DNA of 64,000 nucleotides, taken from contig CAVQBN010000011.1 of assembly GCA_963710735.1 (NCBI GenBank), forward strand, positions 10,682 to 74,681. Direction: 5' to 3'. The stretch's first letter is position 1. Every line of letters begins with the position of its first letter. The notes under the pieces were generated by a model. The model did no database searches and was not told the DNA's origin. It saw only the letters and a program-made list of their open reading frames with translations. This DNA is from an uncultured Bacteroidota bacterium (GTDB lineage: Bacteria > Bacteroidota > Ignavibacteria > Ignavibacteriales > Ignavibacteriaceae). Below are positions 1 to 64,000 of the stretch, in pieces. Position numbers and translations under genes: made by a program.

Positions 1-133
1 CAACGGCTTTTAATTTTCCTTTAAGAATTTCTGCAAGCTTTCTGCCTTTGGATAAAAGCTCAAAGCTTACATCGGCAGGTTTGCCGTTTCTTTGTTCAAT
101 GAAAACCCAAACGTCTTTATTCATAGTCCCCAT
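1..133 (-). CDS. etfA: electron transfer flavoprotein alpha subunit, N-terminal fragment (continues off the window)
   Basis: Minus-strand translation from the ATG at 133 gives MGTMNKDVWVFIEQRNGKPADVSFELLSKGRKLAEILKGKLKAV, a typical EtfA N-terminus. It starts 3 nt after the etfB stop codon (137-139). Confidence 0.7.
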   Translation of the reverse strand, partial: MGTMNKDVWVFIEQRNGKPADVSFELLSKGRKLAEILKGKLKAV

Positions 134-136
134 AAT

Positions 137-1039
137 TTATCCCAGGATATGATCTTCCATTAATTTATCAATTAAAATACCGATGCCGGCTTTAGAAGGT
201 TCTATCATTTCATGATTTCCGCCTGCTAAAACTACCGATTCTATTTTATGAACTTTTGTCGGTGAACCGTGCACGCCGCATCTTTTCTCATCAAGTTTTA
301 AATCATCCATTGTAAGCGTCTGAATATATAACTGCTTCGAAACATATTCATCTTTAAGCTGATCAATATAAAGCAGAGAATTGCCTTCCGTTAACTTTTC
401 TAATTCAATTAATGTTTTAGCATTTTTATAAGCCATTACTCTTTTTGCTTTATAGGGACGAGGGAATGATGCATCTTTCAAAACTGTAATCAAAACCGGA
501 AGTTTTGATTCTAGAATTTCGTATCCGCCTTCAATCTTTCTTTTAACTTTTACGCTTGATTCACTTACTTCAAGTATTTCTTCAGCGTATGTAATTTGAG
601 GTATGTTTAACTTTTCTGCCGTCTGCGGGCCGACCTGAGCAGTATCCCCGTCAATAGCTTGTCTGCCTGCAAAAACGAAATCATATTTACCTAATTTTTT
701 AATAGCCTCAGAAAGCACATAGGAAGTTGCAAGTGTATCTGCACCGGCAAATTTTCTATCGCTGATTAACACAGCTTCATCGGCGCCCATATAAAGACAT
801 TCTCTAAGGATATCGGAAGCACGCGGCGGCCCCATTGTAATTACGGTTACTTTACCACCGACTTTATCTTTAATTTGCAAAGCAAGCTCAAGTGAGACTC
901 GATCTTCATGATTAAAAATAGCCGGCAGTTTCGCCCTGTTTACGGTACCGTCTTCTTTCATTACCTGCCCCGAAATGTTGGCAGTATCCGGTACCTGTTT
1001 TACCATTACAATACTATGTAAGTCCATAAGTTCCCACAA
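137..1039 (-). CDS. etfB: electron transfer flavoprotein beta subunit
   Basis: 300-aa ORF with EtfB hallmarks (VKQVPDT near the N-terminus, GGKVTVITMGPP, FAGRQAIDGDTAQVGP). The true start may be the internal Met (MDLHS..., about 1027). Confidence 0.85.
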   Translation of the reverse strand: MWELMDLHSIVMVKQVPDTANISGQVMKEDGTVNRAKLPAIFNHEDRVSLELALQIKDKVGGKVTVITMGPPRASDILRECLYMGADEAVLISDRKFAGADTLATSYVLSEAIKKLGKYDFVFAGRQAIDGDTAQVGPQTAEKLNIPQITYAEEILEVSESSVKVKRKIEGGYEILESKLPVLITVLKDASFPRPYKAKRVMAYKNAKTLIELEKLTEGNSLLYIDQLKDEYVSKQLYIQTLTMDDLKLDEKRCGVHGSPTKVHKIESVVLAGGNHEMIEPSKAGIGILIDKLMEDHILG

Positions 1040-1280
1040 TTTTGACTCGACAAAATTACAAAAATTCTTTGTGCATTAACAACCTTTTTAGGTAAAAAAT
1101 ATTTTTACCGCCTCTTTAATTCTCAGTTGAAAAGTAACTATATAAATTTCAATCTCTTAGCTTCACTATAAATTTTAGTTAAATTCAATTTCTATTAAGT
1201 TAAAAAACCATAAATAAATATCCATTCCTTATCAAACAAACTATTATCCTTTGACATTAATTATTTTTTTCATATTTTTG

Positions 1281-1300
1281 TTATGAGCATATGCTCATAA
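1281..1300. promoter_or_regulatory. perfect 20-bp palindrome TTATGAGCAT/ATGCTCATAA, candidate operator
   Basis: Read directly: ttatgagcat at 1281-1290 is the exact reverse complement of atgctcataa at 1291-1300. It ends 10 nt upstream of the DUF134 ATG (1311), in the divergent etfB/DUF134 intergenic region. Confidence 0.5.
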
Positions 1301-1310
1301 TTAATTATTT

Positions 1311-1694
1311 ATGGCAAGACCAAAGAAACATAGAAGCATAAACTGCGACCCGACGTCTTATTACTTTAAGCCGGCAGGCGTGCCTATCGGCCATCTGGAC
1401 GAAGTAGTTCTTGAGGACGATGAACTTGAAGCCTTAAGGTTAGGTGACTTAAATAGTCTCTCTCAGGAAGAAGCTGCGGAAAAGATGAAAATTTCCAGGG
1501 CAACTTTCGGAAGGATTATAAATTCTGCTCATGTTAAGGTTGCAGATTCTATTATCAACGGTAAAGCCATTAAGATTTCAGTGGAATTAAACAACGAAGA
1601 AAAGGCTTCCTTTTTTTCATGCGGCAAGTGCGGACTGAAATTAAAAATGAGACACAGAAAACAGTTTTCAACTTGTCCTAAATGCAGTAACTAA
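1311..1694 (+). CDS. DUF134/UPF0251-family predicted DNA-binding protein with C-terminal CxxC-x14-CxxC zinc ribbon
   Basis: N-terminal MARPKKHR...YFKP.G and the HTH-like segment LSQEEAAEKMKISRATFGRII are typical of DUF134. The C-terminus CGKCGLKLKMRHRKQFSTCPKC carries four Cys. Confidence 0.75.
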   Translation: MARPKKHRSINCDPTSYYFKPAGVPIGHLDEVVLEDDELEALRLGDLNSLSQEEAAEKMKISRATFGRIINSAHVKVADSIINGKAIKISVELNNEEKASFFSCGKCGLKLKMRHRKQFSTCPKCSN

Positions 1695-1711
1695 AAAAAA
1701 TAGGTGGAAAT

Positions 1712-2107
1712 ATGAAAATAGCAGTAGCAACAAACGACCAGGTCAGAGTAACCGGTCATCTCGGAAGATGCAGATCATTCCTTGTTTATGAAACAAATGA
1801 CTCTGAAATATTAAAAAGAGAATTACGCGAAAATACTTTTACGCATCATATGACGCATCCAGGAGAAGAGCACGGACACCATCATCACGGCGAAGGCGAA
1901 GCGCATAGCCATCAAGGTTTAGTTGACGGCTTAAATGATTGCAGCCATGTAATTTTTCAAAGCGGCGGCTGGAGGGTTGTTGAAGATCTTAAAAATAACA
2001 ATATAACCCCGGTTTTAACTGATGAAAATTTAGCCGATGAAGCGGTGTTAAAGTTCTTAAAAGGAGAGCTTGTAACAAAAGAAGATAACTCATGCAATCA
2101 TCATTAA
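1712..2107 (+). CDS. NifX/NifB-like (FeMo-cofactor-binding fold) small protein with His-rich insertion
   Basis: MKIAVATND....GHLGRC..FLVYE and the C-terminal ...VIFQSGGWRVVEDL match the dinitrogenase FeMo-cofactor biosynthesis-domain family. The internal HHMTHPGEEHGHHHHGEGEAHSH has 10 His in 23 residues. The gene starts 17 nt after the DUF134 gene. Confidence 0.7.
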   Translation: MKIAVATNDQVRVTGHLGRCRSFLVYETNDSEILKRELRENTFTHHMTHPGEEHGHHHHGEGEAHSHQGLVDGLNDCSHVIFQSGGWRVVEDLKNNNITPVLTDENLADEAVLKFLKGELVTKEDNSCNHH

Positions 2108-2152
2108 GAAATCTTTAAGTTACAATTCAGTTTATTTGCGGATATTTCCTAC

Positions 2153-2203
2153 TCCTGAACTTATTCTTTTACCCATGCAATTGACGTTGGCGTAAGTTCA
2201 GGA
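2153..2203 (+). terminator. 11-bp inverted repeat (TCCTGAACTTA ... TAAGTTCAGGA) with 29-nt loop and T-rich tail; possible terminator or regulatory stem
   Basis: The arms at 2153-2163 and 2193-2203 are exact reverse complements and are followed by taattttatttta. The long loop is atypical for an intrinsic terminator. Confidence 0.3.
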
Positions 2204-2275
2204 TAATTTTATTTTAGTATGTAAAATTTTAATTCCTAATTTTGATGAATCTCTTAATAATATATAAGAATATAT

Positions 2276-3118
2276 ATGACTGATATGCTGATTGATGTAA
2301 TAAAAGAAAGTCTTCAAGTAACTTTGCTTGTTCTCTTGATGATGAGCCTGGTAGATATAATAAATGTGTGGACACGCGGTAAACTTGCTTCAATTCTGCA
2401 TACATCCTCAAATTGGAAACAATATATTGTTACTTCTGTAATCGGTTCGGCACCGGGATGCGTCGGAGCTTTTGCCGGCGTAAGTCTGTATATGCACGGA
2501 ATGATCAGCTTCGGAGCTATAACAGGCGGAATGCTTGCGACTTCCGGCGATGAAGCTTTTGTTATGCTGGCAATGTTTCCTAAAACAGCAATTCTTTTAT
2601 TTGCTATACTTGCTGTAATCGGTATTTTTTCCGGAAAGCTTATTGATTTAATTGTTAGAAAATTTAACATCCAAACTTGTGTAGATTGTGAAGTTCCCCA
2701 ATACCATTCACATCATGAGGGATATAAACATTATTTAAAAGAACACGTTTGGAACCATATTATAAAACATCATCTTTGGAGAATATTTTTGTGGACATTC
2801 GGTGCACTTCTTCTATTAAGTTTCGGATTCTCACATTATGATTTGCATAAAATCGCCTCTCACTATACATTATTAATCCTCATAGCAAGTGCATTAATCG
2901 GACTTATACCAGAATCAGGGCCGCACTTAATTTTTGTTACAATGTTCGCACAAGGATTAATTCCCTTTTCAATTTTACTCACAAGTTCCATGGTGCAGGA
3001 CGGCCACGGCCTTCTGCCGATGCTTTCATATTCACTTAAAGACTCCATCAAAATAAAAATTTTTAACTTTATTATAGGACTAAGTATCGGACTTACATTA
3101 TATTTGATAGGTTTATAA
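2276..3118 (+). CDS. polytopic membrane protein, putative metal-ion permease (ArsP_2 / 'putative manganese transporter'-like)
   Basis: 280 aa with 8-10 hydrophobic helices. The segment GSAPGCVGAFAGVSLYMHGMISFGAITGGMLATSGDEAFVMLAMFP resembles that family from memory. A central HSHHEGYKH loop is present. Confidence 0.5.
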   Translation: MTDMLIDVIKESLQVTLLVLLMMSLVDIINVWTRGKLASILHTSSNWKQYIVTSVIGSAPGCVGAFAGVSLYMHGMISFGAITGGMLATSGDEAFVMLAMFPKTAILLFAILAVIGIFSGKLIDLIVRKFNIQTCVDCEVPQYHSHHEGYKHYLKEHVWNHIIKHHLWRIFLWTFGALLLLSFGFSHYDLHKIASHYTLLILIASALIGLIPESGPHLIFVTMFAQGLIPFSILLTSSMVQDGHGLLPMLSYSLKDSIKIKIFNFIIGLSIGLTLYLIGL

Positions 3119-3151
3119 ATATTTTTCTTTTAATAGGGTTCAGACATATTT

Positions 3152-5536
3152 ATGAGACTTATCTTTTACAGTTTATTACTTTGTTCGTTATTCTCTTCTT
3201 TATTATTTTCACAAAACAGCATAATATTTGGCACCGTCAGAGATAGTGAAACCGGTCTATTTTTGCCTTTAGTTAATGTTAAAATTATTCCTTTAAATAT
3301 TAACACAATAACCGATGAAGAAGGAAATTTTAAATTTGAAAATGTACAGAAAGGCCGCTGCAAAATTATTTTTACCCATGTTGGGTACAAATCATTTGAA
3401 ATTATAGTTGCGGCGAATCCCGATTCGGTGAGACCAATTGAAATTAACTTAATTCCCTCTCCGATTAACCTCGGCGAAGTTATAGTATACAGCACAAAAA
3501 CCATTTCTCTGTTAAATGATATACCGGTGCCTGCTGAAGTTGTTACCTATAATAAAATTAAAAGAAGCAACCCTGTTTCAGTACCGGATGTTTTAAAAAA
3601 TGAGCCCGGGCTTGCACTTGGAAGAGATGGTATTTGGGGGACCCAAATTTCCATACGCGGGTTAAGCAAATCCAGTATTGTTACCATGGTTGATGGCAAT
3701 AGGCTGGAGACAGCTACTGATGTAGCAGCAGAACTATCTTTAATCGATGTAAACGATATAGATAGAATTGAAATTATTAAAGGCGGATCTTCATCACTTT
3801 ACGGCACAGGCGCGTTGGGCGGGATTATAAACATAATTACTAAATCCGGTTCATTTAATGATAATTTTATTATCAAAGGGAATGCGGGAAGCAGTTATTC
3901 TACTGTAAATAGTGAAGGTATGGGAAATCTTTCGCTTGAAGCAGATGCACCGGATTGGTATACAAGATTAAGTACTACTTTAAGAAAAGCTGATAATACA
4001 AAAACTCCAAGAGGATTTTTAAACAACAGCCAGTATTCTGATAATAATATTTCTTTTTCTGCAGGAGTTCGTCCTTTTAAAAACCATGAAATATTTCTAA
4101 AATACCAGAATTATTTTGCAAAAAATGTCGGGATTCCCGGGGGTAATTTACTTTTTCCTGCAAATGCACTTGTTACCTACCCTGTTGAACAAAGACAAAT
4201 GTTTAGCGCAGAATATTCAATTAAAAATATTACACGCGCACTTACAAGTTTATCAGCTAAATATTTTTACCAGGATATTTACAGAGATGTAAAAAATATT
4301 CCTTATATGACTAAGTACATTACCACTCCATCCGGACAGCCGGATAAAAAAATGATTGTGCAGGAAATTACTCCTCATGCTCAGCACTATACAAATGGAG
4401 TGCAGATTGAATCAAACTGGATTTTAAATGATAATAATTACCTTGTCTTAGGTTTCGATGGCTGGCAAAGAAATTTGGACAGCAGAAGAGAACGACATAT
4501 TCTTATTCAAAATATTGATAAGAACACACAGGATATTATCAGTACAGTAAACCAGGTTATTGGTGAAAGGCCAATACCGGAATCAAAATTCCAAAGCCTT
4601 GGATTATATGCGCAGGACGAATGGAATTTAGTTGCTAATAAACTAAAATTAATTCTCGGCGGAAGGTTAGATAAAATTACTATTACAAATAAACAATTAT
4701 TCAATCCCGTTTATATTATTGTAAACGGCGTAACCAATAATAATCCGCCTAATAGTTTACAATGGAATGCGGCAAATATTAATAATTATTCGTGGAGTAC
4801 AAATGTTGGATTATCTTATGCGTTAGAGAAGGGAATGCATTTAAACTTATCGTTAGCACACTCTTTTAGATCGCCTTCACTTGAAGAAAGATATCAGTTT
4901 ATTGATCTTGGAAATGTTGTTGAACTCGGTAATCCGAATTTAAATCCGGAAAAGGGATATTTTGTAGACGGCGGTATAAAATTATGGAATGATAATCTTT
5001 CCGGAACATTTGATATGTTTTACAATTATATTGCCGGTCTTGTTGTGCAAAAAAACGGAACATACGACGGACGGGCAGCTTTGATAAATTCTAATGTAGG
5101 CAAAGCAATTTTATACGGGTTCGACGGCTCCTTAGAATACAATATCTTTGGTAATTTCGTATTTTATACCAGGGTCTCTTTTGTTAGAGGAAGAAATGTT
5201 GAAGAAAATTTAGATCTCCCGCAAATTCCGCCTTTGAATGGATCACTTGGAATTAAAACTTCGCTGACTGAATATTTAAACATTGATTTTTCAGCATCTG
5301 CTTTCGCTTCACAAAATAAAGTTGCACCGGGAGAAATTTTCACTCCAGGTTATGTTTATTTTGATCTTTATTTATCATCTAAAGAATTCAATATAAAAGG
5401 CATTACTTATCAATTATTCGGCGGTGTGGAAAATTTGACTAACAAAGCTTACAGAAATCATCTTGCAACTAACCGCGGCAGTGTAACGGTAGAACCGGGT
5501 AGAAATATTTTTATTAAAGCATCGATTGGATTTTGA
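3152..5536 (+). CDS. TonB-dependent outer-membrane receptor with N-terminal CarboxypepD_reg-like domain
   Basis: 794 aa. It has a signal peptide, IIFGTVRDSETGLFLPLVNVKII (carboxypeptidase-regulatory-like), plug motifs (VDGNRLE, IEIIKGGSSSLYGTGALGGIINI) and a long beta-barrel ending in ...ASIGF. Confidence 0.9.
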   Translation: MRLIFYSLLLCSLFSSLLFSQNSIIFGTVRDSETGLFLPLVNVKIIPLNINTITDEEGNFKFENVQKGRCKIIFTHVGYKSFEIIVAANPDSVRPIEINLIPSPINLGEVIVYSTKTISLLNDIPVPAEVVTYNKIKRSNPVSVPDVLKNEPGLALGRDGIWGTQISIRGLSKSSIVTMVDGNRLETATDVAAELSLIDVNDIDRIEIIKGGSSSLYGTGALGGIINIITKSGSFNDNFIIKGNAGSSYSTVNSEGMGNLSLEADAPDWYTRLSTTLRKADNTKTPRGFLNNSQYSDNNISFSAGVRPFKNHEIFLKYQNYFAKNVGIPGGNLLFPANALVTYPVEQRQMFSAEYSIKNITRALTSLSAKYFYQDIYRDVKNIPYMTKYITTPSGQPDKKMIVQEITPHAQHYTNGVQIESNWILNDNNYLVLGFDGWQRNLDSRRERHILIQNIDKNTQDIISTVNQVIGERPIPESKFQSLGLYAQDEWNLVANKLKLILGGRLDKITITNKQLFNPVYIIVNGVTNNNPPNSLQWNAANINNYSWSTNVGLSYALEKGMHLNLSLAHSFRSPSLEERYQFIDLGNVVELGNPNLNPEKGYFVDGGIKLWNDNLSGTFDMFYNYIAGLVVQKNGTYDGRAALINSNVGKAILYGFDGSLEYNIFGNFVFYTRVSFVRGRNVEENLDLPQIPPLNGSLGIKTSLTEYLNIDFSASAFASQNKVAPGEIFTPGYVYFDLYLSSKEFNIKGITYQLFGGVENLTNKAYRNHLATNRGSVTVEPGRNIFIKASIGF

Positions 5537-5560
5537 TCGGATAGTGGAAAAAGGGAAATT

Positions 5561-6436
5561 ATGAACTGGTTTTTACTTGCAATTATATCTGCTGTATTTT
5601 CAGCTGCTGCTGCTTTATTCCAGAAAAAGATTTTATTCAGTATTGAGGCACTCGATTTTTCTCTGCTTCTATCATTTTTTAATGTTGTTTTATCAATACC
5701 TTTTTTATTGAACGTAAATTATGCTGCCCTTTCTTCCGCAAACTTATTGGTACTTTATTTTAAATCGATCTTAGGAGCCTTAGCCTTCTTGTGCGTCATG
5801 CTCTCAATAAAAAACCTGGAAATAAGCAAAGCCCTTCCTCTTTTAGCATTAACACCTGGTCTTGTAGCAATTTTTGCGTTTGTTTTTATAAATGACTCAC
5901 TCTCAGTAATACAAGTTTGTGCAATATTGCTTTTACTATCCGGCACATATATCCTGGAAGCCCGTTCAGGTCAAAAATTATTAGATCCTTTTAAAGTTTT
6001 CATTAAATCGAAGAACCATCACTATGTTGTATTTGCTCTTCTTCTCTTCACAACTACTTCAATAATTGACAGGCTTTTGCTTAACCGGTATCAATTACCG
6101 CCTAATGCTTTTTTGGGATTTCAGCATATTTTTTTCGCAATAAACTTTTTAATCATTTACATAATTTTTAAAAAAAACGTTGCAAGATTATTCAAATTGA
6201 ATTCAAACTCTATTTGGCTCCTAATCATTCTGGTATCTGTATTAACTGTAGTTTATAGGTACACTGAAATCCTCGCTGTAAAAATTGCGCCGGTCGCAAT
6301 GGTTCTTTCAGTTAAAAGGATTTCTGTTTTCTTTGCAGTTTTAATCGGTGGGAAAATATTTAAAGAGAAAAATTTATTAATAAAAACTCTTGCCACGGTA
6401 TTAATCATTATAGGAATAATTTTAATAACACGTTAA
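5561..6436 (+). CDS. EamA/DMT-family transporter
   Basis: 291 aa with about 10 TM helices and the two-halves architecture typical of drug/metabolite transporters. Confidence 0.7.
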   Translation: MNWFLLAIISAVFSAAAALFQKKILFSIEALDFSLLLSFFNVVLSIPFLLNVNYAALSSANLLVLYFKSILGALAFLCVMLSIKNLEISKALPLLALTPGLVAIFAFVFINDSLSVIQVCAILLLLSGTYILEARSGQKLLDPFKVFIKSKNHHYVVFALLLFTTTSIIDRLLLNRYQLPPNAFLGFQHIFFAINFLIIYIIFKKNVARLFKLNSNSIWLLIILVSVLTVVYRYTEILAVKIAPVAMVLSVKRISVFFAVLIGGKIFKEKNLLIKTLATVLIIIGIILITR

Positions 6437-6508
6437 AAGGTAAACTTGAATCTATATTTTTATTTGAGTATCTAATCATTTATAAATTTGAAGTAATTAA
6501 ATAATATT

Positions 6509-6955
6509 GTGAGGTCTTTAATGTCAACTAGAAAAGCATATATAAAACAATTAAAGGGAATAACGTTCGTCGGAAAAACAGATTCTAATCACTGGATAAC
6601 AATGGATGGCCCTGAAGACTTTGGAGGAAGCGATGCAGGAATTCGCCCAAAAGAATTAATACTTCTCGGGTTAGGCGGATGCACCGGAAGTGATGTGATT
6701 TCAATTCTGACTAAAAAGAGAGTTAAGCTTGATGATTTTGAAATAAACATTGAAACTGAAGTTTCCGAACAGCATCCGCAAGTATTTACAAAGCTTCATC
6801 TTGAATATGTCTTTTACGGTAAAGATATAATTGCCAAAGATGTTGAAAGAGCTATAGAGCTATCACAGACAAAATATTGCGGTGTTACTGCAATGCTCGA
6901 AAAAGCGGTTGAGATTACCCATTCATACAGAATTGAACCAGGAACTAAAAATTAA
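6509..6955 (+). CDS. OsmC-family (peroxiredoxin-like) protein
   Basis: DGPEDFGGSDAGIRPKELILLGLGGCTGSDV and the late ...TKYCGV motif match OsmC/Ohr. The ORF opens with GTG at 6509; the ATG at 6521 is an alternative start. Confidence 0.8.
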   Translation: MRSLMSTRKAYIKQLKGITFVGKTDSNHWITMDGPEDFGGSDAGIRPKELILLGLGGCTGSDVISILTKKRVKLDDFEINIETEVSEQHPQVFTKLHLEYVFYGKDIIAKDVERAIELSQTKYCGVTAMLEKAVEITHSYRIEPGTKN

Positions 6956-6957
6956 AA

Positions 6958-7605
6958 ATGATCCAAGATTTTAATTCTATTAGATCTTCAATCCCGCCAT
7001 CCGAGTCCGATATACTCCTCAATAAGTGGGGATATGATCTCTTAGAAGAATATTTCCAGATGATTCAATATGCTGGATTGACTAACGAAGGAATTGTATT
7101 TGAATTTGCTACAGGTTCCGGACGAATGACCTCGTTATTATCACGAATGAATCTTAAGATAATAACTGGAGATTTATCTTTTGAAAATAAGGTCGAAGCA
7201 GAGAAGAGAATTACTCATAACTTTTTGGGTAAAGTAAACTTTATGGGGTTAGATCTTGAGCATATTCCTTTCACAGACAATTCTTTGAAAAATATTATCT
7301 GTGTAAATACAATTCACCATTTAGAAGATCCGATTAATTGCATTAAAGAATTAATTAGAGTTAATTCTGTAAATGGCAAATTAGTTTTGGCTGATTTTAA
7401 TGAAGAAGGTTTTGATGTAATGGATAAGCTTCATAAAGTTAGATACGGAGATATTCACCCGCGCGGATTAAACATGTGGGATGAATTGCAAAATCTTCTT
7501 TATGATAATTACATCTCAGTAAGAAAAATTAATACCCGCCTAAATAGAGGTTTTATTGTAGAAGACAGGAAAATTAACCACGGCAGAGCAACATTCACAA
7601 ATTAA
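6958..7605 (+). CDS. class I SAM-dependent methyltransferase
   Basis: Motif I EFATGSGRM, then ...ICVNTIHHL... (Methyltransf_11-like). It starts 3 nt after the OsmC stop. Confidence 0.7.
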   Translation: MIQDFNSIRSSIPPSESDILLNKWGYDLLEEYFQMIQYAGLTNEGIVFEFATGSGRMTSLLSRMNLKIITGDLSFENKVEAEKRITHNFLGKVNFMGLDLEHIPFTDNSLKNIICVNTIHHLEDPINCIKELIRVNSVNGKLVLADFNEEGFDVMDKLHKVRYGDIHPRGLNMWDELQNLLYDNYISVRKINTRLNRGFIVEDRKINHGRATFTN

Positions 7606-7620
7606 TAATTAATTTTATTT

Positions 7621-7662
7621 AACAATTGCAGATGACATTTATGATTGCAATCTGCAATTGTT
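7621..7662. terminator. bidirectional hairpin between convergent genes (13-bp perfect stem AACAATTGCAGAT / ATCTGCAATTGTT)
   Basis: The arms at 7621-7633 and 7650-7662 are exact reverse complements with a 16-nt loop and AT/T-rich flanks. It sits between the stops at 7605 (+) and 7688 (-). Confidence 0.55.
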
Positions 7663-7687
7663 ATATATACACTTCAAAAATTCAAAA

Positions 7688-9319
7688 TTAAGCTTTGGTT
7701 TTAAATCCTTTCAGCATCCATTTTCTTGCAAGTATTAGACCGATGGGAGTTAAGATTGCAATCCAGCCGTATATAAACCACATCATACCTGAATTCATTG
7801 CTGATGGAAGCGTATTAAGCGGAATATAATGCTCTAGGAACCAGCCAGAATAAAAGCCTGCAATTACTTTTGTAAGAAACCATGGAAATTGCCCGACCCC
7901 CATATACAATCCGGTCATGTTTTTGGGCGCAACCTCGGCAATCCATTGTAAAAAGCGCGGCTGCCACATTGCTTCTCCTATAGTAGAGAATAAAACATAC
8001 AGAAGGAAAAGGTACATATTCGGCCCAAAGGCCAATAAAAATGTAGGAATGGCCATTACGGTAGTTCCGTATATCATCATCTTATAAACATTTGCTCTTG
8101 CTGTTAATCCTGCAACAAGCGGAGCAAGAATAAAAATAAGAATCGGGTTTAAGTTGGAAAAAACTTCAAAGTACCGGCTCACTACAGAGCCCGCAAATGC
8201 CCTATCAAGGTAATATGGAATTGTAAGCCAGTTATGCGCAAATAATGTCTGTACTGGTATAAGTATAAAAATAAAAAATGCAAATCTACTATCTCTGAAT
8301 GGATGTTCGGGCCTTCTTTTTAAAAACTCTTTTATGGTAATTATAAATGCAATCATAGAAAGTACAAAGAAAAAGTCTATCACGATATTCAGGCCGAGAA
8401 CAGAAAATTTAATTTCAAAATTTAAGGGATTTGAAAAACCAAAATTAGATAATAAAAACAAAGCAACTGTAATAACAGCATAAATTATCAATGGTACGTT
8501 ATTTATTTTTTCTTTTGTTTTATGATCTCCTTCTTCTTCATCACCTCTTCCTTCAAGACCTTCTTTTTCCATTTCTTCACGGACTTTAGCAACTGCCTGC
8601 TTATCCGACTTCTTGCTTAAAAGGACAAAAGTTAAAATGAGAGATATAACCGTTATTCCGGTGTAAATCCAGAATACGGCAGTTAATCCGTTCGGAGGAA
8701 AAATTTTTTCAAAGTGGGGCCTTGTTTCTGATGAGATAAATCCTGAAATAAAAGCACCCAAATTCATAAGTCCATAAATTACACCGTAACCCATAGCCGC
8801 TGTTTTAGGTGAAGTATATCTTTTTACACCAGCGTAAGCGGCTGGCTGATAAAGACCATAAAATAGAACGACAACAAGTAGCCCCGACGTCAATGTAAAA
8901 AACATTGGAGACCAGAGTCCGCCGGTTAATCCTAGACTGCCGGAAAGCGAAACAATTATTCTTCCGACAAGCATTCCGATAAATGCAATGGCAAGCGATT
9001 TTCTTACTCCCCATTTATCTGCAAACCCTCCGAATATTAGCATAGAAAAAGTAATTCCGCCGGTAACAAAGCTGTAAACAAGTCCCGATTGAGTGTCCTG
9101 CAAAGAAACATTCTCCGAACAATATTTACCTAATATTGTTAAGGTTCCGAAATAAACCAATCCTTCTAAAATATAGGGGACATTAACCCCCCACAACGCT
9201 TTCGGTGCCTTTACAAATGCAACAAAAGTTTCTCCCAGTTCTTTGAATGCATCAGTAATGATTTCAGAAAAATTCTTAGATTTTATTTCCTCTTTTTGTT
9301 CTTCCAGGTTTTCAGACAT
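7688..9319 (-). CDS. MFS-type transporter
   Basis: 543 aa with many TM helices in two bundles, separated by a charged loop (KVREEMEKEGLEGRGDEEEGDHKTKEK). Confidence 0.65.
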   Translation of the reverse strand: MSENLEEQKEEIKSKNFSEIITDAFKELGETFVAFVKAPKALWGVNVPYILEGLVYFGTLTILGKYCSENVSLQDTQSGLVYSFVTGGITFSMLIFGGFADKWGVRKSLAIAFIGMLVGRIIVSLSGSLGLTGGLWSPMFFTLTSGLLVVVLFYGLYQPAAYAGVKRYTSPKTAAMGYGVIYGLMNLGAFISGFISSETRPHFEKIFPPNGLTAVFWIYTGITVISLILTFVLLSKKSDKQAVAKVREEMEKEGLEGRGDEEEGDHKTKEKINNVPLIIYAVITVALFLLSNFGFSNPLNFEIKFSVLGLNIVIDFFFVLSMIAFIITIKEFLKRRPEHPFRDSRFAFFIFILIPVQTLFAHNWLTIPYYLDRAFAGSVVSRYFEVFSNLNPILIFILAPLVAGLTARANVYKMMIYGTTVMAIPTFLLAFGPNMYLFLLYVLFSTIGEAMWQPRFLQWIAEVAPKNMTGLYMGVGQFPWFLTKVIAGFYSGWFLEHYIPLNTLPSAMNSGMMWFIYGWIAILTPIGLILARKWMLKGFKTKA

Positions 9320-9351
9320 ACGTACTCCCTTTTATCTACATTATGAATTAT

Positions 9352-9963
9352 TTATTTAATCACTACAATGTGCGATGTTAACGGACGATTTTTTATTTCT
9401 TTAACAATTTCAAATTTATTTTCTTTGATTAATGAAATGATGCCGCCGTTTTTGACAAACAGCTTGAAGTTTTTGTAATGGTCTCTTCCTGCTGCAAATT
9501 CTACGGCTTCATTTAATAAATTCCAAAACCCTTTAGTCCTCGGAACAAAGTAATCCCCGATAATAATTTTGTTTGAGAATTCTCGAATTGTATTTAAAAA
9601 GTCACTTCTTTCATTTAAAGGAATTTCATGGATTACATAAGTAATAATAGCATAATCAAATTTCTTGCCGCTTTTTAATATGTTCGCTGCGCTTCCGTGA
9701 ATAAATTCGATATTTTTTAACTTGGAATTATTTAAATGATTAAGAGCAGTTTTAATATTTTTTGAAGACAGGTCAACCCCTGTAACTGATTTACATTTTA
9801 AAGCAAGCTGGAATTCAAGCCTGCCGGTACCACATCCTATATCAACAACAGAGCTGTTATTGTCAATTAAAGATGAAATCAGTTTAAACATTATATCCTG
9901 GTTGGGTGCGATTATATTATCGTAAAACCAGCCGTCGTACCAATGTTTTTTATCAAGCTGCAT
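9352..9963 (-). CDS. class I SAM-dependent methyltransferase
   Basis: Motif I VVDIGCGTGR, followed by a VTGVDLS motif. Confidence 0.75.
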   Translation of the reverse strand: MQLDKKHWYDGWFYDNIIAPNQDIMFKLISSLIDNNSSVVDIGCGTGRLEFQLALKCKSVTGVDLSSKNIKTALNHLNNSKLKNIEFIHGSAANILKSGKKFDYAIITYVIHEIPLNERSDFLNTIREFSNKIIIGDYFVPRTKGFWNLLNEAVEFAAGRDHYKNFKLFVKNGGIISLIKENKFEIVKEIKNRPLTSHIVVIK

Positions 9964-10082
9964 TATTCCCCGATTTAATCATACAATTGAATCTAATTCA
10001 ATAATTATAAAATATTTCCTAACACCATCCCCTAATTTTATGAATGTAAAATTAACTTAATCCTTTATGAATTTAAACAAGT

Positions 10083-10979
10083 TTATTTAATATTTGGTAA
10101 ACAGCTTGCTTTTAAATATTCTTCAAATTCATTTCTTTTATAGATAACATTATTGTGCTGAAGATCGGTAAAAATAAAAATCAATCTATTATTAGCTAAA
10201 TCAAATGGAGTAACATTTTGCTCATCGTTAAAAGAAACGAATGGAATTTTCCAGCCTTTTAAATCAGCCATAAGTTTTTCAGTTTCTTCTTTAGTTCCGC
10301 CGTGCTGAGTATAAATATCAATTAGCTTCCCATTATAGCGGTCAAACCAGTGAATGAATTTTTCTTTTTCAGCATATAGCGCATCAAATATATATACTTC
10401 CTTAATATGTTTTGTTAAGCCGCCTCTCATTAATATATAGGACATTACACGGTATCCGCCGCTATGACCAGATAATATTATCTTTCCCACTTTTTCATTT
10501 GAAATTACTTTTCGCGTATAAAGAGTATCTATTAATTCTTTAACAAACCGCCTGAACCCATTTGTCTCTTCCAATTTTCCGCCGTAAGAATCAGGAACAT
10601 TCACAGCGCCTCCCGGCACTACAAGCAGAGCATTTTTTCCGCTCCCAATAAATTGTTTAACTAAATTATACTGAGCAAAAGTACTGTCTACATTGTTAAA
10701 CCATCCGTGAAAATGAATTACAAAATTAATACTGCTGCCGGATTTAAATCCTTTAGGTATAAATACCGCAACTGTGCTGTCCATATAATGATCTTTAGCA
10801 GAATAATAAGTACTGTCATAAGTATGCCCGGCCGCTCTGCCAGTATCCGGAAAAGATGCAGAGTGAAGATGTGTTACGATCATTTCACCATATTGAGAAT
10901 ATCGCGTCAATAAGTTTTGAGAAAAAAGATTAATTGAAAGTAAAAATATCGACAGAAAAATTATTTTTAATATTTTCAT
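10083..10979 (-). CDS. secreted alpha/beta-hydrolase-like protein
   Basis: Signal peptide MKILKIIFLSIFLLSINLFSQ and a nucleophile-elbow-like GHSGGY (GxSxG). Confidence 0.5.
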   Translation of the reverse strand: MKILKIIFLSIFLLSINLFSQNLLTRYSQYGEMIVTHLHSASFPDTGRAAGHTYDSTYYSAKDHYMDSTVAVFIPKGFKSGSSINFVIHFHGWFNNVDSTFAQYNLVKQFIGSGKNALLVVPGGAVNVPDSYGGKLEETNGFRRFVKELIDTLYTRKVISNEKVGKIILSGHSGGYRVMSYILMRGGLTKHIKEVYIFDALYAEKEKFIHWFDRYNGKLIDIYTQHGGTKEETEKLMADLKGWKIPFVSFNDEQNVTPFDLANNRLIFIFTDLQHNNVIYKRNEFEEYLKASCLPNIK

Positions 10980-11010
10980 ATTACTTCTCCGGATATATAA
11001 TTAGAAGAAT

Positions 11011-12135
11011 TTATTCTGATAATGCTTGCTCAAGATCGCCGATTAAGTCATCGGGATGTTCCAATCCAATTGATACGCGCAAAAGATTCTGCGGGGTTTT
11101 TGTCTCATCACCTTCAACAGATGCGCGATGTTCTATTAAACTTTCAGGCCCGCCTAAACTTGTTGCCCTCGTAAACAGCTTAACTTTAGAAGCAACTTTC
11201 ATCGCTTCCTCTTTACCACCTTTTACCTCAAAGGAAATCATTCCTCCATAAAGTTTCATCTGCATTGAAGCAAGAGGATGACCGGGATGTTTTGGTAAAC
11301 CGGGATAATAGACTTTGGAAACTGCTTTATTCTTATTAAGGAACTCAGCAACCAGCATGGCACTTTCTGATTGTGTTCGAATTCTAATGGGTAAAGTTTG
11401 TATTCCTCTTAATGTAAGCCAGCACTCAAATGGTGAAGGAACTGCGCCGCCTGTTCTTTGAATTTCAATTATTTTTTGGGAAAATCCATTTTCAGTTTTT
11501 GCAATAACTGCACCTCCTAAAACATCACTATGCCCGCCAATATATTTTGTTGTTGCATGAAGAATTAGGTCAGCACCAAACTCAAAAGGAGATTGAAGAA
11601 CCGGGGTTGCCCATGTATTATCACAAACAACCATTGCTCCTGATTGATGTGCTAAATCGGATACTTTTTTTAAATCTATAATTTTTAATAAAGGATTCGA
11701 TGGAGTTTCAATCCAAATAAGTTTTGTATTTTTTTTTATTGATGATTTCAATTTGGTCAAATTAGTCATCTCAACAAAATTTGATTTTATGCCCCACTTA
11801 TCAAACTGTTTTATTAATTTCCTTGTACCATGGTAAATATCATCGGATAAGAGTACATGATCTCCAGGTGATAAAGATTGAAAAATGCTCATGGCTGCTG
11901 CCGATCCTGAAGAAAACACAGCAGCAGTTTCGCCTCCTTCTAAAGCTGCAAGACATTTTTCAAGCGATTCTCTATTTGGATTGTTATTCCGGGAATAATT
12001 AAAGCCCTTTGGGTAATCTCCGTTTTTCTCCCTTTCATAAGTTGTTGTTAAATGAATAGGAGGAGTTACAGCACCGGTTGCCGGATCAACACTTCTTCCT
12101 GCATGCACAGAAATAGTTTCAATTCTCATAAACAT
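11011..12135 (-). CDS. PLP-dependent trans-sulfuration enzyme (cystathionine gamma-synthase/beta-lyase family)
   Basis: 374 aa Cys/Met-metabolism PLP family. PLP-lysine context HATTKYIGGHSD and C-terminal LIRVSIGLE-like (LLRVSIGLEHPDDL). Confidence 0.85.
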   Translation of the reverse strand: MFMRIETISVHAGRSVDPATGAVTPPIHLTTTYEREKNGDYPKGFNYSRNNNPNRESLEKCLAALEGGETAAVFSSGSAAAMSIFQSLSPGDHVLLSDDIYHGTRKLIKQFDKWGIKSNFVEMTNLTKLKSSIKKNTKLIWIETPSNPLLKIIDLKKVSDLAHQSGAMVVCDNTWATPVLQSPFEFGADLILHATTKYIGGHSDVLGGAVIAKTENGFSQKIIEIQRTGGAVPSPFECWLTLRGIQTLPIRIRTQSESAMLVAEFLNKNKAVSKVYYPGLPKHPGHPLASMQMKLYGGMISFEVKGGKEEAMKVASKVKLFTRATSLGGPESLIEHRASVEGDETKTPQNLLRVSIGLEHPDDLIGDLEQALSE

Positions 12136-12230
12136 CCTAAATAAAAAGTTAAAGCGGATTGAATATTTGAACGGTAAAATAATAAATGAATTTATTAAAT
12201 GTTTGATTTATTCGGTGAGTATTTTAAAGG

Positions 12231-12270
12231 AAAATTAAAGCGCATATAGCATTAAAAAATACTATATGCG
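12231..12270 (-). terminator. intrinsic-terminator-like hairpin after the thioredoxin-like gene
   Basis: CGCATATAG (12241-12249) pairs with CTATATGCG (12262-12270). On the minus strand the stem is followed by CTTTAATTTT. It lies 9 nt past the stop at 12279. Confidence 0.5.
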
Positions 12271-12278
12271 TATAAAAA

Positions 12279-12890
12279 TTATTCTTGTTCAACTTTAGAT
12301 AGTATTTCTAAAAATTCGGCTTCTATTTCTTTACCCCGATTCCTTCCATACCATAAATGAAGTTTCTCATAAAGTTCCGGTTTTACAATTCCCTCATTTT
12401 TCCATTGATTCATTAATTCCTGAGCGGCTTTAGGTCTCGGTCCCCATGTGAATAATTCGTTACCTTCCAAATCAAAAGCAATAAGTTTTGGAATACTTCT
12501 TGTCTCATGCGTCAAATACAGATCCATAATATCCGGGTTTGAATCTCTAAGAACAATTCTTAAATCAATATTGCGATTTAAAGAAGCAATCTTTGCTAAA
12601 TAAGGTAAGTTTTGTGCTGAATCCCCGCACCATGGTTCCGTAATAACCATCCAGATCTGTTTTTCTTTTATGGTTTGAATTTCGGATTTTAATTCTTCGG
12701 ATACTTCATAACTTTTTTCAATTCTTTGAGTTCTCTGAAAATTTAATTTTTTATACTCAAATAATTCTCTATCCTTATCACTTAAATTCTCCGGATTAAT
12801 ATTATTCACTTCATTATTAAATTTTTCAGTGTATTCTTTATAAGTCAAACCGTTATGAAGGCGTTTATCTTTAAAAAATTGAGGTACCAT
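12279..12890 (-). CDS. thioredoxin-fold family protein (monothiol WCGDS motif)
   Basis: 203 aa. ITEPWCGDSAQNLPYL sits in the position of a thioredoxin CxxC motif but reads CxxS. Confidence 0.6.
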   Translation of the reverse strand: MVPQFFKDKRLHNGLTYKEYTEKFNNEVNNINPENLSDKDRELFEYKKLNFQRTQRIEKSYEVSEELKSEIQTIKEKQIWMVITEPWCGDSAQNLPYLAKIASLNRNIDLRIVLRDSNPDIMDLYLTHETRSIPKLIAFDLEGNELFTWGPRPKAAQELMNQWKNEGIVKPELYEKLHLWYGRNRGKEIEAEFLEILSKVEQE

Positions 12891-13060
12891 AATTATACTC
12901 CTTAATATTCTGCATTCGCACTAAAAATTACAAAACAATAAAAACAATTGGTGTCATTCATCTTACATATGACGTATAAAAAGAGAAAAGGATTCCGAAT
13001 ATTTTTCATTTCCGAGTACATTTATTTTATTAACCCATTTTGTTTCCGAAACATAACTCG

Positions 13061-13756
13061 TTAAATGTTTGCACTATCTTTTAATTCCTTTCTTAGTAAT
13101 TTATAATCCGGGCAATATATTTCCACATTGGACCAAAATTTTTTCGAATGGTTCATCTCTCTAAGATGACAGAGTTCGTGTACAATTACATAGTCAATCA
13201 CTTCTTTTTTGAACTGCATAAGTTTAAAATTAAACGACAAATTCCGTTTGCTTGAACAGCTTCCCCATCTTGTTTTTTGTCCTCTAATGGAAACTTTATT
13301 TACATGGAAATGATACCTGGCAGATAATTCTTCTACACGTTTCTTTAAATAATTTTTTGCCTGCTGTCTCAGCCAGATGTCAAAAATCTCTTTTAAATTC
13401 AATTGACTTCCGGAAGGGCTTGAGATTTTTAATTCATTATTATAAAAACTGATATTGTGCTTTTTAAGAAAAAGATTATACTCTTGCCTTACCGATATTT
13501 TCTTACCGAGAAATAAAAATTGCTCTTTTTCTAATTTTGGTATGCGTAAGTGTTTCTTTATCCAATCTGATTTACTCAATAAAAATGATTCGGCCTCTGG
13601 AAGCTTATAGCTCCTCGGAATAATTAATTCGAGTTCATTTTGATTAGAGATTTGAATGCGAAGATATCGGGCTTTTTTGCTGTATCGAATATTGTAAGAA
13701 ATTTTTTCTTTGTTTATCTCAATGGAATGTGTTAGAATTTGTCCCGGAAGTCTCAA
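13061..13756 (-). CDS. YgjP-like (DUF45/WLM-type) zinc metallopeptidase
   Basis: VIVHELCHLREMNHSKKFW (HExxH followed by NHS..FW) is diagnostic of the DUF45/YgjP family. Confidence 0.8.
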   Translation of the reverse strand: MRLPGQILTHSIEINKEKISYNIRYSKKARYLRIQISNQNELELIIPRSYKLPEAESFLLSKSDWIKKHLRIPKLEKEQFLFLGKKISVRQEYNLFLKKHNISFYNNELKISSPSGSQLNLKEIFDIWLRQQAKNYLKKRVEELSARYHFHVNKVSIRGQKTRWGSCSSKRNLSFNFKLMQFKKEVIDYVIVHELCHLREMNHSKKFWSNVEIYCPDYKLLRKELKDSANI

Positions 13757-13759
13757 AAG

Positions 13760-13975
13760 TTATTCCTCTTCCCGAAGCTTTCTTATCTTAATTATTTTTT
13801 CAATTCCATTGAATTCAGGATAAAATGTTTGAACGAATGCTGCGCTCAATTCTAAGCTGATTTTTATTTTATCTTCACCGCTGATGCTTTTCCAATATTC
13901 ATAATCGGCGTTTTCCTGTTCTTTAAAATTCTTAAATTTCTTTATTTTTTTTTCGATCCGTTCCATATTTAACAT
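13760..13975 (-). CDS. small hypothetical protein (71 aa), translationally coupled to the upstream NTase-fold gene
   Basis: Its ATG shares one base with the upstream TAA (TAATG at 13973-13977). It ends 3 nt before the next gene. I recognised no family. Confidence 0.45.
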   Translation of the reverse strand: MLNMERIEKKIKKFKNFKEQENADYEYWKSISGEDKIKISLELSAAFVQTFYPEFNGIEKIIKIRKLREEE

Positions 13976-14433
13976 TATTTTCTTTTGCTTTTAATCAGCC
14001 AATTTAAATCAGATTTATCTTTTAGGCGATTGGATTTTTTCTTATTGGTAATCAAATCCTGCAGCGAAATTATAGATACATTATTTATATTCCCGAATTT
14101 AATAGTCAACCTGCTTTTGTAGGCTTTTTCAAACTCAACTCCGTCAATCTCATTTATTAAATCTATTCGCACAGGCGAATTTCCTAATTGGATTATTTGA
14201 CCTGGAATTGTTAAATCTTCCAAGGTTAATTCCAAAGATTCCATACCAAATTCTTCTAATACTTTTAGAATCTTTTCAGCATTTTCTTTCGATGAGTCAA
14301 TAAAAATATCGATGTCTCCAGTTGCTCGCGGTTGTGTATAATAGCCAACTACATATCCGCCTACAATAAGATACTTTACCTTATACTTATTCAGTAATTT
14401 TATAAATTCTTCGAAGTCGGAAAATAATTTCAT
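13975..14433 (-). CDS. minimal nucleotidyltransferase-fold protein
   Basis: KYLIVGGYVVGYYTQPRATGDIDIFID is a GG...DxD pattern typical of pol-beta-superfamily NTases. 152 aa. It starts 6 nt after the cysS stop. Confidence 0.55.
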   Translation of the reverse strand: MKLFSDFEEFIKLLNKYKVKYLIVGGYVVGYYTQPRATGDIDIFIDSSKENAEKILKVLEEFGMESLELTLEDLTIPGQIIQLGNSPVRIDLINEIDGVEFEKAYKSRLTIKFGNINNVSIISLQDLITNKKKSNRLKDKSDLNWLIKSKRK

Positions 14434-14439
14434 TTAATT

Positions 14440-15858
14440 TTAACTATTCTGTTTTTTATAAGTCGTTTTATCTTTTCCATCCTGCAAAATTACTCCTAAT
14501 GCTTTCAGCTCATCTCTAATTTTATCGGAGAGAGAATAATTTTTATTTTGCTTTGCTTCAGTTCTTAATTTTATTAATAATTCAATCAGATCATTTTCCA
14601 ATTCACCGTTACTTTGAGCATGTATTTGGGAGAAGTCCATAATTCCCAAAACACCTTCTGCAGTTTGTTGAAGATATTCTTTAACATTTAAGTAGAATTG
14701 GACATTAATATTTTCATTCTCAGCAATCGCTTTATTAATTTCGCGTACAAAATCAAAAATAACAGCCGAAGCCTGGGGTGTATTAAAATCATCATCCATA
14801 GCAGATTCAAAATTATTTTTAAATTTTGTAAAATCAATCTGCGGAAATTTTCCTTCACTCCGGTTTAGCTTAATTTCTTCTTCAATTTTTTCTGCAAGAT
14901 TATTAAGCTTTTCCAATCCTTTTCCAGCTGAAGACAATAATTCTTCACTAAAATTTAATGGCCCGCCGTAATGTGTTTGAGCAAACAACATTCTTATCGC
15001 TTCAGCGGAATATATTTTAAGAATATCTCTGGCAGTAAAAAAATTGCCGAGTGATTTTGACATTTTCTCATCATTAATATTTAAAAACCCGAAGTGAATC
15101 CAGTAATTAACAAACTTCTTTCCGTTAGCTGCTTCACTCTGCGCAATTTCATTTTCGTGATGCGGAAAAACTAAATCATTTCCTCCGGCATGTATATCAA
15201 ATGTCTCGCCAAGATGTTTGCAACTCATTGCAGAACATTCAATGTGCCATCCGGGGCGCCCTCTGCCCCAAGGGCTTTCCCAAAAAGGTTCACCATCTTT
15301 AGCCTTCTTCCATAAAGCAAAATCCAGCGGATTATGTTTCTCTTCATTCACGTCCACTCTCGAACCAGCTTCGAGCTCTTCGGTCTTTTTCCCGCTAAGC
15401 TTTCCATAATTTTCAAATTTAGAAACATTATAAAATACATTTCCGTCAACATTATAAGCCGAACCATTTTTAACTAAACGCTGAATCATTGAAATCATAA
15501 CATCCATATTCTCGGTTGCTTTAGGATATATTGTTGCTTTTTTAACTTTTAATTTTTCTATATCTTCTAAAAAAGCCTTAATATATTTACCGGCAACCTG
15601 CTTTGAATCTATTTTTTCCGAAATTGATTTATTAATAATCTTATCATCAACATCAGTAAGATTCATAGCATATGTAACATTGTAGCCTTTGTATTCAAGG
15701 TACTTTCTAATCATGTCCGCCATAATAAATGAACGCGCATTACCGATATGAAAATAATCATAGACAGTCGGGCCGCAGACGTACATATTCACATTAGGAG
15801 AATTTATCGGTTTAAATTCTTCTTTTTTCTTTGTTAACGTATTATAAATTAAAAGCAT
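14440..15858 (-). CDS. cysS: cysteine--tRNA ligase
   Basis: HIGH-type motif (YFHIGNARS), KMSKSLGN and a WHIECSAM zinc site. 472 aa. Confidence 0.95.
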   Translation of the reverse strand: MLLIYNTLTKKKEEFKPINSPNVNMYVCGPTVYDYFHIGNARSFIMADMIRKYLEYKGYNVTYAMNLTDVDDKIINKSISEKIDSKQVAGKYIKAFLEDIEKLKVKKATIYPKATENMDVMISMIQRLVKNGSAYNVDGNVFYNVSKFENYGKLSGKKTEELEAGSRVDVNEEKHNPLDFALWKKAKDGEPFWESPWGRGRPGWHIECSAMSCKHLGETFDIHAGGNDLVFPHHENEIAQSEAANGKKFVNYWIHFGFLNINDEKMSKSLGNFFTARDILKIYSAEAIRMLFAQTHYGGPLNFSEELLSSAGKGLEKLNNLAEKIEEEIKLNRSEGKFPQIDFTKFKNNFESAMDDDFNTPQASAVIFDFVREINKAIAENENINVQFYLNVKEYLQQTAEGVLGIMDFSQIHAQSNGELENDLIELLIKLRTEAKQNKNYSLSDKIRDELKALGVILQDGKDKTTYKKQNS

Positions 15859-15965
15859 AATATTTTTTATTGAATGGGAAAATTTTTCAATACAAATTTA
15901 CTAATTATAGATCAAAATTATATTGGTATGAAAATCTTTTTAATGTTAAGCACAATATTACTTAA

Positions 15966-16955
15966 TCAGTTTTTCACAACCTTCAATTTCTCTAATAGTT
16001 CAATCATATCGGGAGGAAGATTAGAATCAAATTTAACAAGTTGCTTTGTATGAGGATGAATAAATCCAAGCGTCTTTGCATGAAGAGCCTGCCGCGGCAT
16101 AATTTCAAGAAGATTTTGTACCCGGCTTTTTATTTTGGGAAGATTTGAACCGTAAACCAAATTTCTTCCGCCATAAGTTGGATCTCCGAATATCGGATGC
16201 CCAAGACTCGATAAATGAACCCGTATTTGGTGAGTTCTCCCGGTTTTCAAATTTAATTTTAATAGAGTTGTAAATTCAAACTCTTCTAAACTCTCATAAA
16301 AAGTAATTGCAGTTTTACCTTCATTTTGACTGACAGAAAATTTTTTTCTATCAGACTTACTCCTCGAAATATTTAGATTAATCTCTCCTTTCTTCTCTTT
16401 AAACAATCCCCATGCAACTGCCCAATATTCTCTTTCAATTGAATGCTTGGAAAATTGTTCCGCTAATTTAGCATGAGTCCAATCGTCTTTTGCTACAACA
16501 AGCAGCCCGCTTGTTTCTTTATCTATTCTATGAACTATTCCCGGACGTCCCGGCTCATTTAAATTGCTCAGCTTTTGAGAATGATATAGGAGTGCGTTAA
16601 CTAAAGTTCCGGTATAATTTGCATAAGCAGGGTGAGCAACCATTCCGGCAGCTTTGTTTACCACTAATAAATATTCATCTTCATAAATAATATCGAGTGG
16701 AATTTTTTCCGGTTCATTTTCATCGGGACGCGGGGATATAGGCACCGAAGCCACAATAACATCATCCGGCTGAACTTGATAACTTGGCTTAACAAAATTT
16801 TTATTTACTGTAACAAGGTTTGCTTCGATTAGTTTTTGAATTTTTGAGCGGGTGGCATTTTCAATGCAGTTTGTTAAAAATAGATCAAGACGTTCCTTTT
16901 TCTTCCCCTCGGGAATTACTATCCGGTAAGTCTTTTCCTTTATAAGGTTCGCCAT
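15966..16955 (-). CDS. rluD: RluA/RluD-family 23S rRNA pseudouridine synthase
   Basis: N-terminal S4-like RLDLFL, catalytic GIVHRIDKETSGLLVVAK and a TGRTHQIRVH motif. Confidence 0.9.
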   Translation of the reverse strand: MANLIKEKTYRIVIPEGKKKERLDLFLTNCIENATRSKIQKLIEANLVTVNKNFVKPSYQVQPDDVIVASVPISPRPDENEPEKIPLDIIYEDEYLLVVNKAAGMVAHPAYANYTGTLVNALLYHSQKLSNLNEPGRPGIVHRIDKETSGLLVVAKDDWTHAKLAEQFSKHSIEREYWAVAWGLFKEKKGEINLNISRSKSDRKKFSVSQNEGKTAITFYESLEEFEFTTLLKLNLKTGRTHQIRVHLSSLGHPIFGDPTYGGRNLVYGSNLPKIKSRVQNLLEIMPRQALHAKTLGFIHPHTKQLVKFDSNLPPDMIELLEKLKVVKN

Positions 16956-17616
16956 TATTTAAATCAATTTTTCCTTTTGTTTCTTCTGATTGATTTACAA
17001 TTTTTTCATCTATATTGTTCAATGGAACAGCACCATTAAAAGCTACTGTATCACTTCCTGTTTTAACTTCAATTTCTTTTTTATTCTGCCTGTAAAAAAA
17101 TATTAATATGAACACCCCGATCGTTACAGAAGCATCTGCAAAATTAAAAATCGGCCAGCGGTCGAAGCTTTTTCCGAAAAGTGTAAATTTGAAAAAATCA
17201 AAATCCAAAAAATCAACTACTCTTCCATAAAATAACGGAGCGTAGTGATAAAAAATACCGTAAAACATTCTGTCAATCAAATTGCCAACAGCACCGCCAA
17301 GTATAAATGCAACTGCAAGACGCAAAGACAAACTTTTTTTTCTAACAATAAAAAGATAAATCAGCAGGCCGATACTTGCAACCAATGAAAAAATTGAGAC
17401 CCACATTTTCATATTAGAACCGGGATCGAAGCCAAAAGCCATTCCAGGGTTTTCAATAAAAGTAATCCGAAAAAAATTACCGATTACCGGAATTTGCTCT
17501 CCCTGATACATGCCTGCATAGTAAATTTTCAAAAAAGGAATTGAAAATCCCTTTACAAGCAATTTCGAAACCTGGTCAATAATTACAATGGAAAGCGAAA
17601 TAAATAAGACTCTCAA
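16885..17616 (-). CDS. lspA: lipoprotein signal peptidase II, paralog 2, with about 75-aa hydrophilic C-terminal extension
   Basis: DQVSK, NPGMAFG, GGAVGNLIDR, VVDFLDF and FNFAD motifs. The last 71 nt overlap the rluD start in another frame. Confidence 0.85.
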   Translation of the reverse strand: MRVLFISLSIVIIDQVSKLLVKGFSIPFLKIYYAGMYQGEQIPVIGNFFRITFIENPGMAFGFDPGSNMKMWVSIFSLVASIGLLIYLFIVRKKSLSLRLAVAFILGGAVGNLIDRMFYGIFYHYAPLFYGRVVDFLDFDFFKFTLFGKSFDRWPIFNFADASVTIGVFILIFFYRQNKKEIEVKTGSDTVAFNGAVPLNNIDEKIVNQSEETKGKIDLNNGEPYKGKDLPDSNSRGEEKGTS

Positions 17617-17617
17617 T

Positions 17618-18211
17618 CTATTCCTTATTTTCTGCTAAATAATTTTCCATGGCAGGGTCAATTGAACTTTCAGTAGCCCTCTGCCAATTAAGTGCAAAGA
17701 GAAGCAATATTACGCCGCTTGTAACAGCCATATCCGCAAAGTTAAAAACATAGCTTCCGAACAACCTATCGAAAATAAAAAAATTAAAAAACCTTAGATT
17801 GAAAAAATCAACTACTCTTCCATGAAAAAGTGGTCCATAATTGTAAAAAACCCCGTAAAAAATTCTGTCAAATAAATTTCCAACCGCTCCGCCAAGAATT
17901 AATGCAATGGCCAATCTTAAACTGAAAATTTTATTTCTGTTTCTATAAAGATAAATTACTAACCCTATGCCCGCAATTATGGAAAATAAAACGATAAGAA
18001 ATTTAAAACTTTCCCCGAAATTAATTCCAAATGCAATACCGGGATTTTCAACAAGAGTAATATTAAAGAAATTCCCGAGTAATGAGATACTCTGCCCCTC
18101 GTACATACCATGTATATTTAAATTTAAGAATGGTATAGAAAAACCTTTGACCAGCAGCTTTGAGAACTGGTCAATTAGTACCACTGCAAATGAAATAAAT
18201 AATACCTTCAA
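17618..18211 (-). CDS. lspA: lipoprotein signal peptidase II, paralog 1
   Basis: DQFSK, NPGIAFG, GGAVGNLFDR, VVDFFNL and FNFAD motifs. It ends 1 nt before paralog 2 starts. Confidence 0.9.
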   Translation of the reverse strand: MKVLFISFAVVLIDQFSKLLVKGFSIPFLNLNIHGMYEGQSISLLGNFFNITLVENPGIAFGINFGESFKFLIVLFSIIAGIGLVIYLYRNRNKIFSLRLAIALILGGAVGNLFDRIFYGVFYNYGPLFHGRVVDFFNLRFFNFFIFDRLFGSYVFNFADMAVTSGVILLLFALNWQRATESSIDPAMENYLAENKE

Positions 18212-18286
18212 CCCAAACCTTCATTTCCAACTATATCGTTCAAATTATGTTCTAAACACTAAATCTAAATTTTCAACCCTTACTGT

Positions 18287-19036
18287 TTATCTTTTTTCCT
18301 GTTTCTGTTTTATCGGCAAACAAAGCTGGCTGTGGGGCACTGCCTCTAATCTGGCTTTAGGTACAAGTGGGCAGGTATCACAAAGATGTTGCGGCTCTTC
18401 AATACATTCCAAACAAATTCCGTATGTGCCTGAATCAATCCGTTTCAAAGCGTCTTCTAAATAACCCAGAAATTTATTTTCCCTTTGTGCATACAGAAAA
18501 GTTTTTTCTCTTTCCATTGCGTCGGTACCTTGTTCCGCCATGTGCAATGAATAAGGTGAATTTTCATTTATGTATTCGCCAGTTGTCGGGTCCAGCATTT
18601 GTTCTTTTAAATTCTGAAGCTGTTCAATTATCTCATCTCTTTTAGCAAGAATAATCTCTCTAAAATGCTCTAAATCTTCCTTGCTGTAACCTTTGATATT
18701 TTCAATAGCTTTAGCACGAACTTCTGCGGGGCTTAATACCTCAGTTGCAACTTCAGCTGTTTTCTCTTTAACAATCTTCTTTCTCGGCATATTTGTCTTT
18801 TTTCCTGTCTTTTTATCTGTAGTTTTCTTTTTCGTTATTTTTTTTGCACTAGTAATCTTCTTTGTCTCTGCAGCCTTTCTTACGGTTTTCTTCACTGCTT
18901 TTTTAACCGAAGGTTTTGCCGCGGCTTTTTTTGTTAGCTTCACTGATTTTTTTACCTTTACTACCTTTTTCGGCTTCGCAGGTTTTTTAGAAGCTTTTTT
19001 AGCAACAGTCTTTTTTGTTGTAGATTTTTTAGCCAT
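18287..19036 (-). CDS. DksA/TraR (YlyA-like) zinc-finger protein with about 85-aa Lys/Ala-rich histone-H1-like N-terminal tail
   Basis: The C-terminal half has a DksA-like coiled coil and then GICLEC...ARLEAVPHSQLC. The N-terminus is AKKSTTKKTVAKKASKKPAKPKKVVKVKK.... It sits between ileS and lspA, as ylyA does in Bacillus. Confidence 0.75.
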   Translation of the reverse strand: MAKKSTTKKTVAKKASKKPAKPKKVVKVKKSVKLTKKAAAKPSVKKAVKKTVRKAAETKKITSAKKITKKKTTDKKTGKKTNMPRKKIVKEKTAEVATEVLSPAEVRAKAIENIKGYSKEDLEHFREIILAKRDEIIEQLQNLKEQMLDPTTGEYINENSPYSLHMAEQGTDAMEREKTFLYAQRENKFLGYLEDALKRIDSGTYGICLECIEEPQHLCDTCPLVPKARLEAVPHSQLCLPIKQKQEKR

Positions 19037-19053
19037 AATACGGCCTCCTTTTA

Positions 19054-22000
19054 TTAGGTAATAACCCTTTCAATTTGAATAGAACAATCATACTCCCCGA
19101 TTTTCCAGTCTTGATTAAATCCGCCGTTAAATTTGTTTTCATTAAGTAATTCTTCCGCCAGCGTTTCATTCGAAATATACTTGTTAAATGAATTTACTGC
19201 TTCAACAATTCTATTACTGCCATAAAATTTTATTTTAATTCTATCCGTAACATCAAAGCCAGCATCCTTCCTCATATTTTGAATACGGTTGACAAATTCT
19301 CTGGCTAATCCTTCTGCAATTAATTCTTCACTTAGTTCTGTATCCAGGGCAACGGTTACACCTTCTTCTGCTTCTACAAGCCAGCCGGTAATTTCTGAAC
19401 TTATAATTTCTACATCATCCTTTCCTATTTCTATTTCTTCATCTTTCACCTTAGCTTTAATCTTATCTCCTATTTCGAGCGCAGCAATTTCGTTTTTGTT
19501 GAACTCTTTTATTAAATCGGCAACTGCATTTACTTTTTTACCGAATTTAGGGCCGATAGATTTGAAATTTGCTTTAGCCGATTTATTTACAATTCCAGAA
19601 TCATCTTTTAATATAATCAATTCTTTGATATTTACTTCATCCAAAATCACTTCTTTCATCTTACCAAGAGCTTCACGTTTAGAATTATCAACAACAACCA
19701 TTATTTTGCTTAACGGCTGCCTGACTTTCAGGTTATTTTTTGCCCTCATCGATCTTGTAAGATATACAACTTTTTGGGCAATTTCCATTTTGTCTTCGAG
19801 CTCTTTTTCAATATAAATTGGCTTAGGAAATTCTGTTAAATGAACAGACTCGCAGCTCTCTAATCCTGTAACGGAGTTTAAATTATGATACAATTCTTCT
19901 GAAATAAATGGTGCAAACGGGGAAGTCAGTTTTGAAACAGCTATCAAACATTCATATAAAGTTTGATATGCAGAAAGCTTATTCTCATTCATTTCAGATT
20001 TCCAGAAACGTCTTCTGCATCTCCTTACATACCAATTTGAAAGATGATCGATTGTAAAATCGGAAACTGCCCTTGCAGCTTTTGTTACATCGTATGCATC
20101 CATCATTTCTTCGTAATTTTTAATAAGCGAATTAAGTTTAGAAATAATCCATCGGTCGATTTCCGGCCTGTTTTCATAAGGGACTAATTTCTCTGCAAAC
20201 TTAAATTTGTCTATGTTAGCGTACAAGGCAAAGAATGAATAGGTATTTAATAATGTACCGAAAAATTTCCTCTGAACTTCTACCAATCCTTCCTGATCAA
20301 ATAAAGTAGGCCTCCAGGGCGGACTATTAGTCATTAAATACCATCTAGTTGCATCCGCACCGTATTTATCAAAAAGTTCGAACGGATCGACAGTGTTGCC
20401 TCTTGTCTTAGACATTTTTAATCCGCTCTTGTCCAGGATAAGTTCATTAACAATTATATTTTTGAAAGCAACATTATCAAACAGCATTGTTGCAATAGCA
20501 TGAAGAGTATAAAACCATCCTCTTGTCTGATCAATACCTTCGCAAATAAAATCTGCAGGGAACGAATGTTTCTCAAACCATTCTTTATTTTCAAAAGGAT
20601 AATGGTATTGAGCAAAAGGCATTGAACCTGAATCAAACCAAACGTCAATCAGTTCGGGAGTACGCTTATAAATTTTGCCGTTTCGTTCAAATAAAATTTT
20701 ATCCACAAAAGGTTTATGAAGGTCGATATTATCTACATCCTTTACGGAAATTCTCTTTCCATCTTCTTCAATAAAACCTTCCTTCAATTCTTCAATACTG
20801 CCGATAGCCAGCATATCTCCGTCTTCAGTAACCCAAATAGGAAGGGGAGTTGCCCAAAATCTATCGCGGGATAAAGCCCAGTCCTTATTTTCTTCCAGCC
20901 AGTTTCCAAATCTTCCCGAACCAACTTCGGGCGGCTGCCAGTTAATTGTTTTGTTAAGCTCAACCATTCTATCGGCAATAGAAGTGGTACGGATAAACCA
21001 TGATTCGCGGGCATAATATATAACCGGAACATTTTCATGACGCCAACTGAAGGGATAAGAGTGAGTAATCGTTTCTTTTCTGTATAGCGTTCCTTCTTCT
21101 TTCATTTTAATAATTATGCCTTTGTCTGCATCTTTTACAAACTGACCGGCAAAATCGGTAACTTCAGAAGTGAATAAACCTCCGCGAGTAACAGGCTGAA
21201 GCATAGGAAGGTTATATTTTTTCGATAGTTCATAATCGTCCGCACCAAACGCCGGTGCAATGTGAACTATTCCCGAGCCATCTTCAGTACTAACAAAATC
21301 TCCGAGCGCAACAAAGAAGGCTTTCTTATCAACTTTTACATAATTAAAAAGCTGCTGATATTCCCAACCTTCAAGTTCTTTTCCTTTAAACTCTTCAACA
21401 ATTTCGTATTCACCGTCAATTACAGATAATCTTTCCTTGGCAAGAATGATATTTTTCCCGTTGTGTTTTATTTTTACATAAACGACATCACGTCCAACTG
21501 CTAATGCAACATTAGAAATTAGTGTCCAAGGTGTTGTTGTCCATACCAGAAAATATGCATCCTGATTTTTTATTTTGAATAAAACATATACCGAAGGGTC
21601 TTTAGTTTCACGATAACCTAAAGCAAGTTCATGAGAAGATAGAACTGTTTCCGATTTAGGATCCTGGGGAACGATTTTGTAATCTTTATAAATTAATCCT
21701 TTATCGAATAAAGTTTTTAACGCCCACCAAACCGATTCTATGTATTCATTTTTAAGAGTTATATAAGCGGTATCAAGATTTATCCAGTAGCCCATGCGGG
21801 TTGTCATTTTTTCCCAAAGGTCAAGATAAGTAAAAACAGAATCTCGGCATGCCTGATTGTATTTTTCAACTCCGTATTCTAAAACTTCGCTTTTATGTTT
21901 TATCCCGATCTTTTTTTCAACCTCAATTTCAACCGGGAGTCCGTGAGTATCCCAGCCGGCTTTTCTCTCAACCCTAAAGCCCTGAAGCGTTTTGTAACGG

Positions 22001-22206
22001 CAGACCAAATCTTTAAGTGTTCTTGCCATTACATGATGAATACCTGGTTTACCGTTTGCAGTCGGGGGGCCTTCATAAAAAGTGAATGGTTTGTTTTCAT
22101 CTCTTGAAGAGATGCTTTTCTCAAATATTTTATTTTCTTCCCAAAACTTTAAAATCTTTTCTTCGATTTCAGGATAATTTATTTTTTCTAAATTTTGTTT
22201 GAACAT
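19054..22206 (-). CDS. ileS: isoleucine--tRNA ligase (long, type-2-like form)
   Basis: 1050 aa. HIGH-region PGIHHVMAR, KMSKTRGN, and editing-domain and anticodon-binding regions. Confidence 0.95.
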   Translation of the reverse strand: MFKQNLEKINYPEIEEKILKFWEENKIFEKSISSRDENKPFTFYEGPPTANGKPGIHHVMARTLKDLVCRYKTLQGFRVERKAGWDTHGLPVEIEVEKKIGIKHKSEVLEYGVEKYNQACRDSVFTYLDLWEKMTTRMGYWINLDTAYITLKNEYIESVWWALKTLFDKGLIYKDYKIVPQDPKSETVLSSHELALGYRETKDPSVYVLFKIKNQDAYFLVWTTTPWTLISNVALAVGRDVVYVKIKHNGKNIILAKERLSVIDGEYEIVEEFKGKELEGWEYQQLFNYVKVDKKAFFVALGDFVSTEDGSGIVHIAPAFGADDYELSKKYNLPMLQPVTRGGLFTSEVTDFAGQFVKDADKGIIIKMKEEGTLYRKETITHSYPFSWRHENVPVIYYARESWFIRTTSIADRMVELNKTINWQPPEVGSGRFGNWLEENKDWALSRDRFWATPLPIWVTEDGDMLAIGSIEELKEGFIEEDGKRISVKDVDNIDLHKPFVDKILFERNGKIYKRTPELIDVWFDSGSMPFAQYHYPFENKEWFEKHSFPADFICEGIDQTRGWFYTLHAIATMLFDNVAFKNIIVNELILDKSGLKMSKTRGNTVDPFELFDKYGADATRWYLMTNSPPWRPTLFDQEGLVEVQRKFFGTLLNTYSFFALYANIDKFKFAEKLVPYENRPEIDRWIISKLNSLIKNYEEMMDAYDVTKAARAVSDFTIDHLSNWYVRRCRRRFWKSEMNENKLSAYQTLYECLIAVSKLTSPFAPFISEELYHNLNSVTGLESCESVHLTEFPKPIYIEKELEDKMEIAQKVVYLTRSMRAKNNLKVRQPLSKIMVVVDNSKREALGKMKEVILDEVNIKELIILKDDSGIVNKSAKANFKSIGPKFGKKVNAVADLIKEFNKNEIAALEIGDKIKAKVKDEEIEIGKDDVEIISSEITGWLVEAEEGVTVALDTELSEELIAEGLAREFVNRIQNMRKDAGFDVTDRIKIKFYGSNRIVEAVNSFNKYISNETLAEELLNENKFNGGFNQDWKIGEYDCSIQIERVIT

Positions 22207-22252
22207 TTATCTATAATTTTTTTTGAGTTAACTGTTATACCGGAAGACAAAG

Positions 22253-22867
22253 CTATCCGATTTCTTCATATCTTTTTATAAGTTCTTTTTCAGCGTGAAT
22301 AAACTCTTTTAAATCTCTTTCTATTCTTTCTTTTTTAAGGATTATATTTTTAGCGTCTGCTTCGGCATCATTGATAATTTTTTTTGCGTCAATTTTTGCT
22401 TCTTTAATCTCAAGTTCGGCTTCTTTCTTGGCATCTCTTACGAGGTCTTCGTATGTTTTTAGTTTTTCCTTAATAACCATAGATTCTTTTTGTGTAGTTA
22501 AAATTTCTACAACAGCCATTCCGAAAAAAGCCATTGCGCCGAGCATGATATCTCTTAAACTGTAGAGTATTAAATTTTCTGTTAATAATTCGTTGGCAGA
22601 AAAATAATCACGGAAGAATGAAATCATTAAAACGCTGATAATTGTAACAGCAATAATCATAGCAAAAACTACTTTGCCGCCCAGCCGCCAGCCCAATGTT
22701 TTATTTATGAACCAGCCGCACGCGAAACAAAGTACAGAGAGAACGAACCAGACTGCAAAGCTATTGTCGCCGAATTTAAAAAGGTTTGTGTTTAGAAAAT
22801 TAGAAGCAAACATTAACACGCCCAACAATCCGGGAGTTAAATAATAATGTAATGATTTCTTTTCCAT
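22253..22867 (-). CDS. membrane protein with C-terminal charged coiled coil (function unknown)
   Basis: 4-5 TM helices, then KEKLKTYEDLVRDAKKEAELEIKEAKIDAKKIINDAEADAKNI (resembles an ATP-synthase-b/RNase-Y-like coil). Its start abuts the PNP stop. Confidence 0.5.
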   Translation of the reverse strand: MEKKSLHYYLTPGLLGVLMFASNFLNTNLFKFGDNSFAVWFVLSVLCFACGWFINKTLGWRLGGKVVFAMIIAVTIISVLMISFFRDYFSANELLTENLILYSLRDIMLGAMAFFGMAVVEILTTQKESMVIKEKLKTYEDLVRDAKKEAELEIKEAKIDAKKIINDAEADAKNIILKKERIERDLKEFIHAEKELIKRYEEIG

Positions 22868-23688
22868 TAAATCCTCTTAATGACTTCTTTCATTATTAAT
22901 GTCATTTTAGGTTCAGTCGCCATTGCCGTGGCGATTATCTCCTCTACATTTGCCGGCTTTAGTGCATCGGGGAAACATTCATCAGTAACAATACTAATTC
23001 CCAGAACTTTTATTCCCATATGATTAGCGACTATATTTTCCGGAATTGTGGACATACCAACGACATCTGCACCGGTAGCTCTTAAAAATCTGTATTCGGC
23101 TTTTGTTTCAAGGTTAGGGCCTGGAACAGCAACGTATACACCTTTTTGAACTTTAACTTTATTATCCAGCGCTACATCTTCGGCAATAGCTATCAACTCA
23201 TGATCATAAGGTTCACTCATATCTGGAAAGCGCGGACCTAAATCATTTTCATTTTTTCCGATTAACGGATTATCACCTAACAAATTTATATGATCAACCA
23301 TAAGCATAAGATCTCCTCTTGAGTAAAGAGGATTCATTCCGCCGCAGGCGTTTGATACAAGCAGAGTTTTAACTCCAAGAAATTTCATTACTCTAACCGG
23401 GAAAGTAATTTGCTGCATTGTATAACCTTCATAAAAATGAAAGCGCCCCTGCATAGCAACTACCTTTTTATTCCCGATGCTGCCGAATATCAATTTGCCT
23501 TTATGTGACTCAACAGTAGATAAAGGGAAATGCGGCAGATCGGCATAATCAATTTCAAATTCAACATTGATTTCTTTTACCAAACCGCCTAACCCGGTGC
23601 CAAGAATAATTCCGACAGGATAATCATCCTTCGTCTTTTCTCTGATGACTTTTAAAGTTTCGTTTATCTTGGAAATTAAATCGTTCAT
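22867..23688 (-). CDS. purine nucleoside phosphorylase (PNP/MTAP family, trimeric type)
   Basis: 273 aa with GRFHFYEGY, NACGG and VGMSTIPE motifs. Confidence 0.85.
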   Translation of the reverse strand: MNDLISKINETLKVIREKTKDDYPVGIILGTGLGGLVKEINVEFEIDYADLPHFPLSTVESHKGKLIFGSIGNKKVVAMQGRFHFYEGYTMQQITFPVRVMKFLGVKTLLVSNACGGMNPLYSRGDLMLMVDHINLLGDNPLIGKNENDLGPRFPDMSEPYDHELIAIAEDVALDNKVKVQKGVYVAVPGPNLETKAEYRFLRATGADVVGMSTIPENIVANHMGIKVLGISIVTDECFPDALKPANVEEIIATAMATEPKMTLIMKEVIKRI

Positions 23689-23692
23689 AAGA

Positions 23693-24229
23693 TTAAAGTA
23701 GTTTGTTTACAATATCATCTACATTGATATCAATTTTTTTTGCTTGTTCAATTTGTTTTGCAGAAACAACTTCTTCGCCCGCATCTTCAACTTTCATTTC
23801 TAATAAATGCGCTTGAGAATTTATTATTGATTTTAAGTTAGCAATAATTAAATCTCTTTCTTCCCTTAAATTGATAACGGCATTTCTAATTTCATTTGCA
23901 TTTTCCCGAGCTTTCTCCAATATCTGCGAACCTTTAATTTCAGCTTCTTTAACAATTAAATTTGCCTGCTTCTTTGTTGATTCTATAGATTTTGTTGAAG
24001 ATTCTTGTGCTCTAAGCAAAGTATCTTGAAGATTTTTTTCTATTCTTCTAAATTCAGTCAGTTTAACTGTTGCGTCGTCAAGCTCTTTTTTCAAAGAATC
24101 GTTTTCTTTTTGAAGTGATTCAAATTCATCAGCAAGTTTCTCAAGAAAAGCCTGGACTTCATCTTTATCGAAACCCCTCATGCTTTTATTAAATTCTTGC
24201 TTTTTTATGCTAATGGGGGAAACCTTCAT
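23693..24229 (-). CDS. divIVA: DivIVA-domain protein
   Basis: The start was chosen at [29 protein letters not shown], the canonical DivIVA N-terminus. Its ATG overlaps the yggS TGA (ATGA at 24226-24229). The ORF track extends to 24244. Confidence 0.8.
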   Translation of the reverse strand: MKVSPISIKKQEFNKSMRGFDKDEVQAFLEKLADEFESLQKENDSLKKELDDATVKLTEFRRIEKNLQDTLLRAQESSTKSIESTKKQANLIVKEAEIKGSQILEKARENANEIRNAVINLREERDLIIANLKSIINSQAHLLEMKVEDAGEEVVSAKQIEQAKKIDINVDDIVNKLL

Positions 24230-24930
24230 AGGTTCTCCTTCCAATCTTTTGAATAATCTCTTTCACCAAATATTGCAGAACCAACCCTTAACATGGTGGC
24301 GCCTTCCTCAATTGCAATTTCAAAATCCGAAGTCATTCCCATAGACAATTCTTTAATTTTAAGACTTTCGGAATTTAAACGCTCTTTTAATTTACGTAAT
24401 TGACTGAAACTTTTCCTAATTAAGTTTTGGTCTTCGGTTAATGGAGCAATTGTCATCAATCCGATAAGATCTAAATTTTTAAAATCTTCACAATAAAAAG
24501 CCAAATCTTTTATTTCACTGTAATCAGTTAAACCCGATTTTGTTTCTTCAAATGAAGTTTTAATTTGTAAAAGGACTTTTTGAATCTTGTTTTTTTTAAC
24601 AGCATATTTATTAATTTCAGAAGCAAGCAAGAGAGAATCAACAGAGTGAATATATTCAGCGGAATTAACCACGAATCTGACTTTGTTCCTTTGTAAATTT
24701 CCTATAAAGTGCCAAGTTATTTTATTCCCCAGCTTTTCATATTTTATATCCAGCTCCTGGGCTCTGTTTTCACCAAAGTCTGTAATCCCGTTATTGAAGA
24801 CTTCATCTATTTCTTCAACACCAAAATTTTTTGAAACCGCAATTAATTTTACTCCGGAAGGATCACGGTCAATTTCTTCGCACTTCCTTCTAATTTTTTC
24901 TCTTACGCTGTGTAAATTTTCAGCTATCAT
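24226..24930 (-). CDS. yggS: YggS/YlmE-family pyridoxal-phosphate homeostasis protein
   Basis: 234 aa with LIAVSKNF (PLP-Lys), [11 protein letters not shown] and a C-terminal LRVGSAIFG. Confidence 0.85.
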
Positions 24931-25267
24931 AATAAAATTAAGATTGTGAATTTATGGGTTTTATCATCAATAATCAACGTTAAACGATTGGTGCCCTGAC
25001 ATATCTCAGGTTTTAAAAGCGTTTAAATTATAATCATATACTACTGAAAAATACACTAATCAGCACAAATTTCAAGTAAATTCCTTTTTCAGTGTAACTT
25101 AAGTTAAACTCTTAACAATTTATTAAAAATATATTTCGAGTCGGTTCCGGAGCTGCAGTTTTATTTTATAAAATAAATTGAATGAGATAAAAATTATCAG
25201 CAGCAGATAATTCATCACCAAATTTCTTAATTTTACAAAGTAAATCAATTTTTTATAGGATAAAATA

Positions 25268-26245
25268 ATGGGAAATTTACTCTTAGACGGTATAAAAGAA
25301 AAAACATCAAAAAAGAAAAAAACAATTGTCCTGCCGGAATCTCACGACGAGAGAGTATTAAAAGCTGCAGAGATATTAACAAAAGAAAAAATTGTTTCCG
25401 TAATAACATTAGGTAACGAAGACAAAATAAGAAACAGTGCATCATCACTTAAGGTTGATTTAACCGGGGTTAGAATAATTGATCCTTCTAAATCTGATAA
25501 GTTGAGCGACTTCACAAATATTTATTTTAATCTGAGAAGAAAAAAAGGAATTAGTATTGAAGATGCAAAAGAGATTGTTTTGAAAGACCTGTTTTTCGGC
25601 GCAATGATGGTTAAGGAAGGGATGGCAGACGGAAGTGTTTCAGGCTCAACTGCCTCCACTGCTGATGTGCTTAGAGCAGGAATTCAATGCATCGGAATGC
25701 CTGAAGGTATTTCAATAGTTTCCAGTTTCTTCCTGATGGTTTTTCCGGAAAAAACTTACAGCTTTGCAGATTGCGCAGTAGTTCCGGATCCAGATGCTTC
25801 TCAGTTAGCAGATATTGCAATTTCAACAGCTTTAAATCATGAAAAATTAACCGGCGAAAAACCTTACATTGCAATGCTTTCATTTTCAACAAAAGGAAGT
25901 GCAGAACATGAACTGATTGACAAAGTACGAAATGCACTTAATATTGTAAAAAGTAAACGTCCGGATCTCGCGATTGACGGTGAATTGCAGTTTGATGCTG
26001 CAATAGTGGATTCAGTCGGTAAAAGAAAAGCACCAGGCAGCGATGTTGCAGGACGCGCAAATGTTTTAGTTTTCCCTGATCTTAATGCAGGCAATATCGG
26101 TTACAAAATTGCTCAAAGGCTGGGTAAAGGTGAAGCTGTCGGACCCATCATTCAAGGATTAAAAAAACCATTCTTTGATTTAAGCCGCGGCTGCAGTGTT
26201 GATGATATTGTTAATACAGCTGCAATTGCTGCAATGATGAGCTGA
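25268..26245 (+). CDS. pta: phosphate acetyltransferase
   Basis: 325 aa PTA_PTB family with VLPESHDERVLKAA, ADGSVSGSTASTADVLR and NIGYKIAQRL. Confidence 0.85.
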   Translation: MGNLLLDGIKEKTSKKKKTIVLPESHDERVLKAAEILTKEKIVSVITLGNEDKIRNSASSLKVDLTGVRIIDPSKSDKLSDFTNIYFNLRRKKGISIEDAKEIVLKDLFFGAMMVKEGMADGSVSGSTASTADVLRAGIQCIGMPEGISIVSSFFLMVFPEKTYSFADCAVVPDPDASQLADIAISTALNHEKLTGEKPYIAMLSFSTKGSAEHELIDKVRNALNIVKSKRPDLAIDGELQFDAAIVDSVGKRKAPGSDVAGRANVLVFPDLNAGNIGYKIAQRLGKGEAVGPIIQGLKKPFFDLSRGCSVDDIVNTAAIAAMMS

Positions 26246-26262
26246 GAAATAAATTATTTTAA

Positions 26263-26291
26263 ATGCCCAACTTCTCTAAGAAGCTGGGCAT
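26263..26291. terminator. bidirectional hairpin between convergent pta and the downstream minus-strand gene
   Basis: ATGCCCAACTTCT (26263-26275) pairs with AGAAGCTGGGCAT (26279-26291), 12 of 13 positions complementary, with a 3-nt loop. Confidence 0.55.
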
Positions 26292-26300
26292 CTTACAAAA

Positions 26301-27575
26301 TCAAATAACAATACCTAATTCCAAACCGGTTGAATAATAAGTATTTGTTAAAATTTTATGGCTTTGAGGTACATTAAAAATATTAAACATAAAATTTAAC
26401 ATTACATTATTAGTTTTATTGAAGATATATTCAATTCCTAACTGAAGCATATACTGTGGGCTTGAAATATCTACCGGAGGAGAGTCATATTCAACACCAT
26501 ATTTATCCGTAACACCGTAAACACCTGATTTTGAAATTTTTATTTCACCAAATCCAAGCCCGGCGTATGGCCTTAAACCAGCTTCCTGTCTAAAAAGATA
26601 TTTTCCGGAAATTGAATAAGAGGTATAAGTAATGTTGCAATCAGGTTTGCCGATTATATAATAACGCGTTATCGGATCATACATCATTTTAGCAGTATTA
26701 TACTGACCGCCCAATAATATCCCTTTCCAGATGTATATATCTCCGGTGTAAGAAAATCCCGAACTAACGGTTGATGGTATTTTAGAAATCTCAATTACAT
26801 CGCCGTAATGATCACTTAATACCCAATCCGGGTTCTCAATAGCAGGCTGATAATTTATATTTACTCCTGCAGTAAACAGAACATAGAAATCAACAATATC
26901 TTTTTGGTGCCATAATTCGGTAAGAAATTTCTTTTCCCCAATTTTTTCTTTTGTCTGTTTGATGAAAAATTTTACGCTGTCATTTATAGATTTGTAAAGA
27001 TTTTTATCTGTAGCAACGCCCTGCACATGTTTATAGAGCTTAAGTGCCTCTTTATAATTTCCGCTCCTATAATTTTTATATGCTAATTTATAATTTAAAT
27101 CGATATCGGAATTATTACTGTAAATATATCGTTCCATAAAAAAATAAGCGATGGTGTAATATTTTATCGCTTCTTTCGGTTCATTTATATTCACTTTTTC
27201 AATAAACTTATTATAAGCATGGTAAGAAAGTTTTCCGGCTACATTTTCATTAAAACTTTGATGCATCTGCTTATATTGGCCAATATATTTTTGTAATTCC
27301 TCAGGTTCTAAATTTATTCTAAAATTTAATTTATTCAGCATATCTTTATACATCTGCTTAACGGCTACGTATCTTTTAATTGATCCGTCTTTATAATTTC
27401 CTGATTTAATTAAAGAATCATTTATTGTAAAATAATTATTAGCTTTTTCTATATTGCCATTTATCAGGCAAGAGTCTAATTCAATTGCTTCTTTGCCAGA
27501 AATTATATTTTCTTGACAAAATATCTGAGCAGTTAAAAGAAAGATAATACTAAGAGATAAAATTAGATTTTTCAT
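26301..27575 (-). CDS. secreted hypothetical protein, helical-repeat N-terminal half and probable beta-barrel C-terminal half
   Basis: Signal peptide MKNLILSLSIIFLLTAQIFCQ. The C-terminal third has alternating hydrophobic beta-strand periodicity. No recognised family. Confidence 0.4.
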   Translation of the reverse strand: MKNLILSLSIIFLLTAQIFCQENIISGKEAIELDSCLINGNIEKANNYFTINDSLIKSGNYKDGSIKRYVAVKQMYKDMLNKLNFRINLEPEELQKYIGQYKQMHQSFNENVAGKLSYHAYNKFIEKVNINEPKEAIKYYTIAYFFMERYIYSNNSDIDLNYKLAYKNYRSGNYKEALKLYKHVQGVATDKNLYKSINDSVKFFIKQTKEKIGEKKFLTELWHQKDIVDFYVLFTAGVNINYQPAIENPDWVLSDHYGDVIEISKIPSTVSSGFSYTGDIYIWKGILLGGQYNTAKMMYDPITRYYIIGKPDCNITYTSYSISGKYLFRQEAGLRPYAGLGFGEIKISKSGVYGVTDKYGVEYDSPPVDISSPQYMLQLGIEYIFNKTNNVMLNFMFNIFNVPQSHKILTNTYYSTGLELGIVI

Positions 27576-27594
27576 GCATTTTGTTCCATTATAA

Positions 27595-29194
27595 TTATTC
27601 TATTACACCAGCCGGCTCTTTGCTATTCTTAGTATAAGATAAAAAGAACAGCATTGCGGCAAGCACCAGATAAGCTATTGTAAACTGATATGGGATTTGC
27701 TGAAATACTCCTTGCAGCTGCCAGGGTAAATACATATTTCCATCAGGAATGGCAGAATGTATTATCCCGAAAAATGTAAACACTGCCATTATTACAAGAT
27801 ATACAGTTGCCTGTTTTAATTTTCTGTCTATAAGCTTGGCTGCAAAGGCACCCCAGAGCATCGCAGTTAATATAAACCCGTTACCCAAAGCAACAATTAC
27901 CAAAAGCTGTGGCAGAGCTTTTCCTGGAAGTGAAAGCATTTTATTAAAATTTGCGAGCGGTACAAGATCCGTATTGCTTAATTCTATTTGAACAAGCCTG
28001 GCAATATTAGGGAAAAGTGAAAATGCAACAGCTGTTGTATGTTCCGGAGGTACCGCTTTGAACGCCTGCACCATAATATCCAGCGCGACAAATATTAAAA
28101 TAGGTGCTAGAACAGCTCTGGGTATTAATTCAACGAAAAATGAAACGTATCCCAAAATTCCTCCTAGTCCGATGAACAATCCGGTAAGTAAGGTGTATCC
28201 GGCTCGGCTTCCCATTGCTTTATAAGCAGGCTGGCCTATATAAGGCGTAGTTTGTGCCACACCGCCGCAAAGTCCCGCAATTAAAGTTGCAACGGCTTCG
28301 GTTAAAAGAATATTTTTTGTATTGTAATCATCACCAGCAACTTTAGCGCTTTCCGTAACATTTATTCCGCCGACAATTGTAAGAATTGCAAACGGCAGCG
28401 CAATAGGCAGATATTTTAAGGCATCAACGAAACCGTGAACAAAGCCGAGGGTGGGAATCGGAGCTCCTAAATGAAGCTGCATTGATGGCGCAGTAAAACT
28501 GGTGCCGAGAAGTCCTAGCGGGCCTAAAATATAATATACAACCGACCCGATAAAAACAGCAGCAAAAACTCCCGGAAAATTTTTTGGTAATTTAATTTTA
28601 GCTACTAAAGTGTATAGGATTAATCCAAGTGAAATCATTCCTATTACAGGTAAACCAAAAATATCAAGCAACGGTATAAATCCGATTAAAGCTAAACCGA
28701 TTCCAGCCAAACTTCCAAGCAGTCCGGCTTGCGGTACGATCTTTTGTACCCATTCACCAATAAACGAGAATATAACTTTAACAACTCCGATAATTATCAT
28801 TGTTGCCATTCCGATGTACCACGTCATCATCGCCGCATCTTCAACAGCCATTCCCTGCTGTTTCAAATACATAAATGCGGGCCCTAAAACCGTAAGTACA
28901 ATTCCGATTGTTGAAGGAGTATCTAAGGCCTAAAGGCATTGCAGTTACTTTGGGATTGTTAGTTCTCTTCGCTAAACGGAAAGCCATCCATGTATAAACA
29001 AGATCACCAAACAAAACGCCGAGTGCAGTTCCCGGGAACATTCTGCCGTAGACTATATTGGCAGGGTATTTAAAAACGAAGATTAAAATTCCGGCAAGGA
29101 AAGATAAAACTGTAAGATTATCGAACATTAGTCCGAAAAAGCCGTTTACGTCTCCAACAACAAACCAGCGATACTTAAAATCGGATTGTTTCAT
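27595..29194 (-). pseudogene. AzgA/NCS2-family purine (adenine/guanine/hypoxanthine) permease interrupted by a 1-nt frameshift
   Basis: Two ORFs (28841-29194 and 27595-28872) are consecutive parts of one permease. The frame changes within GGCCTTAGAT (28921-28930): ...TAMPLGL reads on as DTPSTIGIVLTVLGPAFMYLKQQGMAVED only after skipping one base. Confidence 0.75.
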
Positions 29195-29534
29195 GTGAAC
29201 TCCAATTTTTTAAAAGGAATAGTAGATATGAATTATCGGATTGTACAATCTGAATTATTCTCCCGTCTTTTTTACCAAATAAGAAATAATTAATTATTCA
29301 GATCAATAAAAACTTTGGTAAGTCACTTACAATCAAAACAATTATTGCAAAGTATAATTACTAAAATTTCAGTCGATTGTAAAAATAAAGATTAATTGAA
29401 AAAAAATCATAATTATTTATTCTAATCATAAAATTTATCATCAAAGGAAAACAACAACTATTTTCTTTGATTGATTTGAAATGTCAAATTAATTAAGTTC
29501 AATTTAAATTATTAATTAAAAAGCTTTTCTTTAA

Positions 29535-30881
29535 ATGGCCGAAAAAATTGAAGACTCAGCAGATAAATCTAATCTAAAAAAAATTCTTGGAGTAAGTTTC
29601 GGCATAGCCGTTACAATCGGTGGAACGATAGGCGTAGGAATTTTACGTACACCTGGGATGGTGGCCGCACAATTAGGCAGCGGATGGCTTATAATTTTAG
29701 CATGGGTTATCGGCGGAATATATGCCCTTCTCGGTACAATTTCAGTTATTGAACTGGGAACGATGATCCCCAAGGCGGGAGGATGGTATGTTTTTGTAAG
29801 AAGAGCTTTCGGCGATTACGGCGGATTTATCATCGGCTGGAGCGATTGGATTGCAACATGCGCCTCATTAGCTTCAATTGCAATTGCCATAGGAGAATTC
29901 TTTGTAGTTCTCTTTCCTGAATTATCATTTTTCATTAAAACCATTGCAATAATTATCCTTTTAATCTTTGCGGCTATTCAATGGATCGGACTAAAATCAA
30001 GCAGCGGAACACAGCAATTAACAAGCTTAATAAAAGCGATAGCATTTTTAGCACTTGTTGCGGCGTGTTTCATCTGGGGCGGAAAGATTTCAACCGAGGC
30101 AATTTCAACTGTTAAAATTCCTTCTACAATTACTGCTGTTTTTTTTGCATTTGTAATAGCGCTTCAGTCAATAATATTTACTTACGACGGCTGGTACAGC
30201 GCAGTTTATTTTACTGAAGAAGATAAAAACCCCGGTAAGAATCTTCCCCGCTCTGCAATTGGCGGTGTTCTTGCGACAATTGTAATCTATTTGCTTGTAA
30301 ACATCGGCTTTCTTTACGTACTGCCAGTTTCGAAATTGGCGGCATCAGTTGCACCCGCTACAGATGCAGCCGAAGCATTGTTCGGAGCAAGAGGAGGGCA
30401 AATAATTACAATTCTTTCTATTGCTTCATTGGTAAGTATTTTAAATGCGGTTCTGCTGATAGCCACAAGAATAATATACGGTTTAGGAAGAGATAAACTA
30501 TTTACAACAAAAATTACTTCAGTAAGTAAAGCAGGAGCTCCAAGGCCTGCATTACTTATAAGTACATTACTGGTTGTGTTATTAATTGCTTCAGGTACCT
30601 TTGAAGTGTTAATTGCTATTTCAGCTTTCTTTTATGTTGCAAATTACTTTGCCGGATTCTCCGCTCTGTTTATGCTTCGGAAAAAAGAGCCGGAAATGGA
30701 AAGGCCATTCAAAGCTTGGGGATATCCGTGGACAACCTTAATATTTTTAATTGGATCGTTGGTATTTTTAATAGGAGATATTATTGGCGATCCACTCAAT
30801 GCATCCTTTGCTTTGATTTATATAGTACTAAGTATTCCTGCTTACTTTTGGATTAAGAAGTTGAATACCACGTCATATTAA
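29535..30881 (+). CDS. APC-family amino-acid permease
   Basis: 448 aa with 12 TM helices and an N-terminal GIAVTIGGTIGVGILRTPG motif. Confidence 0.8.
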   Translation: MAEKIEDSADKSNLKKILGVSFGIAVTIGGTIGVGILRTPGMVAAQLGSGWLIILAWVIGGIYALLGTISVIELGTMIPKAGGWYVFVRRAFGDYGGFIIGWSDWIATCASLASIAIAIGEFFVVLFPELSFFIKTIAIIILLIFAAIQWIGLKSSSGTQQLTSLIKAIAFLALVAACFIWGGKISTEAISTVKIPSTITAVFFAFVIALQSIIFTYDGWYSAVYFTEEDKNPGKNLPRSAIGGVLATIVIYLLVNIGFLYVLPVSKLAASVAPATDAAEALFGARGGQIITILSIASLVSILNAVLLIATRIIYGLGRDKLFTTKITSVSKAGAPRPALLISTLLVVLLIASGTFEVLIAISAFFYVANYFAGFSALFMLRKKEPEMERPFKAWGYPWTTLIFLIGSLVFLIGDIIGDPLNASFALIYIVLSIPAYFWIKKLNTTSY

Positions 30882-31046
30882 AATTCAATCAAACATTTTA
30901 CAACACTTTCCGGGTCCAAATCTTGCATAATATTTATTGAGACAAATCACTTTTATACAAAAATTTATCCCGAATAACTTATTAATATTTTTATTATGAA
31001 TAATTTTAAACAATAGTTAAAATCATTCGGCATGTTAGGAGAAAAG

Positions 31047-31535
31047 ATGGAAGATAAAATTAATGACATTACAGTAAAAGATAATTATAATAAAGATGTA
31101 TCTTTATCAGATTACAACGGCAAAGTTTTGTTAATTGTAAATGTAGCAAGCGAATGCGGTTACACCCCGCAATACAAAGGGCTGGAAGAGATTTATAAAA
31201 AATATAAAGATAAAGGTTTTGAAATTTTGGCTTTCCCTTGTAATGATTTCGGTGCACAGGAACCAGGAGCAAATGAACAAATTAAAGAATTTTGTTCGAC
31301 AATTTATGGAGTAACTTTTAAGTTGTTTGATAAGATAAAAATTCTCGGGCCTAATAAATCGCCTCTATATCAAAGGCTAACAAATAACAAGGTTACGCCC
31401 AGGTCTGATATCAGATGGAATTTTGAAAAGTTTATTATCTCAAAAAATGGCGAGATTGTTAACCGTTTTTCCAGTAGTGTAACGCCTAAAAGTGAAAAGA
31501 TTATTTCGGCTATAGAACATGAATTAAAGAAATGA
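31047..31535 (+). CDS. glutathione peroxidase
   Basis: LIVNVASECGYT, LAFPCNDFGAQEPG and WNFEKF motifs. The start was chosen at the ATG preceded by GGAGAAAAG; the ORF track begins at 31032. Confidence 0.9.
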   Translation: MEDKINDITVKDNYNKDVSLSDYNGKVLLIVNVASECGYTPQYKGLEEIYKKYKDKGFEILAFPCNDFGAQEPGANEQIKEFCSTIYGVTFKLFDKIKILGPNKSPLYQRLTNNKVTPRSDIRWNFEKFIISKNGEIVNRFSSSVTPKSEKIISAIEHELKK

Positions 31536-31554
31536 GAATACTGAGGCAAGTAAC

Positions 31555-32019
31555 TTATAACTTTAATTCTTCTTTTACATAGAGCTTTGCATTTATAATT
31601 GCCTGATTATCTACATCAAGTAAACCGCTGATTTTCTTAACCATACTTTCTTCGTAGATATCCATTTTATTATCTGCAAAAGCCAGGCGCCATAAATCTC
31701 TTAAGAGCTCATACTTATTTTCATTAGAAAAATTTTGATTGATAATGACGGTATATTCATAAATACTGTCTTCCCGCTTAAAATATTCTTCAGCACTTTT
31801 AATTAAAGTTTTTACTCCCTCATCATCAATATTAAAATATTTTTTCATCAAGGAAATGATGAGCGAACTTTCATTATCGGTAAATTCATCATCAGCGCGT
31901 GCAATATCTACAAGCAGAATACATAAAGCATTTTCTATCGAAGAAAATTTACCGCTCGATAAACCACTATTTCCGTTTGTATATTGTTGACTTAATTTGC
32001 TCTTAAGAAATTCAAACAT
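31555..32019 (-). CDS. TerB-like (tellurite-resistance-fold) protein
   Basis: Two repeats of the A-D-x-x-x-x-x-x-E pattern (IARADDEFTDNES, LAFADNKMDIYEE), typical of TerB-family helical proteins. Confidence 0.55.
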   Translation of the reverse strand: MFEFLKSKLSQQYTNGNSGLSSGKFSSIENALCILLVDIARADDEFTDNESSLIISLMKKYFNIDDEGVKTLIKSAEEYFKREDSIYEYTVIINQNFSNENKYELLRDLWRLAFADNKMDIYEESMVKKISGLLDVDNQAIINAKLYVKEELKL

Positions 32020-32179
32020 AATAATTATCCTAATTTATTCGTAAGTTAAATCAAAATGGTTCTTTAAACTGCAGCCCTAATGCATGGCTGCGTGGTTACA
32101 CGCATGAGAAAATATTTAATCATCGAACATGCAATCATGCTTTCATGCAAAACATAGCTCTAAAAGTTAGTCCGCTTTT

Positions 32180-33721
32180 TTATTCTTCAGTTTCTATTTC
32201 AACATCTTTTTCCGGTTTCGGCGGCCTTTCATATAATTCTGCAAGTTCTTTATAATCCTGGGCTAAATGATGCGGAATTTGATCCCAGGTAAATCTCCAT
32301 GCCCAGTTACCGCCAAGTGTTCCGGGAAAATTCATACGTGCTTCACCGCCAAGATTTAAAATATCCTGCATCGGTACAACAACAATATCAGCAACAGAAG
32401 CATAGGCAGCTCTAATTAGCTGTGCAACCATATCATCGCCGTAATAATTTAAATATTTTTGGGCATGGTCGTAAATATCATTATTCTCAAATTTTGCTTT
32501 TTCAAAATATGCCCGGGTTGTATCATTATCGTGCGAACCTGTATAAACCATACAATTTTGAATAAAGTTGTGGGGTAAAAATTTTCTCTCCATATCGGTT
32601 CCGAATGCGAATTGCATAATTTTCATACCGGGAAAATTTAATCTTTCTCTCAATTCGGTTACTGATTTTGTAATTACACCCAGATCTTCAGCTATAATTG
32701 GAAGCTCACCTAAATGTTTTTTTACAGTGTTGAATAATTTTTCACCAGGAGCCTTTACCCATCTTCCTTTTTCAGCAGTTTTAGCTCCGCCGGGAATTTC
32801 CCAGAAAGCATCGAAGCCGCGGAAGTGGTCGATACGAATTATGTCTATCATTTGAAACAATTGAGAAAACCTTTTTCGCCACCAAAGGAAATCATCCTTC
32901 TCCATAACTTTCCACCTGTATAAAGGATTTCCCCACAACTGGCCGGTAGCACTGAAATAATCCGGCGGTACTCCGGCAATAGTCTCCAGCTTTCCTTCGT
33001 TATCAACTGTAAAAAGATTTTTGTTAGCCCATATATCGGCACTATCGTAAGCAATAAAAATTGGCATATCGCCCATAATTTTTATTCCTTTACTGTTAGC
33101 ATAGGACCTTAATTCTTTCCACTGATCAAAAAATTGAAATTGAATAAATTTGTTGTACTGAATTTCATCTGCTAATTTTCCTTTCCACTCCTTCATTGTT
33201 ATCTCATCACGGTGAACAAGGCCCTTTTCCCAATTTGTCCAAATTTCACCGCCGTGATAATCTTTAGCCGCCATGAATAAAGCAAAATCATCCAGCCATT
33301 CTTTATTTGCTTTACAAAAATCATTAAAAGCTTCTTCAACTCCGTTATGATTTTTCTTGTAGTTTTCAAAAGCTTTTTTAAGAAGATCTTTTTTATAATT
33401 TATTACACTGCCAAAATCTATTTTGTTTGGATTTGAAGAGGGAATATTATTCAGTTCTTCCTTTTTTAAAAATCCTTTTTCTAAAAGTTTTTCAGGGCTA
33501 ACTAACAAAGGATTGCCTGCGAATGCGGAAAAACATTGATAAGGTGAATCTCCGTAACCTGTGGGGCCTAAAGGGAAAACCTGCCAAAGTTTTTGACCGG
33601 CAGACTCCAAAAAATCGACGAAGTAATAAGCTTCGTGGCCTAAATCTCCGATTCCAAATTTTCCCGGTAATGAAGTCGGATGAAGAAGAATTCCAGCCGC
33701 ACGTTCAAATCTCATTTTCAC
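32180..33721 (-). CDS. malQ: 4-alpha-glucanotransferase (GH77 amylomaltase)
   Basis: 513 aa with GILLHPTSLPG, GDSPYQ, IIRIDHFRGF and IAEDLG motifs. Confidence 0.9.
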   Translation of the reverse strand: MKMRFERAAGILLHPTSLPGKFGIGDLGHEAYYFVDFLESAGQKLWQVFPLGPTGYGDSPYQCFSAFAGNPLLVSPEKLLEKGFLKKEELNNIPSSNPNKIDFGSVINYKKDLLKKAFENYKKNHNGVEEAFNDFCKANKEWLDDFALFMAAKDYHGGEIWTNWEKGLVHRDEITMKEWKGKLADEIQYNKFIQFQFFDQWKELRSYANSKGIKIMGDMPIFIAYDSADIWANKNLFTVDNEGKLETIAGVPPDYFSATGQLWGNPLYRWKVMEKDDFLWWRKRFSQLFQMIDIIRIDHFRGFDAFWEIPGGAKTAEKGRWVKAPGEKLFNTVKKHLGELPIIAEDLGVITKSVTELRERLNFPGMKIMQFAFGTDMERKFLPHNFIQNCMVYTGSHDNDTTRAYFEKAKFENNDIYDHAQKYLNYYGDDMVAQLIRAAYASVADIVVVPMQDILNLGGEARMNFPGTLGGNWAWRFTWDQIPHHLAQDYKELAELYERPPKPEKDVEIETEE

Positions 33722-33780
33722 CTCTTATTATTTGGGTGTTAAAAATAAGAAATGGTTGATTAAAATAAAAAAAAGAGAGA

Positions 33781-34443
33781 CTAAAGATAAAAACTTAACC
33801 CCGCATTAATTGAATAAAATGAAATTATCGAATTACCGAATTGCAAATATGCCGTATTGCCAACACCGACGGTTGGCAGTTGACCTGCTTTATCATTTAT
33901 ATAGTTGATTCTTGCACTTAAGTTAGCATTAAGGTTATCCAATATTGAATAAGCAACTCCTACTCCGGCATCTAGGGTAATTTGAACGGAAGAATTATCA
34001 TTTATATTTACGGTTCCATTACCGGTACTCGAACCGGTTGGTGTTTGAAATTTTAATAAACTAACTCCCCCTTCGACTATAAAAAACGGTTTAAACATTT
34101 TTCCCAGAAGAAAAAGCCTTGCACCAATTAATATCGGAACTGCTCTATAATTAATATTTAAATTAACAGAATTAAAATTCGGGTTGAGAGCTTTTAGACT
34201 TTGATTATATTTTGCATTATCAAACGGGAAATTTATATAGCCTACTGATAACATTATATCCATTCTTTCAAGATAATGATAAAGAACAGACGCACTTTCC
34301 CCCATGTTTGATTTATATGTATTCCCGAAGACTCCGCTTGGCATTCCGTAAACACCATTAACTTCAATCCCAATTTTCGATTGTCCGAATAAAAAGTTTG
34401 CAGAAACAATAAATAAAAAAGCAAACAGATAAATTTTTCTCAT
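33781..34443 (-). CDS. small outer-membrane beta-barrel (OmpA-N/porin-like) protein
   Basis: Signal peptide MRKIYLFAFLFIVSANFLFGQ, alternating beta-strand pattern and a C-terminal ...NAGLSFYL. Confidence 0.6.
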   Translation of the reverse strand: MRKIYLFAFLFIVSANFLFGQSKIGIEVNGVYGMPSGVFGNTYKSNMGESASVLYHYLERMDIMLSVGYINFPFDNAKYNQSLKALNPNFNSVNLNINYRAVPILIGARLFLLGKMFKPFFIVEGGVSLLKFQTPTGSSTGNGTVNINDNSSVQITLDAGVGVAYSILDNLNANLSARINYINDKAGQLPTVGVGNTAYLQFGNSIISFYSINAGLSFYL

Positions 34444-34498
34444 ATAAATTATCTAACTTATTTTTACATCACACCTTCGGGATTCTAAATTTTATTTA

Positions 34499-34511
34499 AG
34501 CCCGAAGGGCT
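34499..34511 (-). terminator. GC-clamped tetraloop hairpin (minus-strand AGCCC-UUC-GGGCU) downstream of the amidase gene
   Basis: agcccgaagggct at 34499-34511. On the minus strand it is followed by an A/T-rich tract, taaataaaattt. It is one of three similar hairpins in this spacer. Confidence 0.35.
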
Positions 34512-34675
34512 GATATTATTGTAATAAAAATATTAAACCCAAGGTAATAACTCCGAAGGAGTGAAATAAACTTAGATAATTAAATAAAATGTAATGGAGA
34601 TGGGAATCACTGATGATATTTACATCAAATCGAATTTATAAAAATTAGCCGGACAATTTGAATTGCGGGAAAAAT

Positions 34676-35383
34676 CTACTTAACCGCTTTTTCTTCTAAA
34701 ATATCTTTTGCTCCTTTTAGATGAAGGTCAGCGACACCTTTTCTAACAGCAGTCATAAATCTTTCGCCTGGATCATATTTAACTGTTCGATAATTGGGAT
34801 CTTTCTCCATCCAATATTTTGTACCCTCAAAATCAGTGTATTCCAAATGACCTATAAGATATTTTATGGTAGGATATTTTTTTACAAGATAATGAACCAA
34901 CTTAATATTAGCTTCAATTTGTGCATTTGTTAGATCATCAACATCATTTACACCGCCGACATTCTCAACGCCTATAGATTCATAATTTAGTCCGATACAA
35001 TGCCGTGCCATCCATGTCTCCGGCATCAATCGATGAATTGTTCCATCTCTGTCCACTAAAAATTGAACAGACACATTTAAATCACCGGCAGATTCCAGGT
35101 CTGGACGTGAACCTTCCAGTGTTTCTTTATTAAAGACGGCAAAGGTAGAATCGAAAGTACCTATTGCCGTCCAATGAAGAACAATTATTTTAGGAATGAT
35201 TGTAATATTATCGGGCGTTAATCCGTAATGCTCTTTAATGTAGTCTTTTGTTAATTCAATTCTTTTTTGAGAAAATGATATTGGTGTATCGATTATCTTT
35301 ACACCTGTACTGCATGAAGATAACACTACAGACATTATCATGATTAGAAATAAATAATAATATTTTGATAATCTAGTTAACAT
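34676..35383 (-). CDS. N-acetylmuramoyl-L-alanine amidase (Amidase_2/PGRP-like) lipoprotein
   Basis: Lipobox-like VVLSSCS. IVLHWTA...VQFLVDRDGTIHRLMPE...ARHCIGLNYESIGVENVG matches AmpD/PGRP-type amidases. Confidence 0.75.
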   Translation of the reverse strand: MLTRLSKYYYLFLIMIMSVVLSSCSTGVKIIDTPISFSQKRIELTKDYIKEHYGLTPDNITIIPKIIVLHWTAIGTFDSTFAVFNKETLEGSRPDLESAGDLNVSVQFLVDRDGTIHRLMPETWMARHCIGLNYESIGVENVGGVNDVDDLTNAQIEANIKLVHYLVKKYPTIKYLIGHLEYTDFEGTKYWMEKDPNYRTVKYDPGERFMTAVRKGVADLHLKGAKDILEEKAVK

Positions 35384-35428
35384 AAAATTTAATTTTATGA
35401 ATGTTCAACTTCAGTTGATTGTAATTCT

Positions 35429-36610
35429 TTAACTTTTTCCAGACGCTTTTTCCAGATCGATAATAATATCGTCAACCTTTTCTATTCCTACAGAAAGACG
35501 AACCAATCCATCAGAAATACCCGCAGCTAATCTTGCTTCTTTACCCATTGAAAAATGAGTCATGCTGGCAGGATGCTGAATAAGGGATTCCACACCTCCA
35601 AGACTTACTGCAAGCTGGCAGAGTTCAACAGAATTCATCATCACCTGGCCTGCTTCAAAACCACCTTCAAGTTCAAACGTTATCATTCCGCCAGGGCCTT
35701 TATGCTGCTTCTGTCCTAATTCAAACTGCGGATGACTTTTCAAGCCTGGAAAAGAAACTGTTTTAATCAACGGATGTTTCTCAAGATATTCTGCAATTTT
35801 CATAGCACTTTCACAATGCCGTTCCATTCTTAAGGAAAGAGTTTTTATCCCTCTATGAACAAGGAAAGAATTAAACGGATCAATTACTCCGCCAATTTGA
35901 TTTAAAGTTTTTCTAAAATGCTTATAAGTCGCTACATCTTTTACAACAACAATTCCGCCGACAACATCTGCATGGCCATTTAAAAACTTTGTTAAACTAT
36001 GAAGGACAACATCTGCACCAAGTAACAACGGCTGCTGCAGGGCGGGACTCATAAATGTATTGTCAACTACAAGAACTGCATTATTTGAATGAGCAATTTT
36101 TGAAATAGAATTTATATCAGAAATTGCGAGTGTCGGATTGCCCGGAGTTTCAACATAAATTACTTTTGTGTTAGGTTTTACTGCGGATTTGACTGATTCA
36201 ATATCAGATGTGTCTACAAATGTTGTTTCCACTCCGTAATTTGTCATTATGGTATTTAGAAGAGTTGTCGTTGGTCCATAAACAGCGGCAGAACAAACCA
36301 CATGATCTCCTGCTTTTGTTAAGCTTGCAAATACCGTATGTACGGCAGCCATTCCGCTTGCGCATCCAAGACCTTTATAACCGCCTTCCAATTCTGCAAT
36401 ACTATTTTCAAGTGCTTCAACAGTTGGGTTAAGCATTCTAGTATATATGTAGCCTTTTTCTTCGCCGGCAAATAATGCCGCACCGTGCTGCGCAGATTTA
36501 AATTTGAATGTTGAAGTTTGATAAATCGGCGGCACAACAGAACCAAATTCATACTCGCCAATTCCCGAGTGGACGCATTTGGTTTCAAAATCAATTTTGT
36601 TTTTTTTCAT
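35429..36610 (-). CDS. methionine gamma-lyase / Cys-Met-metabolism PLP enzyme
   Basis: 393 aa with YTRMLNPTV, HSLTKFLNGHAD (PLP-Lys) and LVRLSVGIE. The N-terminal region is MGL-like. Confidence 0.8.
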   Translation of the reverse strand: MKKNKIDFETKCVHSGIGEYEFGSVVPPIYQTSTFKFKSAQHGAALFAGEEKGYIYTRMLNPTVEALENSIAELEGGYKGLGCASGMAAVHTVFASLTKAGDHVVCSAAVYGPTTTLLNTIMTNYGVETTFVDTSDIESVKSAVKPNTKVIYVETPGNPTLAISDINSISKIAHSNNAVLVVDNTFMSPALQQPLLLGADVVLHSLTKFLNGHADVVGGIVVVKDVATYKHFRKTLNQIGGVIDPFNSFLVHRGIKTLSLRMERHCESAMKIAEYLEKHPLIKTVSFPGLKSHPQFELGQKQHKGPGGMITFELEGGFEAGQVMMNSVELCQLAVSLGGVESLIQHPASMTHFSMGKEARLAAGISDGLVRLSVGIEKVDDIIIDLEKASGKS

Positions 36611-37028
36611 GATAGGATCCCTGTACTTTTTGAGTAGGTTAATAAACTCCAGCTTTTCTTTTGGAAAAGCAAAGTTTACAATAAAAGTTATTTACACGAA
36701 AATAATTCTTCAATTTTTACAAACTATTTTCTATTTATTGTTTAAAAAATAAGCCTATTCTTAAAGAAATGCTAACTGGACTGGTATAAAAGGAAGAGTA
36801 TTCAATGAATTGGTTAGAATTCTTAAAGAAATGGAAATATCAGCTGGAGAACGTTAAAAGCTGAATATTTTAGACAGAAACAAATATTAGAAAACTAACA
36901 GCTAGATATAATAAATTGTTGTTAAAAAAATTTTCTACTTAATCAAGTTGATAAATATCTTTCTTTATTCTTTCTTTCATACATTCATAAATAATTTTTT
37001 AATTTAATTCTAATTCCCGGATATTTCT

Positions 37029-39224
37029 ATGAACATACCTTCAATTATTTCAAAAGAACTTAGTATAAAAACCGAGCAAGTCGACGCTGTTATCAAACTG
37101 TTTAAAGAAGATGCTACCATACCGTTTATTGCCAGGTATAGGAAAGAACATACCGGCGGATTAGATGAAGATTTTTTAAGAAATATTGAAGATAGATTAA
37201 ACTATCTTACTCTGCTTGAAGAACGGAGAGAAACGATATTTAAAAGTATTGAAGAACAAGGCAAACTAACCGATGATCTTAAAGCCAAAATAATGGCATG
37301 TGTAAAACTTCAGGAACTAGAAGATCTTTACCTTCCTTACAAGCCAAAAAGAAAAACGCGCGGGACAATTGCCAAAGCAAAAGGCCTTGATCCTCTTGCA
37401 TTATTCATTCTTGAAAATCCAACTTTCTCCGGGAATTTTGAGGAAAAGCTTTCGGAATTTATTAATGAAGAATTAGGCGTCGCGTCAACAGAAGAAGCTT
37501 TACAGGGAGCTAAAGATATTATAGCCGAAATGATAAACGACAGCGCAGAAGTTAGAAAAGAGATAAGAGAATTTATGCTTAATTCATCCGTTGTAAAATC
37601 GGAGAAAGGTAAGGAGAAGTCGGCAGATGAGAAGATAAGTGAAAAACAAAAAGAAAAAGATAAGAAAGAGATTTATCAAATTTATTATGAGTTCAATTCC
37701 GATATTACAAAAATTAAACCTTACCAGATCCTTGCGATAAATAGAGGTGAAAAAGAAAAAGTCTTAAAAGTTAGTCTGCAATTTGAAACTGAAAATTCCC
37801 ATGCAATAATTAAAAAAACATTTTTAGAATATACGGAATCAGCTTTCATGGAAATACTGAATTCCGTGATAGAAGATTCCTTCCATCGCTTATTGTTTCC
37901 ATCGATTGAAAAAGAAATAAGAAATTATTTAACCGAAACTGCTGATTTACATTCAATTGAAATTTTTGCGGCAAATTTGAGACAACTACTTTTGCAGCCG
38001 CCGTTACTAGGTAAAATTATTATGGGAATTGATCCCGGGTTTGTGTCAGGTTCGAAGGTTGCAGTTATAGATGAGACAGGAAAATATCTTGAAGGTTCGA
38101 CAATTTATCCGCATCCGCCGCAGAATAAAACCGTGGAAGCTGAAAAGTTAGTTGTTAAATTAATTGAAAAATATAAAGTTAATATAATAGCAATCGGTAA
38201 CGGAACCGCCAGCCGCGAGACAGAATTTTTTGTCGCCGACTTAATTAAAAAGCATAACTTTAAATGCCAATATATTATAGTGAATGAAGCCGGAGCTTCC
38301 GTTTATTCGGCTTCTGCTGTTGCTAAAAAAGAATTTCCCGATCTCGAAGCAAGCCAGCGGGGCAACATATCGATTGGAAGGAGATTACTTGATCCTCTTG
38401 CGGAGCTTGTAAAAATTGACCCGAAATCAATCGGCGTCGGTTTGTATCAGCATGATGTTGATCAGAAACATTTAGCTAAAAAATTAGATGACGTAGTTGA
38501 AAGCTGCGTTAATTATGTAGGTGTGGATGTTAATACTGCCTCTGCTTCCCTTTTGACTTATGTTTCCGGGTTAAATAAAAGGATTGCCGAGAACATCGTT
38601 AAGCAAAGAGAGAAAGTTGGAAAGTTTAATGAGAGAAATGAATTAAAAAAAGTTACAGGACTCGGGGAAAAAGCTTTTGAACAAAGCGCTGGATTTTTAA
38701 AAATTCGTGACGGTGAAAATCCTCTTGATAATACTTTTATCCATCCCGAATCTTATCAAGCTACAGAAAAGCTTTTAGAAAAATTAAATTTACCCGCAGC
38801 AAAGATAAAAGATTCCGGTTCCATGATTTCGCTGATCGTTCAGCAGAAAGGGACAAAAAAGTTAGCAGAAGAAATTGGAATCGGGGAACCTACATTGATT
38901 GATATAATTGAAAACCTTAAAAAGCCGGGAAGAGACCCACGTGAAGATATTCAGAAGCCGATTTTAAGAAGTGATGTGCTTAAAATAGAAGATTTAATAG
39001 AAGGAATGAGACTAAAAGGAACTGTTAGAAATGTTGTTGACTTTGGAGCTTTTGTTGATATAGGCGTAAAGCATGACGGGCTGCTTCATGTTTCTCAAAT
39101 GGCGAATAAATTTGTGAAGAATCCTCTCGACTTGATAAATGTCGGCGATATAATAGATGTTACCATAATAGGAATAGATGTTGCAAGAAGCAGGATTTCA
39201 TTGAGCATGAAAAGTAATTCATGA
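37029..39224 (+). CDS. tex: Tex-family transcription accessory protein (S1 RNA-binding)
   Basis: 731 aa with an N-terminal ATIPFIARYRKE, a YqgF-like core, an HhH region and a C-terminal S1 domain (GTVRNVVDFGAFVDIG). Confidence 0.9.
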   Translation: MNIPSIISKELSIKTEQVDAVIKLFKEDATIPFIARYRKEHTGGLDEDFLRNIEDRLNYLTLLEERRETIFKSIEEQGKLTDDLKAKIMACVKLQELEDLYLPYKPKRKTRGTIAKAKGLDPLALFILENPTFSGNFEEKLSEFINEELGVASTEEALQGAKDIIAEMINDSAEVRKEIREFMLNSSVVKSEKGKEKSADEKISEKQKEKDKKEIYQIYYEFNSDITKIKPYQILAINRGEKEKVLKVSLQFETENSHAIIKKTFLEYTESAFMEILNSVIEDSFHRLLFPSIEKEIRNYLTETADLHSIEIFAANLRQLLLQPPLLGKIIMGIDPGFVSGSKVAVIDETGKYLEGSTIYPHPPQNKTVEAEKLVVKLIEKYKVNIIAIGNGTASRETEFFVADLIKKHNFKCQYIIVNEAGASVYSASAVAKKEFPDLEASQRGNISIGRRLLDPLAELVKIDPKSIGVGLYQHDVDQKHLAKKLDDVVESCVNYVGVDVNTASASLLTYVSGLNKRIAENIVKQREKVGKFNERNELKKVTGLGEKAFEQSAGFLKIRDGENPLDNTFIHPESYQATEKLLEKLNLPAAKIKDSGSMISLIVQQKGTKKLAEEIGIGEPTLIDIIENLKKPGRDPREDIQKPILRSDVLKIEDLIEGMRLKGTVRNVVDFGAFVDIGVKHDGLLHVSQMANKFVKNPLDLINVGDIIDVTIIGIDVARSRISLSMKSNS

Positions 39225-39322
39225 AACAACTTCTTAAGTAATTCTATCAACTAAAAGGAAATGATTTCTTTTTTCTCTAAATCAAAATTTATATATTCCG
39301 ATGTATTTTTCGTTGGTATAAT

Positions 39323-40078
39323 ATGATCTATGATTATTTACTAAATACTATATCTTCTAAAGGCGCCGCATATTTAATTTTGCTCGATCCTGACAAAATA
39401 AATGACGATAAATTACCTTCATTTGTAAGATATTGCGAAAAGAGTAATGTTGATGGTTTCCTGGTCGGCGGCAGTTTAATGATGAACGGCGATTTCAAGA
39501 GTTTTATTGAACAGGTAAAAGCCAATACAAATCTGCCTGTAATAATTTTCCCCGGCGATGTAAACCAGATTTATAAACCTGCTGATGCGATTTTATATTT
39601 ATCAGTTGTCAGCGGCAGAAACCCAGAACATTTAATCGGCAAGCATGTGCTTGCCGCACCAATAATTAAGAAACTGAAAATAGAACCTATTTCAACCGGT
39701 TACATTATTGTTGAATCGGGGACAAAAACAACTGCGGAATATTTCAGCGGAAGTGCGCCTGTACCGCGTAATAAACCCGAGATAGCCGCGGCCACGGCGC
39801 TTGCTTCACAATACCTGGGAATGAAATTAATTTACCTGGAAGCCGGATCCGGAGCTGATAATTCTGTCCCTAACGAAATGGTAAAAGCTGTATCGGACTA
39901 TTGCGATATTCCGGTTGTTGTAGGCGGCGGGATTAAAAATCCGAGGGTGGCAAGAGAGAAAGTGAATAACGGCGCAAAGATAATTGTTACAGGTAATTTT
40001 TTTGAAAATGAAAATAACTGGAGTTTAATAAAAGATTTTGCAGATGCTGTTCATTTTAAACTTCCAATTACCGTATAG
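39323..40078 (+). CDS. geranylgeranylglyceryl-/heptaprenylglyceryl-phosphate synthase family (PcrB/GGGPS) protein
   Basis: 251 aa TIM-barrel family with LILLDPDK, VDGFLVGGS, LIYLEAGSGA and PVVVGGGIK. Confidence 0.8.
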   Translation: MIYDYLLNTISSKGAAYLILLDPDKINDDKLPSFVRYCEKSNVDGFLVGGSLMMNGDFKSFIEQVKANTNLPVIIFPGDVNQIYKPADAILYLSVVSGRNPEHLIGKHVLAAPIIKKLKIEPISTGYIIVESGTKTTAEYFSGSAPVPRNKPEIAAATALASQYLGMKLIYLEAGSGADNSVPNEMVKAVSDYCDIPVVVGGGIKNPRVAREKVNNGAKIIVTGNFFENENNWSLIKDFADAVHFKLPITV

Positions 40079-40125
40079 TAACTTTCCTATTCAATCGAAA
40101 TATTTTTTTTCGATAATTCATTAAA

Positions 40126-40729
40126 TTGAGGTTAAAGTTGGATAAAAAGAAATTTATTGTTGATTCACTAACTGAAAGCGCAGAAACAAAAATAAGCATT
40201 CAGCGCGAATGCATGGATGAGATACTTTCAGCTGTTGATATTCTTTCCAATGCATATAAAAATAGCCATAAACTTTTATTATGCGGCAACGGCGGAAGCG
40301 CGGCGGACTGCCAGCATATTGCAACTGAATTAATGATCAGGCTTAAATCATAAAATTCAGAGGCCGGCTCTAGCTGCTATTGCACTAACAACAGATACAT
40401 CAAACTTAACGGCGGGCGGGAATGATATAGGATATGAAAATGTTTTTGCGCGGAATGTCCAGGGCCTTGGTAACGAAGGCGATGTACTTTTAGCAATATC
40501 CACAAGCGGTAATTCACCGAATGTTGTAAAAGCAGTTGATATGGCAAAATCAAAAAAAATGAAAACAATCGCTTTCCTCGGCGGACTCGGCGGGAAACTA
40601 AAAGATATGGTTGACCTTCCTATTATAATTCCTTCCTACAATACACAAAGAATACAAGAAGGGCATATTACAGTTGCACATATAATTTGTGAATTAACAG
40701 AAATGGAACTATACGGAGACCAACAATAG
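40126..40729 (+). pseudogene. gmhA: phosphoheptose (sedoheptulose-7-P) isomerase, SIS domain, interrupted by a frameshift
   Basis: ORF 40126-40353 (…LLCGNGGSAADCQHIATELMIRLKS*) continues in the +1 frame as (H)KIQRPALAAIALTTDTSNLTAGGNDIGYENVFARNVQGLGNEGDVLLAISTSGNSPNVVKAVDMAKSKK..., which joins ORF 40541-40729. The shift must lie between 40337 and 40353, next to an A4 run. Confidence 0.75.
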
Positions 40730-40744
40730 TTTTACCTGTTATTA

Positions 40745-41314
40745 TTATAAATTAGGCTGGGTTTTAGTTCTTGTCCAGCTTACTTTATCACCTACCTGTA
40801 TATTAAACTTTTTTGAAAAATCCAGGTTTACTTCCAATACATATTGAGCAGGCGCCGAAGACGCATAAGTCTGATCTGATAAAGTTTTTGTCGCACGCTG
40901 AATTGTAACAATAGTTTTATTCGAATTAATAAAAATCATATCGAGGGGAATATAAGTGTTATGCATCCAGAAGTTTTGAATTGTATCCTGCGGGAAAATA
41001 AAAAGCATGCCTTGATTTTCATCCATATGTTTTCTGAACATTAATCCTAATTCCCTGTCAAAATCATTATCCGCAATTTGAATATCAATTTTCGCTTTAA
41101 CATTACCGACTGAATCGATAAAAGTTAATGTGCCGTTTTTCTTAAACATATAATCCGAATCATTATCTTTTTTCTTAAGTAAATTTGAAAAAATTAAAAA
41201 CAAGACCAAAGCTATAAATAAAATTACGGAAGCAACTTTATAAACAGGCTTGAATTTTTTCTCGTCTTTTTTAGGCGTGTCGAATTTTTTCTTAGTTTTA
41301 TTTTTAGCAGGCAT
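40745..41314 (-). CDS. DUF192-domain protein with N-terminal membrane anchor
   Basis: RELGLMFRKHMDENQGMLFIF...MHNTYIPLDMIFI matches the DUF192 signature. Confidence 0.75.
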   Translation of the reverse strand: MPAKNKTKKKFDTPKKDEKKFKPVYKVASVILFIALVLFLIFSNLLKKKDNDSDYMFKKNGTLTFIDSVGNVKAKIDIQIADNDFDRELGLMFRKHMDENQGMLFIFPQDTIQNFWMHNTYIPLDMIFINSNKTIVTIQRATKTLSDQTYASSAPAQYVLEVNLDFSKKFNIQVGDKVSWTRTKTQPNL

Positions 41315-41536
41315 AAATTATTTACCACAAATTCTATATTTGACTTCAAAAATAATAATTTTAATTCTTATTTTTTATTACTGATATGATTAGCTGCCGG
41401 TTTATATGTCCCAGAGCATAAAGGCACTCAATAATATGACACTTATAACAAAAAATTTAATTTAATATTAATGCTAAGTTATTAAAATATTTTCTATTAT
41501 TTATATTTCTAAATAAAATTTTCAATAAGTTTTACA

Positions 41537-42376
41537 ATGAACAATTTAATAATTGACCGGCATAAAATTGAATTGCCGGACCATCAAAATAAGATGATAA
41601 TTAGCGGATGGGGAAAAAAAGTGTTTGATAATTCAACTGTTGAAAAGATAACTTACCTTTCCGATGGCCTGAAAATAAAAGGCTACATTGCTTATCCAAT
41701 AGATGACTCGAAAAAATATCCTTGCATTATATGGAACCGCGGAGGGTTTGGCGAAAAAGGAGCTATAGATAAATTTACAGCAAGAGGAATTTTTGGACAA
41801 CTAGCCAACTGGGGCTATGTTGTTTTTGCTTCACAGTACCGCGGTAATGCAGGAAGTGAAGGTAGCGAACAATTCGGCGGAGACGATGTAAACGATATAC
41901 TTAATCTCATAAAACTCGCCTCTGAAATTCCGCAGGCAGATACAACTAACTGGGGAATTGAAGGTTGGAGCCGCGGAGGTATGATGACGTATCTTACTTT
42001 ATTAAAAAATCCCAACTTCAAATGTGCGATTTTGAGCGGCGCAATTTCAAACTTAAAAAAGTTTGTACACGAAAATCCTGAGAAATCTAGCTTTTACAAA
42101 AATTTATTAGATGCGAATAGTTTTAATGATGAGCTGGAGAAAAGAACAATTATAAACTTTGTTGATAAACTTCCAAAGATTCCATATTTGTTAATGCACG
42201 GGAAAAGTGATGAAACCGTTTCACCAGCTCAGACAATTGAGATGGCAGAGAAAATGGATGAATTAAAGATTCCACATGAACTAGTACTATTTGAAGGTGG
42301 AGATCATTTCTTAAAAAACCATCGCACGGAAGTCGATCGGCTGAGAAAAGAATGGTTTAATAAGTATTTGAAATAA
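41537..42376 (+). CDS. alpha/beta hydrolase (S9 prolyl-oligopeptidase/dienelactone-hydrolase-like)
   Basis: GWSRGGMM nucleophile elbow, HGKSDETV and GGDH (Ser-Asp-His order). Confidence 0.7.
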   Translation: MNNLIIDRHKIELPDHQNKMIISGWGKKVFDNSTVEKITYLSDGLKIKGYIAYPIDDSKKYPCIIWNRGGFGEKGAIDKFTARGIFGQLANWGYVVFASQYRGNAGSEGSEQFGGDDVNDILNLIKLASEIPQADTTNWGIEGWSRGGMMTYLTLLKNPNFKCAILSGAISNLKKFVHENPEKSSFYKNLLDANSFNDELEKRTIINFVDKLPKIPYLLMHGKSDETVSPAQTIEMAEKMDELKIPHELVLFEGGDHFLKNHRTEVDRLRKEWFNKYLK

Positions 42377-42618
42377 AATCTCCTACAAATTTTAATTTAT
42401 TACCACTCCAATTAATGTAAGAAATATTTTCTAACAACTGTTTTTCTAATCAACTAAATTGATTTTATTTTGTAGTTAAAAATAAATTATATTATTTTAA
42501 TTAAAGATTCATCAAACTCTTCAAATTAAAATTGTTTATAGAAGACTTATAATACAGAGACCATATTTTAAATAATTTATATTAACAGAAAAAGTTGAAA
42601 ATTTTAAAAAGGAAATTT

Positions 42619-43125
42619 ATGAAATCAGAAGAACTGCGATCTTTACAAGCACCATTAAAAGAACGATATAAAAAAGAGCCTGAAACTGCAATAATTACAT
42701 TAAAAGCCAGCGGTAATTTGGGAGAAGGGGTAACTTGTAAGATTGATACCGGCAAAGCACTTATTGACGCCGGCCTTCATCCTGCCACCGGCGGGGACGG
42801 ATTTCATATTTGTTCCGGTGACCTTTTACTTGAAGCTCTTGTTGCATGTGCCGGAGTAACTTTAAACGCGGTAGCAACATCAATCGGAGTCAATATAAAG
42901 GATGGTGTTGTATACGCAGAAGGAGATTTAGATTTTCGCGGTACACTCGCTGTTTCAAAAGAAGCACCTGTTGGTTTTAAAGATATAAGACTAAATTTCG
43001 AATTAGATACGGATGCTTCCGAACAAGCGCTTGCAGATCTTTTAAAACTGACTAAAAGATATTGTGTCGTTTATCAAACACTACTTAATTCGCCGCAAAT
43101 AGAAACAACTATTAACAACAAATAA
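42619..43125 (+). CDS. OsmC-family protein
   Basis: GGDGFHICSGDLLLEALVACAG and a C-terminal TKRYCVVYQTL. The start was chosen at the ATG; the ORF track opens at TTG 42595. Confidence 0.75.
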   Translation: MKSEELRSLQAPLKERYKKEPETAIITLKASGNLGEGVTCKIDTGKALIDAGLHPATGGDGFHICSGDLLLEALVACAGVTLNAVATSIGVNIKDGVVYAEGDLDFRGTLAVSKEAPVGFKDIRLNFELDTDASEQALADLLKLTKRYCVVYQTLLNSPQIETTINNK

Positions 43126-43521
43126 TGTTATTCTTTAGCTTGAATTGCTATTATATAATATCCCAAACCATCAGAGTTTCCCTACAATTTGCTTGTGGCT
43201 TCGTGTTGTAAAGGTCGAAGAGAAAATTATTATTAACAATAATTTTTTAGCTTAAGATTTTATATTTTAATCGTAATTTTATTATCAGCGCTGTTTGTCC
43301 ATAAAAAAATTGTATCATTTTATGAATTTAAAATTTGACAAATAATTATTTTTGATTATATTCTTATTAATTAAAAAGGACCTTCCCCTTAAATTAGCTT
43401 TTTAAGAAATCTAACCCCATTTGCGGAAAATCTGAGTTTAAATAAAAACAAACTAGATAAATGGGTTTTTAAAAATATTTTTTATTCAGTCGGTTCCATA
43501 AATTTTATTTTAGTTGTACAA

Positions 43522-45627
43522 ATGATTGGCCAATCAATTCTACACTATAAAATAATTAAAAAACTTGGTGAAGGTGGAATGGGTGTAGTGTATCTTGCAG
43601 AAGATACTAGACTCGAAAGAAAAGTTGCCATTAAGTTTTTGCCTCACCATATATCATCAAGATCTGAAGAAGCAGAAAGGCTTAAGATAGAAGCCAAGGC
43701 TTCTGCTTCATTAAACCATCCAAACATAGCCCAAATATATGCAATTGAAGAAGCCGGTGATGATATGTTTATTGTTATGGAATATATAGATGGAATTGAA
43801 ATAAAAGATAAAATTAAATCGGGTTTAATTCCTTTCGATGAGGTAGTTAAAATAGCTGTGCAGATAGCAGCAGGATTGGAAGCCGCACATAAAAAAGGAA
43901 TAGTTCACAGGGATATTAAATCATCAAATATAATGATTACAAATGACGGCAGAGTTAAAATTATGGATTTTGGGCTGGCCAAAATAGGTAAGGGCTCTCA
44001 AGTTACAAAGGTAGGTACAACTGTTGGCACCATATCATACATGTCACCTGAACAATCACGCGGAGAAGATCTTGACCACCGTTCGGACATTTGGTCATTC
44101 GGGGTTGTGTTATATGAAATGTTAACTAACCGTTTGCCATTCAAAGGAGATTATGACCAGGCAATTATATATTCTATTTTAAATGAAGATCCTAATTCGG
44201 TATTAAATTATAGGCAGGATTTGCCTGAATACATTTTGAATGTTACAGGAAAAATGCTGCAGAAAAATCTTCGAGATCGATATCAAAACATGTCGGAACT
44301 GAAAGCTGATCTGCGTGATTCAACTGAGGAGCCGGTACAGCAGAAATCAATTGCTGTAATGTATTTTGAGAATATGAGTTCAGAAAAGGACAGCGATTAT
44401 TTTTGTGCCGGAATAACCGAAGATATTATTACTGATCTCTCTAAGATTAAGGAATTAAATGTTGTTTCCCGGACGGATGTTCTTCCTTACAGAAATAAAG
44501 AAGTGAACGTAAGCCAGATCGGCGATGCGCTTCGTGTAGGGTTTATCCTTGAGGGGAGTGTAAGAAAAGCTGGAAATAAGATGCGTATTACTGCTCAGTT
44601 GATTGATGTCCGAAGCGGCTATCATATTTGGGCCGAGAGATTCGACCGTTTTGTTGAGGATATTTTTGATCTGCAGACAGAAATTTCACAAAGAATTTCC
44701 GAGGCCCTTAAGGTATCACTTACTGACTCTGAAAAGAAATCACTTGAGAGGAAGCCTACTGAAGACTTGAAAGCTTATGAATTTTATATGCGCGGAAGAG
44801 AATTGGTATATCAAAGAGGCAGAAAGAATAATGAATCGGCAATACAGATGTTTGAAAAGGCAATCTCTATAGATCCGAAATTTGCAGCCGCTTATGCAGG
44901 TCTAGCCGAGGCATATTCTTACATGTATGAATGGTACGATGGAAATTCTCTCTGGCTTGAAAAAACCATAGAAGTGAACCAGACAGCTCTGAATTTAAAT
45001 CCTAATTTAGTAGAAGCAAAATTCGGTATAGCCATGGTTTACTTCTACCAAAAAAGGTTTAATGAATCAAAATCCGAACTTGAATCGATTATTAAAAAGA
45101 ATTCTCAATTTTATCCGGCATATTTACGGCTTGGTATTATCGCTGAAGTGTCCGAAGATATTAATTCTGCTTTGAATTATTACCAAACAGCATCTAAACT
45201 AAAACCACATGATGAGGAACCGTGGATTTGCTTGGATGGAGTTCTGAGGAAAATTGGAGATATTAAATTATCAGAAGAAGCTGCAAAGAAGGTTATTGAA
45301 GTAACAGCCCGAAAACTGGAATTAAATCAGGACGATTTAATTGTAATGAGCAGGCTTGCTAAAGCTTATGGAAGGTTTGGTGCTATAGAAGAAACACATG
45401 CTACACTTAAAAGTATTTTTAAAACAGCTCCAATTGACGGCCTTGTACTTTATTATTGTTCATGTGCTTACGGTTTCCTTGGAGAAAAAAATAATGCACT
45501 TGTTACATTGAGAAAATCATTTGAAGGAGGTTTTAGAGGACTGGCGAATTGGGCAAAAACCGAACCCGCGTTTGATTGTCTGCGCGAGAATCAAGCGTTT
45601 AACGAATTGATAGCTCAATCGGAATAG
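43522..45627 (+). CDS. Ser/Thr protein kinase with central TolB-N-like domain and C-terminal TPR repeats
   Basis: GEGGMGVVY, AIK, HRDIKSSNIM, DFGLAK and GTISYMSPEQ. Then IAVMYFENMS...ITAQLIDVRSGYHIWAERFDR, followed by TPR-like repeats. Confidence 0.9.
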   Translation: MIGQSILHYKIIKKLGEGGMGVVYLAEDTRLERKVAIKFLPHHISSRSEEAERLKIEAKASASLNHPNIAQIYAIEEAGDDMFIVMEYIDGIEIKDKIKSGLIPFDEVVKIAVQIAAGLEAAHKKGIVHRDIKSSNIMITNDGRVKIMDFGLAKIGKGSQVTKVGTTVGTISYMSPEQSRGEDLDHRSDIWSFGVVLYEMLTNRLPFKGDYDQAIIYSILNEDPNSVLNYRQDLPEYILNVTGKMLQKNLRDRYQNMSELKADLRDSTEEPVQQKSIAVMYFENMSSEKDSDYFCAGITEDIITDLSKIKELNVVSRTDVLPYRNKEVNVSQIGDALRVGFILEGSVRKAGNKMRITAQLIDVRSGYHIWAERFDRFVEDIFDLQTEISQRISEALKVSLTDSEKKSLERKPTEDLKAYEFYMRGRELVYQRGRKNNESAIQMFEKAISIDPKFAAAYAGLAEAYSYMYEWYDGNSLWLEKTIEVNQTALNLNPNLVEAKFGIAMVYFYQKRFNESKSELESIIKKNSQFYPAYLRLGIIAEVSEDINSALNYYQTASKLKPHDEEPWICLDGVLRKIGDIKLSEEAAKKVIEVTARKLELNQDDLIVMSRLAKAYGRFGAIEETHATLKSIFKTAPIDGLVLYYCSCAYGFLGEKNNALVTLRKSFEGGFRGLANWAKTEPAFDCLRENQAFNELIAQSE

Positions 45628-45683
45628 TGGTATAATTCTTTTTTATTTAGATATTAAGAAAAAAATAAACGCTTAAAATATTT

Positions 45684-46009
45684 TTACATGGCGGGAGAAG
45701 ACAAATGCCGAAATATATTATTGAACGAGTTATTCCAGGTGCCGGAGACATGACCCGGGATGAACTGAGAGCTGTTTCTGCAAGGTCTTGCAATGTTATA
45801 AGTGAGATCGGTCCGAAAATCCAATGGATTCACAGTTATGTTACCGGTAATAAAATTTATTGTATTTATATTGCACCCGACGAGGAAACTATACGCGATC
45901 ACGCCAGCAGGGTTGGAATTCCTGCAAATCATATTGCAATTATAGGCGGAATGATTGATCCAACTACTGCTGAATGACGATTCATAAAAGTTCGGATAAG
46001 TATTAAAAG
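45684..46009. repeat. left copy of an about 0.3-kb direct repeat (DUF4242 gene plus flanks); partner at 55224-55530 plus 55655-55685
   Basis: Hand alignment: the coding parts differ at 15 of 273 nt. The upstream GGAGAAGACAA and downstream CGATTCATAAA(A/T)GTTCGGATAAGTA flanks are shared. Confidence 0.85.
45705..45977 (+). CDS. DUF4242-family small protein (copy A)
   Basis: 90 aa. The MP.Y.IER..P.......WIHSYV...K..CIY.AP..E..R......P...I......DP pattern is shared with the other two copies and with my recollection of DUF4242. A GGAG lies 9 nt upstream of the ATG. Confidence 0.8.
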   Translation: MPKYIIERVIPGAGDMTRDELRAVSARSCNVISEIGPKIQWIHSYVTGNKIYCIYIAPDEETIRDHASRVGIPANHIAIIGGMIDPTTAE

Positions 46010-46029
46010 CAACTAATTAATTATTTGCC

Positions 46030-46374
46030 AATTAAGTAAAATGCAAAGAAAAATGAAGTTGAAATTTTTATTAGTTTCATTACATCAACAATATCATAAT
46101 TGATTAAACAAAAATTGAGAGAACAGAAATGAAAGTAATTCCAATGGGACCGAGAAAAGCAACTAGAAAAGATCCTTCAGCACTAAAAACTAGACAAGTG
46201 GGAATACTGAATCCGTGGAGAAAAGGTTTAAGCAACAATGAAATAGGAAACAAACTTTTTATTTCACCCAAAACGGTTGATCATCATATCTCGACAATTC
46301 TGTCTAAGTTAAATATTCATTCCTGTTATGAAGCAGCGGCTTTTGTTCATTCAAATCATGATCAAAAAATATAG
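46030..46374 (+). pseudogene. 5'-truncated remnant of a fourth LAL-type regulator (only the last ~110 codons; residual 81-aa LuxR-HTH ORF at 46129-46374)
   Basis: 46040-46128 aligns with the ...AIEIFNRLSASATSQLIKQKMRAQG region of the next gene but carries stops. From about 46221 onward it is nearly identical to the 3' end of the 46384-48975 gene. The first HTH-domain helix has degenerated (LNPWRKG in place of LNLLGKG). Confidence 0.7.
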
Positions 46375-46383
46375 GCCGGTAAA

Positions 46384-48975
46384 ATGGAACTATTAGAACG
46401 TGAAAAATATTTAGAGGAATTAGTAAGAACTTTCAGCAGCTTATCTGAAGGTAGAGGATTTGTGGTACTGATTTCAGGTGAAGCAGGAATCGGTAAAACT
46501 TCCCTAGTCGAGAATTTTACAGAAAAGGTTAAAGAAAGGGCAAATATCTTTTGGGGAACTTGCGATGCATTATTTACTCCCCGCCCCTTAGGTCCGCTCT
46601 ATGATATTGCATCTCAGTTAAAAAACGGATTATTGAATCTATTAAAAAATCAGGTATCAAAGTCTGTTGTTTTCCTGAAGTTCTTAGAGAATCTTCAGTT
46701 TAAAGAAAAGCTGAACATAGTAATAATTGAAGATGTTCATTGGGCGGATGAATCAACACTTGACCTGATAAAATTTCTCGGCCGGAGAGTAAATAGAACT
46801 AACTCACTTTTTATAATTACATACCGCGATGATGAAATTAACTCCGAGCATCCTTTAAGATTTGTTTTAGGCGATATCCCGTCTCAAAATATAAAAAAAA
46901 TTAAACTTCCTCTTTTAAGTGAAAAGACAGTTAATGATTTGGCAGCTTCACGAAGACTTGAAAATCTTTATAGTATCACAGGCGGTAATCCGTTTTTAAT
47001 TACAGAACTGTTGAACAATCAAAAGGAAGGAGTGCCGTCAACAATTAAAGATTCCATCCTCACCAGGATGTCCCGCCTTTCAAATGATGCAAAAGAATTG
47101 GTTCAAACCATCTCTATTGTACCTACTCGAACTGAAAAATGGCTAATAAATGGAATCACTAATATAAATAATGGAATACTGGAAGAATGTTTAGACTCTG
47201 GATTACTAAGACTTGATGCAGAATCAGTTTCATTCAAACATGAATTAAGTAGAATGGCTGTAGAAGAATCTCTAATTGAATCTAAAAGACAACTGTTGAA
47301 TGAAAAAGTTCTTAAAGAACTTCTTAAACAGGAAAAAACCGAAGATTATCTTGCTAGAATAATTCACCATGCTTTAAAGGTTCCGGATAGAGAAATTTTA
47401 ATTAAATATTCTCCTCTTGCTGCAAAACAGGCTTCCGAACTAAGCGCTCATAAACTAGCCGCTGAACATTATGGCAATGCACTTAGATTTGCAGGCAGCC
47501 TTCCTGTTAAAGAGCAGCTTGACCTTTATAAGAGAAGGGCTTACGAATGTTATTTAACCGGTCAAATTGAAGAAGGAATAAGTGCTTGCAAGTCCGTCAT
47601 TAAATTGCTTAAAGAATATTCAGACCCTTACAGTGAGGGAGAAAATTACAGAAGGCTTTCAAGATTGTTATGGCAGGCCGGTCAGGATTCCCAAAGCGAG
47701 GAATATATTTTCAAGGCAATAGAAGTTCTTAAAAAACTTAAACCTGGTAAACAGCTTGGAATGGCATACAGTAATTTATCTGCAATTTATATGTGCAGGG
47801 AAAATACTGAAGGAACTGTAAAATGGGGTGCGAAAGCAATTGAACTTGCAAAAAAAGTAAATGATCTCGAAACCGAAGTAAACACTCGCATTACTATCGG
47901 AAGCCGTAAGATGTGCGACAACGACGATGAAGGTGAATTGGAATTGAAGGACAGCCTTGAGGTATCTCTAAAAAATGATTTTCCAGAACTTGCTGCCAGA
48001 GCATACAATAACATTGGTTCAACATTTTTGTGGAGAAGAAATTTGCCGCAAGCTGAGAAATATTTTTCTTTGGGATACAATTATTGCATAGAGAAAGATA
48101 TTGATTCAATGTGGACCTTCATCGCGGGAGATTATGCTAGGACAAAATTATTTATGGGAAATTGGGATGAAGCTGTTGATATTGCAAATACAGTTTTGAA
48201 AAGAAACAATATCTCATTCATGCAAAGAATAGTTCCTCTTTATGTAATTGGAATTATCAGGACAAGACGTAATGATCCGGGGACTATAAGTATTTTTAAC
48301 GAATTAAATTCAAAGATTGGAAGTGTCGGTGAGATATGGGAAATGATAGTTACTGTTAAAGTAGCGACTGCAGAAATTTATTGGCTTCAAAACAAATTGG
48401 AAGACATAATTGATGAAATTGAAATCATATATAATAAATTGAGAGCTAATGGAAATTTATGGCTGATCGGTGAACTTGCATTCTGGTTGTGGAAAGCAAA
48501 CCGGCTCAAGGAAATTCCCGAACGAATAGCAAAACCGTATCTGCTGATGATTAGAGGCGAATGGAAATCCGCAGCTAAATTGTGGGAAGAATTAAAATGT
48601 CCTTATGAACAGGCAATGGCATTAAGCTGCGGTGACGAAGAAGCTATGAAAAACGCAATAGAAATTTTTAACCGTTTGAGTGCATCGGCAACATCACAAT
48701 TGATCAAACAGAAAATGAGAGCTCAAGGCGTAAGAAGCATTCCAAAAGGACCGAGAAGGACGACAAGAAATAATCCTTCCGGTTTAACAGCAAGGCAAAT
48801 AGAAATATTAAACCTGCTTGGAAAAGGTTTAAGCAATAATGAAATAGGAAACAAACTTTTTATTTCACCCAAAACGGTTGATCATCATATCTCGGCAATT
48901 CTGTCTAAGTTAAATATTCATTCCCGTTATGAAGCAGCGGCTTTTGTTCATTCAAATCATGATCAAAAAATATAG
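46384..48975 (+). CDS. large ATP-binding LuxR-family regulator (LAL/MalT-like): P-loop NTPase (AAA_16/STAND-type) + TPR-like repeats + C-terminal LuxR/GerE HTH; tandem paralog 1
   Basis: Walker A GEAGIGKT (residues 32-39), Walker-B-like IVIIEDVHWADESTLDLIKFLGRR, central TPR-like repeats and C-terminal LTARQIEILNLLGKGLSNNEIGNKLFISPKTVDHHISAILSKL. Confidence 0.85.
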   Translation: MELLEREKYLEELVRTFSSLSEGRGFVVLISGEAGIGKTSLVENFTEKVKERANIFWGTCDALFTPRPLGPLYDIASQLKNGLLNLLKNQVSKSVVFLKFLENLQFKEKLNIVIIEDVHWADESTLDLIKFLGRRVNRTNSLFIITYRDDEINSEHPLRFVLGDIPSQNIKKIKLPLLSEKTVNDLAASRRLENLYSITGGNPFLITELLNNQKEGVPSTIKDSILTRMSRLSNDAKELVQTISIVPTRTEKWLINGITNINNGILEECLDSGLLRLDAESVSFKHELSRMAVEESLIESKRQLLNEKVLKELLKQEKTEDYLARIIHHALKVPDREILIKYSPLAAKQASELSAHKLAAEHYGNALRFAGSLPVKEQLDLYKRRAYECYLTGQIEEGISACKSVIKLLKEYSDPYSEGENYRRLSRLLWQAGQDSQSEEYIFKAIEVLKKLKPGKQLGMAYSNLSAIYMCRENTEGTVKWGAKAIELAKKVNDLETEVNTRITIGSRKMCDNDDEGELELKDSLEVSLKNDFPELAARAYNNIGSTFLWRRNLPQAEKYFSLGYNYCIEKDIDSMWTFIAGDYARTKLFMGNWDEAVDIANTVLKRNNISFMQRIVPLYVIGIIRTRRNDPGTISIFNELNSKIGSVGEIWEMIVTVKVATAEIYWLQNKLEDIIDEIEIIYNKLRANGNLWLIGELAFWLWKANRLKEIPERIAKPYLLMIRGEWKSAAKLWEELKCPYEQAMALSCGDEEAMKNAIEIFNRLSASATSQLIKQKMRAQGVRSIPKGPRRTTRNNPSGLTARQIEILNLLGKGLSNNEIGNKLFISPKTVDHHISAILSKLNIHSRYEAAAFVHSNHDQKI

Positions 48976-48984
48976 GCCGGTAAA

Positions 48985-51573
48985 ATGGAACTATTAGAAC
49001 GTGAAAAATATTTAGAAGAATTAGAAAGAACTTTCAGCAGCTTATCAGAAGGCGGTGGATTCGTTGTACTTATTTCAGGTGAAGCAGGAATCGGTAAAAC
49101 CTCTTTAGTTGAAACTTTTCTGAATAAAATTGAAGGTAAAGCAAATATTTTGTGGGGTGCCTGCGATGCTTTATTTACACCGCGTCCATTGGGCCCTCTT
49201 TATGACATTGCCGCACAATTAAAAAACGGTTTGTTAAATCTTTTGAAAACCCAGTCTTCACGTACAGAAATTTTCCAGAAACTTCTTGAAGATATTCAAA
49301 ACACAAAACAACCGAACTGTTTAATCATGGAGGATATCCACTGGGCTGATGAATCAACTCTTGATTTAATAAAATTTTTGGGTAGAAGGACAAATCAATT
49401 AAATTCAATTTTTATTATTACCTATCGTGATGATGAACTCGGTCCTGAACACCCGTTAAGATTGGTCCTTGGAGACATTCTCTCAAAAAATTTAATCAGA
49501 TTAAAACTTCCGCCATTAACGGAAAAAACTGTTAATGATCTTGCGGATACATATGATATAAAAAATTTATTTGAAATTACCGGCGGCAATCCTTTCTTAA
49601 TAAATGAATTATTAAGCAGTAAAGATGAAGGAGTTCCTGCAACAATTAAAGATTCTATTCTAACAAGAATATCACGCCTTTCTGTTGAAGCTAAGAATTT
49701 AATAGAATTAATTTCTGTTATACCTACAAGAGTAGAAAATTGGCTTGTTGATGAAGTAATAAGTCCAAATTTAAAATTACTTGATGAATGTTTTAACTCA
49801 GGCATTCTTCGACTGGAAGATGAAGCAATTTCATTTAAACATGAATTAAGCAGGATGGCTGTGGAAGAATCTTTAAGTGAATCGAAAAGACAACATTTAA
49901 ATGAAAAAGTACTCCAAATTCTACTTAAGCAGGAAAGAATTGAAGATTATTTAGCAAGAATAATTCACCATGCAGTAAGAGGTCATGATAAGGGGGTAAT
50001 TATTAAATATGCTGCTGATGCAGCCAGGCAGGCTTCGAAACTAGGCGCACACAGATTAGCCGCTAATCATTATCAAAACGCTTTAAGATTTGTTGATAAC
50101 CTTCCTATTGAGAAACAACTGGAACTTTATGAAGGCAGATCGTATGAGTGTTATTTAACAAGCCAGGTTGAAGAAGCCATAAAGGCAGGCGAGATTATTA
50201 TAGAAATTCTTAAAAAACATCCGGATCCTGAACGCGAAGGCGAAAACTATAGAAAGATGTCTAGAATGTTTTGGTATAACTGCCAAGATATAAAAGGCGA
50301 GGAATATCTTGATAAAGCAATTCAAATATTTGAAACTCTTCCGCCCGAAAAGAAACTGGCAATGGCTTATAGTAACAAATCCGGGATTTATATGATTAGG
50401 GGGAATAAGGATTTAGCAGTTAAGTGGGGTGAAAAAGCCATTAACCTTGCGAGGAGTTTAAATGATTTAGATACTGAAATACACGCACTAAATAATATTG
50501 GCTGTGCAAAAATGGCCGCAGATGATAAAACCGGAGAAGATTATTTAAAAAGAAGTCTTCAACTTTCTCTTCAAAATGATTTTTTCGAACATGCGGCAAG
50601 AGCTTATACAAATTTGGGTTCTTGTTACTTGGAGCAACGAAATCTTTCCGAAGCAGACAAGTATTTTGCAACAGGATTGGAATATTGCAATGGAAAAGAT
50701 CTGTTCACATACGGTCTTTGTCTTGTAGGACATTATGCATACGCCAAATTGTGTTTAGGCAAATGGGAAGAAGCAATAGAATTGTCGAATGTAATTTTAA
50801 AAAGAGACGATCTTGCTGCAGCAAACAGTATTATTCCGTTATGTGTATTGGGATTGATTAGAGCAAGGCGAAACGATCCCGGATTTATAGAGCTTCTTGA
50901 TAAATCATATTCGCTGGCTTTCGAAATTGGGGAAATGGAAAAAATTGTTATTGTTACCGCTGCAAGGGCTGAAAAATTCTGGCTTCAGAATACGCTAAAT
51001 GATATCATTGATGAAATAGAATCAGTTTATTTAAAAGAAAAAGAATCGAAAAATATCTGGAATATCGGCGTATTTGCTTACTGGTTGTGGAAAGGAAATC
51101 GTCTTTCTGAAATTCCACAAAATATTGCAGAGCCGTATCTTCTGCAAATAAAAGGTGAATGGAAATCCGCAGCGAAATTATGGGAAAAGCTCAATTGTCC
51201 TTATGAACAAGCTATGGCACTCAGCGAAGGTGATGAAGCGGCAATGAAGCATGCAATCGAAATTTTTGAAAGTTTCGGCGCATCTGCAGCGTCTCAATTG
51301 ATTAAGCAGAAAATGAGGAAGCAGGGAGTTAAAAGCATACCTAAAGGACCAATAAAAGCTACTAGGAAAAACCCAGCCGGTTTAACAACAAGGCAGGTAG
51401 AAGTTTTGAAACTTTTAGGAAAAGGTTTAAGTAATAATGAAATCGGAAATAAACTTTTTATTTCACCAAAAACAGTTGATCACCACATTTCCGCAATATT
51501 ATCCAAACTAAATATTCATTCCAGATTTGAAGCTGCAGCATTTGTTAATTCAAATAAGTCCATCAAATTATAG
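48985..51573 (+). CDS. large ATP-binding LuxR-family regulator (LAL/MalT-like), tandem paralog 2
   Basis: Same architecture: GEAGIGKT, LIMEDIHWADESTLDLIKFLGRR, TPR-like core and LTTRQVEVLKLLGKGLSNNEIGNKLFISPKTVDHHISAILSKL. Confidence 0.85.
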   Translation: MELLEREKYLEELERTFSSLSEGGGFVVLISGEAGIGKTSLVETFLNKIEGKANILWGACDALFTPRPLGPLYDIAAQLKNGLLNLLKTQSSRTEIFQKLLEDIQNTKQPNCLIMEDIHWADESTLDLIKFLGRRTNQLNSIFIITYRDDELGPEHPLRLVLGDILSKNLIRLKLPPLTEKTVNDLADTYDIKNLFEITGGNPFLINELLSSKDEGVPATIKDSILTRISRLSVEAKNLIELISVIPTRVENWLVDEVISPNLKLLDECFNSGILRLEDEAISFKHELSRMAVEESLSESKRQHLNEKVLQILLKQERIEDYLARIIHHAVRGHDKGVIIKYAADAARQASKLGAHRLAANHYQNALRFVDNLPIEKQLELYEGRSYECYLTSQVEEAIKAGEIIIEILKKHPDPEREGENYRKMSRMFWYNCQDIKGEEYLDKAIQIFETLPPEKKLAMAYSNKSGIYMIRGNKDLAVKWGEKAINLARSLNDLDTEIHALNNIGCAKMAADDKTGEDYLKRSLQLSLQNDFFEHAARAYTNLGSCYLEQRNLSEADKYFATGLEYCNGKDLFTYGLCLVGHYAYAKLCLGKWEEAIELSNVILKRDDLAAANSIIPLCVLGLIRARRNDPGFIELLDKSYSLAFEIGEMEKIVIVTAARAEKFWLQNTLNDIIDEIESVYLKEKESKNIWNIGVFAYWLWKGNRLSEIPQNIAEPYLLQIKGEWKSAAKLWEKLNCPYEQAMALSEGDEAAMKHAIEIFESFGASAASQLIKQKMRKQGVKSIPKGPIKATRKNPAGLTTRQVEVLKLLGKGLSNNEIGNKLFISPKTVDHHISAILSKLNIHSRFEAAAFVNSNKSIKL

Positions 51574-51582
51574 GCTGGGCTA

Positions 51583-54174
51583 ATGCAATTATTAGAACGT
51601 GAAAAATATTTAGTAGAATTAGAAAAATCCTTTTACAACTTGTCAGACGGAGGAGGATTCATTGTTTTAATTTCAGGCGAAGCAGGCATCGGTAAAACAA
51701 CTTTAGTTGAAACTTTTTTAGAGAAAATTAAAAACAAAGCGAATATTTTGTGGGGTGCCTGTGATGCATTGTTTACACCACGCCCTTTGGGACCGCTTTA
51801 TGATATTTCGACTCAGATGAAGAATGGTTTATTTAGATTATTGGATAACCGATCTCCCAGGGAAATAATATTTGCAAAGTTCCTTGAAGAACTTCAGAAT
51901 AGTAAACTCCCGAATGTGGTAATTATAGAAGATGCCCATTGGGCTGATGAATCTACATTAGACCTTATTAAATTTTTTGGCAGAAGAGTTGGTAGAATCT
52001 GCTCTCTTTTTATAATAACCTTTAGAAACGATGAAATAAGTCCTAATCACCCTTTAAGGTTGGTTATGGGTGATATTCCTTCTAAAAATCTTGTTAGGAT
52101 AAAACTACCTCACCTAACAAAAGAAACAGTTGATCATCTTGCCGATTCTAACGGGGTAAAGAATTTATATGAAATAACCGGCGGTAATCCTTTTTTGATT
52201 TATGAATTACTAACTAATAAAGATGAATCGATACCATCAACAATAAAAGATTCGATCTTGGCAAGAATATCCCGCCTTTCCGATAAGGCCCGTAATTTAG
52301 TTGCATTGGTCTCTATTATCCCGACGCGTGCTGAAAAATGGCTGATAAATGAAATTTTTCCTTTGAATAATGAGATTCTTAATGAATGTTTAAACTCAGG
52401 TATTTTAAAATCGGATGTAAACTCAATTTCTTTCAAACATGAATTAAGCAGAATGGCGGTGGAGGAATCTTTAAGTGAAACCCAAAGGCAAGTATTAAAT
52501 AAAGATGTTCTTCAAATTCTTCTGAAACAGGAAAAGATTGATAATTATCTGGCAAGGATAATTCATCATGCATTAAGAGTACCGGACAAAGAAGTCTTAA
52601 TTAATTATTCACAACTAGCAGCTAAGCAGGCATCTGCTTTAAGTGCTCACAGCTTAGCCGCGGATCACTATCAAAATGCTTTAAAGTTTATTGACAATCT
52701 TCCTCTGATGATGCAGTTGGAGTTTTATGAAGGAAGATCATACGAATGTTATTTAACCGGACAAATTGAAGAAAGCATTAAAGCATGTAATGCAATAATT
52801 GAAATATTTAAAGAATATTCCGATCCATATCGCGAAGGGGAAAATTATCGAATATTATCAAGGTCACTTTGGTATGCCGGTTATGATTTAAAGGCAGAAG
52901 AGTCTCTTTTCAAAGCTATAGAAATACTTGAAAAAATACCGCCAGGTAAGCAGCTTGCAATGTCGTACAGTAATTTGTCGCAGCTTTACCATTGCAGGGA
53001 TGAATGGAAACTAGCCGTAGAGTGGGGAGGAAAGGCTTATGACTTAGCAAAAAGAATAAATAATTCTGAGGTTATGATACATTCTCTTAACAATATCGGT
53101 ACCAGCAGTTTACTTGCCGGAGATGATGCCGGAGAACCTTTTTTGAAAGAAAGCCTTGATTTATCTCTTAAGAATAAATTTCACGAACATGCTGCTCGCG
53201 CTTATGATAATTTTGGAATCAGTTATGTGTGGAGAAGAGACTTACTCAAGGCAGACAAATATTTTAGTGCGGGATTAGAATATTGTTATGAAAAAGATAT
53301 TGATACTTTAGGTTTATGTATAGCCGGGTACAATACAAAAACCAAATTATATTTAGGTAATTGGGACGAAGCAGTAGAATCTGCAAGTTCAGTTTTAAAA
53401 AGGAATAATATCCCTCTAATAAATAAAATTGTTCCATTATATGTAATCGGAGTTATCCGGTTAAGGCGCGGTGATCCCGGTGCGATGAGTGTTTTGAATG
53501 AGTTAAATTCTCTCGGAGAGAATATTGAGGAAGTTGTTGACATGATAGTACCCATCAAGTCCCTAAAAGCCGAAGCATTATGGATGGATAATAAACCCGA
53601 AAAGATAATTGAGGAAGTTGAACCGGTTTACAATAAAATAAATGGGAGATATAATCATTGGGCTATCGGAGAACTTGCATACTGGCTTTGGAAAGCAAAT
53701 CATCTTTTTGAAATTCCTGAAAGGATAGCAAAACCGTATCTTTTACAGATTAAAGGGGAATGGAAAGCTTCTGCAGAATTATGGAAAGAATTGAAATGTC
53801 CGTTTGAACAAGCCTTGGCTTTAAGTGAAGGAAATGAAAACAGTATGAAAGCGGCAATTGAAATCTTTGAACATTTGGGAGCTTCTGCAACTTCTCAAAA
53901 AATTAGAAAATCAATGAGAGAGGTAGGTATAAAAAGCATTCCCAAAGGACCAAGAAAAACAACAAGAAAAAACCCAGCAGGTTTAACAACAAGGCAGGTA
54001 GAAGTTTTAAACCTTCTTGGTAAAGGATTAAGCAATAATGAAATCGGAAGTAAACTTTTTATTTCACCAAAGACTGTTGATCACCATATTTCTGCGATAT
54101 TAACCAAACTAAATATTCACTCCCGCTATGAAGCTGCTGCTTTTGTTCAAAACAATTCAATAATTCAAAAATAG
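51583..54174 (+). CDS. large ATP-binding LuxR-family regulator (LAL/MalT-like), tandem paralog 3
   Basis: Same architecture: GEAGIGKT, VVIIEDAHWADESTLDLIKFFGRR, TPR-like core and LTTRQVEVLNLLGKGLSNNEIGSKLFISPKTVDHHISAILTKL. Confidence 0.85.
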   Translation: MQLLEREKYLVELEKSFYNLSDGGGFIVLISGEAGIGKTTLVETFLEKIKNKANILWGACDALFTPRPLGPLYDISTQMKNGLFRLLDNRSPREIIFAKFLEELQNSKLPNVVIIEDAHWADESTLDLIKFFGRRVGRICSLFIITFRNDEISPNHPLRLVMGDIPSKNLVRIKLPHLTKETVDHLADSNGVKNLYEITGGNPFLIYELLTNKDESIPSTIKDSILARISRLSDKARNLVALVSIIPTRAEKWLINEIFPLNNEILNECLNSGILKSDVNSISFKHELSRMAVEESLSETQRQVLNKDVLQILLKQEKIDNYLARIIHHALRVPDKEVLINYSQLAAKQASALSAHSLAADHYQNALKFIDNLPLMMQLEFYEGRSYECYLTGQIEESIKACNAIIEIFKEYSDPYREGENYRILSRSLWYAGYDLKAEESLFKAIEILEKIPPGKQLAMSYSNLSQLYHCRDEWKLAVEWGGKAYDLAKRINNSEVMIHSLNNIGTSSLLAGDDAGEPFLKESLDLSLKNKFHEHAARAYDNFGISYVWRRDLLKADKYFSAGLEYCYEKDIDTLGLCIAGYNTKTKLYLGNWDEAVESASSVLKRNNIPLINKIVPLYVIGVIRLRRGDPGAMSVLNELNSLGENIEEVVDMIVPIKSLKAEALWMDNKPEKIIEEVEPVYNKINGRYNHWAIGELAYWLWKANHLFEIPERIAKPYLLQIKGEWKASAELWKELKCPFEQALALSEGNENSMKAAIEIFEHLGASATSQKIRKSMREVGIKSIPKGPRKTTRKNPAGLTTRQVEVLNLLGKGLSNNEIGSKLFISPKTVDHHISAILTKLNIHSRYEAAAFVQNNSIIQK

Positions 54175-54279
54175 GGAATGATTTCTTATAATATAGGGAA
54201 TTCTCCCGATTCGATTCAAAATCATTAAAACTAAATTAACCTCCACAAATAATTCATAATTTAAAAAACTGGAGGTAAC

Positions 54280-54552
54280 ATGCCTAGATATCTTATCGAA
54301 AGAACTTTTCCGGATGGATTGTTAATTCCAGTAACTGAAGATGGTGCAAAATACTGCTTAAATGTTATATACAATAACACCGATGAAAATGTTACTTGGA
54401 TTCACTCTTACGTGAGCGACGACAAAAAGAAAACTTTCTGTATTTACGATGCACCCACTCCTGAAGCAGTGAGAAAAGTAGCAAATAAGAACAAACTGCC
54501 GATTGATAAAATAACCGAAGTGACTGTCCTAGATCCATATTTTTATAAATAA
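54280..54552 (+). CDS. DUF4242-family small protein (divergent copy B)
   Basis: MPRYLIERTFPDGL...VTWIHSYVSDDKKKTFCIYDAPTPEAVRKVA..NKLPIDKITEVTVLDPYFY. GGAGG lies upstream of the ATG. Confidence 0.8.
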   Translation: MPRYLIERTFPDGLLIPVTEDGAKYCLNVIYNNTDENVTWIHSYVSDDKKKTFCIYDAPTPEAVRKVANKNKLPIDKITEVTVLDPYFYK

Positions 54553-54569
54553 TTTAAAAAGGAGTTATT

Positions 54570-55157
54570 ATGAAAAAGTTGACTTTTATTCTAGCATGCC
54601 TGTTTTCATTAACATTTATTTTAATGATTGGCTGTCAGAATTCTTCAATGGAAGAACCTACTGCAGTTCAAACACAACCCGCTGGTATTACATCCGGTAA
54701 TCCGCAAGGATTATCAAAATCCTATTCCAGTACTTATGCACCGGAACTGCAAAAAGAATTAGCTCTTGCAAGATCTGCCACAGCAAAGTACCATGATATA
54801 AGTAAGGCAATCGCAGATGGTTATGCAGACATAGATGTTGTAGTGCAGAATATGGGATATCATTATATGGATACTGAAAATGTTAAGGATACATTTGATC
54901 CCGCGAAACCGGCATTGCTCGTTTATTCAAAAAACCCGGTAAATGGAAACATGAGATTGGTTGCAGTGGAATATGCTATTCCCAATACCGATCCTAGACC
55001 TGAGGGATTTGCGGGAGATGCCGACGTATGGGAAAATAATCCTGATTTTCACTTATGGCTCTGCCATGCATGGGTATGGTACAATAATCCTAATGGTATG
55101 TTCAATGAATTTAACCCGCGTGTGCATGTTGCTGAAAGTGATATTACTTATCCATAA
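54570..55157 (+). CDS. lipoprotein of unknown function
   Basis: Signal peptide with lipobox (FILMIGC). 195 aa with a conserved-looking core ATAKYHDISKAIADGYADIDVVVQNMGYHYM and a Trp/His-rich C-terminus. GGAG lies upstream. The gene starts 17 nt after DUF4242 copy B. Confidence 0.6.
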   Translation: MKKLTFILACLFSLTFILMIGCQNSSMEEPTAVQTQPAGITSGNPQGLSKSYSSTYAPELQKELALARSATAKYHDISKAIADGYADIDVVVQNMGYHYMDTENVKDTFDPAKPALLVYSKNPVNGNMRLVAVEYAIPNTDPRPEGFAGDADVWENNPDFHLWLCHAWVWYNNPNGMFNEFNPRVHVAESDITYP

Positions 55158-55188
55158 TTAGTACGAAAAATTTATTAATAATCTTTAG

Positions 55189-55211
55189 GCCCTCATAAAA
55201 GAGGGCTTTTT
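55189..55211 (+). terminator. intrinsic terminator after the lipoprotein gene
   Basis: GCCCTC (55189-55194), loop ATAAAA, GAGGGC (55201-55206), then TTTTT. Confidence 0.65.
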
Positions 55212-55223
55212 AAATAAAAAATT

Positions 55224-55530
55224 TTTTCATAATAGGAGAAGACAAATGCCGAAATATATTATTGAACGAGTTATTCCAGGTGCTGGAGACATGACCCGGG
55301 ATGAACTGAAAGCTGTTTCTGCAAGGTCATGCAATGTTATAAGTGAAATCGGTCCGAAAATCCAATGGATTCACAGCTATGTTACCGGTAATAAAATTTA
55401 TTGTATTTATATTGCACCGGACGAGGAAACTATCCGTGACCATGCCAGCAGGGTTGGAATTCCTGCAAATCATATTGCAATTATCGGTGGAATGATCGAT
55501 CCGACTACTGCTGAGTGACGATTCATAAAA
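55224..55530. repeat. right copy of the about 0.3-kb direct repeat carrying DUF4242 (its distal flank resumes at 55655-55685 after a 135-bp indel)
   Basis: See the left copy at 45684-46009. GATTCATAAA occurs at 55520-55529 and again at 55655-55664. Confidence 0.85.
55246..55518 (+). CDS. DUF4242-family small protein (copy A', one residue different from copy A)
   Basis: The 90-aa product differs from the 45705-45977 product only at R22K. Confidence 0.8.
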   Translation: MPKYIIERVIPGAGDMTRDELKAVSARSCNVISEIGPKIQWIHSYVTGNKIYCIYIAPDEETIRDHASRVGIPANHIAIIGGMIDPTTAE

Positions 55531-55702
55531 ATGTTTTTATAGACAGAATAAAATTTATTTCTGTGGATGGGAAGAGAAATAATTTATACCTATAACCAAT
55601 TCCTGTGTGTTTATTATTCTGAAGAGTTAACAAATGAATTAAGATTAAGTAACAGATTCATAAATGTTCGGATAAGTACAAAAAGAAATTCAAAATAATA
55701 AA

Positions 55703-58700
55703 ATGAATAATAAAGTATTAAAACTTTATAGTTTAATTTTCTTAATAATTTTTTCATTAAGTGAATTTTTATTTGCACAGCTGAATCCAAATAATCTTGT
55801 TCAATTCAACGAAAAGGATGGTCTGCCCGGAGCCGAAATTGGACAAGTAATGCAGGATCATTTGGGTTATATTTGGATACCCTCTTTAAGCGGTCTTACA
55901 AGATATAACGGTTACGAATTTAAAAGATACTTAATGAATCTGCACGATTCTACTTCTATTAAGACCACAATTATAGGTTCATTATTTGAAGATAGTAAAA
56001 GAAATATTTGGATCGGCGGTACAGGAACTATTGATGTTTATAATCCATACAATAAGTCGTTTAAGCAATTTGAAAATGGCGCTTTAAGTGATTTTACCCA
56101 ATTAATTGACATTAATAGTATTTCTGAAAGTGAAAATGGTGTAATTTATTTTGGTGTTTGTGAAAATACAGCACCTGCTTTCAAGAATTCCTCGTCGGAA
56201 ATTTCAAATTGTCTTTTATATTATGATGAAAAGGACGGTATTATTAAAAAATTCCAGCCGCCCAAAGGTATTGTAATAAAGAGAGTGTACCGTTTAAGAT
56301 CCGATTCTAATAAAAATATTTGGGTTCTAAGTAAAAGCGGTTTATTCAAAATTGATAGGAAGAATAATTTCACAAAGATTAAAGCTTTCAACGAAGAGCT
56401 TATAAATAACAACGGTATAATTCATGATTTTAAAATTGATAAAAATGGTATTATTTGGATTACCGGATATAATTCAAAGTTTTTTTCATTTGATACAAAA
56501 ACAGAAAAGACGAATATATATTCTTTAAATGGACTATTTAAAGGCTTTGATAATAAATTAGTTACAAGAGCAATTGCTGTAGATAAATTCAATAATATCT
56601 GGCTTGGCAGTAATCAGGGATTAATATTTTTCGATCGCACAAAAAAGAAATTTGATATCTTCCAAAATGAATCTGACAGACAAATTGAAAGAGCCGACAT
56701 TTACGGATTAAATTTTGATTCATTTGGTTCTCTTTGGATTGGAACGGAATCAAAAGGTTTATTAAAATATGATGAACGAACTCTATTCGAATCATTTAGT
56801 TATAACAAAGTTGAAAATAATTCATTAACCGGCGGATGGGCAAACAGAATTATTGAAGGGAAAAATGGTAAAATTTGGATTACTACTTCTGACGACAATT
56901 TAAATAATTTTGGGCTAAATGAATTTGATCCGAAAACCAGAAAAATAAAACGTTGGTTTATTCAAAAATTTTTACCAAACTGCCATGCTTTATACGGCAT
57001 TTACCAATTGTCTAAAAATCAATTTTACTTAGGAACAGACTTAGGTTTGTTCTTATTTAATTCTACTAATAATTCAATTAAAAAAATTATTTTTAACGGA
57101 TTATCTGAAAATTCGTTTATATATGATTTTTATAATGACACAAAAGGTAACCTATGGCTGTGTACTAACGCGGGTATTTATAAACGAAATAAAGGCAGCG
57201 AAAAGTTTATACATTATTACTTAATTTCTTCTGACAGCTTAAGATCCGTTAGCAATCAAGTAACTAGGGTAATAGAAAGTAAACATTACGGCTTATGGTT
57301 TTGTACCGATAACGGTTTGTTCCTTTATAATTATGATAAAGATAAATTTGAAAGGCGCGGATTTGATATTAAAAGTGGAAGTGTTTTTCCATGTCAGGAT
57401 ATAAATAGTCTGTATGAGGACAAAAATGGAATTGTCTGGGTCGGAGAATGGGAAGGCGGATTAAGCCGGTATAATCCTTTAACCGGAGAAATAAAGAACT
57501 ATTCAACTAATGACGGCCTGCCTTCCATGAACATTCAAGGCATTCTTGGAGATGAAAAAAATAATACATTATGGTTAAGTACATTTGAAGGCCTCGTTCG
57601 TTTTGATAAATCGACTAAACAGTTTACTAATTATACTACTGAAGATGGAATCCAAAGTCAGTTATTTGCCGATGGTTCATATCTTAAAACTTCAACCGGT
57701 CTTTTTATATTCGGCGGCTCAAACGGAATAACGGTTTTCAATCCAAACGATATTGTTAGAAATTCTATTCCACCTAAAGTGTTTTTAACTGATTTAAAGA
57801 TTTCTAATAAATCTATTTTGCCTGGGAAAAATTCCATATTAAAAAAACCTATTTATGATACTGATGAAATAACTTTAGATCATAATGACAACAATATTTC
57901 TATTGACTTTATTGCGCTTCATTATTTGAATCCTTCCAAAAATCAATATGCCTATATTCTAGAAAATTATGAAAAAGAATGGAGGTCAGTCGGAAACCAG
58001 CGCTCTGCTTATTACTCTAATTTACCGCCTGGCGAGTATATGTTTCGTGTCAAGGCTTCAAACAATCATGACTTATGGAATGAAAAAGGTGCCGAACTAA
58101 AAATTATTATTAAACCCCCATGGTGGGAAACATGGTGGGCTTATTTAACTTATGCAGCTTTCACGCTTTTTGCTTTATATTTAATCAGAAGGTATGAAAT
58201 GAATAGAATTTCATATAAACACCAGATTAAAATTAATGAAGCTGTATTGAAGGAAAAAGAAGAAACAGAAAAAATTAAATCACAATTCTTTGCAAATATT
58301 TCACATGAATTCAGAACACCTCTTACTTTAATACTTGGGCCGGCAGAAAAAATAATTACTAATTCTACCAAAGACATTAAAAAGGAAGCCGGAATAATTA
58401 AAACGAATGCCTCAAGACTTCTTCATCTTGTTAATCAATTATTAGACCTTTCAAAATTAGAGTCTGAGAAACTTAAGCTTAAGGCTTCCAAACAGAATAT
58501 AGTATCATTCATAAAATGGATTGCCTTGTCGTTTGAATCTCTATCCGAATCAAAAGACATAACGCTCCAATTAATAACTGAGCAGGAATACATAGAATTA
58601 TACTTTGATAAGGAAAAGATGACCAAGATATTTACAAATATTTTATCAAACGCTTTTAAATTCACTCCTGAAGAAGGAAAAATTACGATAACAATTAAAG

Positions 58701-59893
58701 AAATCTCTCTTTCAAAACAAGATTTATCAAATCAAGTTTGGAATGATAAAGGGAAATCGGCTAAAAACTTTGTGGAAATAAAAATCCGCGATACCGGCAT
58801 TGGAATTCCACAATCTGAAATTACAAAATTATTTGATAGATTTTATCAGGTAGACAGTTCTCTTACAAGAGAACATGAAGGAACCGGTATCGGCTTGGCG
58901 CTTACAAAGGAATTAGTTGAATTACATCGCGGCAGAATTAGTGTGAACAGCGAACTTGGGAAATGGACAGAGTTTACTATAAATCTACCATTGGGTTTTG
59001 ATCATCTGAAGGAGGATGAAATATTTACTGAAGAAATTGAAGAACAAGAAGTAGTAAAACCTGTCATGGATGAAGAAAGTATTAAAATTTCAGATGACAT
59101 AGAAAATGAAATTGCTGAAAAAAATATTGAAACTTCAAAAGATATTATTTTAGTAGTAGAAGATAATTATGATATGCGGAAGTATATTAAAAACTCTTTA
59201 TCAAATTCTTATTTAGTTGAAGAAGCAATTAACGGAGAGCAGGGATTAAGAAAAGCTGAAAAAATAATTCCTGATTTAATTATAAGCGATATAATGATGC
59301 CGAAGATGGATGGGAATGAGTTAACTAAGAAATTAAAGAATGACGAAAGAACCAGCCACATCCCTATTATTATTTTAACTGCAAAAACCGGACAAGATAA
59401 TAAATTGGAAGGACTAAAAACCGGTGCCGACGATTATCTAATCAAACCTTTTGATACGCAGGAGCTAAATGTAAGAATACAAAATTTGATTAAACTTAGA
59501 AAAAATCTTCAAGAAAAATACGGCAAAGGAGAACCGGTTCATTTGCATGGGGATAAAAAACTCCGCAAGATAGACGAACAATTTCTAACCAAAGTATTGG
59601 AGGTTATAGAAAGCCACATTTCAGATGAAAGCTTTAGCATAGAAGATTTTAGTTATGAAATAGGAATGAGCCGAACACAGCTTCACAGAAAATTAAAAGC
59701 ATTAGTTGGAAAGTCGGCGAGTCAATATTTAAGAACCATAAGGCTGGCTAGAGCAAAAAAACTGATTGAAGAGGAAAACAGCAATATATCGGAAATAGCA
59801 TATTCAGTAGGTTTCTCCAGCCCGGCATATTTTACAAAATGTTTTAAAGAAGAATTTGGTTATCCGCCGAGCGAAATCAAGTTTTTGAAATAA
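55703..59893 (+). CDS. hybrid two-component system regulator: periplasmic beta-propeller/Y_Y_Y sensor, TM, HisKA-HATPase, receiver, AraC HTH
   Basis: 1396 aa. Repeated W(I/L).T..GL propeller motifs and a TM helix (WWAYLTYAAFTLFALYLI). H-box FFANISHEFRTPLT, G-boxes DTGIGIP and GTGIGLALTKELV. Receiver ILVVEDN...DLIISDIMMPKMDG. AraC HTH at the C-terminus. Confidence 0.9.
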   Translation: MNNKVLKLYSLIFLIIFSLSEFLFAQLNPNNLVQFNEKDGLPGAEIGQVMQDHLGYIWIPSLSGLTRYNGYEFKRYLMNLHDSTSIKTTIIGSLFEDSKRNIWIGGTGTIDVYNPYNKSFKQFENGALSDFTQLIDINSISESENGVIYFGVCENTAPAFKNSSSEISNCLLYYDEKDGIIKKFQPPKGIVIKRVYRLRSDSNKNIWVLSKSGLFKIDRKNNFTKIKAFNEELINNNGIIHDFKIDKNGIIWITGYNSKFFSFDTKTEKTNIYSLNGLFKGFDNKLVTRAIAVDKFNNIWLGSNQGLIFFDRTKKKFDIFQNESDRQIERADIYGLNFDSFGSLWIGTESKGLLKYDERTLFESFSYNKVENNSLTGGWANRIIEGKNGKIWITTSDDNLNNFGLNEFDPKTRKIKRWFIQKFLPNCHALYGIYQLSKNQFYLGTDLGLFLFNSTNNSIKKIIFNGLSENSFIYDFYNDTKGNLWLCTNAGIYKRNKGSEKFIHYYLISSDSLRSVSNQVTRVIESKHYGLWFCTDNGLFLYNYDKDKFERRGFDIKSGSVFPCQDINSLYEDKNGIVWVGEWEGGLSRYNPLTGEIKNYSTNDGLPSMNIQGILGDEKNNTLWLSTFEGLVRFDKSTKQFTNYTTEDGIQSQLFADGSYLKTSTGLFIFGGSNGITVFNPNDIVRNSIPPKVFLTDLKISNKSILPGKNSILKKPIYDTDEITLDHNDNNISIDFIALHYLNPSKNQYAYILENYEKEWRSVGNQRSAYYSNLPPGEYMFRVKASNNHDLWNEKGAELKIIIKPPWWETWWAYLTYAAFTLFALYLIRRYEMNRISYKHQIKINEAVLKEKEETEKIKSQFFANISHEFRTPLTLILGPAEKIITNSTKDIKKEAGIIKTNASRLLHLVNQLLDLSKLESEKLKLKASKQNIVSFIKWIALSFESLSESKDITLQLITEQEYIELYFDKEKMTKIFTNILSNAFKFTPEEGKITITIKEISLSKQDLSNQVWNDKGKSAKNFVEIKIRDTGIGIPQSEITKLFDRFYQVDSSLTREHEGTGIGLALTKELVELHRGRISVNSELGKWTEFTINLPLGFDHLKEDEIFTEEIEEQEVVKPVMDEESIKISDDIENEIAEKNIETSKDIILVVEDNYDMRKYIKNSLSNSYLVEEAINGEQGLRKAEKIIPDLIISDIMMPKMDGNELTKKLKNDERTSHIPIIILTAKTGQDNKLEGLKTGADDYLIKPFDTQELNVRIQNLIKLRKNLQEKYGKGEPVHLHGDKKLRKIDEQFLTKVLEVIESHISDESFSIEDFSYEIGMSRTQLHRKLKALVGKSASQYLRTIRLARAKKLIEEENSNISEIAYSVGFSSPAYFTKCFKEEFGYPPSEIKFLK

Positions 59894-60104
59894 ATTATTT
59901 TATCTTATCCAAATTTTCAACTCTTCCATTTAAAAAATCCTCTAATTAACACATTTTCCTATATGTAACATAAATATAAATGTATGCAACATATATTGCT
60001 AGTAAATGGCATAATTCTGCATAATTTCGTCACATTGTTGATAGGTTGCCCCCATAATTATTTCATTTATTAGACTCGTAATTTTTTTAATTGCGAGGCA
60101 TAAA

Positions 60105-62231
60105 ATGAAAATAATTTTTTTAATAATTTTAATTTTCTTTATAAACTTTATGACTCTTCCGCAGCAGAAAATAGTAAACTGCAGTACTTCTTATAAGGAA
60201 ACTCCTCAAGATTTATCACAGCGCGGAGGAAAATATATTACTTCTTTGGGTACGTTAAAGTTATTAGTTGTGTTTGCAAAATTTAAAGATGATAACAGTC
60301 CTCATCAGTATTGGCCTGCTGACTCTTATCCTAAAGAAATGAAAAACTTTATTGACTCGAGCATGGATGTCGGATCGACACATTACTTAAATTTAACTAA
60401 TTATTATAATCAAATGTCATTCGGAAACTTTAAGGTTATTGGAAAATCTATTGGAGTAGAAACCCCCTATCCGATGAGTCATTACATTCAAGGGAATGAC
60501 ACACTTCCAAATAGAGCGCAGGCCAACAAAGATATCTTATTAGCCGCTGATGATTCTATAAATTATAAAGAATTCGATAACTGGACTTATGAAACCGATT
60601 ATTGGCAGGAAAATAAGCCTGACGGTATTGTTGATATGATAGTTGTTATCTGGCGCGGGCTTGTTTTTGGTAATCAATGGAGCGGAGAAGCCTCGCTGGG
60701 TGGTGGTGCGGAATTTTCCGTCGAAAACAATCATGAAAAAATTCGGATGGGATTTGGAGGAACGCCTGGTGCAGGCAGCAACGGTTCCGGTGTCACGGTT
60801 CAATACTGGGGAGAAAGACCGCCTCAAAGGAATTTTAAAAATGTTGTTCATGAGATAGCACATTGGTTAATTAGTGCTTATCATCCATATACCGAATTTA
60901 ATCATACATTTTGGGGTATGCTTACACCACCGACCGAAGGAATATGTGCAAATTCTTTTGAAAGAGAAAGGCTTGGCTGGCTGAATCCTATTTTGATTGA
61001 CGGAACAATATTAAGTGCACCAATGGGTGATTATGTTACAACACCTTCAGCATACAAATATTATCCAAGCAACGGTTACCCGGGAGAATCGTTCTATTTC
61101 GAGAATCATCAAAAAGTAAGTATATATGACGATGCAACTACTAATCCAAATGATAAAGGCATATTTATTTTGCATTTTGCAAACGATACATATCAAGGCG
61201 ATAATGTAAGAGTAGTAACAGCAGATGGATTTTGGAACTGGAGCGCTCCTAATTATTCAGATGTTTGGGGAAATTATTTACCCAGTTTTAAAAAGGTTTC
61301 AGTAAATCGAAATGGCTTGGGTAATAGAGACAAAATATTCTTAAATGATACAACGAAGGATTTTATTTATTCATTTATTAACAATGATAACCAGGTAACA
61401 AATGGAGATTTTCTTCACGGGTATAATTTTAATGATGCTTTTAATACAAAATCAAATGATGTTTTTTCTCCTTGGAGTAATCCCCCTGCTTATACCTGGA
61501 GCGGCAACCCGACTAATTTTTTAATGGAAGTAATGAATCAAAGCGGAACGATCATTACTGTCAGGTTTACATCTACAGATGCCTGGGCAGGAAAGCCGTC
61601 GAAACCTTTTCTTGGATTCTGGTCCATGAATTCAACTAATACAAGTGCATACGGCAATGTATCTTTAGCCTGGGGTGCAGATTTATGGGATGGACTGCCT
61701 ATTGAACCGGACATTAATTGGTCGGAATTGCAGATGTCTTTAGATTCAACTTCCTGGAGTACAATTTACCAAGGTGCTGATAGATTTTGGACAGGCAACA
61801 TCTTAAAATACAATTCAGCAAATAAACTTAATTTTCAATTTAGAGTAAGAGTTAGAGATAACCAAAGCCAATGGTCAATGTGGTCAAATATTATTAGCCG
61901 AAGTTTTTCTGAGAATACTTTGACTTCGGTTAATGATACTGCTGCGAAGATAAATAATGAGAAAAACTTAAATTATACACTTGAACAAAACTATCCCAAT
62001 CCTTTTAATCCGTTCACAACAATTAGATATCAAATTCCTGGTCAAGGTTTGGTTACTCTCAAAGTTTATGATGAATTAGGCAGAGAAATAGAAACTCTTA
62101 TCAATCAATATCAAAGTAAAGGAAGTCATGAAATAAGTTTCAACGCAACTAAAATTTCCAGCGGAATTTATTATTATCAATTAAAAACCGGGAACTTTGT
62201 ATTAACCAAGAAAATGATTTTGCTGAAATAA
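60105..62231 (+). CDS. T9SS-secreted putative zinc metalloprotease (M6/InhA-like domain, FN3-like domain, C-terminal T9SS sorting domain)
   Basis: Signal peptide, GTLKLLVVFAKFKDD (M6-domain-like start) and HExxH at VVHEIAHW. The C-terminal ~80 aa (LEQNYPNPFNPFTTIRYQIP...GIYYYQLKTGNFVLTKKMILLK) is a classic Por/T9SS type-A CTD. Confidence 0.7.
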   Translation: MKIIFLIILIFFINFMTLPQQKIVNCSTSYKETPQDLSQRGGKYITSLGTLKLLVVFAKFKDDNSPHQYWPADSYPKEMKNFIDSSMDVGSTHYLNLTNYYNQMSFGNFKVIGKSIGVETPYPMSHYIQGNDTLPNRAQANKDILLAADDSINYKEFDNWTYETDYWQENKPDGIVDMIVVIWRGLVFGNQWSGEASLGGGAEFSVENNHEKIRMGFGGTPGAGSNGSGVTVQYWGERPPQRNFKNVVHEIAHWLISAYHPYTEFNHTFWGMLTPPTEGICANSFERERLGWLNPILIDGTILSAPMGDYVTTPSAYKYYPSNGYPGESFYFENHQKVSIYDDATTNPNDKGIFILHFANDTYQGDNVRVVTADGFWNWSAPNYSDVWGNYLPSFKKVSVNRNGLGNRDKIFLNDTTKDFIYSFINNDNQVTNGDFLHGYNFNDAFNTKSNDVFSPWSNPPAYTWSGNPTNFLMEVMNQSGTIITVRFTSTDAWAGKPSKPFLGFWSMNSTNTSAYGNVSLAWGADLWDGLPIEPDINWSELQMSLDSTSWSTIYQGADRFWTGNILKYNSANKLNFQFRVRVRDNQSQWSMWSNIISRSFSENTLTSVNDTAAKINNEKNLNYTLEQNYPNPFNPFTTIRYQIPGQGLVTLKVYDELGREIETLINQYQSKGSHEISFNATKISSGIYYYQLKTGNFVLTKKMILLK

Positions 62232-62357
62232 TGGCAGTTCAATTTGGGCTGCCTTCTGATCTTAGATTTATTTTTCCTTGTTAACCTTTAATTCAATTAT
62301 TTAATTCTGCTTTTTATTTATAGAACTCACTTTTTACAATTTTTCCACAATATATGT

Positions 62358-62390
62358 AAAGCATACTTGACATTTAGTCAAGGATGCTTT
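62358..62390. promoter_or_regulatory. 14-bp inverted repeat AAAGCATACTTGAC-n5-GTCAAGGATGCTTT overlapping a TTGACA-like box; candidate operator of the XRE module
   Basis: Arms at 62358-62371 and 62377-62390, 13 of 14 positions complementary. It lies about 40 nt upstream of the 62431 ATG and is followed by TATATTATAAAT. Confidence 0.5.
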
Positions 62391-62430
62391 ATATTATAAA
62401 TAATTTTATAATTGATTATTTGGGGCTGTA

Positions 62431-62865
62431 ATGAAAAATTTTTTAAAGAAATTTACATTTCCATATAAAACAACAATCTTAATTTCTTCTACTTTAATCC
62501 TAGTCCTGCCTTTCATAATTTTTTCAATTATTATTCCGGCACATGTTTCCACTTTACATAAAAGTGATTTCCAAATATTTAGGCTTGCCCTTTTCTCCTC
62601 AACTTTTTTAGCCATGTTAGGATTTATTTACTGTACGCTTGGATACCATTTTCAGATTCTTCGGGGTGATGAATTAAAGCTAAGAATACATTTAGAATCA
62701 CTGAATGCAGCATTTACAACTACGCTTGTTGCTTTTTTTATATTAATTTTCGTTTTTATAAATTTTTCACCCAAAATGCTTAACTGGATTCTGCTTATCC
62801 TTTCTGTCATTTTGATTTGTTCTTACTTGCTGGCAACACAATTTATAAGAGATAAGTATCAATGA
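62431..62865 (+). CDS. small integral membrane protein (about 4 TM helices)
   Basis: 144 aa with four hydrophobic segments. Its stop overlaps the start of the next gene (ATGA at 62862-62865). Confidence 0.55.
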   Translation: MKNFLKKFTFPYKTTILISSTLILVLPFIIFSIIIPAHVSTLHKSDFQIFRLALFSSTFLAMLGFIYCTLGYHFQILRGDELKLRIHLESLNAAFTTTLVAFFILIFVFINFSPKMLNWILLILSVILICSYLLATQFIRDKYQ

Positions 62866-63062
62866 AAAATAGATTGAAAGTTTTACGGGCGGAAAGGAAT
62901 TTATCTCAGGATGATCTTGCCAAACAGCTTAATGTTTCCCGCCAGACTATAAACGCAATTGAAAGGGAGAAATATGATCCCAGTTTACCCCTGGCTTTAA
63001 AAATTTCTAAGTTATTTGATAAAAAAGTTGAAGAAATATTTTTTCTAGATGACGATAAATAA
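62862..63062 (+). CDS. XRE-family HTH transcriptional regulator (short YozG-like type)
   Basis: MKNRLKVLRAERNLSQDDLAKQLNVSRQTINAIEREKYDPSLPLALKISKLF is a canonical 66-aa Cro/C1-type HTH. Confidence 0.85.
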   Translation: MKNRLKVLRAERNLSQDDLAKQLNVSRQTINAIEREKYDPSLPLALKISKLFDKKVEEIFFLDDDK

Positions 63063-63153
63063 AAAAGGAAAGACAGCACAATGTAATTGTTCTATTATGG
63101 AGGAAACTTTTTATAACCAGGCATTTTAATAATATTGAAACATTTCCACTTAC

Positions 63154-63570
63154 TTATTCTTTTATCTGCTGATCTCGCCCAAGTATCCAGCATCTCGTAT
63201 TATTTGTAAATCCTATATGCTCATAGTATGAATTAGCATCAGGTGCAGCTACTAAAATTAATTTGCACTTTGGACCTAAATTACCCTGCGTAATCATTTG
63301 CAGTTTTTTTCCTATTCCCATTTTCTGATAATCCTTATGAACCGCCAGGTCCGAAAGATAGCATGCATAATGAAAGTCTGTCATTGAGCGGGCAAACCCA
63401 ACTAATTTATCGCCGTCCCACGCTGATACGGTAAGATTACTGTTGTTCAACATTCCTTCAATACAGTCTCTATCATCTATAGGCCTTCGTTCTCCGAGTG
63501 TGGATTTTACCAACAGCCCTATAAATTGTTCTGCTTTAACAGGTTCGTTTATTTTGTATTTTATATTCAC
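63154..63570 (-). CDS. GNAT-family N-acetyltransferase
   Basis: 138 aa. The acetyl-CoA motif region is LAVHKDYQKMGIGKKL (Q/RxxGxG/A). Confidence 0.8.
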   Translation of the reverse strand: MNIKYKINEPVKAEQFIGLLVKSTLGERRPIDDRDCIEGMLNNSNLTVSAWDGDKLVGFARSMTDFHYACYLSDLAVHKDYQKMGIGKKLQMITQGNLGPKCKLILVAAPDANSYYEHIGFTNNTRCWILGRDQQIKE

Positions 63571-63734
63571 TGCTTCTTTGTCCGGAATAATTTGTTACAA
63601 AATTTCTCAATTTGAAAATTAAGATCTATGTGCGGCTGCTAATTTAATTTATCATAATGAATAAATCTACGAGGGAAAAATAGGAAAGAGAAAAAAATCA
63701 CCCTAAAAATTTATTGCAATAAAAAATCTTATAT

Positions 63735-63846
63735 CTGAAGTTACGCAAATAGTTGTTTTTGTCATTCCGAACTTGATTCGGAATCTAATTTTTAAGCTAT
63801 TTTGAGATGCTGAATCAAGTTCAGCATGACATCTGCGTAACTTCAG
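63735..63846. repeat. compound palindromic intergenic element: 13-bp outer inverted repeats enclosing two inverted copies of an 8-bp-stem hairpin
   Basis: Outer arms are CTGAAGTTACGCA (63735-63747) and TGCGTAACTTCAG (63834-63846). Hairpin 1 is ATTCCGAA-cttga-TTCGGAAT (63764-63784). Hairpin 2 is ATGCTGAA-tcaag-TTCAGCAT (63807-63827). Confidence 0.75.
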
Positions 63847-64000
63847 TTATTATAATAATATTGATAACAAGTTTTAGTTGTAAGCGGTTATGCATTATTA
63901 TATAGCAAAATTAAAACCGGCAAGGTAAGCAGTGGATGTCCCGCCTGCACTTAAAAATCTATAGTATTTTGAATTTATCTGACTGTTCAGTTTAAATAAA

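Follow-up and report, generated by a model that had tools for sequence, protein, structure and literature searches.

A putative regulatory module of LAL-type STAND regulators and a DUF4242-B-lipoprotein operon conserved across phyla

Introduction

In a 64,000-nucleotide stretch of DNA from an uncultured Ignavibacteriaceae bacterium (contig CAVQBN010000011.1; hereafter the window, meaning the whole stretch analysed), three small genes of the DUF4242 family are found around a tandem array of large LAL regulators, and the segment is bracketed by direct repeats. The question is which of these genes belong together, and what they might do. The arrangement described below probably contains a two-part regulatory module conserved across phyla, formed by a LAL regulator and a DUF4242-B-lipoprotein operon, in which three sensors would act on one activated promoter. 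No description of a module of LAL, DUF4242-B and lipoprotein was found in the searchable literature.

Layout of the locus

All genes listed in the preliminary description were recovered at the coordinates given there, on the forward strand:

43522..45627, +, Ser/Thr kinase with TPR C-terminus (Pkinase, 1.2e-56), upstream neighbour of DUF4242-A, separate module
45674..45973, no strand, left copy of the ~300-bp direct repeat, covering the A gene and ~30 nt in front of it (right copy 55215-55514)
45705..45977, +, DUF4242-A, PF14026, other subfamily than B, no operator upstream
46129..46374, +, 3' remnant of a fourth LAL copy, 81-aa ORF, GerE only (E = 3.4e-15)
46384..48975, +, LAL1, 863 aa, AAA_16 (1.9e-19), TPR_12 (1.1e-10), GerE (5.6e-18)
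48985..51573, +, LAL2, 862 aa, AAA_16, TPR_12 and GerE, 64% identical to LAL1 and LAL3
51583..54174, +, LAL3, 863 aa, AAA_16, TPR_12 and GerE, TAG stop inside the distal operator box
54280..54552, +, DUF4242-B, 90 aa, PF14026 (77.9 bits), first gene of the predicted operon
54570..55157, +, lipoprotein of an unannotated family, 195 aa, signal peptide and Cys22 lipobox, second gene of the predicted operon
55187..55208, +, intrinsic-terminator hairpin (8-bp stem) and U-run, closing the predicted B-lipoprotein operon
55246..55518, +, DUF4242-A', duplicate of A, no operator upstream

HMM assignment, as suggested in the preliminary description, placed the three DUF4242 proteins in PF14026 (78-87 bits, cutoff 28.5) and gave LAL1 to LAL3 an AAA_16, TPR_12 and GerE composition. 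The claim on ribosome-binding sites also held: GGAG-type sites are present upstream of A, B, the lipoprotein gene and A', and absent from the LAL genes. Contig L084, from another sample, aligns collinearly with the window (95.7% identity) and shows an identical layout; the locus is therefore not an assembly artefact. A/A' and B belong to different PF14026 subfamilies, with 37% identity between them, and a profile built for B scores B at 183 bits and A at 46 bits. This subdivision had been missed in the preliminary description.

LAL regulators

Judged by their domains, LAL1, LAL2 and LAL3 are predicted to be regulators with a STAND-type P-loop NTPase (AAA_16), a TPR sensor and a LuxR/GerE HTH. 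They form the head-to-tail array described earlier, with a period of 2598-2601 nt and spacers of 9 nt. Residues 16-505 of LAL1 match the STAND TPR sensor PH0952 (6mfv; E = 2.5e-7). Pairwise, the paralogs are 64% identical, with dS of 1.5-1.9 and dN/dS of 0.14-0.18. The TPR region is their most diverged part, while the HTH is ~90% identical and the recognition helices are the same in all three. The multi-sensor reading proposed earlier fits this pattern, since the paralogs differ most in the sensor region.

Recent, strain-specific duplication of the LAL array is not supported, because dS has reached saturation and other genomes contain closer homologs: a LAL2 homolog in another assembly (P0013) is 76.5% identical, and a LAL3 homolog elsewhere (P0011) 77.5%. 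Compared with L084, dN/dS is 0.20 for LAL1, 0.10 for LAL2 and 0.15 for LAL3. LAL1 to LAL3 thus appear to be old, diverged and selectively maintained paralogs, and the amplification of the regulator seems particular to this lineage. The fourth copy is probably decaying; its remnant is 70-78% identical to the LAL C-termini, and against L084 it shows a dN/dS of 0.72 with 11 of 81 residues changed.

Association of DUF4242-B with LAL regulators

In 57 out of 80 B-type loci, spanning at least 10 phyla, a full-length match to this LAL clade is the direct neighbour. Among those 57, the LAL gene is upstream on the same strand in 44, divergent in ten and downstream in three. When flanks were controlled for, a LAL gene was adjacent in 54 of the 69 assessable B loci and in none of the 33 A-type loci (Fisher p = 1.7e-15), and no LAL neighbour was found in 79 other A-type loci. 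In the reverse direction, all eight assessable LAL homologs are followed by DUF4242-B. The co-occurrence of DUF4242 and LAL genes across phyla that had been proposed is therefore true of B (54/69) and does not extend to A (0/33).

DUF4242-A, A' and the direct repeats

A-type genes recur in a different setting, beside orthologs of the upstream Ser/Thr kinase and of OsmC. Full-length kinase orthologs (787-892 bits) were found directly upstream of A-type genes, at a distance of 17-154 nt, in seven loci, and two more are cut by contig ends. DUF4242-A thus belongs to a kinase-DUF4242-A-OsmC neighbourhood outside the LAL module, and A' is a lineage-specific duplicate of A. A' differs from A by one amino acid at 94% nucleotide identity (dS 0.28, dN/dS 0.017), and its dN/dS against L084 is 0.013; A' is still under purifying selection. 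The direct-repeat copies are 93% identical, and L084 carries both, equally diverged there.

These results change the reading of the locus as a repeat-bounded island of interleaved DUF4242 and LAL genes. The ~0.3-kb repeats around 9.5 kb do exist. Because only B is linked to LAL genes and A has its own kinase/OsmC setting, however, the interleaving of three DUF4242 copies and the island represent a lineage-specific juxtaposition together with the duplication of A. The A flanks are absent from the other Ignavibacteria modules.

DUF4242-B and the lipoprotein

In at least 10 phyla, the orthologs of DUF4242-B share 64-85% identity. Of its 90 residues, 35 do not vary between phyla; C26, H42, C54 and the C-terminal DPYFY tail are among them. 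The predicted structure (AF2 pLDDT 87.7) has SCO4226 as its best PDB fold match (TM 0.70/0.77), and B is predicted to be a cytoplasmic ferredoxin-fold protein. B is more conserved than its neighbouring regulator. This is unusual for a mere output and suggests further constrained interactions of B, of which the regulator itself may be one partner.

The lipoprotein gene starts 17 nt after B, and the 71-nt segment containing the terminator folds at -14.2 kcal/mol (z = -2.9). Read from the sequence, B and the lipoprotein gene would form one operon. The lipoprotein has no sequence match in Pfam, NCBIfam or PDB, and its AF2 model (core pLDDT >90) has no fold match in PDB or BFVD. The family, whose members are secreted, comprises 3,513 cluster representatives. 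It touches B in 30 of 83 B-type loci and is present in four out of five reverse-sampled loci; the lipoprotein is thus a conserved member of the module rather than incidental, as it had been taken to be.

Operator and promoter upstream of DUF4242-B

From the 3' end of LAL3 to the start of B, the following elements were detected:

54169..54179, +, distal operator half-box AAATAGGGAAT, starting 22 nt before the proximal one
54191..54210, +, proximal operator box ATATAGGGAATTCTCCCGAT, GGGA..TCCC inverted repeat, 28.3 bits
54232..54237, +, -10-like hexamer TAAATT, 21 nt after the proximal box, pattern only

The composite operator consists of two ATAGGGnA boxes 22 nt apart, of which the proximal one ends in TCCCGAT (consensus ATrGGkA-N5-TCCCGAT). 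The proximal box is the sole site of at least 17 bits on either strand of the whole window. In 53 of 83 loci the B ortholog is preceded by a site of at least 15 bits, and the operator was present in all five reverse-sampled loci; 545 kb of control loci gave two weak hits, none reaching 20 bits. In 40 of 46 loci, a distal half-box begins exactly 22 nt ahead of the proximal one; in 43 of the 46 it scores better than 95% of shuffles. The B promoter has no usable -35, and TAnnnT begins 21-22 nt past the box at 34 of 49 sites, where chance would give about 0.6 per offset.

Where LAL and B are co-directional, the operator begins at the stop codon of the LAL gene; divergent LAL/B arrangements and five loci without an adjacent LAL keep it too. 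Thirteen loci with an adjacent LAL have an operator below 15 bits, and ten have neither LAL nor operator. Additional operator copies were found upstream of further genes for secreted proteins, namely members of the lipoprotein family, a TAT-signal haem-peroxidase-like protein and an S8 protease. The main LAL clade has the recognition helix KTVDHHVSAIL (n = 56) and ATAGGG/TCCCGAT boxes. An alternative NB-ARC-TPR-LuxR clade has the helix RTVETYVTRIL (n = 5), and in three of its five loci (L007, L044 and L063) a TTGTAG-type repeat is present upstream of B. Recognition helix and operator type co-vary between the regulator clades.

From the conservation, specificity and co-variation of the boxes we infer that the LAL regulator binds them. 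Activation of the B promoter is suggested by the missing -35 and by the usual behaviour of the MalT/LAL family; a box overlapping the -35 position could equally well serve repression. Of the earlier proposal that DUF4242 proteins are regulated outputs, the part concerning B is favoured by the conserved operator and promoter geometry, and the part concerning A and A', which are without operator, is not.

Proposed mechanism and alternative explanations

By analogy with its family, a LAL of the MalT/LAL-type STAND class would oligomerise on ATP and a signal, and would then bind the two direct ATAGGGnA boxes at their 22-bp spacing. The proximal box, at roughly -53 to -34, would replace the -35 element, and the bound regulator would activate a short operon composed of operator, -10-like hexamer, GGAGG ribosome-binding site, B, lipoprotein and terminator. 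Since the three LALs share identical recognition helices and differ most in their TPR regions, three sensors with presumably different inputs would converge on the B promoter, provided that each of them is expressed and that they share one binding site. There is a weak hint of a redox or extracytoplasmic-stress theme for the module.

Alternatively, B could be mainly a protein partner of the LAL regulator, binding the TPR domain as a small ligand- or redox-sensing co-factor or as an anti-activator, so that both would constitute a two-protein sensor and the transcriptional control of B would be a feedback loop and not the output. This possibility, which we regard as doubtful, is compatible with the mechanism above and does not exclude it. 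TPR domains typically bind proteins, and MalK, MalY and Aes are protein partners that control MalT; the strict co-occurrence of LAL and B in both directions and the far higher conservation of B (with its 35 invariant positions) agree with such a partnership. Nonetheless, an identical or near-identical B would face paralogous TPR regions that differ by about 50%, which is hard to reconcile with one conserved B interface unless it lies in the conserved parts. Furthermore, LAL and B are always separated by about 90 nt or more, with a promoter in between, and never meet in a coupled-translation junction. It is unlikely that the boxes are bound by another regulator, or are a UP-like promoter element, with the LALs being neighbours for some other reason such as distant targets. 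The five loci with operator and no adjacent LAL, and the 13 with LAL and no site of at least 15 bits, speak for this explanation. Against it, helix and operator type change jointly between clades, and the operator starts at the LAL stop in co-directional loci and is kept in divergent ones. Neighbourhood clustering also revealed no other conserved regulator gene.

Two further readings concern the locus as a whole. That the A/A' repeats are the ends of an inserted mobile or defence element carrying anti-phage STAND NTPases is extremely improbable, although 9.5 kb are flanked by 300-bp direct repeats, the genomic context of the module varies among genomes, and STAND NTPases include the antiviral Avs proteins. 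Integrase, transposase, tRNA and GC shift are all absent, the repeats consist of a duplicated, functional gene on which purifying selection is strong, and the A flanks are missing from other Ignavibacteria modules; PADLOC families match the HTH only, and this HTH, the effector domain, binds DNA and has a conserved operator. That the locus serves nickel or metal homeostasis, with DUF4242 proteins binding nickel like SCO4226, is very unlikely. SCO4226 is the namesake of the Pfam family and its fold is common to B, and in one orthologous context (three assemblies) an ars operon adjoins the module. However, nickel binding by SCO4226 itself is weak (Kd about 10 uM, at surface sites, after a 0.8 M soak), and its ligands are conserved in Streptomyces only (PMC4186839). 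The ligands D43, S46 and H76 correspond to S, K and T in the B alignment, the NCBIfam model Ni_bind_SCO4226 gives B 26.3 bits against an equivalog cutoff of 125 and does not hit A, and no metal transporter or metallochaperone is among the conserved neighbours. With the score below the cutoff and the Ni-1 ligands replaced, the nickel-binding idea raised in the preliminary description is not transferable to this locus.

Comparison with known systems

Among solved structures, PH0952 of Pyrococcus horikoshii (PDB 6MFV) matches the NTPase and TPR regions of LAL1 best; it is archaeal and only distantly similar, and the match does not extend to the LuxR HTH region at the C-terminal end of LAL1. SCO4226 of Streptomyces coelicolor (PDB 4OI3/4OI6) is the founding member of PF14026/DUF4242. 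B belongs to the same Pfam family and has the same ferredoxin-like beta-alpha-beta-beta-alpha-beta fold, but is only 21% identical to it (profile E-value 0.078), and the nickel ligands are not conserved in B. SCO4226 belongs to the PhoRP regulon and adjoins phoU and phoRP (PMC4991794), with no LAL beside it.

The actinomycete LAL regulators, such as PikD, AveR and SCO0877/SCO7173, are large ATP-binding LuxR regulators (PMC3282765). LAL1 to LAL3 are similar to them in architecture and size, the family name fits by domain composition, and their genes lie beside their putative targets like those of pathway-specific activators. In contrast, the present clade is distinct, with the recognition helix KTVDHHVSAIL, has no link to biosynthetic gene clusters, and accompanies the same small target operon, with its conserved operator, in at least 10 phyla.

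MalT of Escherichia coli is a STAND-class activator of the maltose regulon that depends on ATP and maltotriose. Its target sites are short repeated G-rich boxes, one of which overlaps the -35 region of a promoter that has no -35 of its own. Similar to MalT, the LALs possess an N-terminal P-loop NTPase, a superhelical repeat sensor and a C-terminal LuxR/GerE HTH, and the B promoter has short repeated boxes with a G-rich core, one of them over the -35 position of a promoter without its own -35. The LALs have no detectable full-length similarity to MalT (37 bits on the NCBIfam MalT equivalog against a cutoff of 537, from the HTH only), and the sequence of the boxes is different. The predicted target here is a two-gene operon rather than sugar-catabolism genes, and the regulator is present as three tandem paralogs.

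Organisation of the locus

All elements that the preliminary description had read from the sequence are present on the plus strand. Listed with the operator boxes, they are arranged as follows.

45705-45977, plus strand: DUF4242-A (PF14026, 86.2 bits against a cutoff of 28.5)
46129-46374, plus strand: 81-aa remnant, GerE domain only
46384-48975, plus strand: LAL1
48985-51573, plus strand: LAL2
51583-54174, plus strand: LAL3 (LAL1-3 are 862-863 aa, each with AAA_16, TPR_12 and GerE)
54169-54179: distal half-box, overlapping the LAL3 stop codon
54191-54210: proximal box, 28.3 bits on a 20-nt weight matrix
54280-54552, plus strand: DUF4242-B (PF14026, 77.9 bits against a cutoff of 28.5)
54570-55157, plus strand: lipoprotein, 195 aa
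55187-55208: hairpin and U-run after the lipoprotein gene, from folding
55246-55518, plus strand: DUF4242-A' (PF14026, 86.8 bits against a cutoff of 28.5)

The LAL array has a period of 2598-2601 nt with spacers of 9 nt, and is preceded by the GerE-only remnant. GGAG-type ribosome-binding sites precede the small genes and none precedes the LAL genes, as had been claimed. The terminator after the lipoprotein gene was missed by a generic promoter/terminator scan, and its hairpin was confirmed by folding instead; promoter matches of the same scan were no better than those in shuffled sequences.

A contig from another sample (L084) is collinear with the window at 95.7% identity and has the same layout; therefore, the arrangement is neither an artefact nor private to one strain. 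The names under which sources list homologs point to an Ignavibacteriaceae-like genome for the window. Compared with L084, purifying selection acts on LAL1-3 (dN/dS 0.10-0.20) and on the genes A, B and A' (0.00-0.03), but not on the remnant (dN/dS 0.72, 11 of 81 residues changed); a function of the remnant as a solo HTH protein was rejected because this value speaks for decay. Between window positions 54280-55157 and L084 positions 9605-10482, a single nucleotide in 270 is different in DUF4242-B (dS 0.018). The dS is 0.033 for the lipoprotein gene and 0.09-0.36 for the LALs and A/A' on either side. The low divergence of the segment could stem from strong constraint on codons or mRNA, or from a recent exchange.

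Linkage of DUF4242-B and LAL regulators across phyla

The B subfamily (90 aa) shows 70-97% identity among its 120 best database matches, which include Rokubacteria, Anaerolineales and Eisenbacteria (names as given by the sources), and 35 of its 90 positions are invariant in a cross-phylum alignment of 20 sequences. Relatives of B occur at no fewer than 594 loci in species-representative genomes. The best 80 of these at least 594 loci, used with 10-kb flanks, belong by record title to Ignavibacteria, Chloroflexota, Dormibacterota, Actinomycetota, Pseudomonadota, Deltaproteobacteria/Myxococcota, Acidobacteriota, Verrucomicrobiota, Rokubacteria, Deinococcota and Armatimonadota. A cultured carrier of the module is Acidothermaceae bacterium B102 (AP028633.1, locus L082).

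A profile built from the Ignavibacteria LAL family was searched against six-frame ORFs of the B loci. Full-length LALs (model positions 1-860) lie directly beside B in 57 of the 80 loci: 44 upstream on the same strand, mostly with a gap of 105-310 nt, 10 upstream and divergent, and 3 downstream. As a control, 80 loci around A-type DUF4242 genes were taken from metagenomes, and with L084 excluded none of the remaining 79 has a LAL beside the DUF4242 gene. When at least 3 kb of upstream flank was required, a LAL was present at 54/69 B loci versus 0/33 A loci (Fisher p = 1.7e-15). Searching in the reverse direction, a B ortholog follows all eight assessable LAL homologs, which are 48-77% identical to the window copies. 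The proposed co-occurrence of DUF4242 and LAL genes across phyla thus stands for B (54/69) and fails for A (0/33).

LAL regulators

The domain assignments made from the sequence (AAA_16, TPR and GerE on each LAL, DUF4242 on each small protein) were all confirmed with HMMs. AAA_16 scores 65-79 bits in the three LALs, whose translations show both Walker motifs intact: GEAGIGKT(S/T) for A and hhhh(E)D-HWADE for B. TPR_12 scores 41-48 bits, and residues 16-505 of LAL1 match the TPR sensor of PH0952. The C-terminal GerE HTH scores 65-66 bits, and its PDB matches are the HTH domains of NarL, DevR, VraR and GerE. By this domain content, LAL1-3 are predicted LAL / MalT-type STAND regulators.

LAL1-3 are pairwise 64% identical, with a dN/dS of 0.14-0.18 and a dS of 1.5-1.9, at which synonymous sites are saturated. 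The most diverged part is the TPR region (residues ~400-700), and the most conserved parts are the P-loop and HTH ends. Other assemblies contain homologs of LAL2 and of LAL3 at 77% identity, and LAL1-3 do not group as a clade of their own; therefore, the LAL duplications are old. For the LALs, these results and the layout of L084 dispose of a recent, strain-specific duplication artefact, which had been named as a possible outcome for the island.

Operator and predicted promoter upstream of DUF4242-B

Upstream of B orthologs there is a composite element, found from 33%-GC to ~70%-GC genomes: CAAnATAGGGnA and, at a start-to-start distance of 22 nt, AyATrGGkA-N5-yCCCGAT. The proximal box of the window is the only site of at least 17 bits on either strand of the 64 kb, and the weight matrix detected no operator before A, A' or LAL1 in the window. 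With a threshold of 15 bits, 53 of the 83 B-type loci have a site in the 1 kb before B, and the five reverse-sampled loci all carry sites as well. In 545 kb of control DNA from A-type loci there were two weak matches (15.0 and 17.1 bits) and none of 20 bits or more. The preliminary idea that DUF4242 proteins are regulated outputs thus gains a conserved operator for B, and lacks one for A and A'.

The geometry of the element is fixed: in 40/46 loci, the start of the distal half-box precedes that of the proximal box by exactly 22 nt. A TAnnnT hexamer follows 21-22 nt past the box in 34/49 sites, compared with ~0.6 expected per offset. This spacing would place the box at about -53 to -34, the position of a -35 element, and no -35-like hexamer was found in the B promoter region. 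The predicted B promoter fits the layout of a class-II-type, activator-dependent promoter with the site over the -35 position. Transcription would begin about 7 nt past the TAnnnT hexamer, and a single B-lipoprotein transcript would end at the hairpin.

In five loci without an adjacent LAL the operator is kept, and further strong copies precede other genes for exported proteins. Extra operators stand before lipoprotein family genes in two loci (L027 and L066), before a TAT-signal, animal-haem-peroxidase-like protein of 590 aa in three Solirubrobacterales loci (24-27 bits) and before an I9-S8 subtilase gene (24-27 bits). The haem-peroxidase-like protein and the subtilase are candidate additional regulon members; their genes are listed below by sampled locus.

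L040, 5107-6882, minus strand: haem-peroxidase-like gene
L067, 5290-7074, minus strand: haem-peroxidase-like gene
L073, 5289-7073, minus strand: haem-peroxidase-like gene
L045, 5728-6720: I9-S8 subtilase gene

In co-directional Ignavibacteria loci, the regulator gene's TAG stop codon and the distal box overlap (AAATAGGGAA). The LAL1/LAL2 (48968-48984) and LAL2/LAL3 (51566-51582) junctions keep a degraded ATAGG(C) relic of the distal box, which suggests that the LAL duplication unit ended just after the stop codon. Minus-strand matrix matches of 13-18 bits inside LAL coding sequence (46489-46508 in the window, with equivalents in L021, L045, L067 and L073) come from the P-loop codons (GIGKT) read in reverse complement, and were discarded as a coding artefact.

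Co-variation of regulator and operator

The recognition helix KTVDHHVSAIL-KL is found in 56 main-clade regulators, and the helices of LAL1-3 are identical except for one S-to-T change outside the DHH core. A second clade of regulators, composed of NB-ARC/AAA_22, TPR_12/TPR_MalT and GerE, takes the place of the LAL upstream of B in five Chloroflexota loci (L007, L044, L062, L063 and L065). Its recognition helix is RTVETYVTRILNKL, given also as RTVETYVTRIL. In three of these five loci (L007, L044 and L063) a different repeat, ATTGTAGGGG...ATTGTAGTG...CCCCGAC, is present upstream of B. Because recognition helix and operator type change together, the comparison supports the view that the adjacent regulator itself reads the boxes.

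The secreted lipoprotein family

The lipoprotein family was found by neighbourhood clustering in 30 of the 83 B-type loci, and also in 4/5 reverse-sampled loci. Its members almost always touch B: some lie 5-45 nt downstream of it, some follow a second DUF4242 paralog, and some stand between LAL and B. The lipoprotein is thus placed as the third conserved component of the module. All members start with a signal peptide, and the window protein has its lipobox cysteine at Cys22. Invariant residues of the secreted protein are Y74, D83, Y85, H98, E134, Y135, D152, H166, W168 and W170. The family profile matched 3,513 cluster representatives (E <= 1e-3) among 1.84 billion proteins. For the window protein, no sequence match was found in Pfam, NCBIfam or PDB. 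The AlphaFold2 model has a pLDDT >90 for residues ~56-195, the mature domain, and a search of PDB and BFVD with this fold brought up no structural relative (best E = 0.63 and 0.28; TM <= 0.19).

In Ignavibacteria, one or more LAL genes are usually followed by B, then by an exported paralog of B (~124 aa, with a signal peptide) and the secreted-family protein; the window and L084 are without the exported B paralog. Dormibacterota and some Solirubrobacterales possess a secreted PF03640 protein in the slot after B. Five long members from the profile search (P0361, P0362, P0363, P0376 and P0383; 296-658 aa) contain two or three profile-matching stretches, and by this pattern are predicted to be tandem-domain or fused versions of the domain.

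DUF4242-A, DUF4242-A' and their neighbourhood

The A-type genes are 37% identical to B and have no operator. In seven A-type loci, a full-length ortholog of the window's TPR Ser/Thr kinase (787-892 bits) precedes the DUF4242 gene by 17-154 nt on the same strand, two further A-type loci have an upstream kinase ortholog cut by contig ends, and OsmC orthologs are nearby in six or seven; such a kinase is present in only 1/83 B-type loci. The kinase-A neighbourhood is located as follows.

Window, 42595-45977: OsmC / kinase / DUF4242-A neighbourhood
Other loci: L094, L095, L104, L106, L116, L121 and L142 (also L085, L102, L090, L105 and L112)

Since kinase and OsmC genes accompany A-type genes and a LAL does not, the left end of the described region is a separate OsmC / kinase / DUF4242-A neighbourhood. 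The inclusion of A and A' in the module had been part of the preliminary description; the lack of an operator, and of a LAL at the 79 other A-type loci, removes them from it. In 14 further loci, the A-type gene is found together with a TetR-like gene.

A' is a duplicate of A (dS 0.28), carried with it on a direct repeat of ~300 bp at 93% identity. Both copies are maintained, and the duplication predates the split of the window and L084. Downstream of A', a segment of ~125 nt (55531-55655) breaks the tail of the repeat, with GATTCATAAA borders at 55521-55530 and 55656-55665; the 34-nt tail directly after A (45979-46012) resumes at 55655-55688. L084 has a diverged version of this insert, which is single-copy in the window and so not a repeated element.

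The module is adjoined in the window by a Y_Y_Y/Reg_prop hybrid histidine kinase with an AraC output domain (55703-59893). A homolog is near the module in L012 (13949-18055), and a protein with the same domain set in L168 (1-2194, minus strand); possibly, this is residual synteny within Ignavibacteria.

Genomic island and defence system as alternatives

The direct repeats around the array had been taken as the borders of an island. They are a duplicated functional gene, and a mobile genomic island was rejected on the remaining marks of such elements: no integrase or transposase was found, no recombinase ORF being present between 43 and 60 kb of the window; Rfam and tRNA scans of the window returned no RNA genes; and the composition profile has no shift, with GC at 0.33-0.37 throughout.

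STAND NTPases include antiviral Avs proteins. An anti-phage, Avs-like defence system was rejected, since the PADLOC models matched nothing beyond generic domains. The LALs gave only HTH-level matches (24-28 bits) to CARF3 models, and there was no PADLOC match for B or the lipoprotein. The Ser/Thr kinase at 43522-45627 reaches up to 303 bits on the PD-T4-6 and mad6 kinase models of PADLOC; a role as defence component was rejected, the match being to the generic kinase domain only and no other defence component lying nearby.

Fold of DUF4242-B and nickel binding

The model of B (pLDDT 87.7) has a beta-alpha-beta-beta-alpha-beta ferredoxin-like fold. Its best PDB match with Foldseek is SCO4226 (4oi6_A, E = 5e-6, TM 0.70/0.77, 21% identity), a protein of the PhoRP regulon (PMC4991794) which binds nickel weakly, through surface residues that are conserved only within Streptomyces (PMC4186839). 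The reading of DUF4242 as nickel-binding ferredoxin-like dimers, mentioned in the preliminary description, does not extend to B: the Ni-1 ligands Asp43/Ser46/His76 of SCO4226 (PMC4186839) align to Ser, Lys and Thr, and B reaches 26.3 bits on the nickel equivalog NF033706 of NCBIfam against a cutoff of 125, with no match for A. Nickel binding by B was rejected on these grounds, and the label 'nickel responsive protein' should not be propagated to the B subfamily. The invariant Cys26, His42 and Cys54 and the C-terminal DPYFY of B may serve as a site for a ligand, for redox chemistry or for a partner.

Proposed function and significance

Gene order, conserved adjacency, an operator of fixed geometry, helix co-variation and purifying selection on three sensors are all read from sequence comparison. 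We propose that the LALs would bind the boxes as ATP- and signal-dependent oligomers, and that box-bound LALs would activate the B-lipoprotein operon, with which the promoter geometry is consistent. Three paralogs with one DNA specificity and diverged sensors would integrate different inputs at one promoter. There is a slight hint of a redox or extracytoplasmic-stress theme: a peroxidase-like protein and a protease are among the candidate regulon members, cysteines are invariant, and in one context the neighbours are ars and thioredoxin genes. In that context, orthologous in three assemblies (L165, L166 and L168), an arsenic-resistance operon lies directly after the module, encoding ArsR, a SAM methyltransferase, ArsP, LMWPc ArsC, thioredoxin and Acr3/SBF; an aldo-keto reductase precedes the module.

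A wider reading, which we regard as rather improbable, joins LAL, operator, B and secreted protein into an undescribed signalling system of many phyla. Within it, B may be more than an output, namely an obligate small sensor subunit feeding back on the STAND regulator; its switch would perhaps be thiol/redox or small-ligand, via the invariant Cys26/His42/Cys54; and the secreted protein, of unrepresented fold, may have a new extracytoplasmic activity. If this holds, several signals would be integrated at one promoter through tandem sensor paralogs.

Most of the many LAL regulators are orphans. For one LAL clade, a precise operator, a promoter geometry and target genes can now be named, and the pairing is kept in genomes from 33% to 70% GC. 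A large DUF4242 subfamily (at least 594 loci in species-representative genomes) gains a regulator and a promoter, and so does an unannotated secreted family of about 3,500 cluster representatives. The module is also a natural setting in which to study how paralogous STAND sensors may act together on a single promoter.

Literature searches on DUF4242, SCO4226, PF14026 and LAL/STAND returned no description of the module in the searchable literature. The fold of SCO4226 (4OI6) is common to the B model, and the regulator type (MalT/LAL) is already known. The LALs differ from MalT itself, scoring 37.1 bits on the equivalog NF003420 of NCBIfam against a cutoff of 537, in the HTH only. What distinguishes the module is its pan-phylum operator, ultra-conserved small target, unannotated secreted partner and triple-sensor array.
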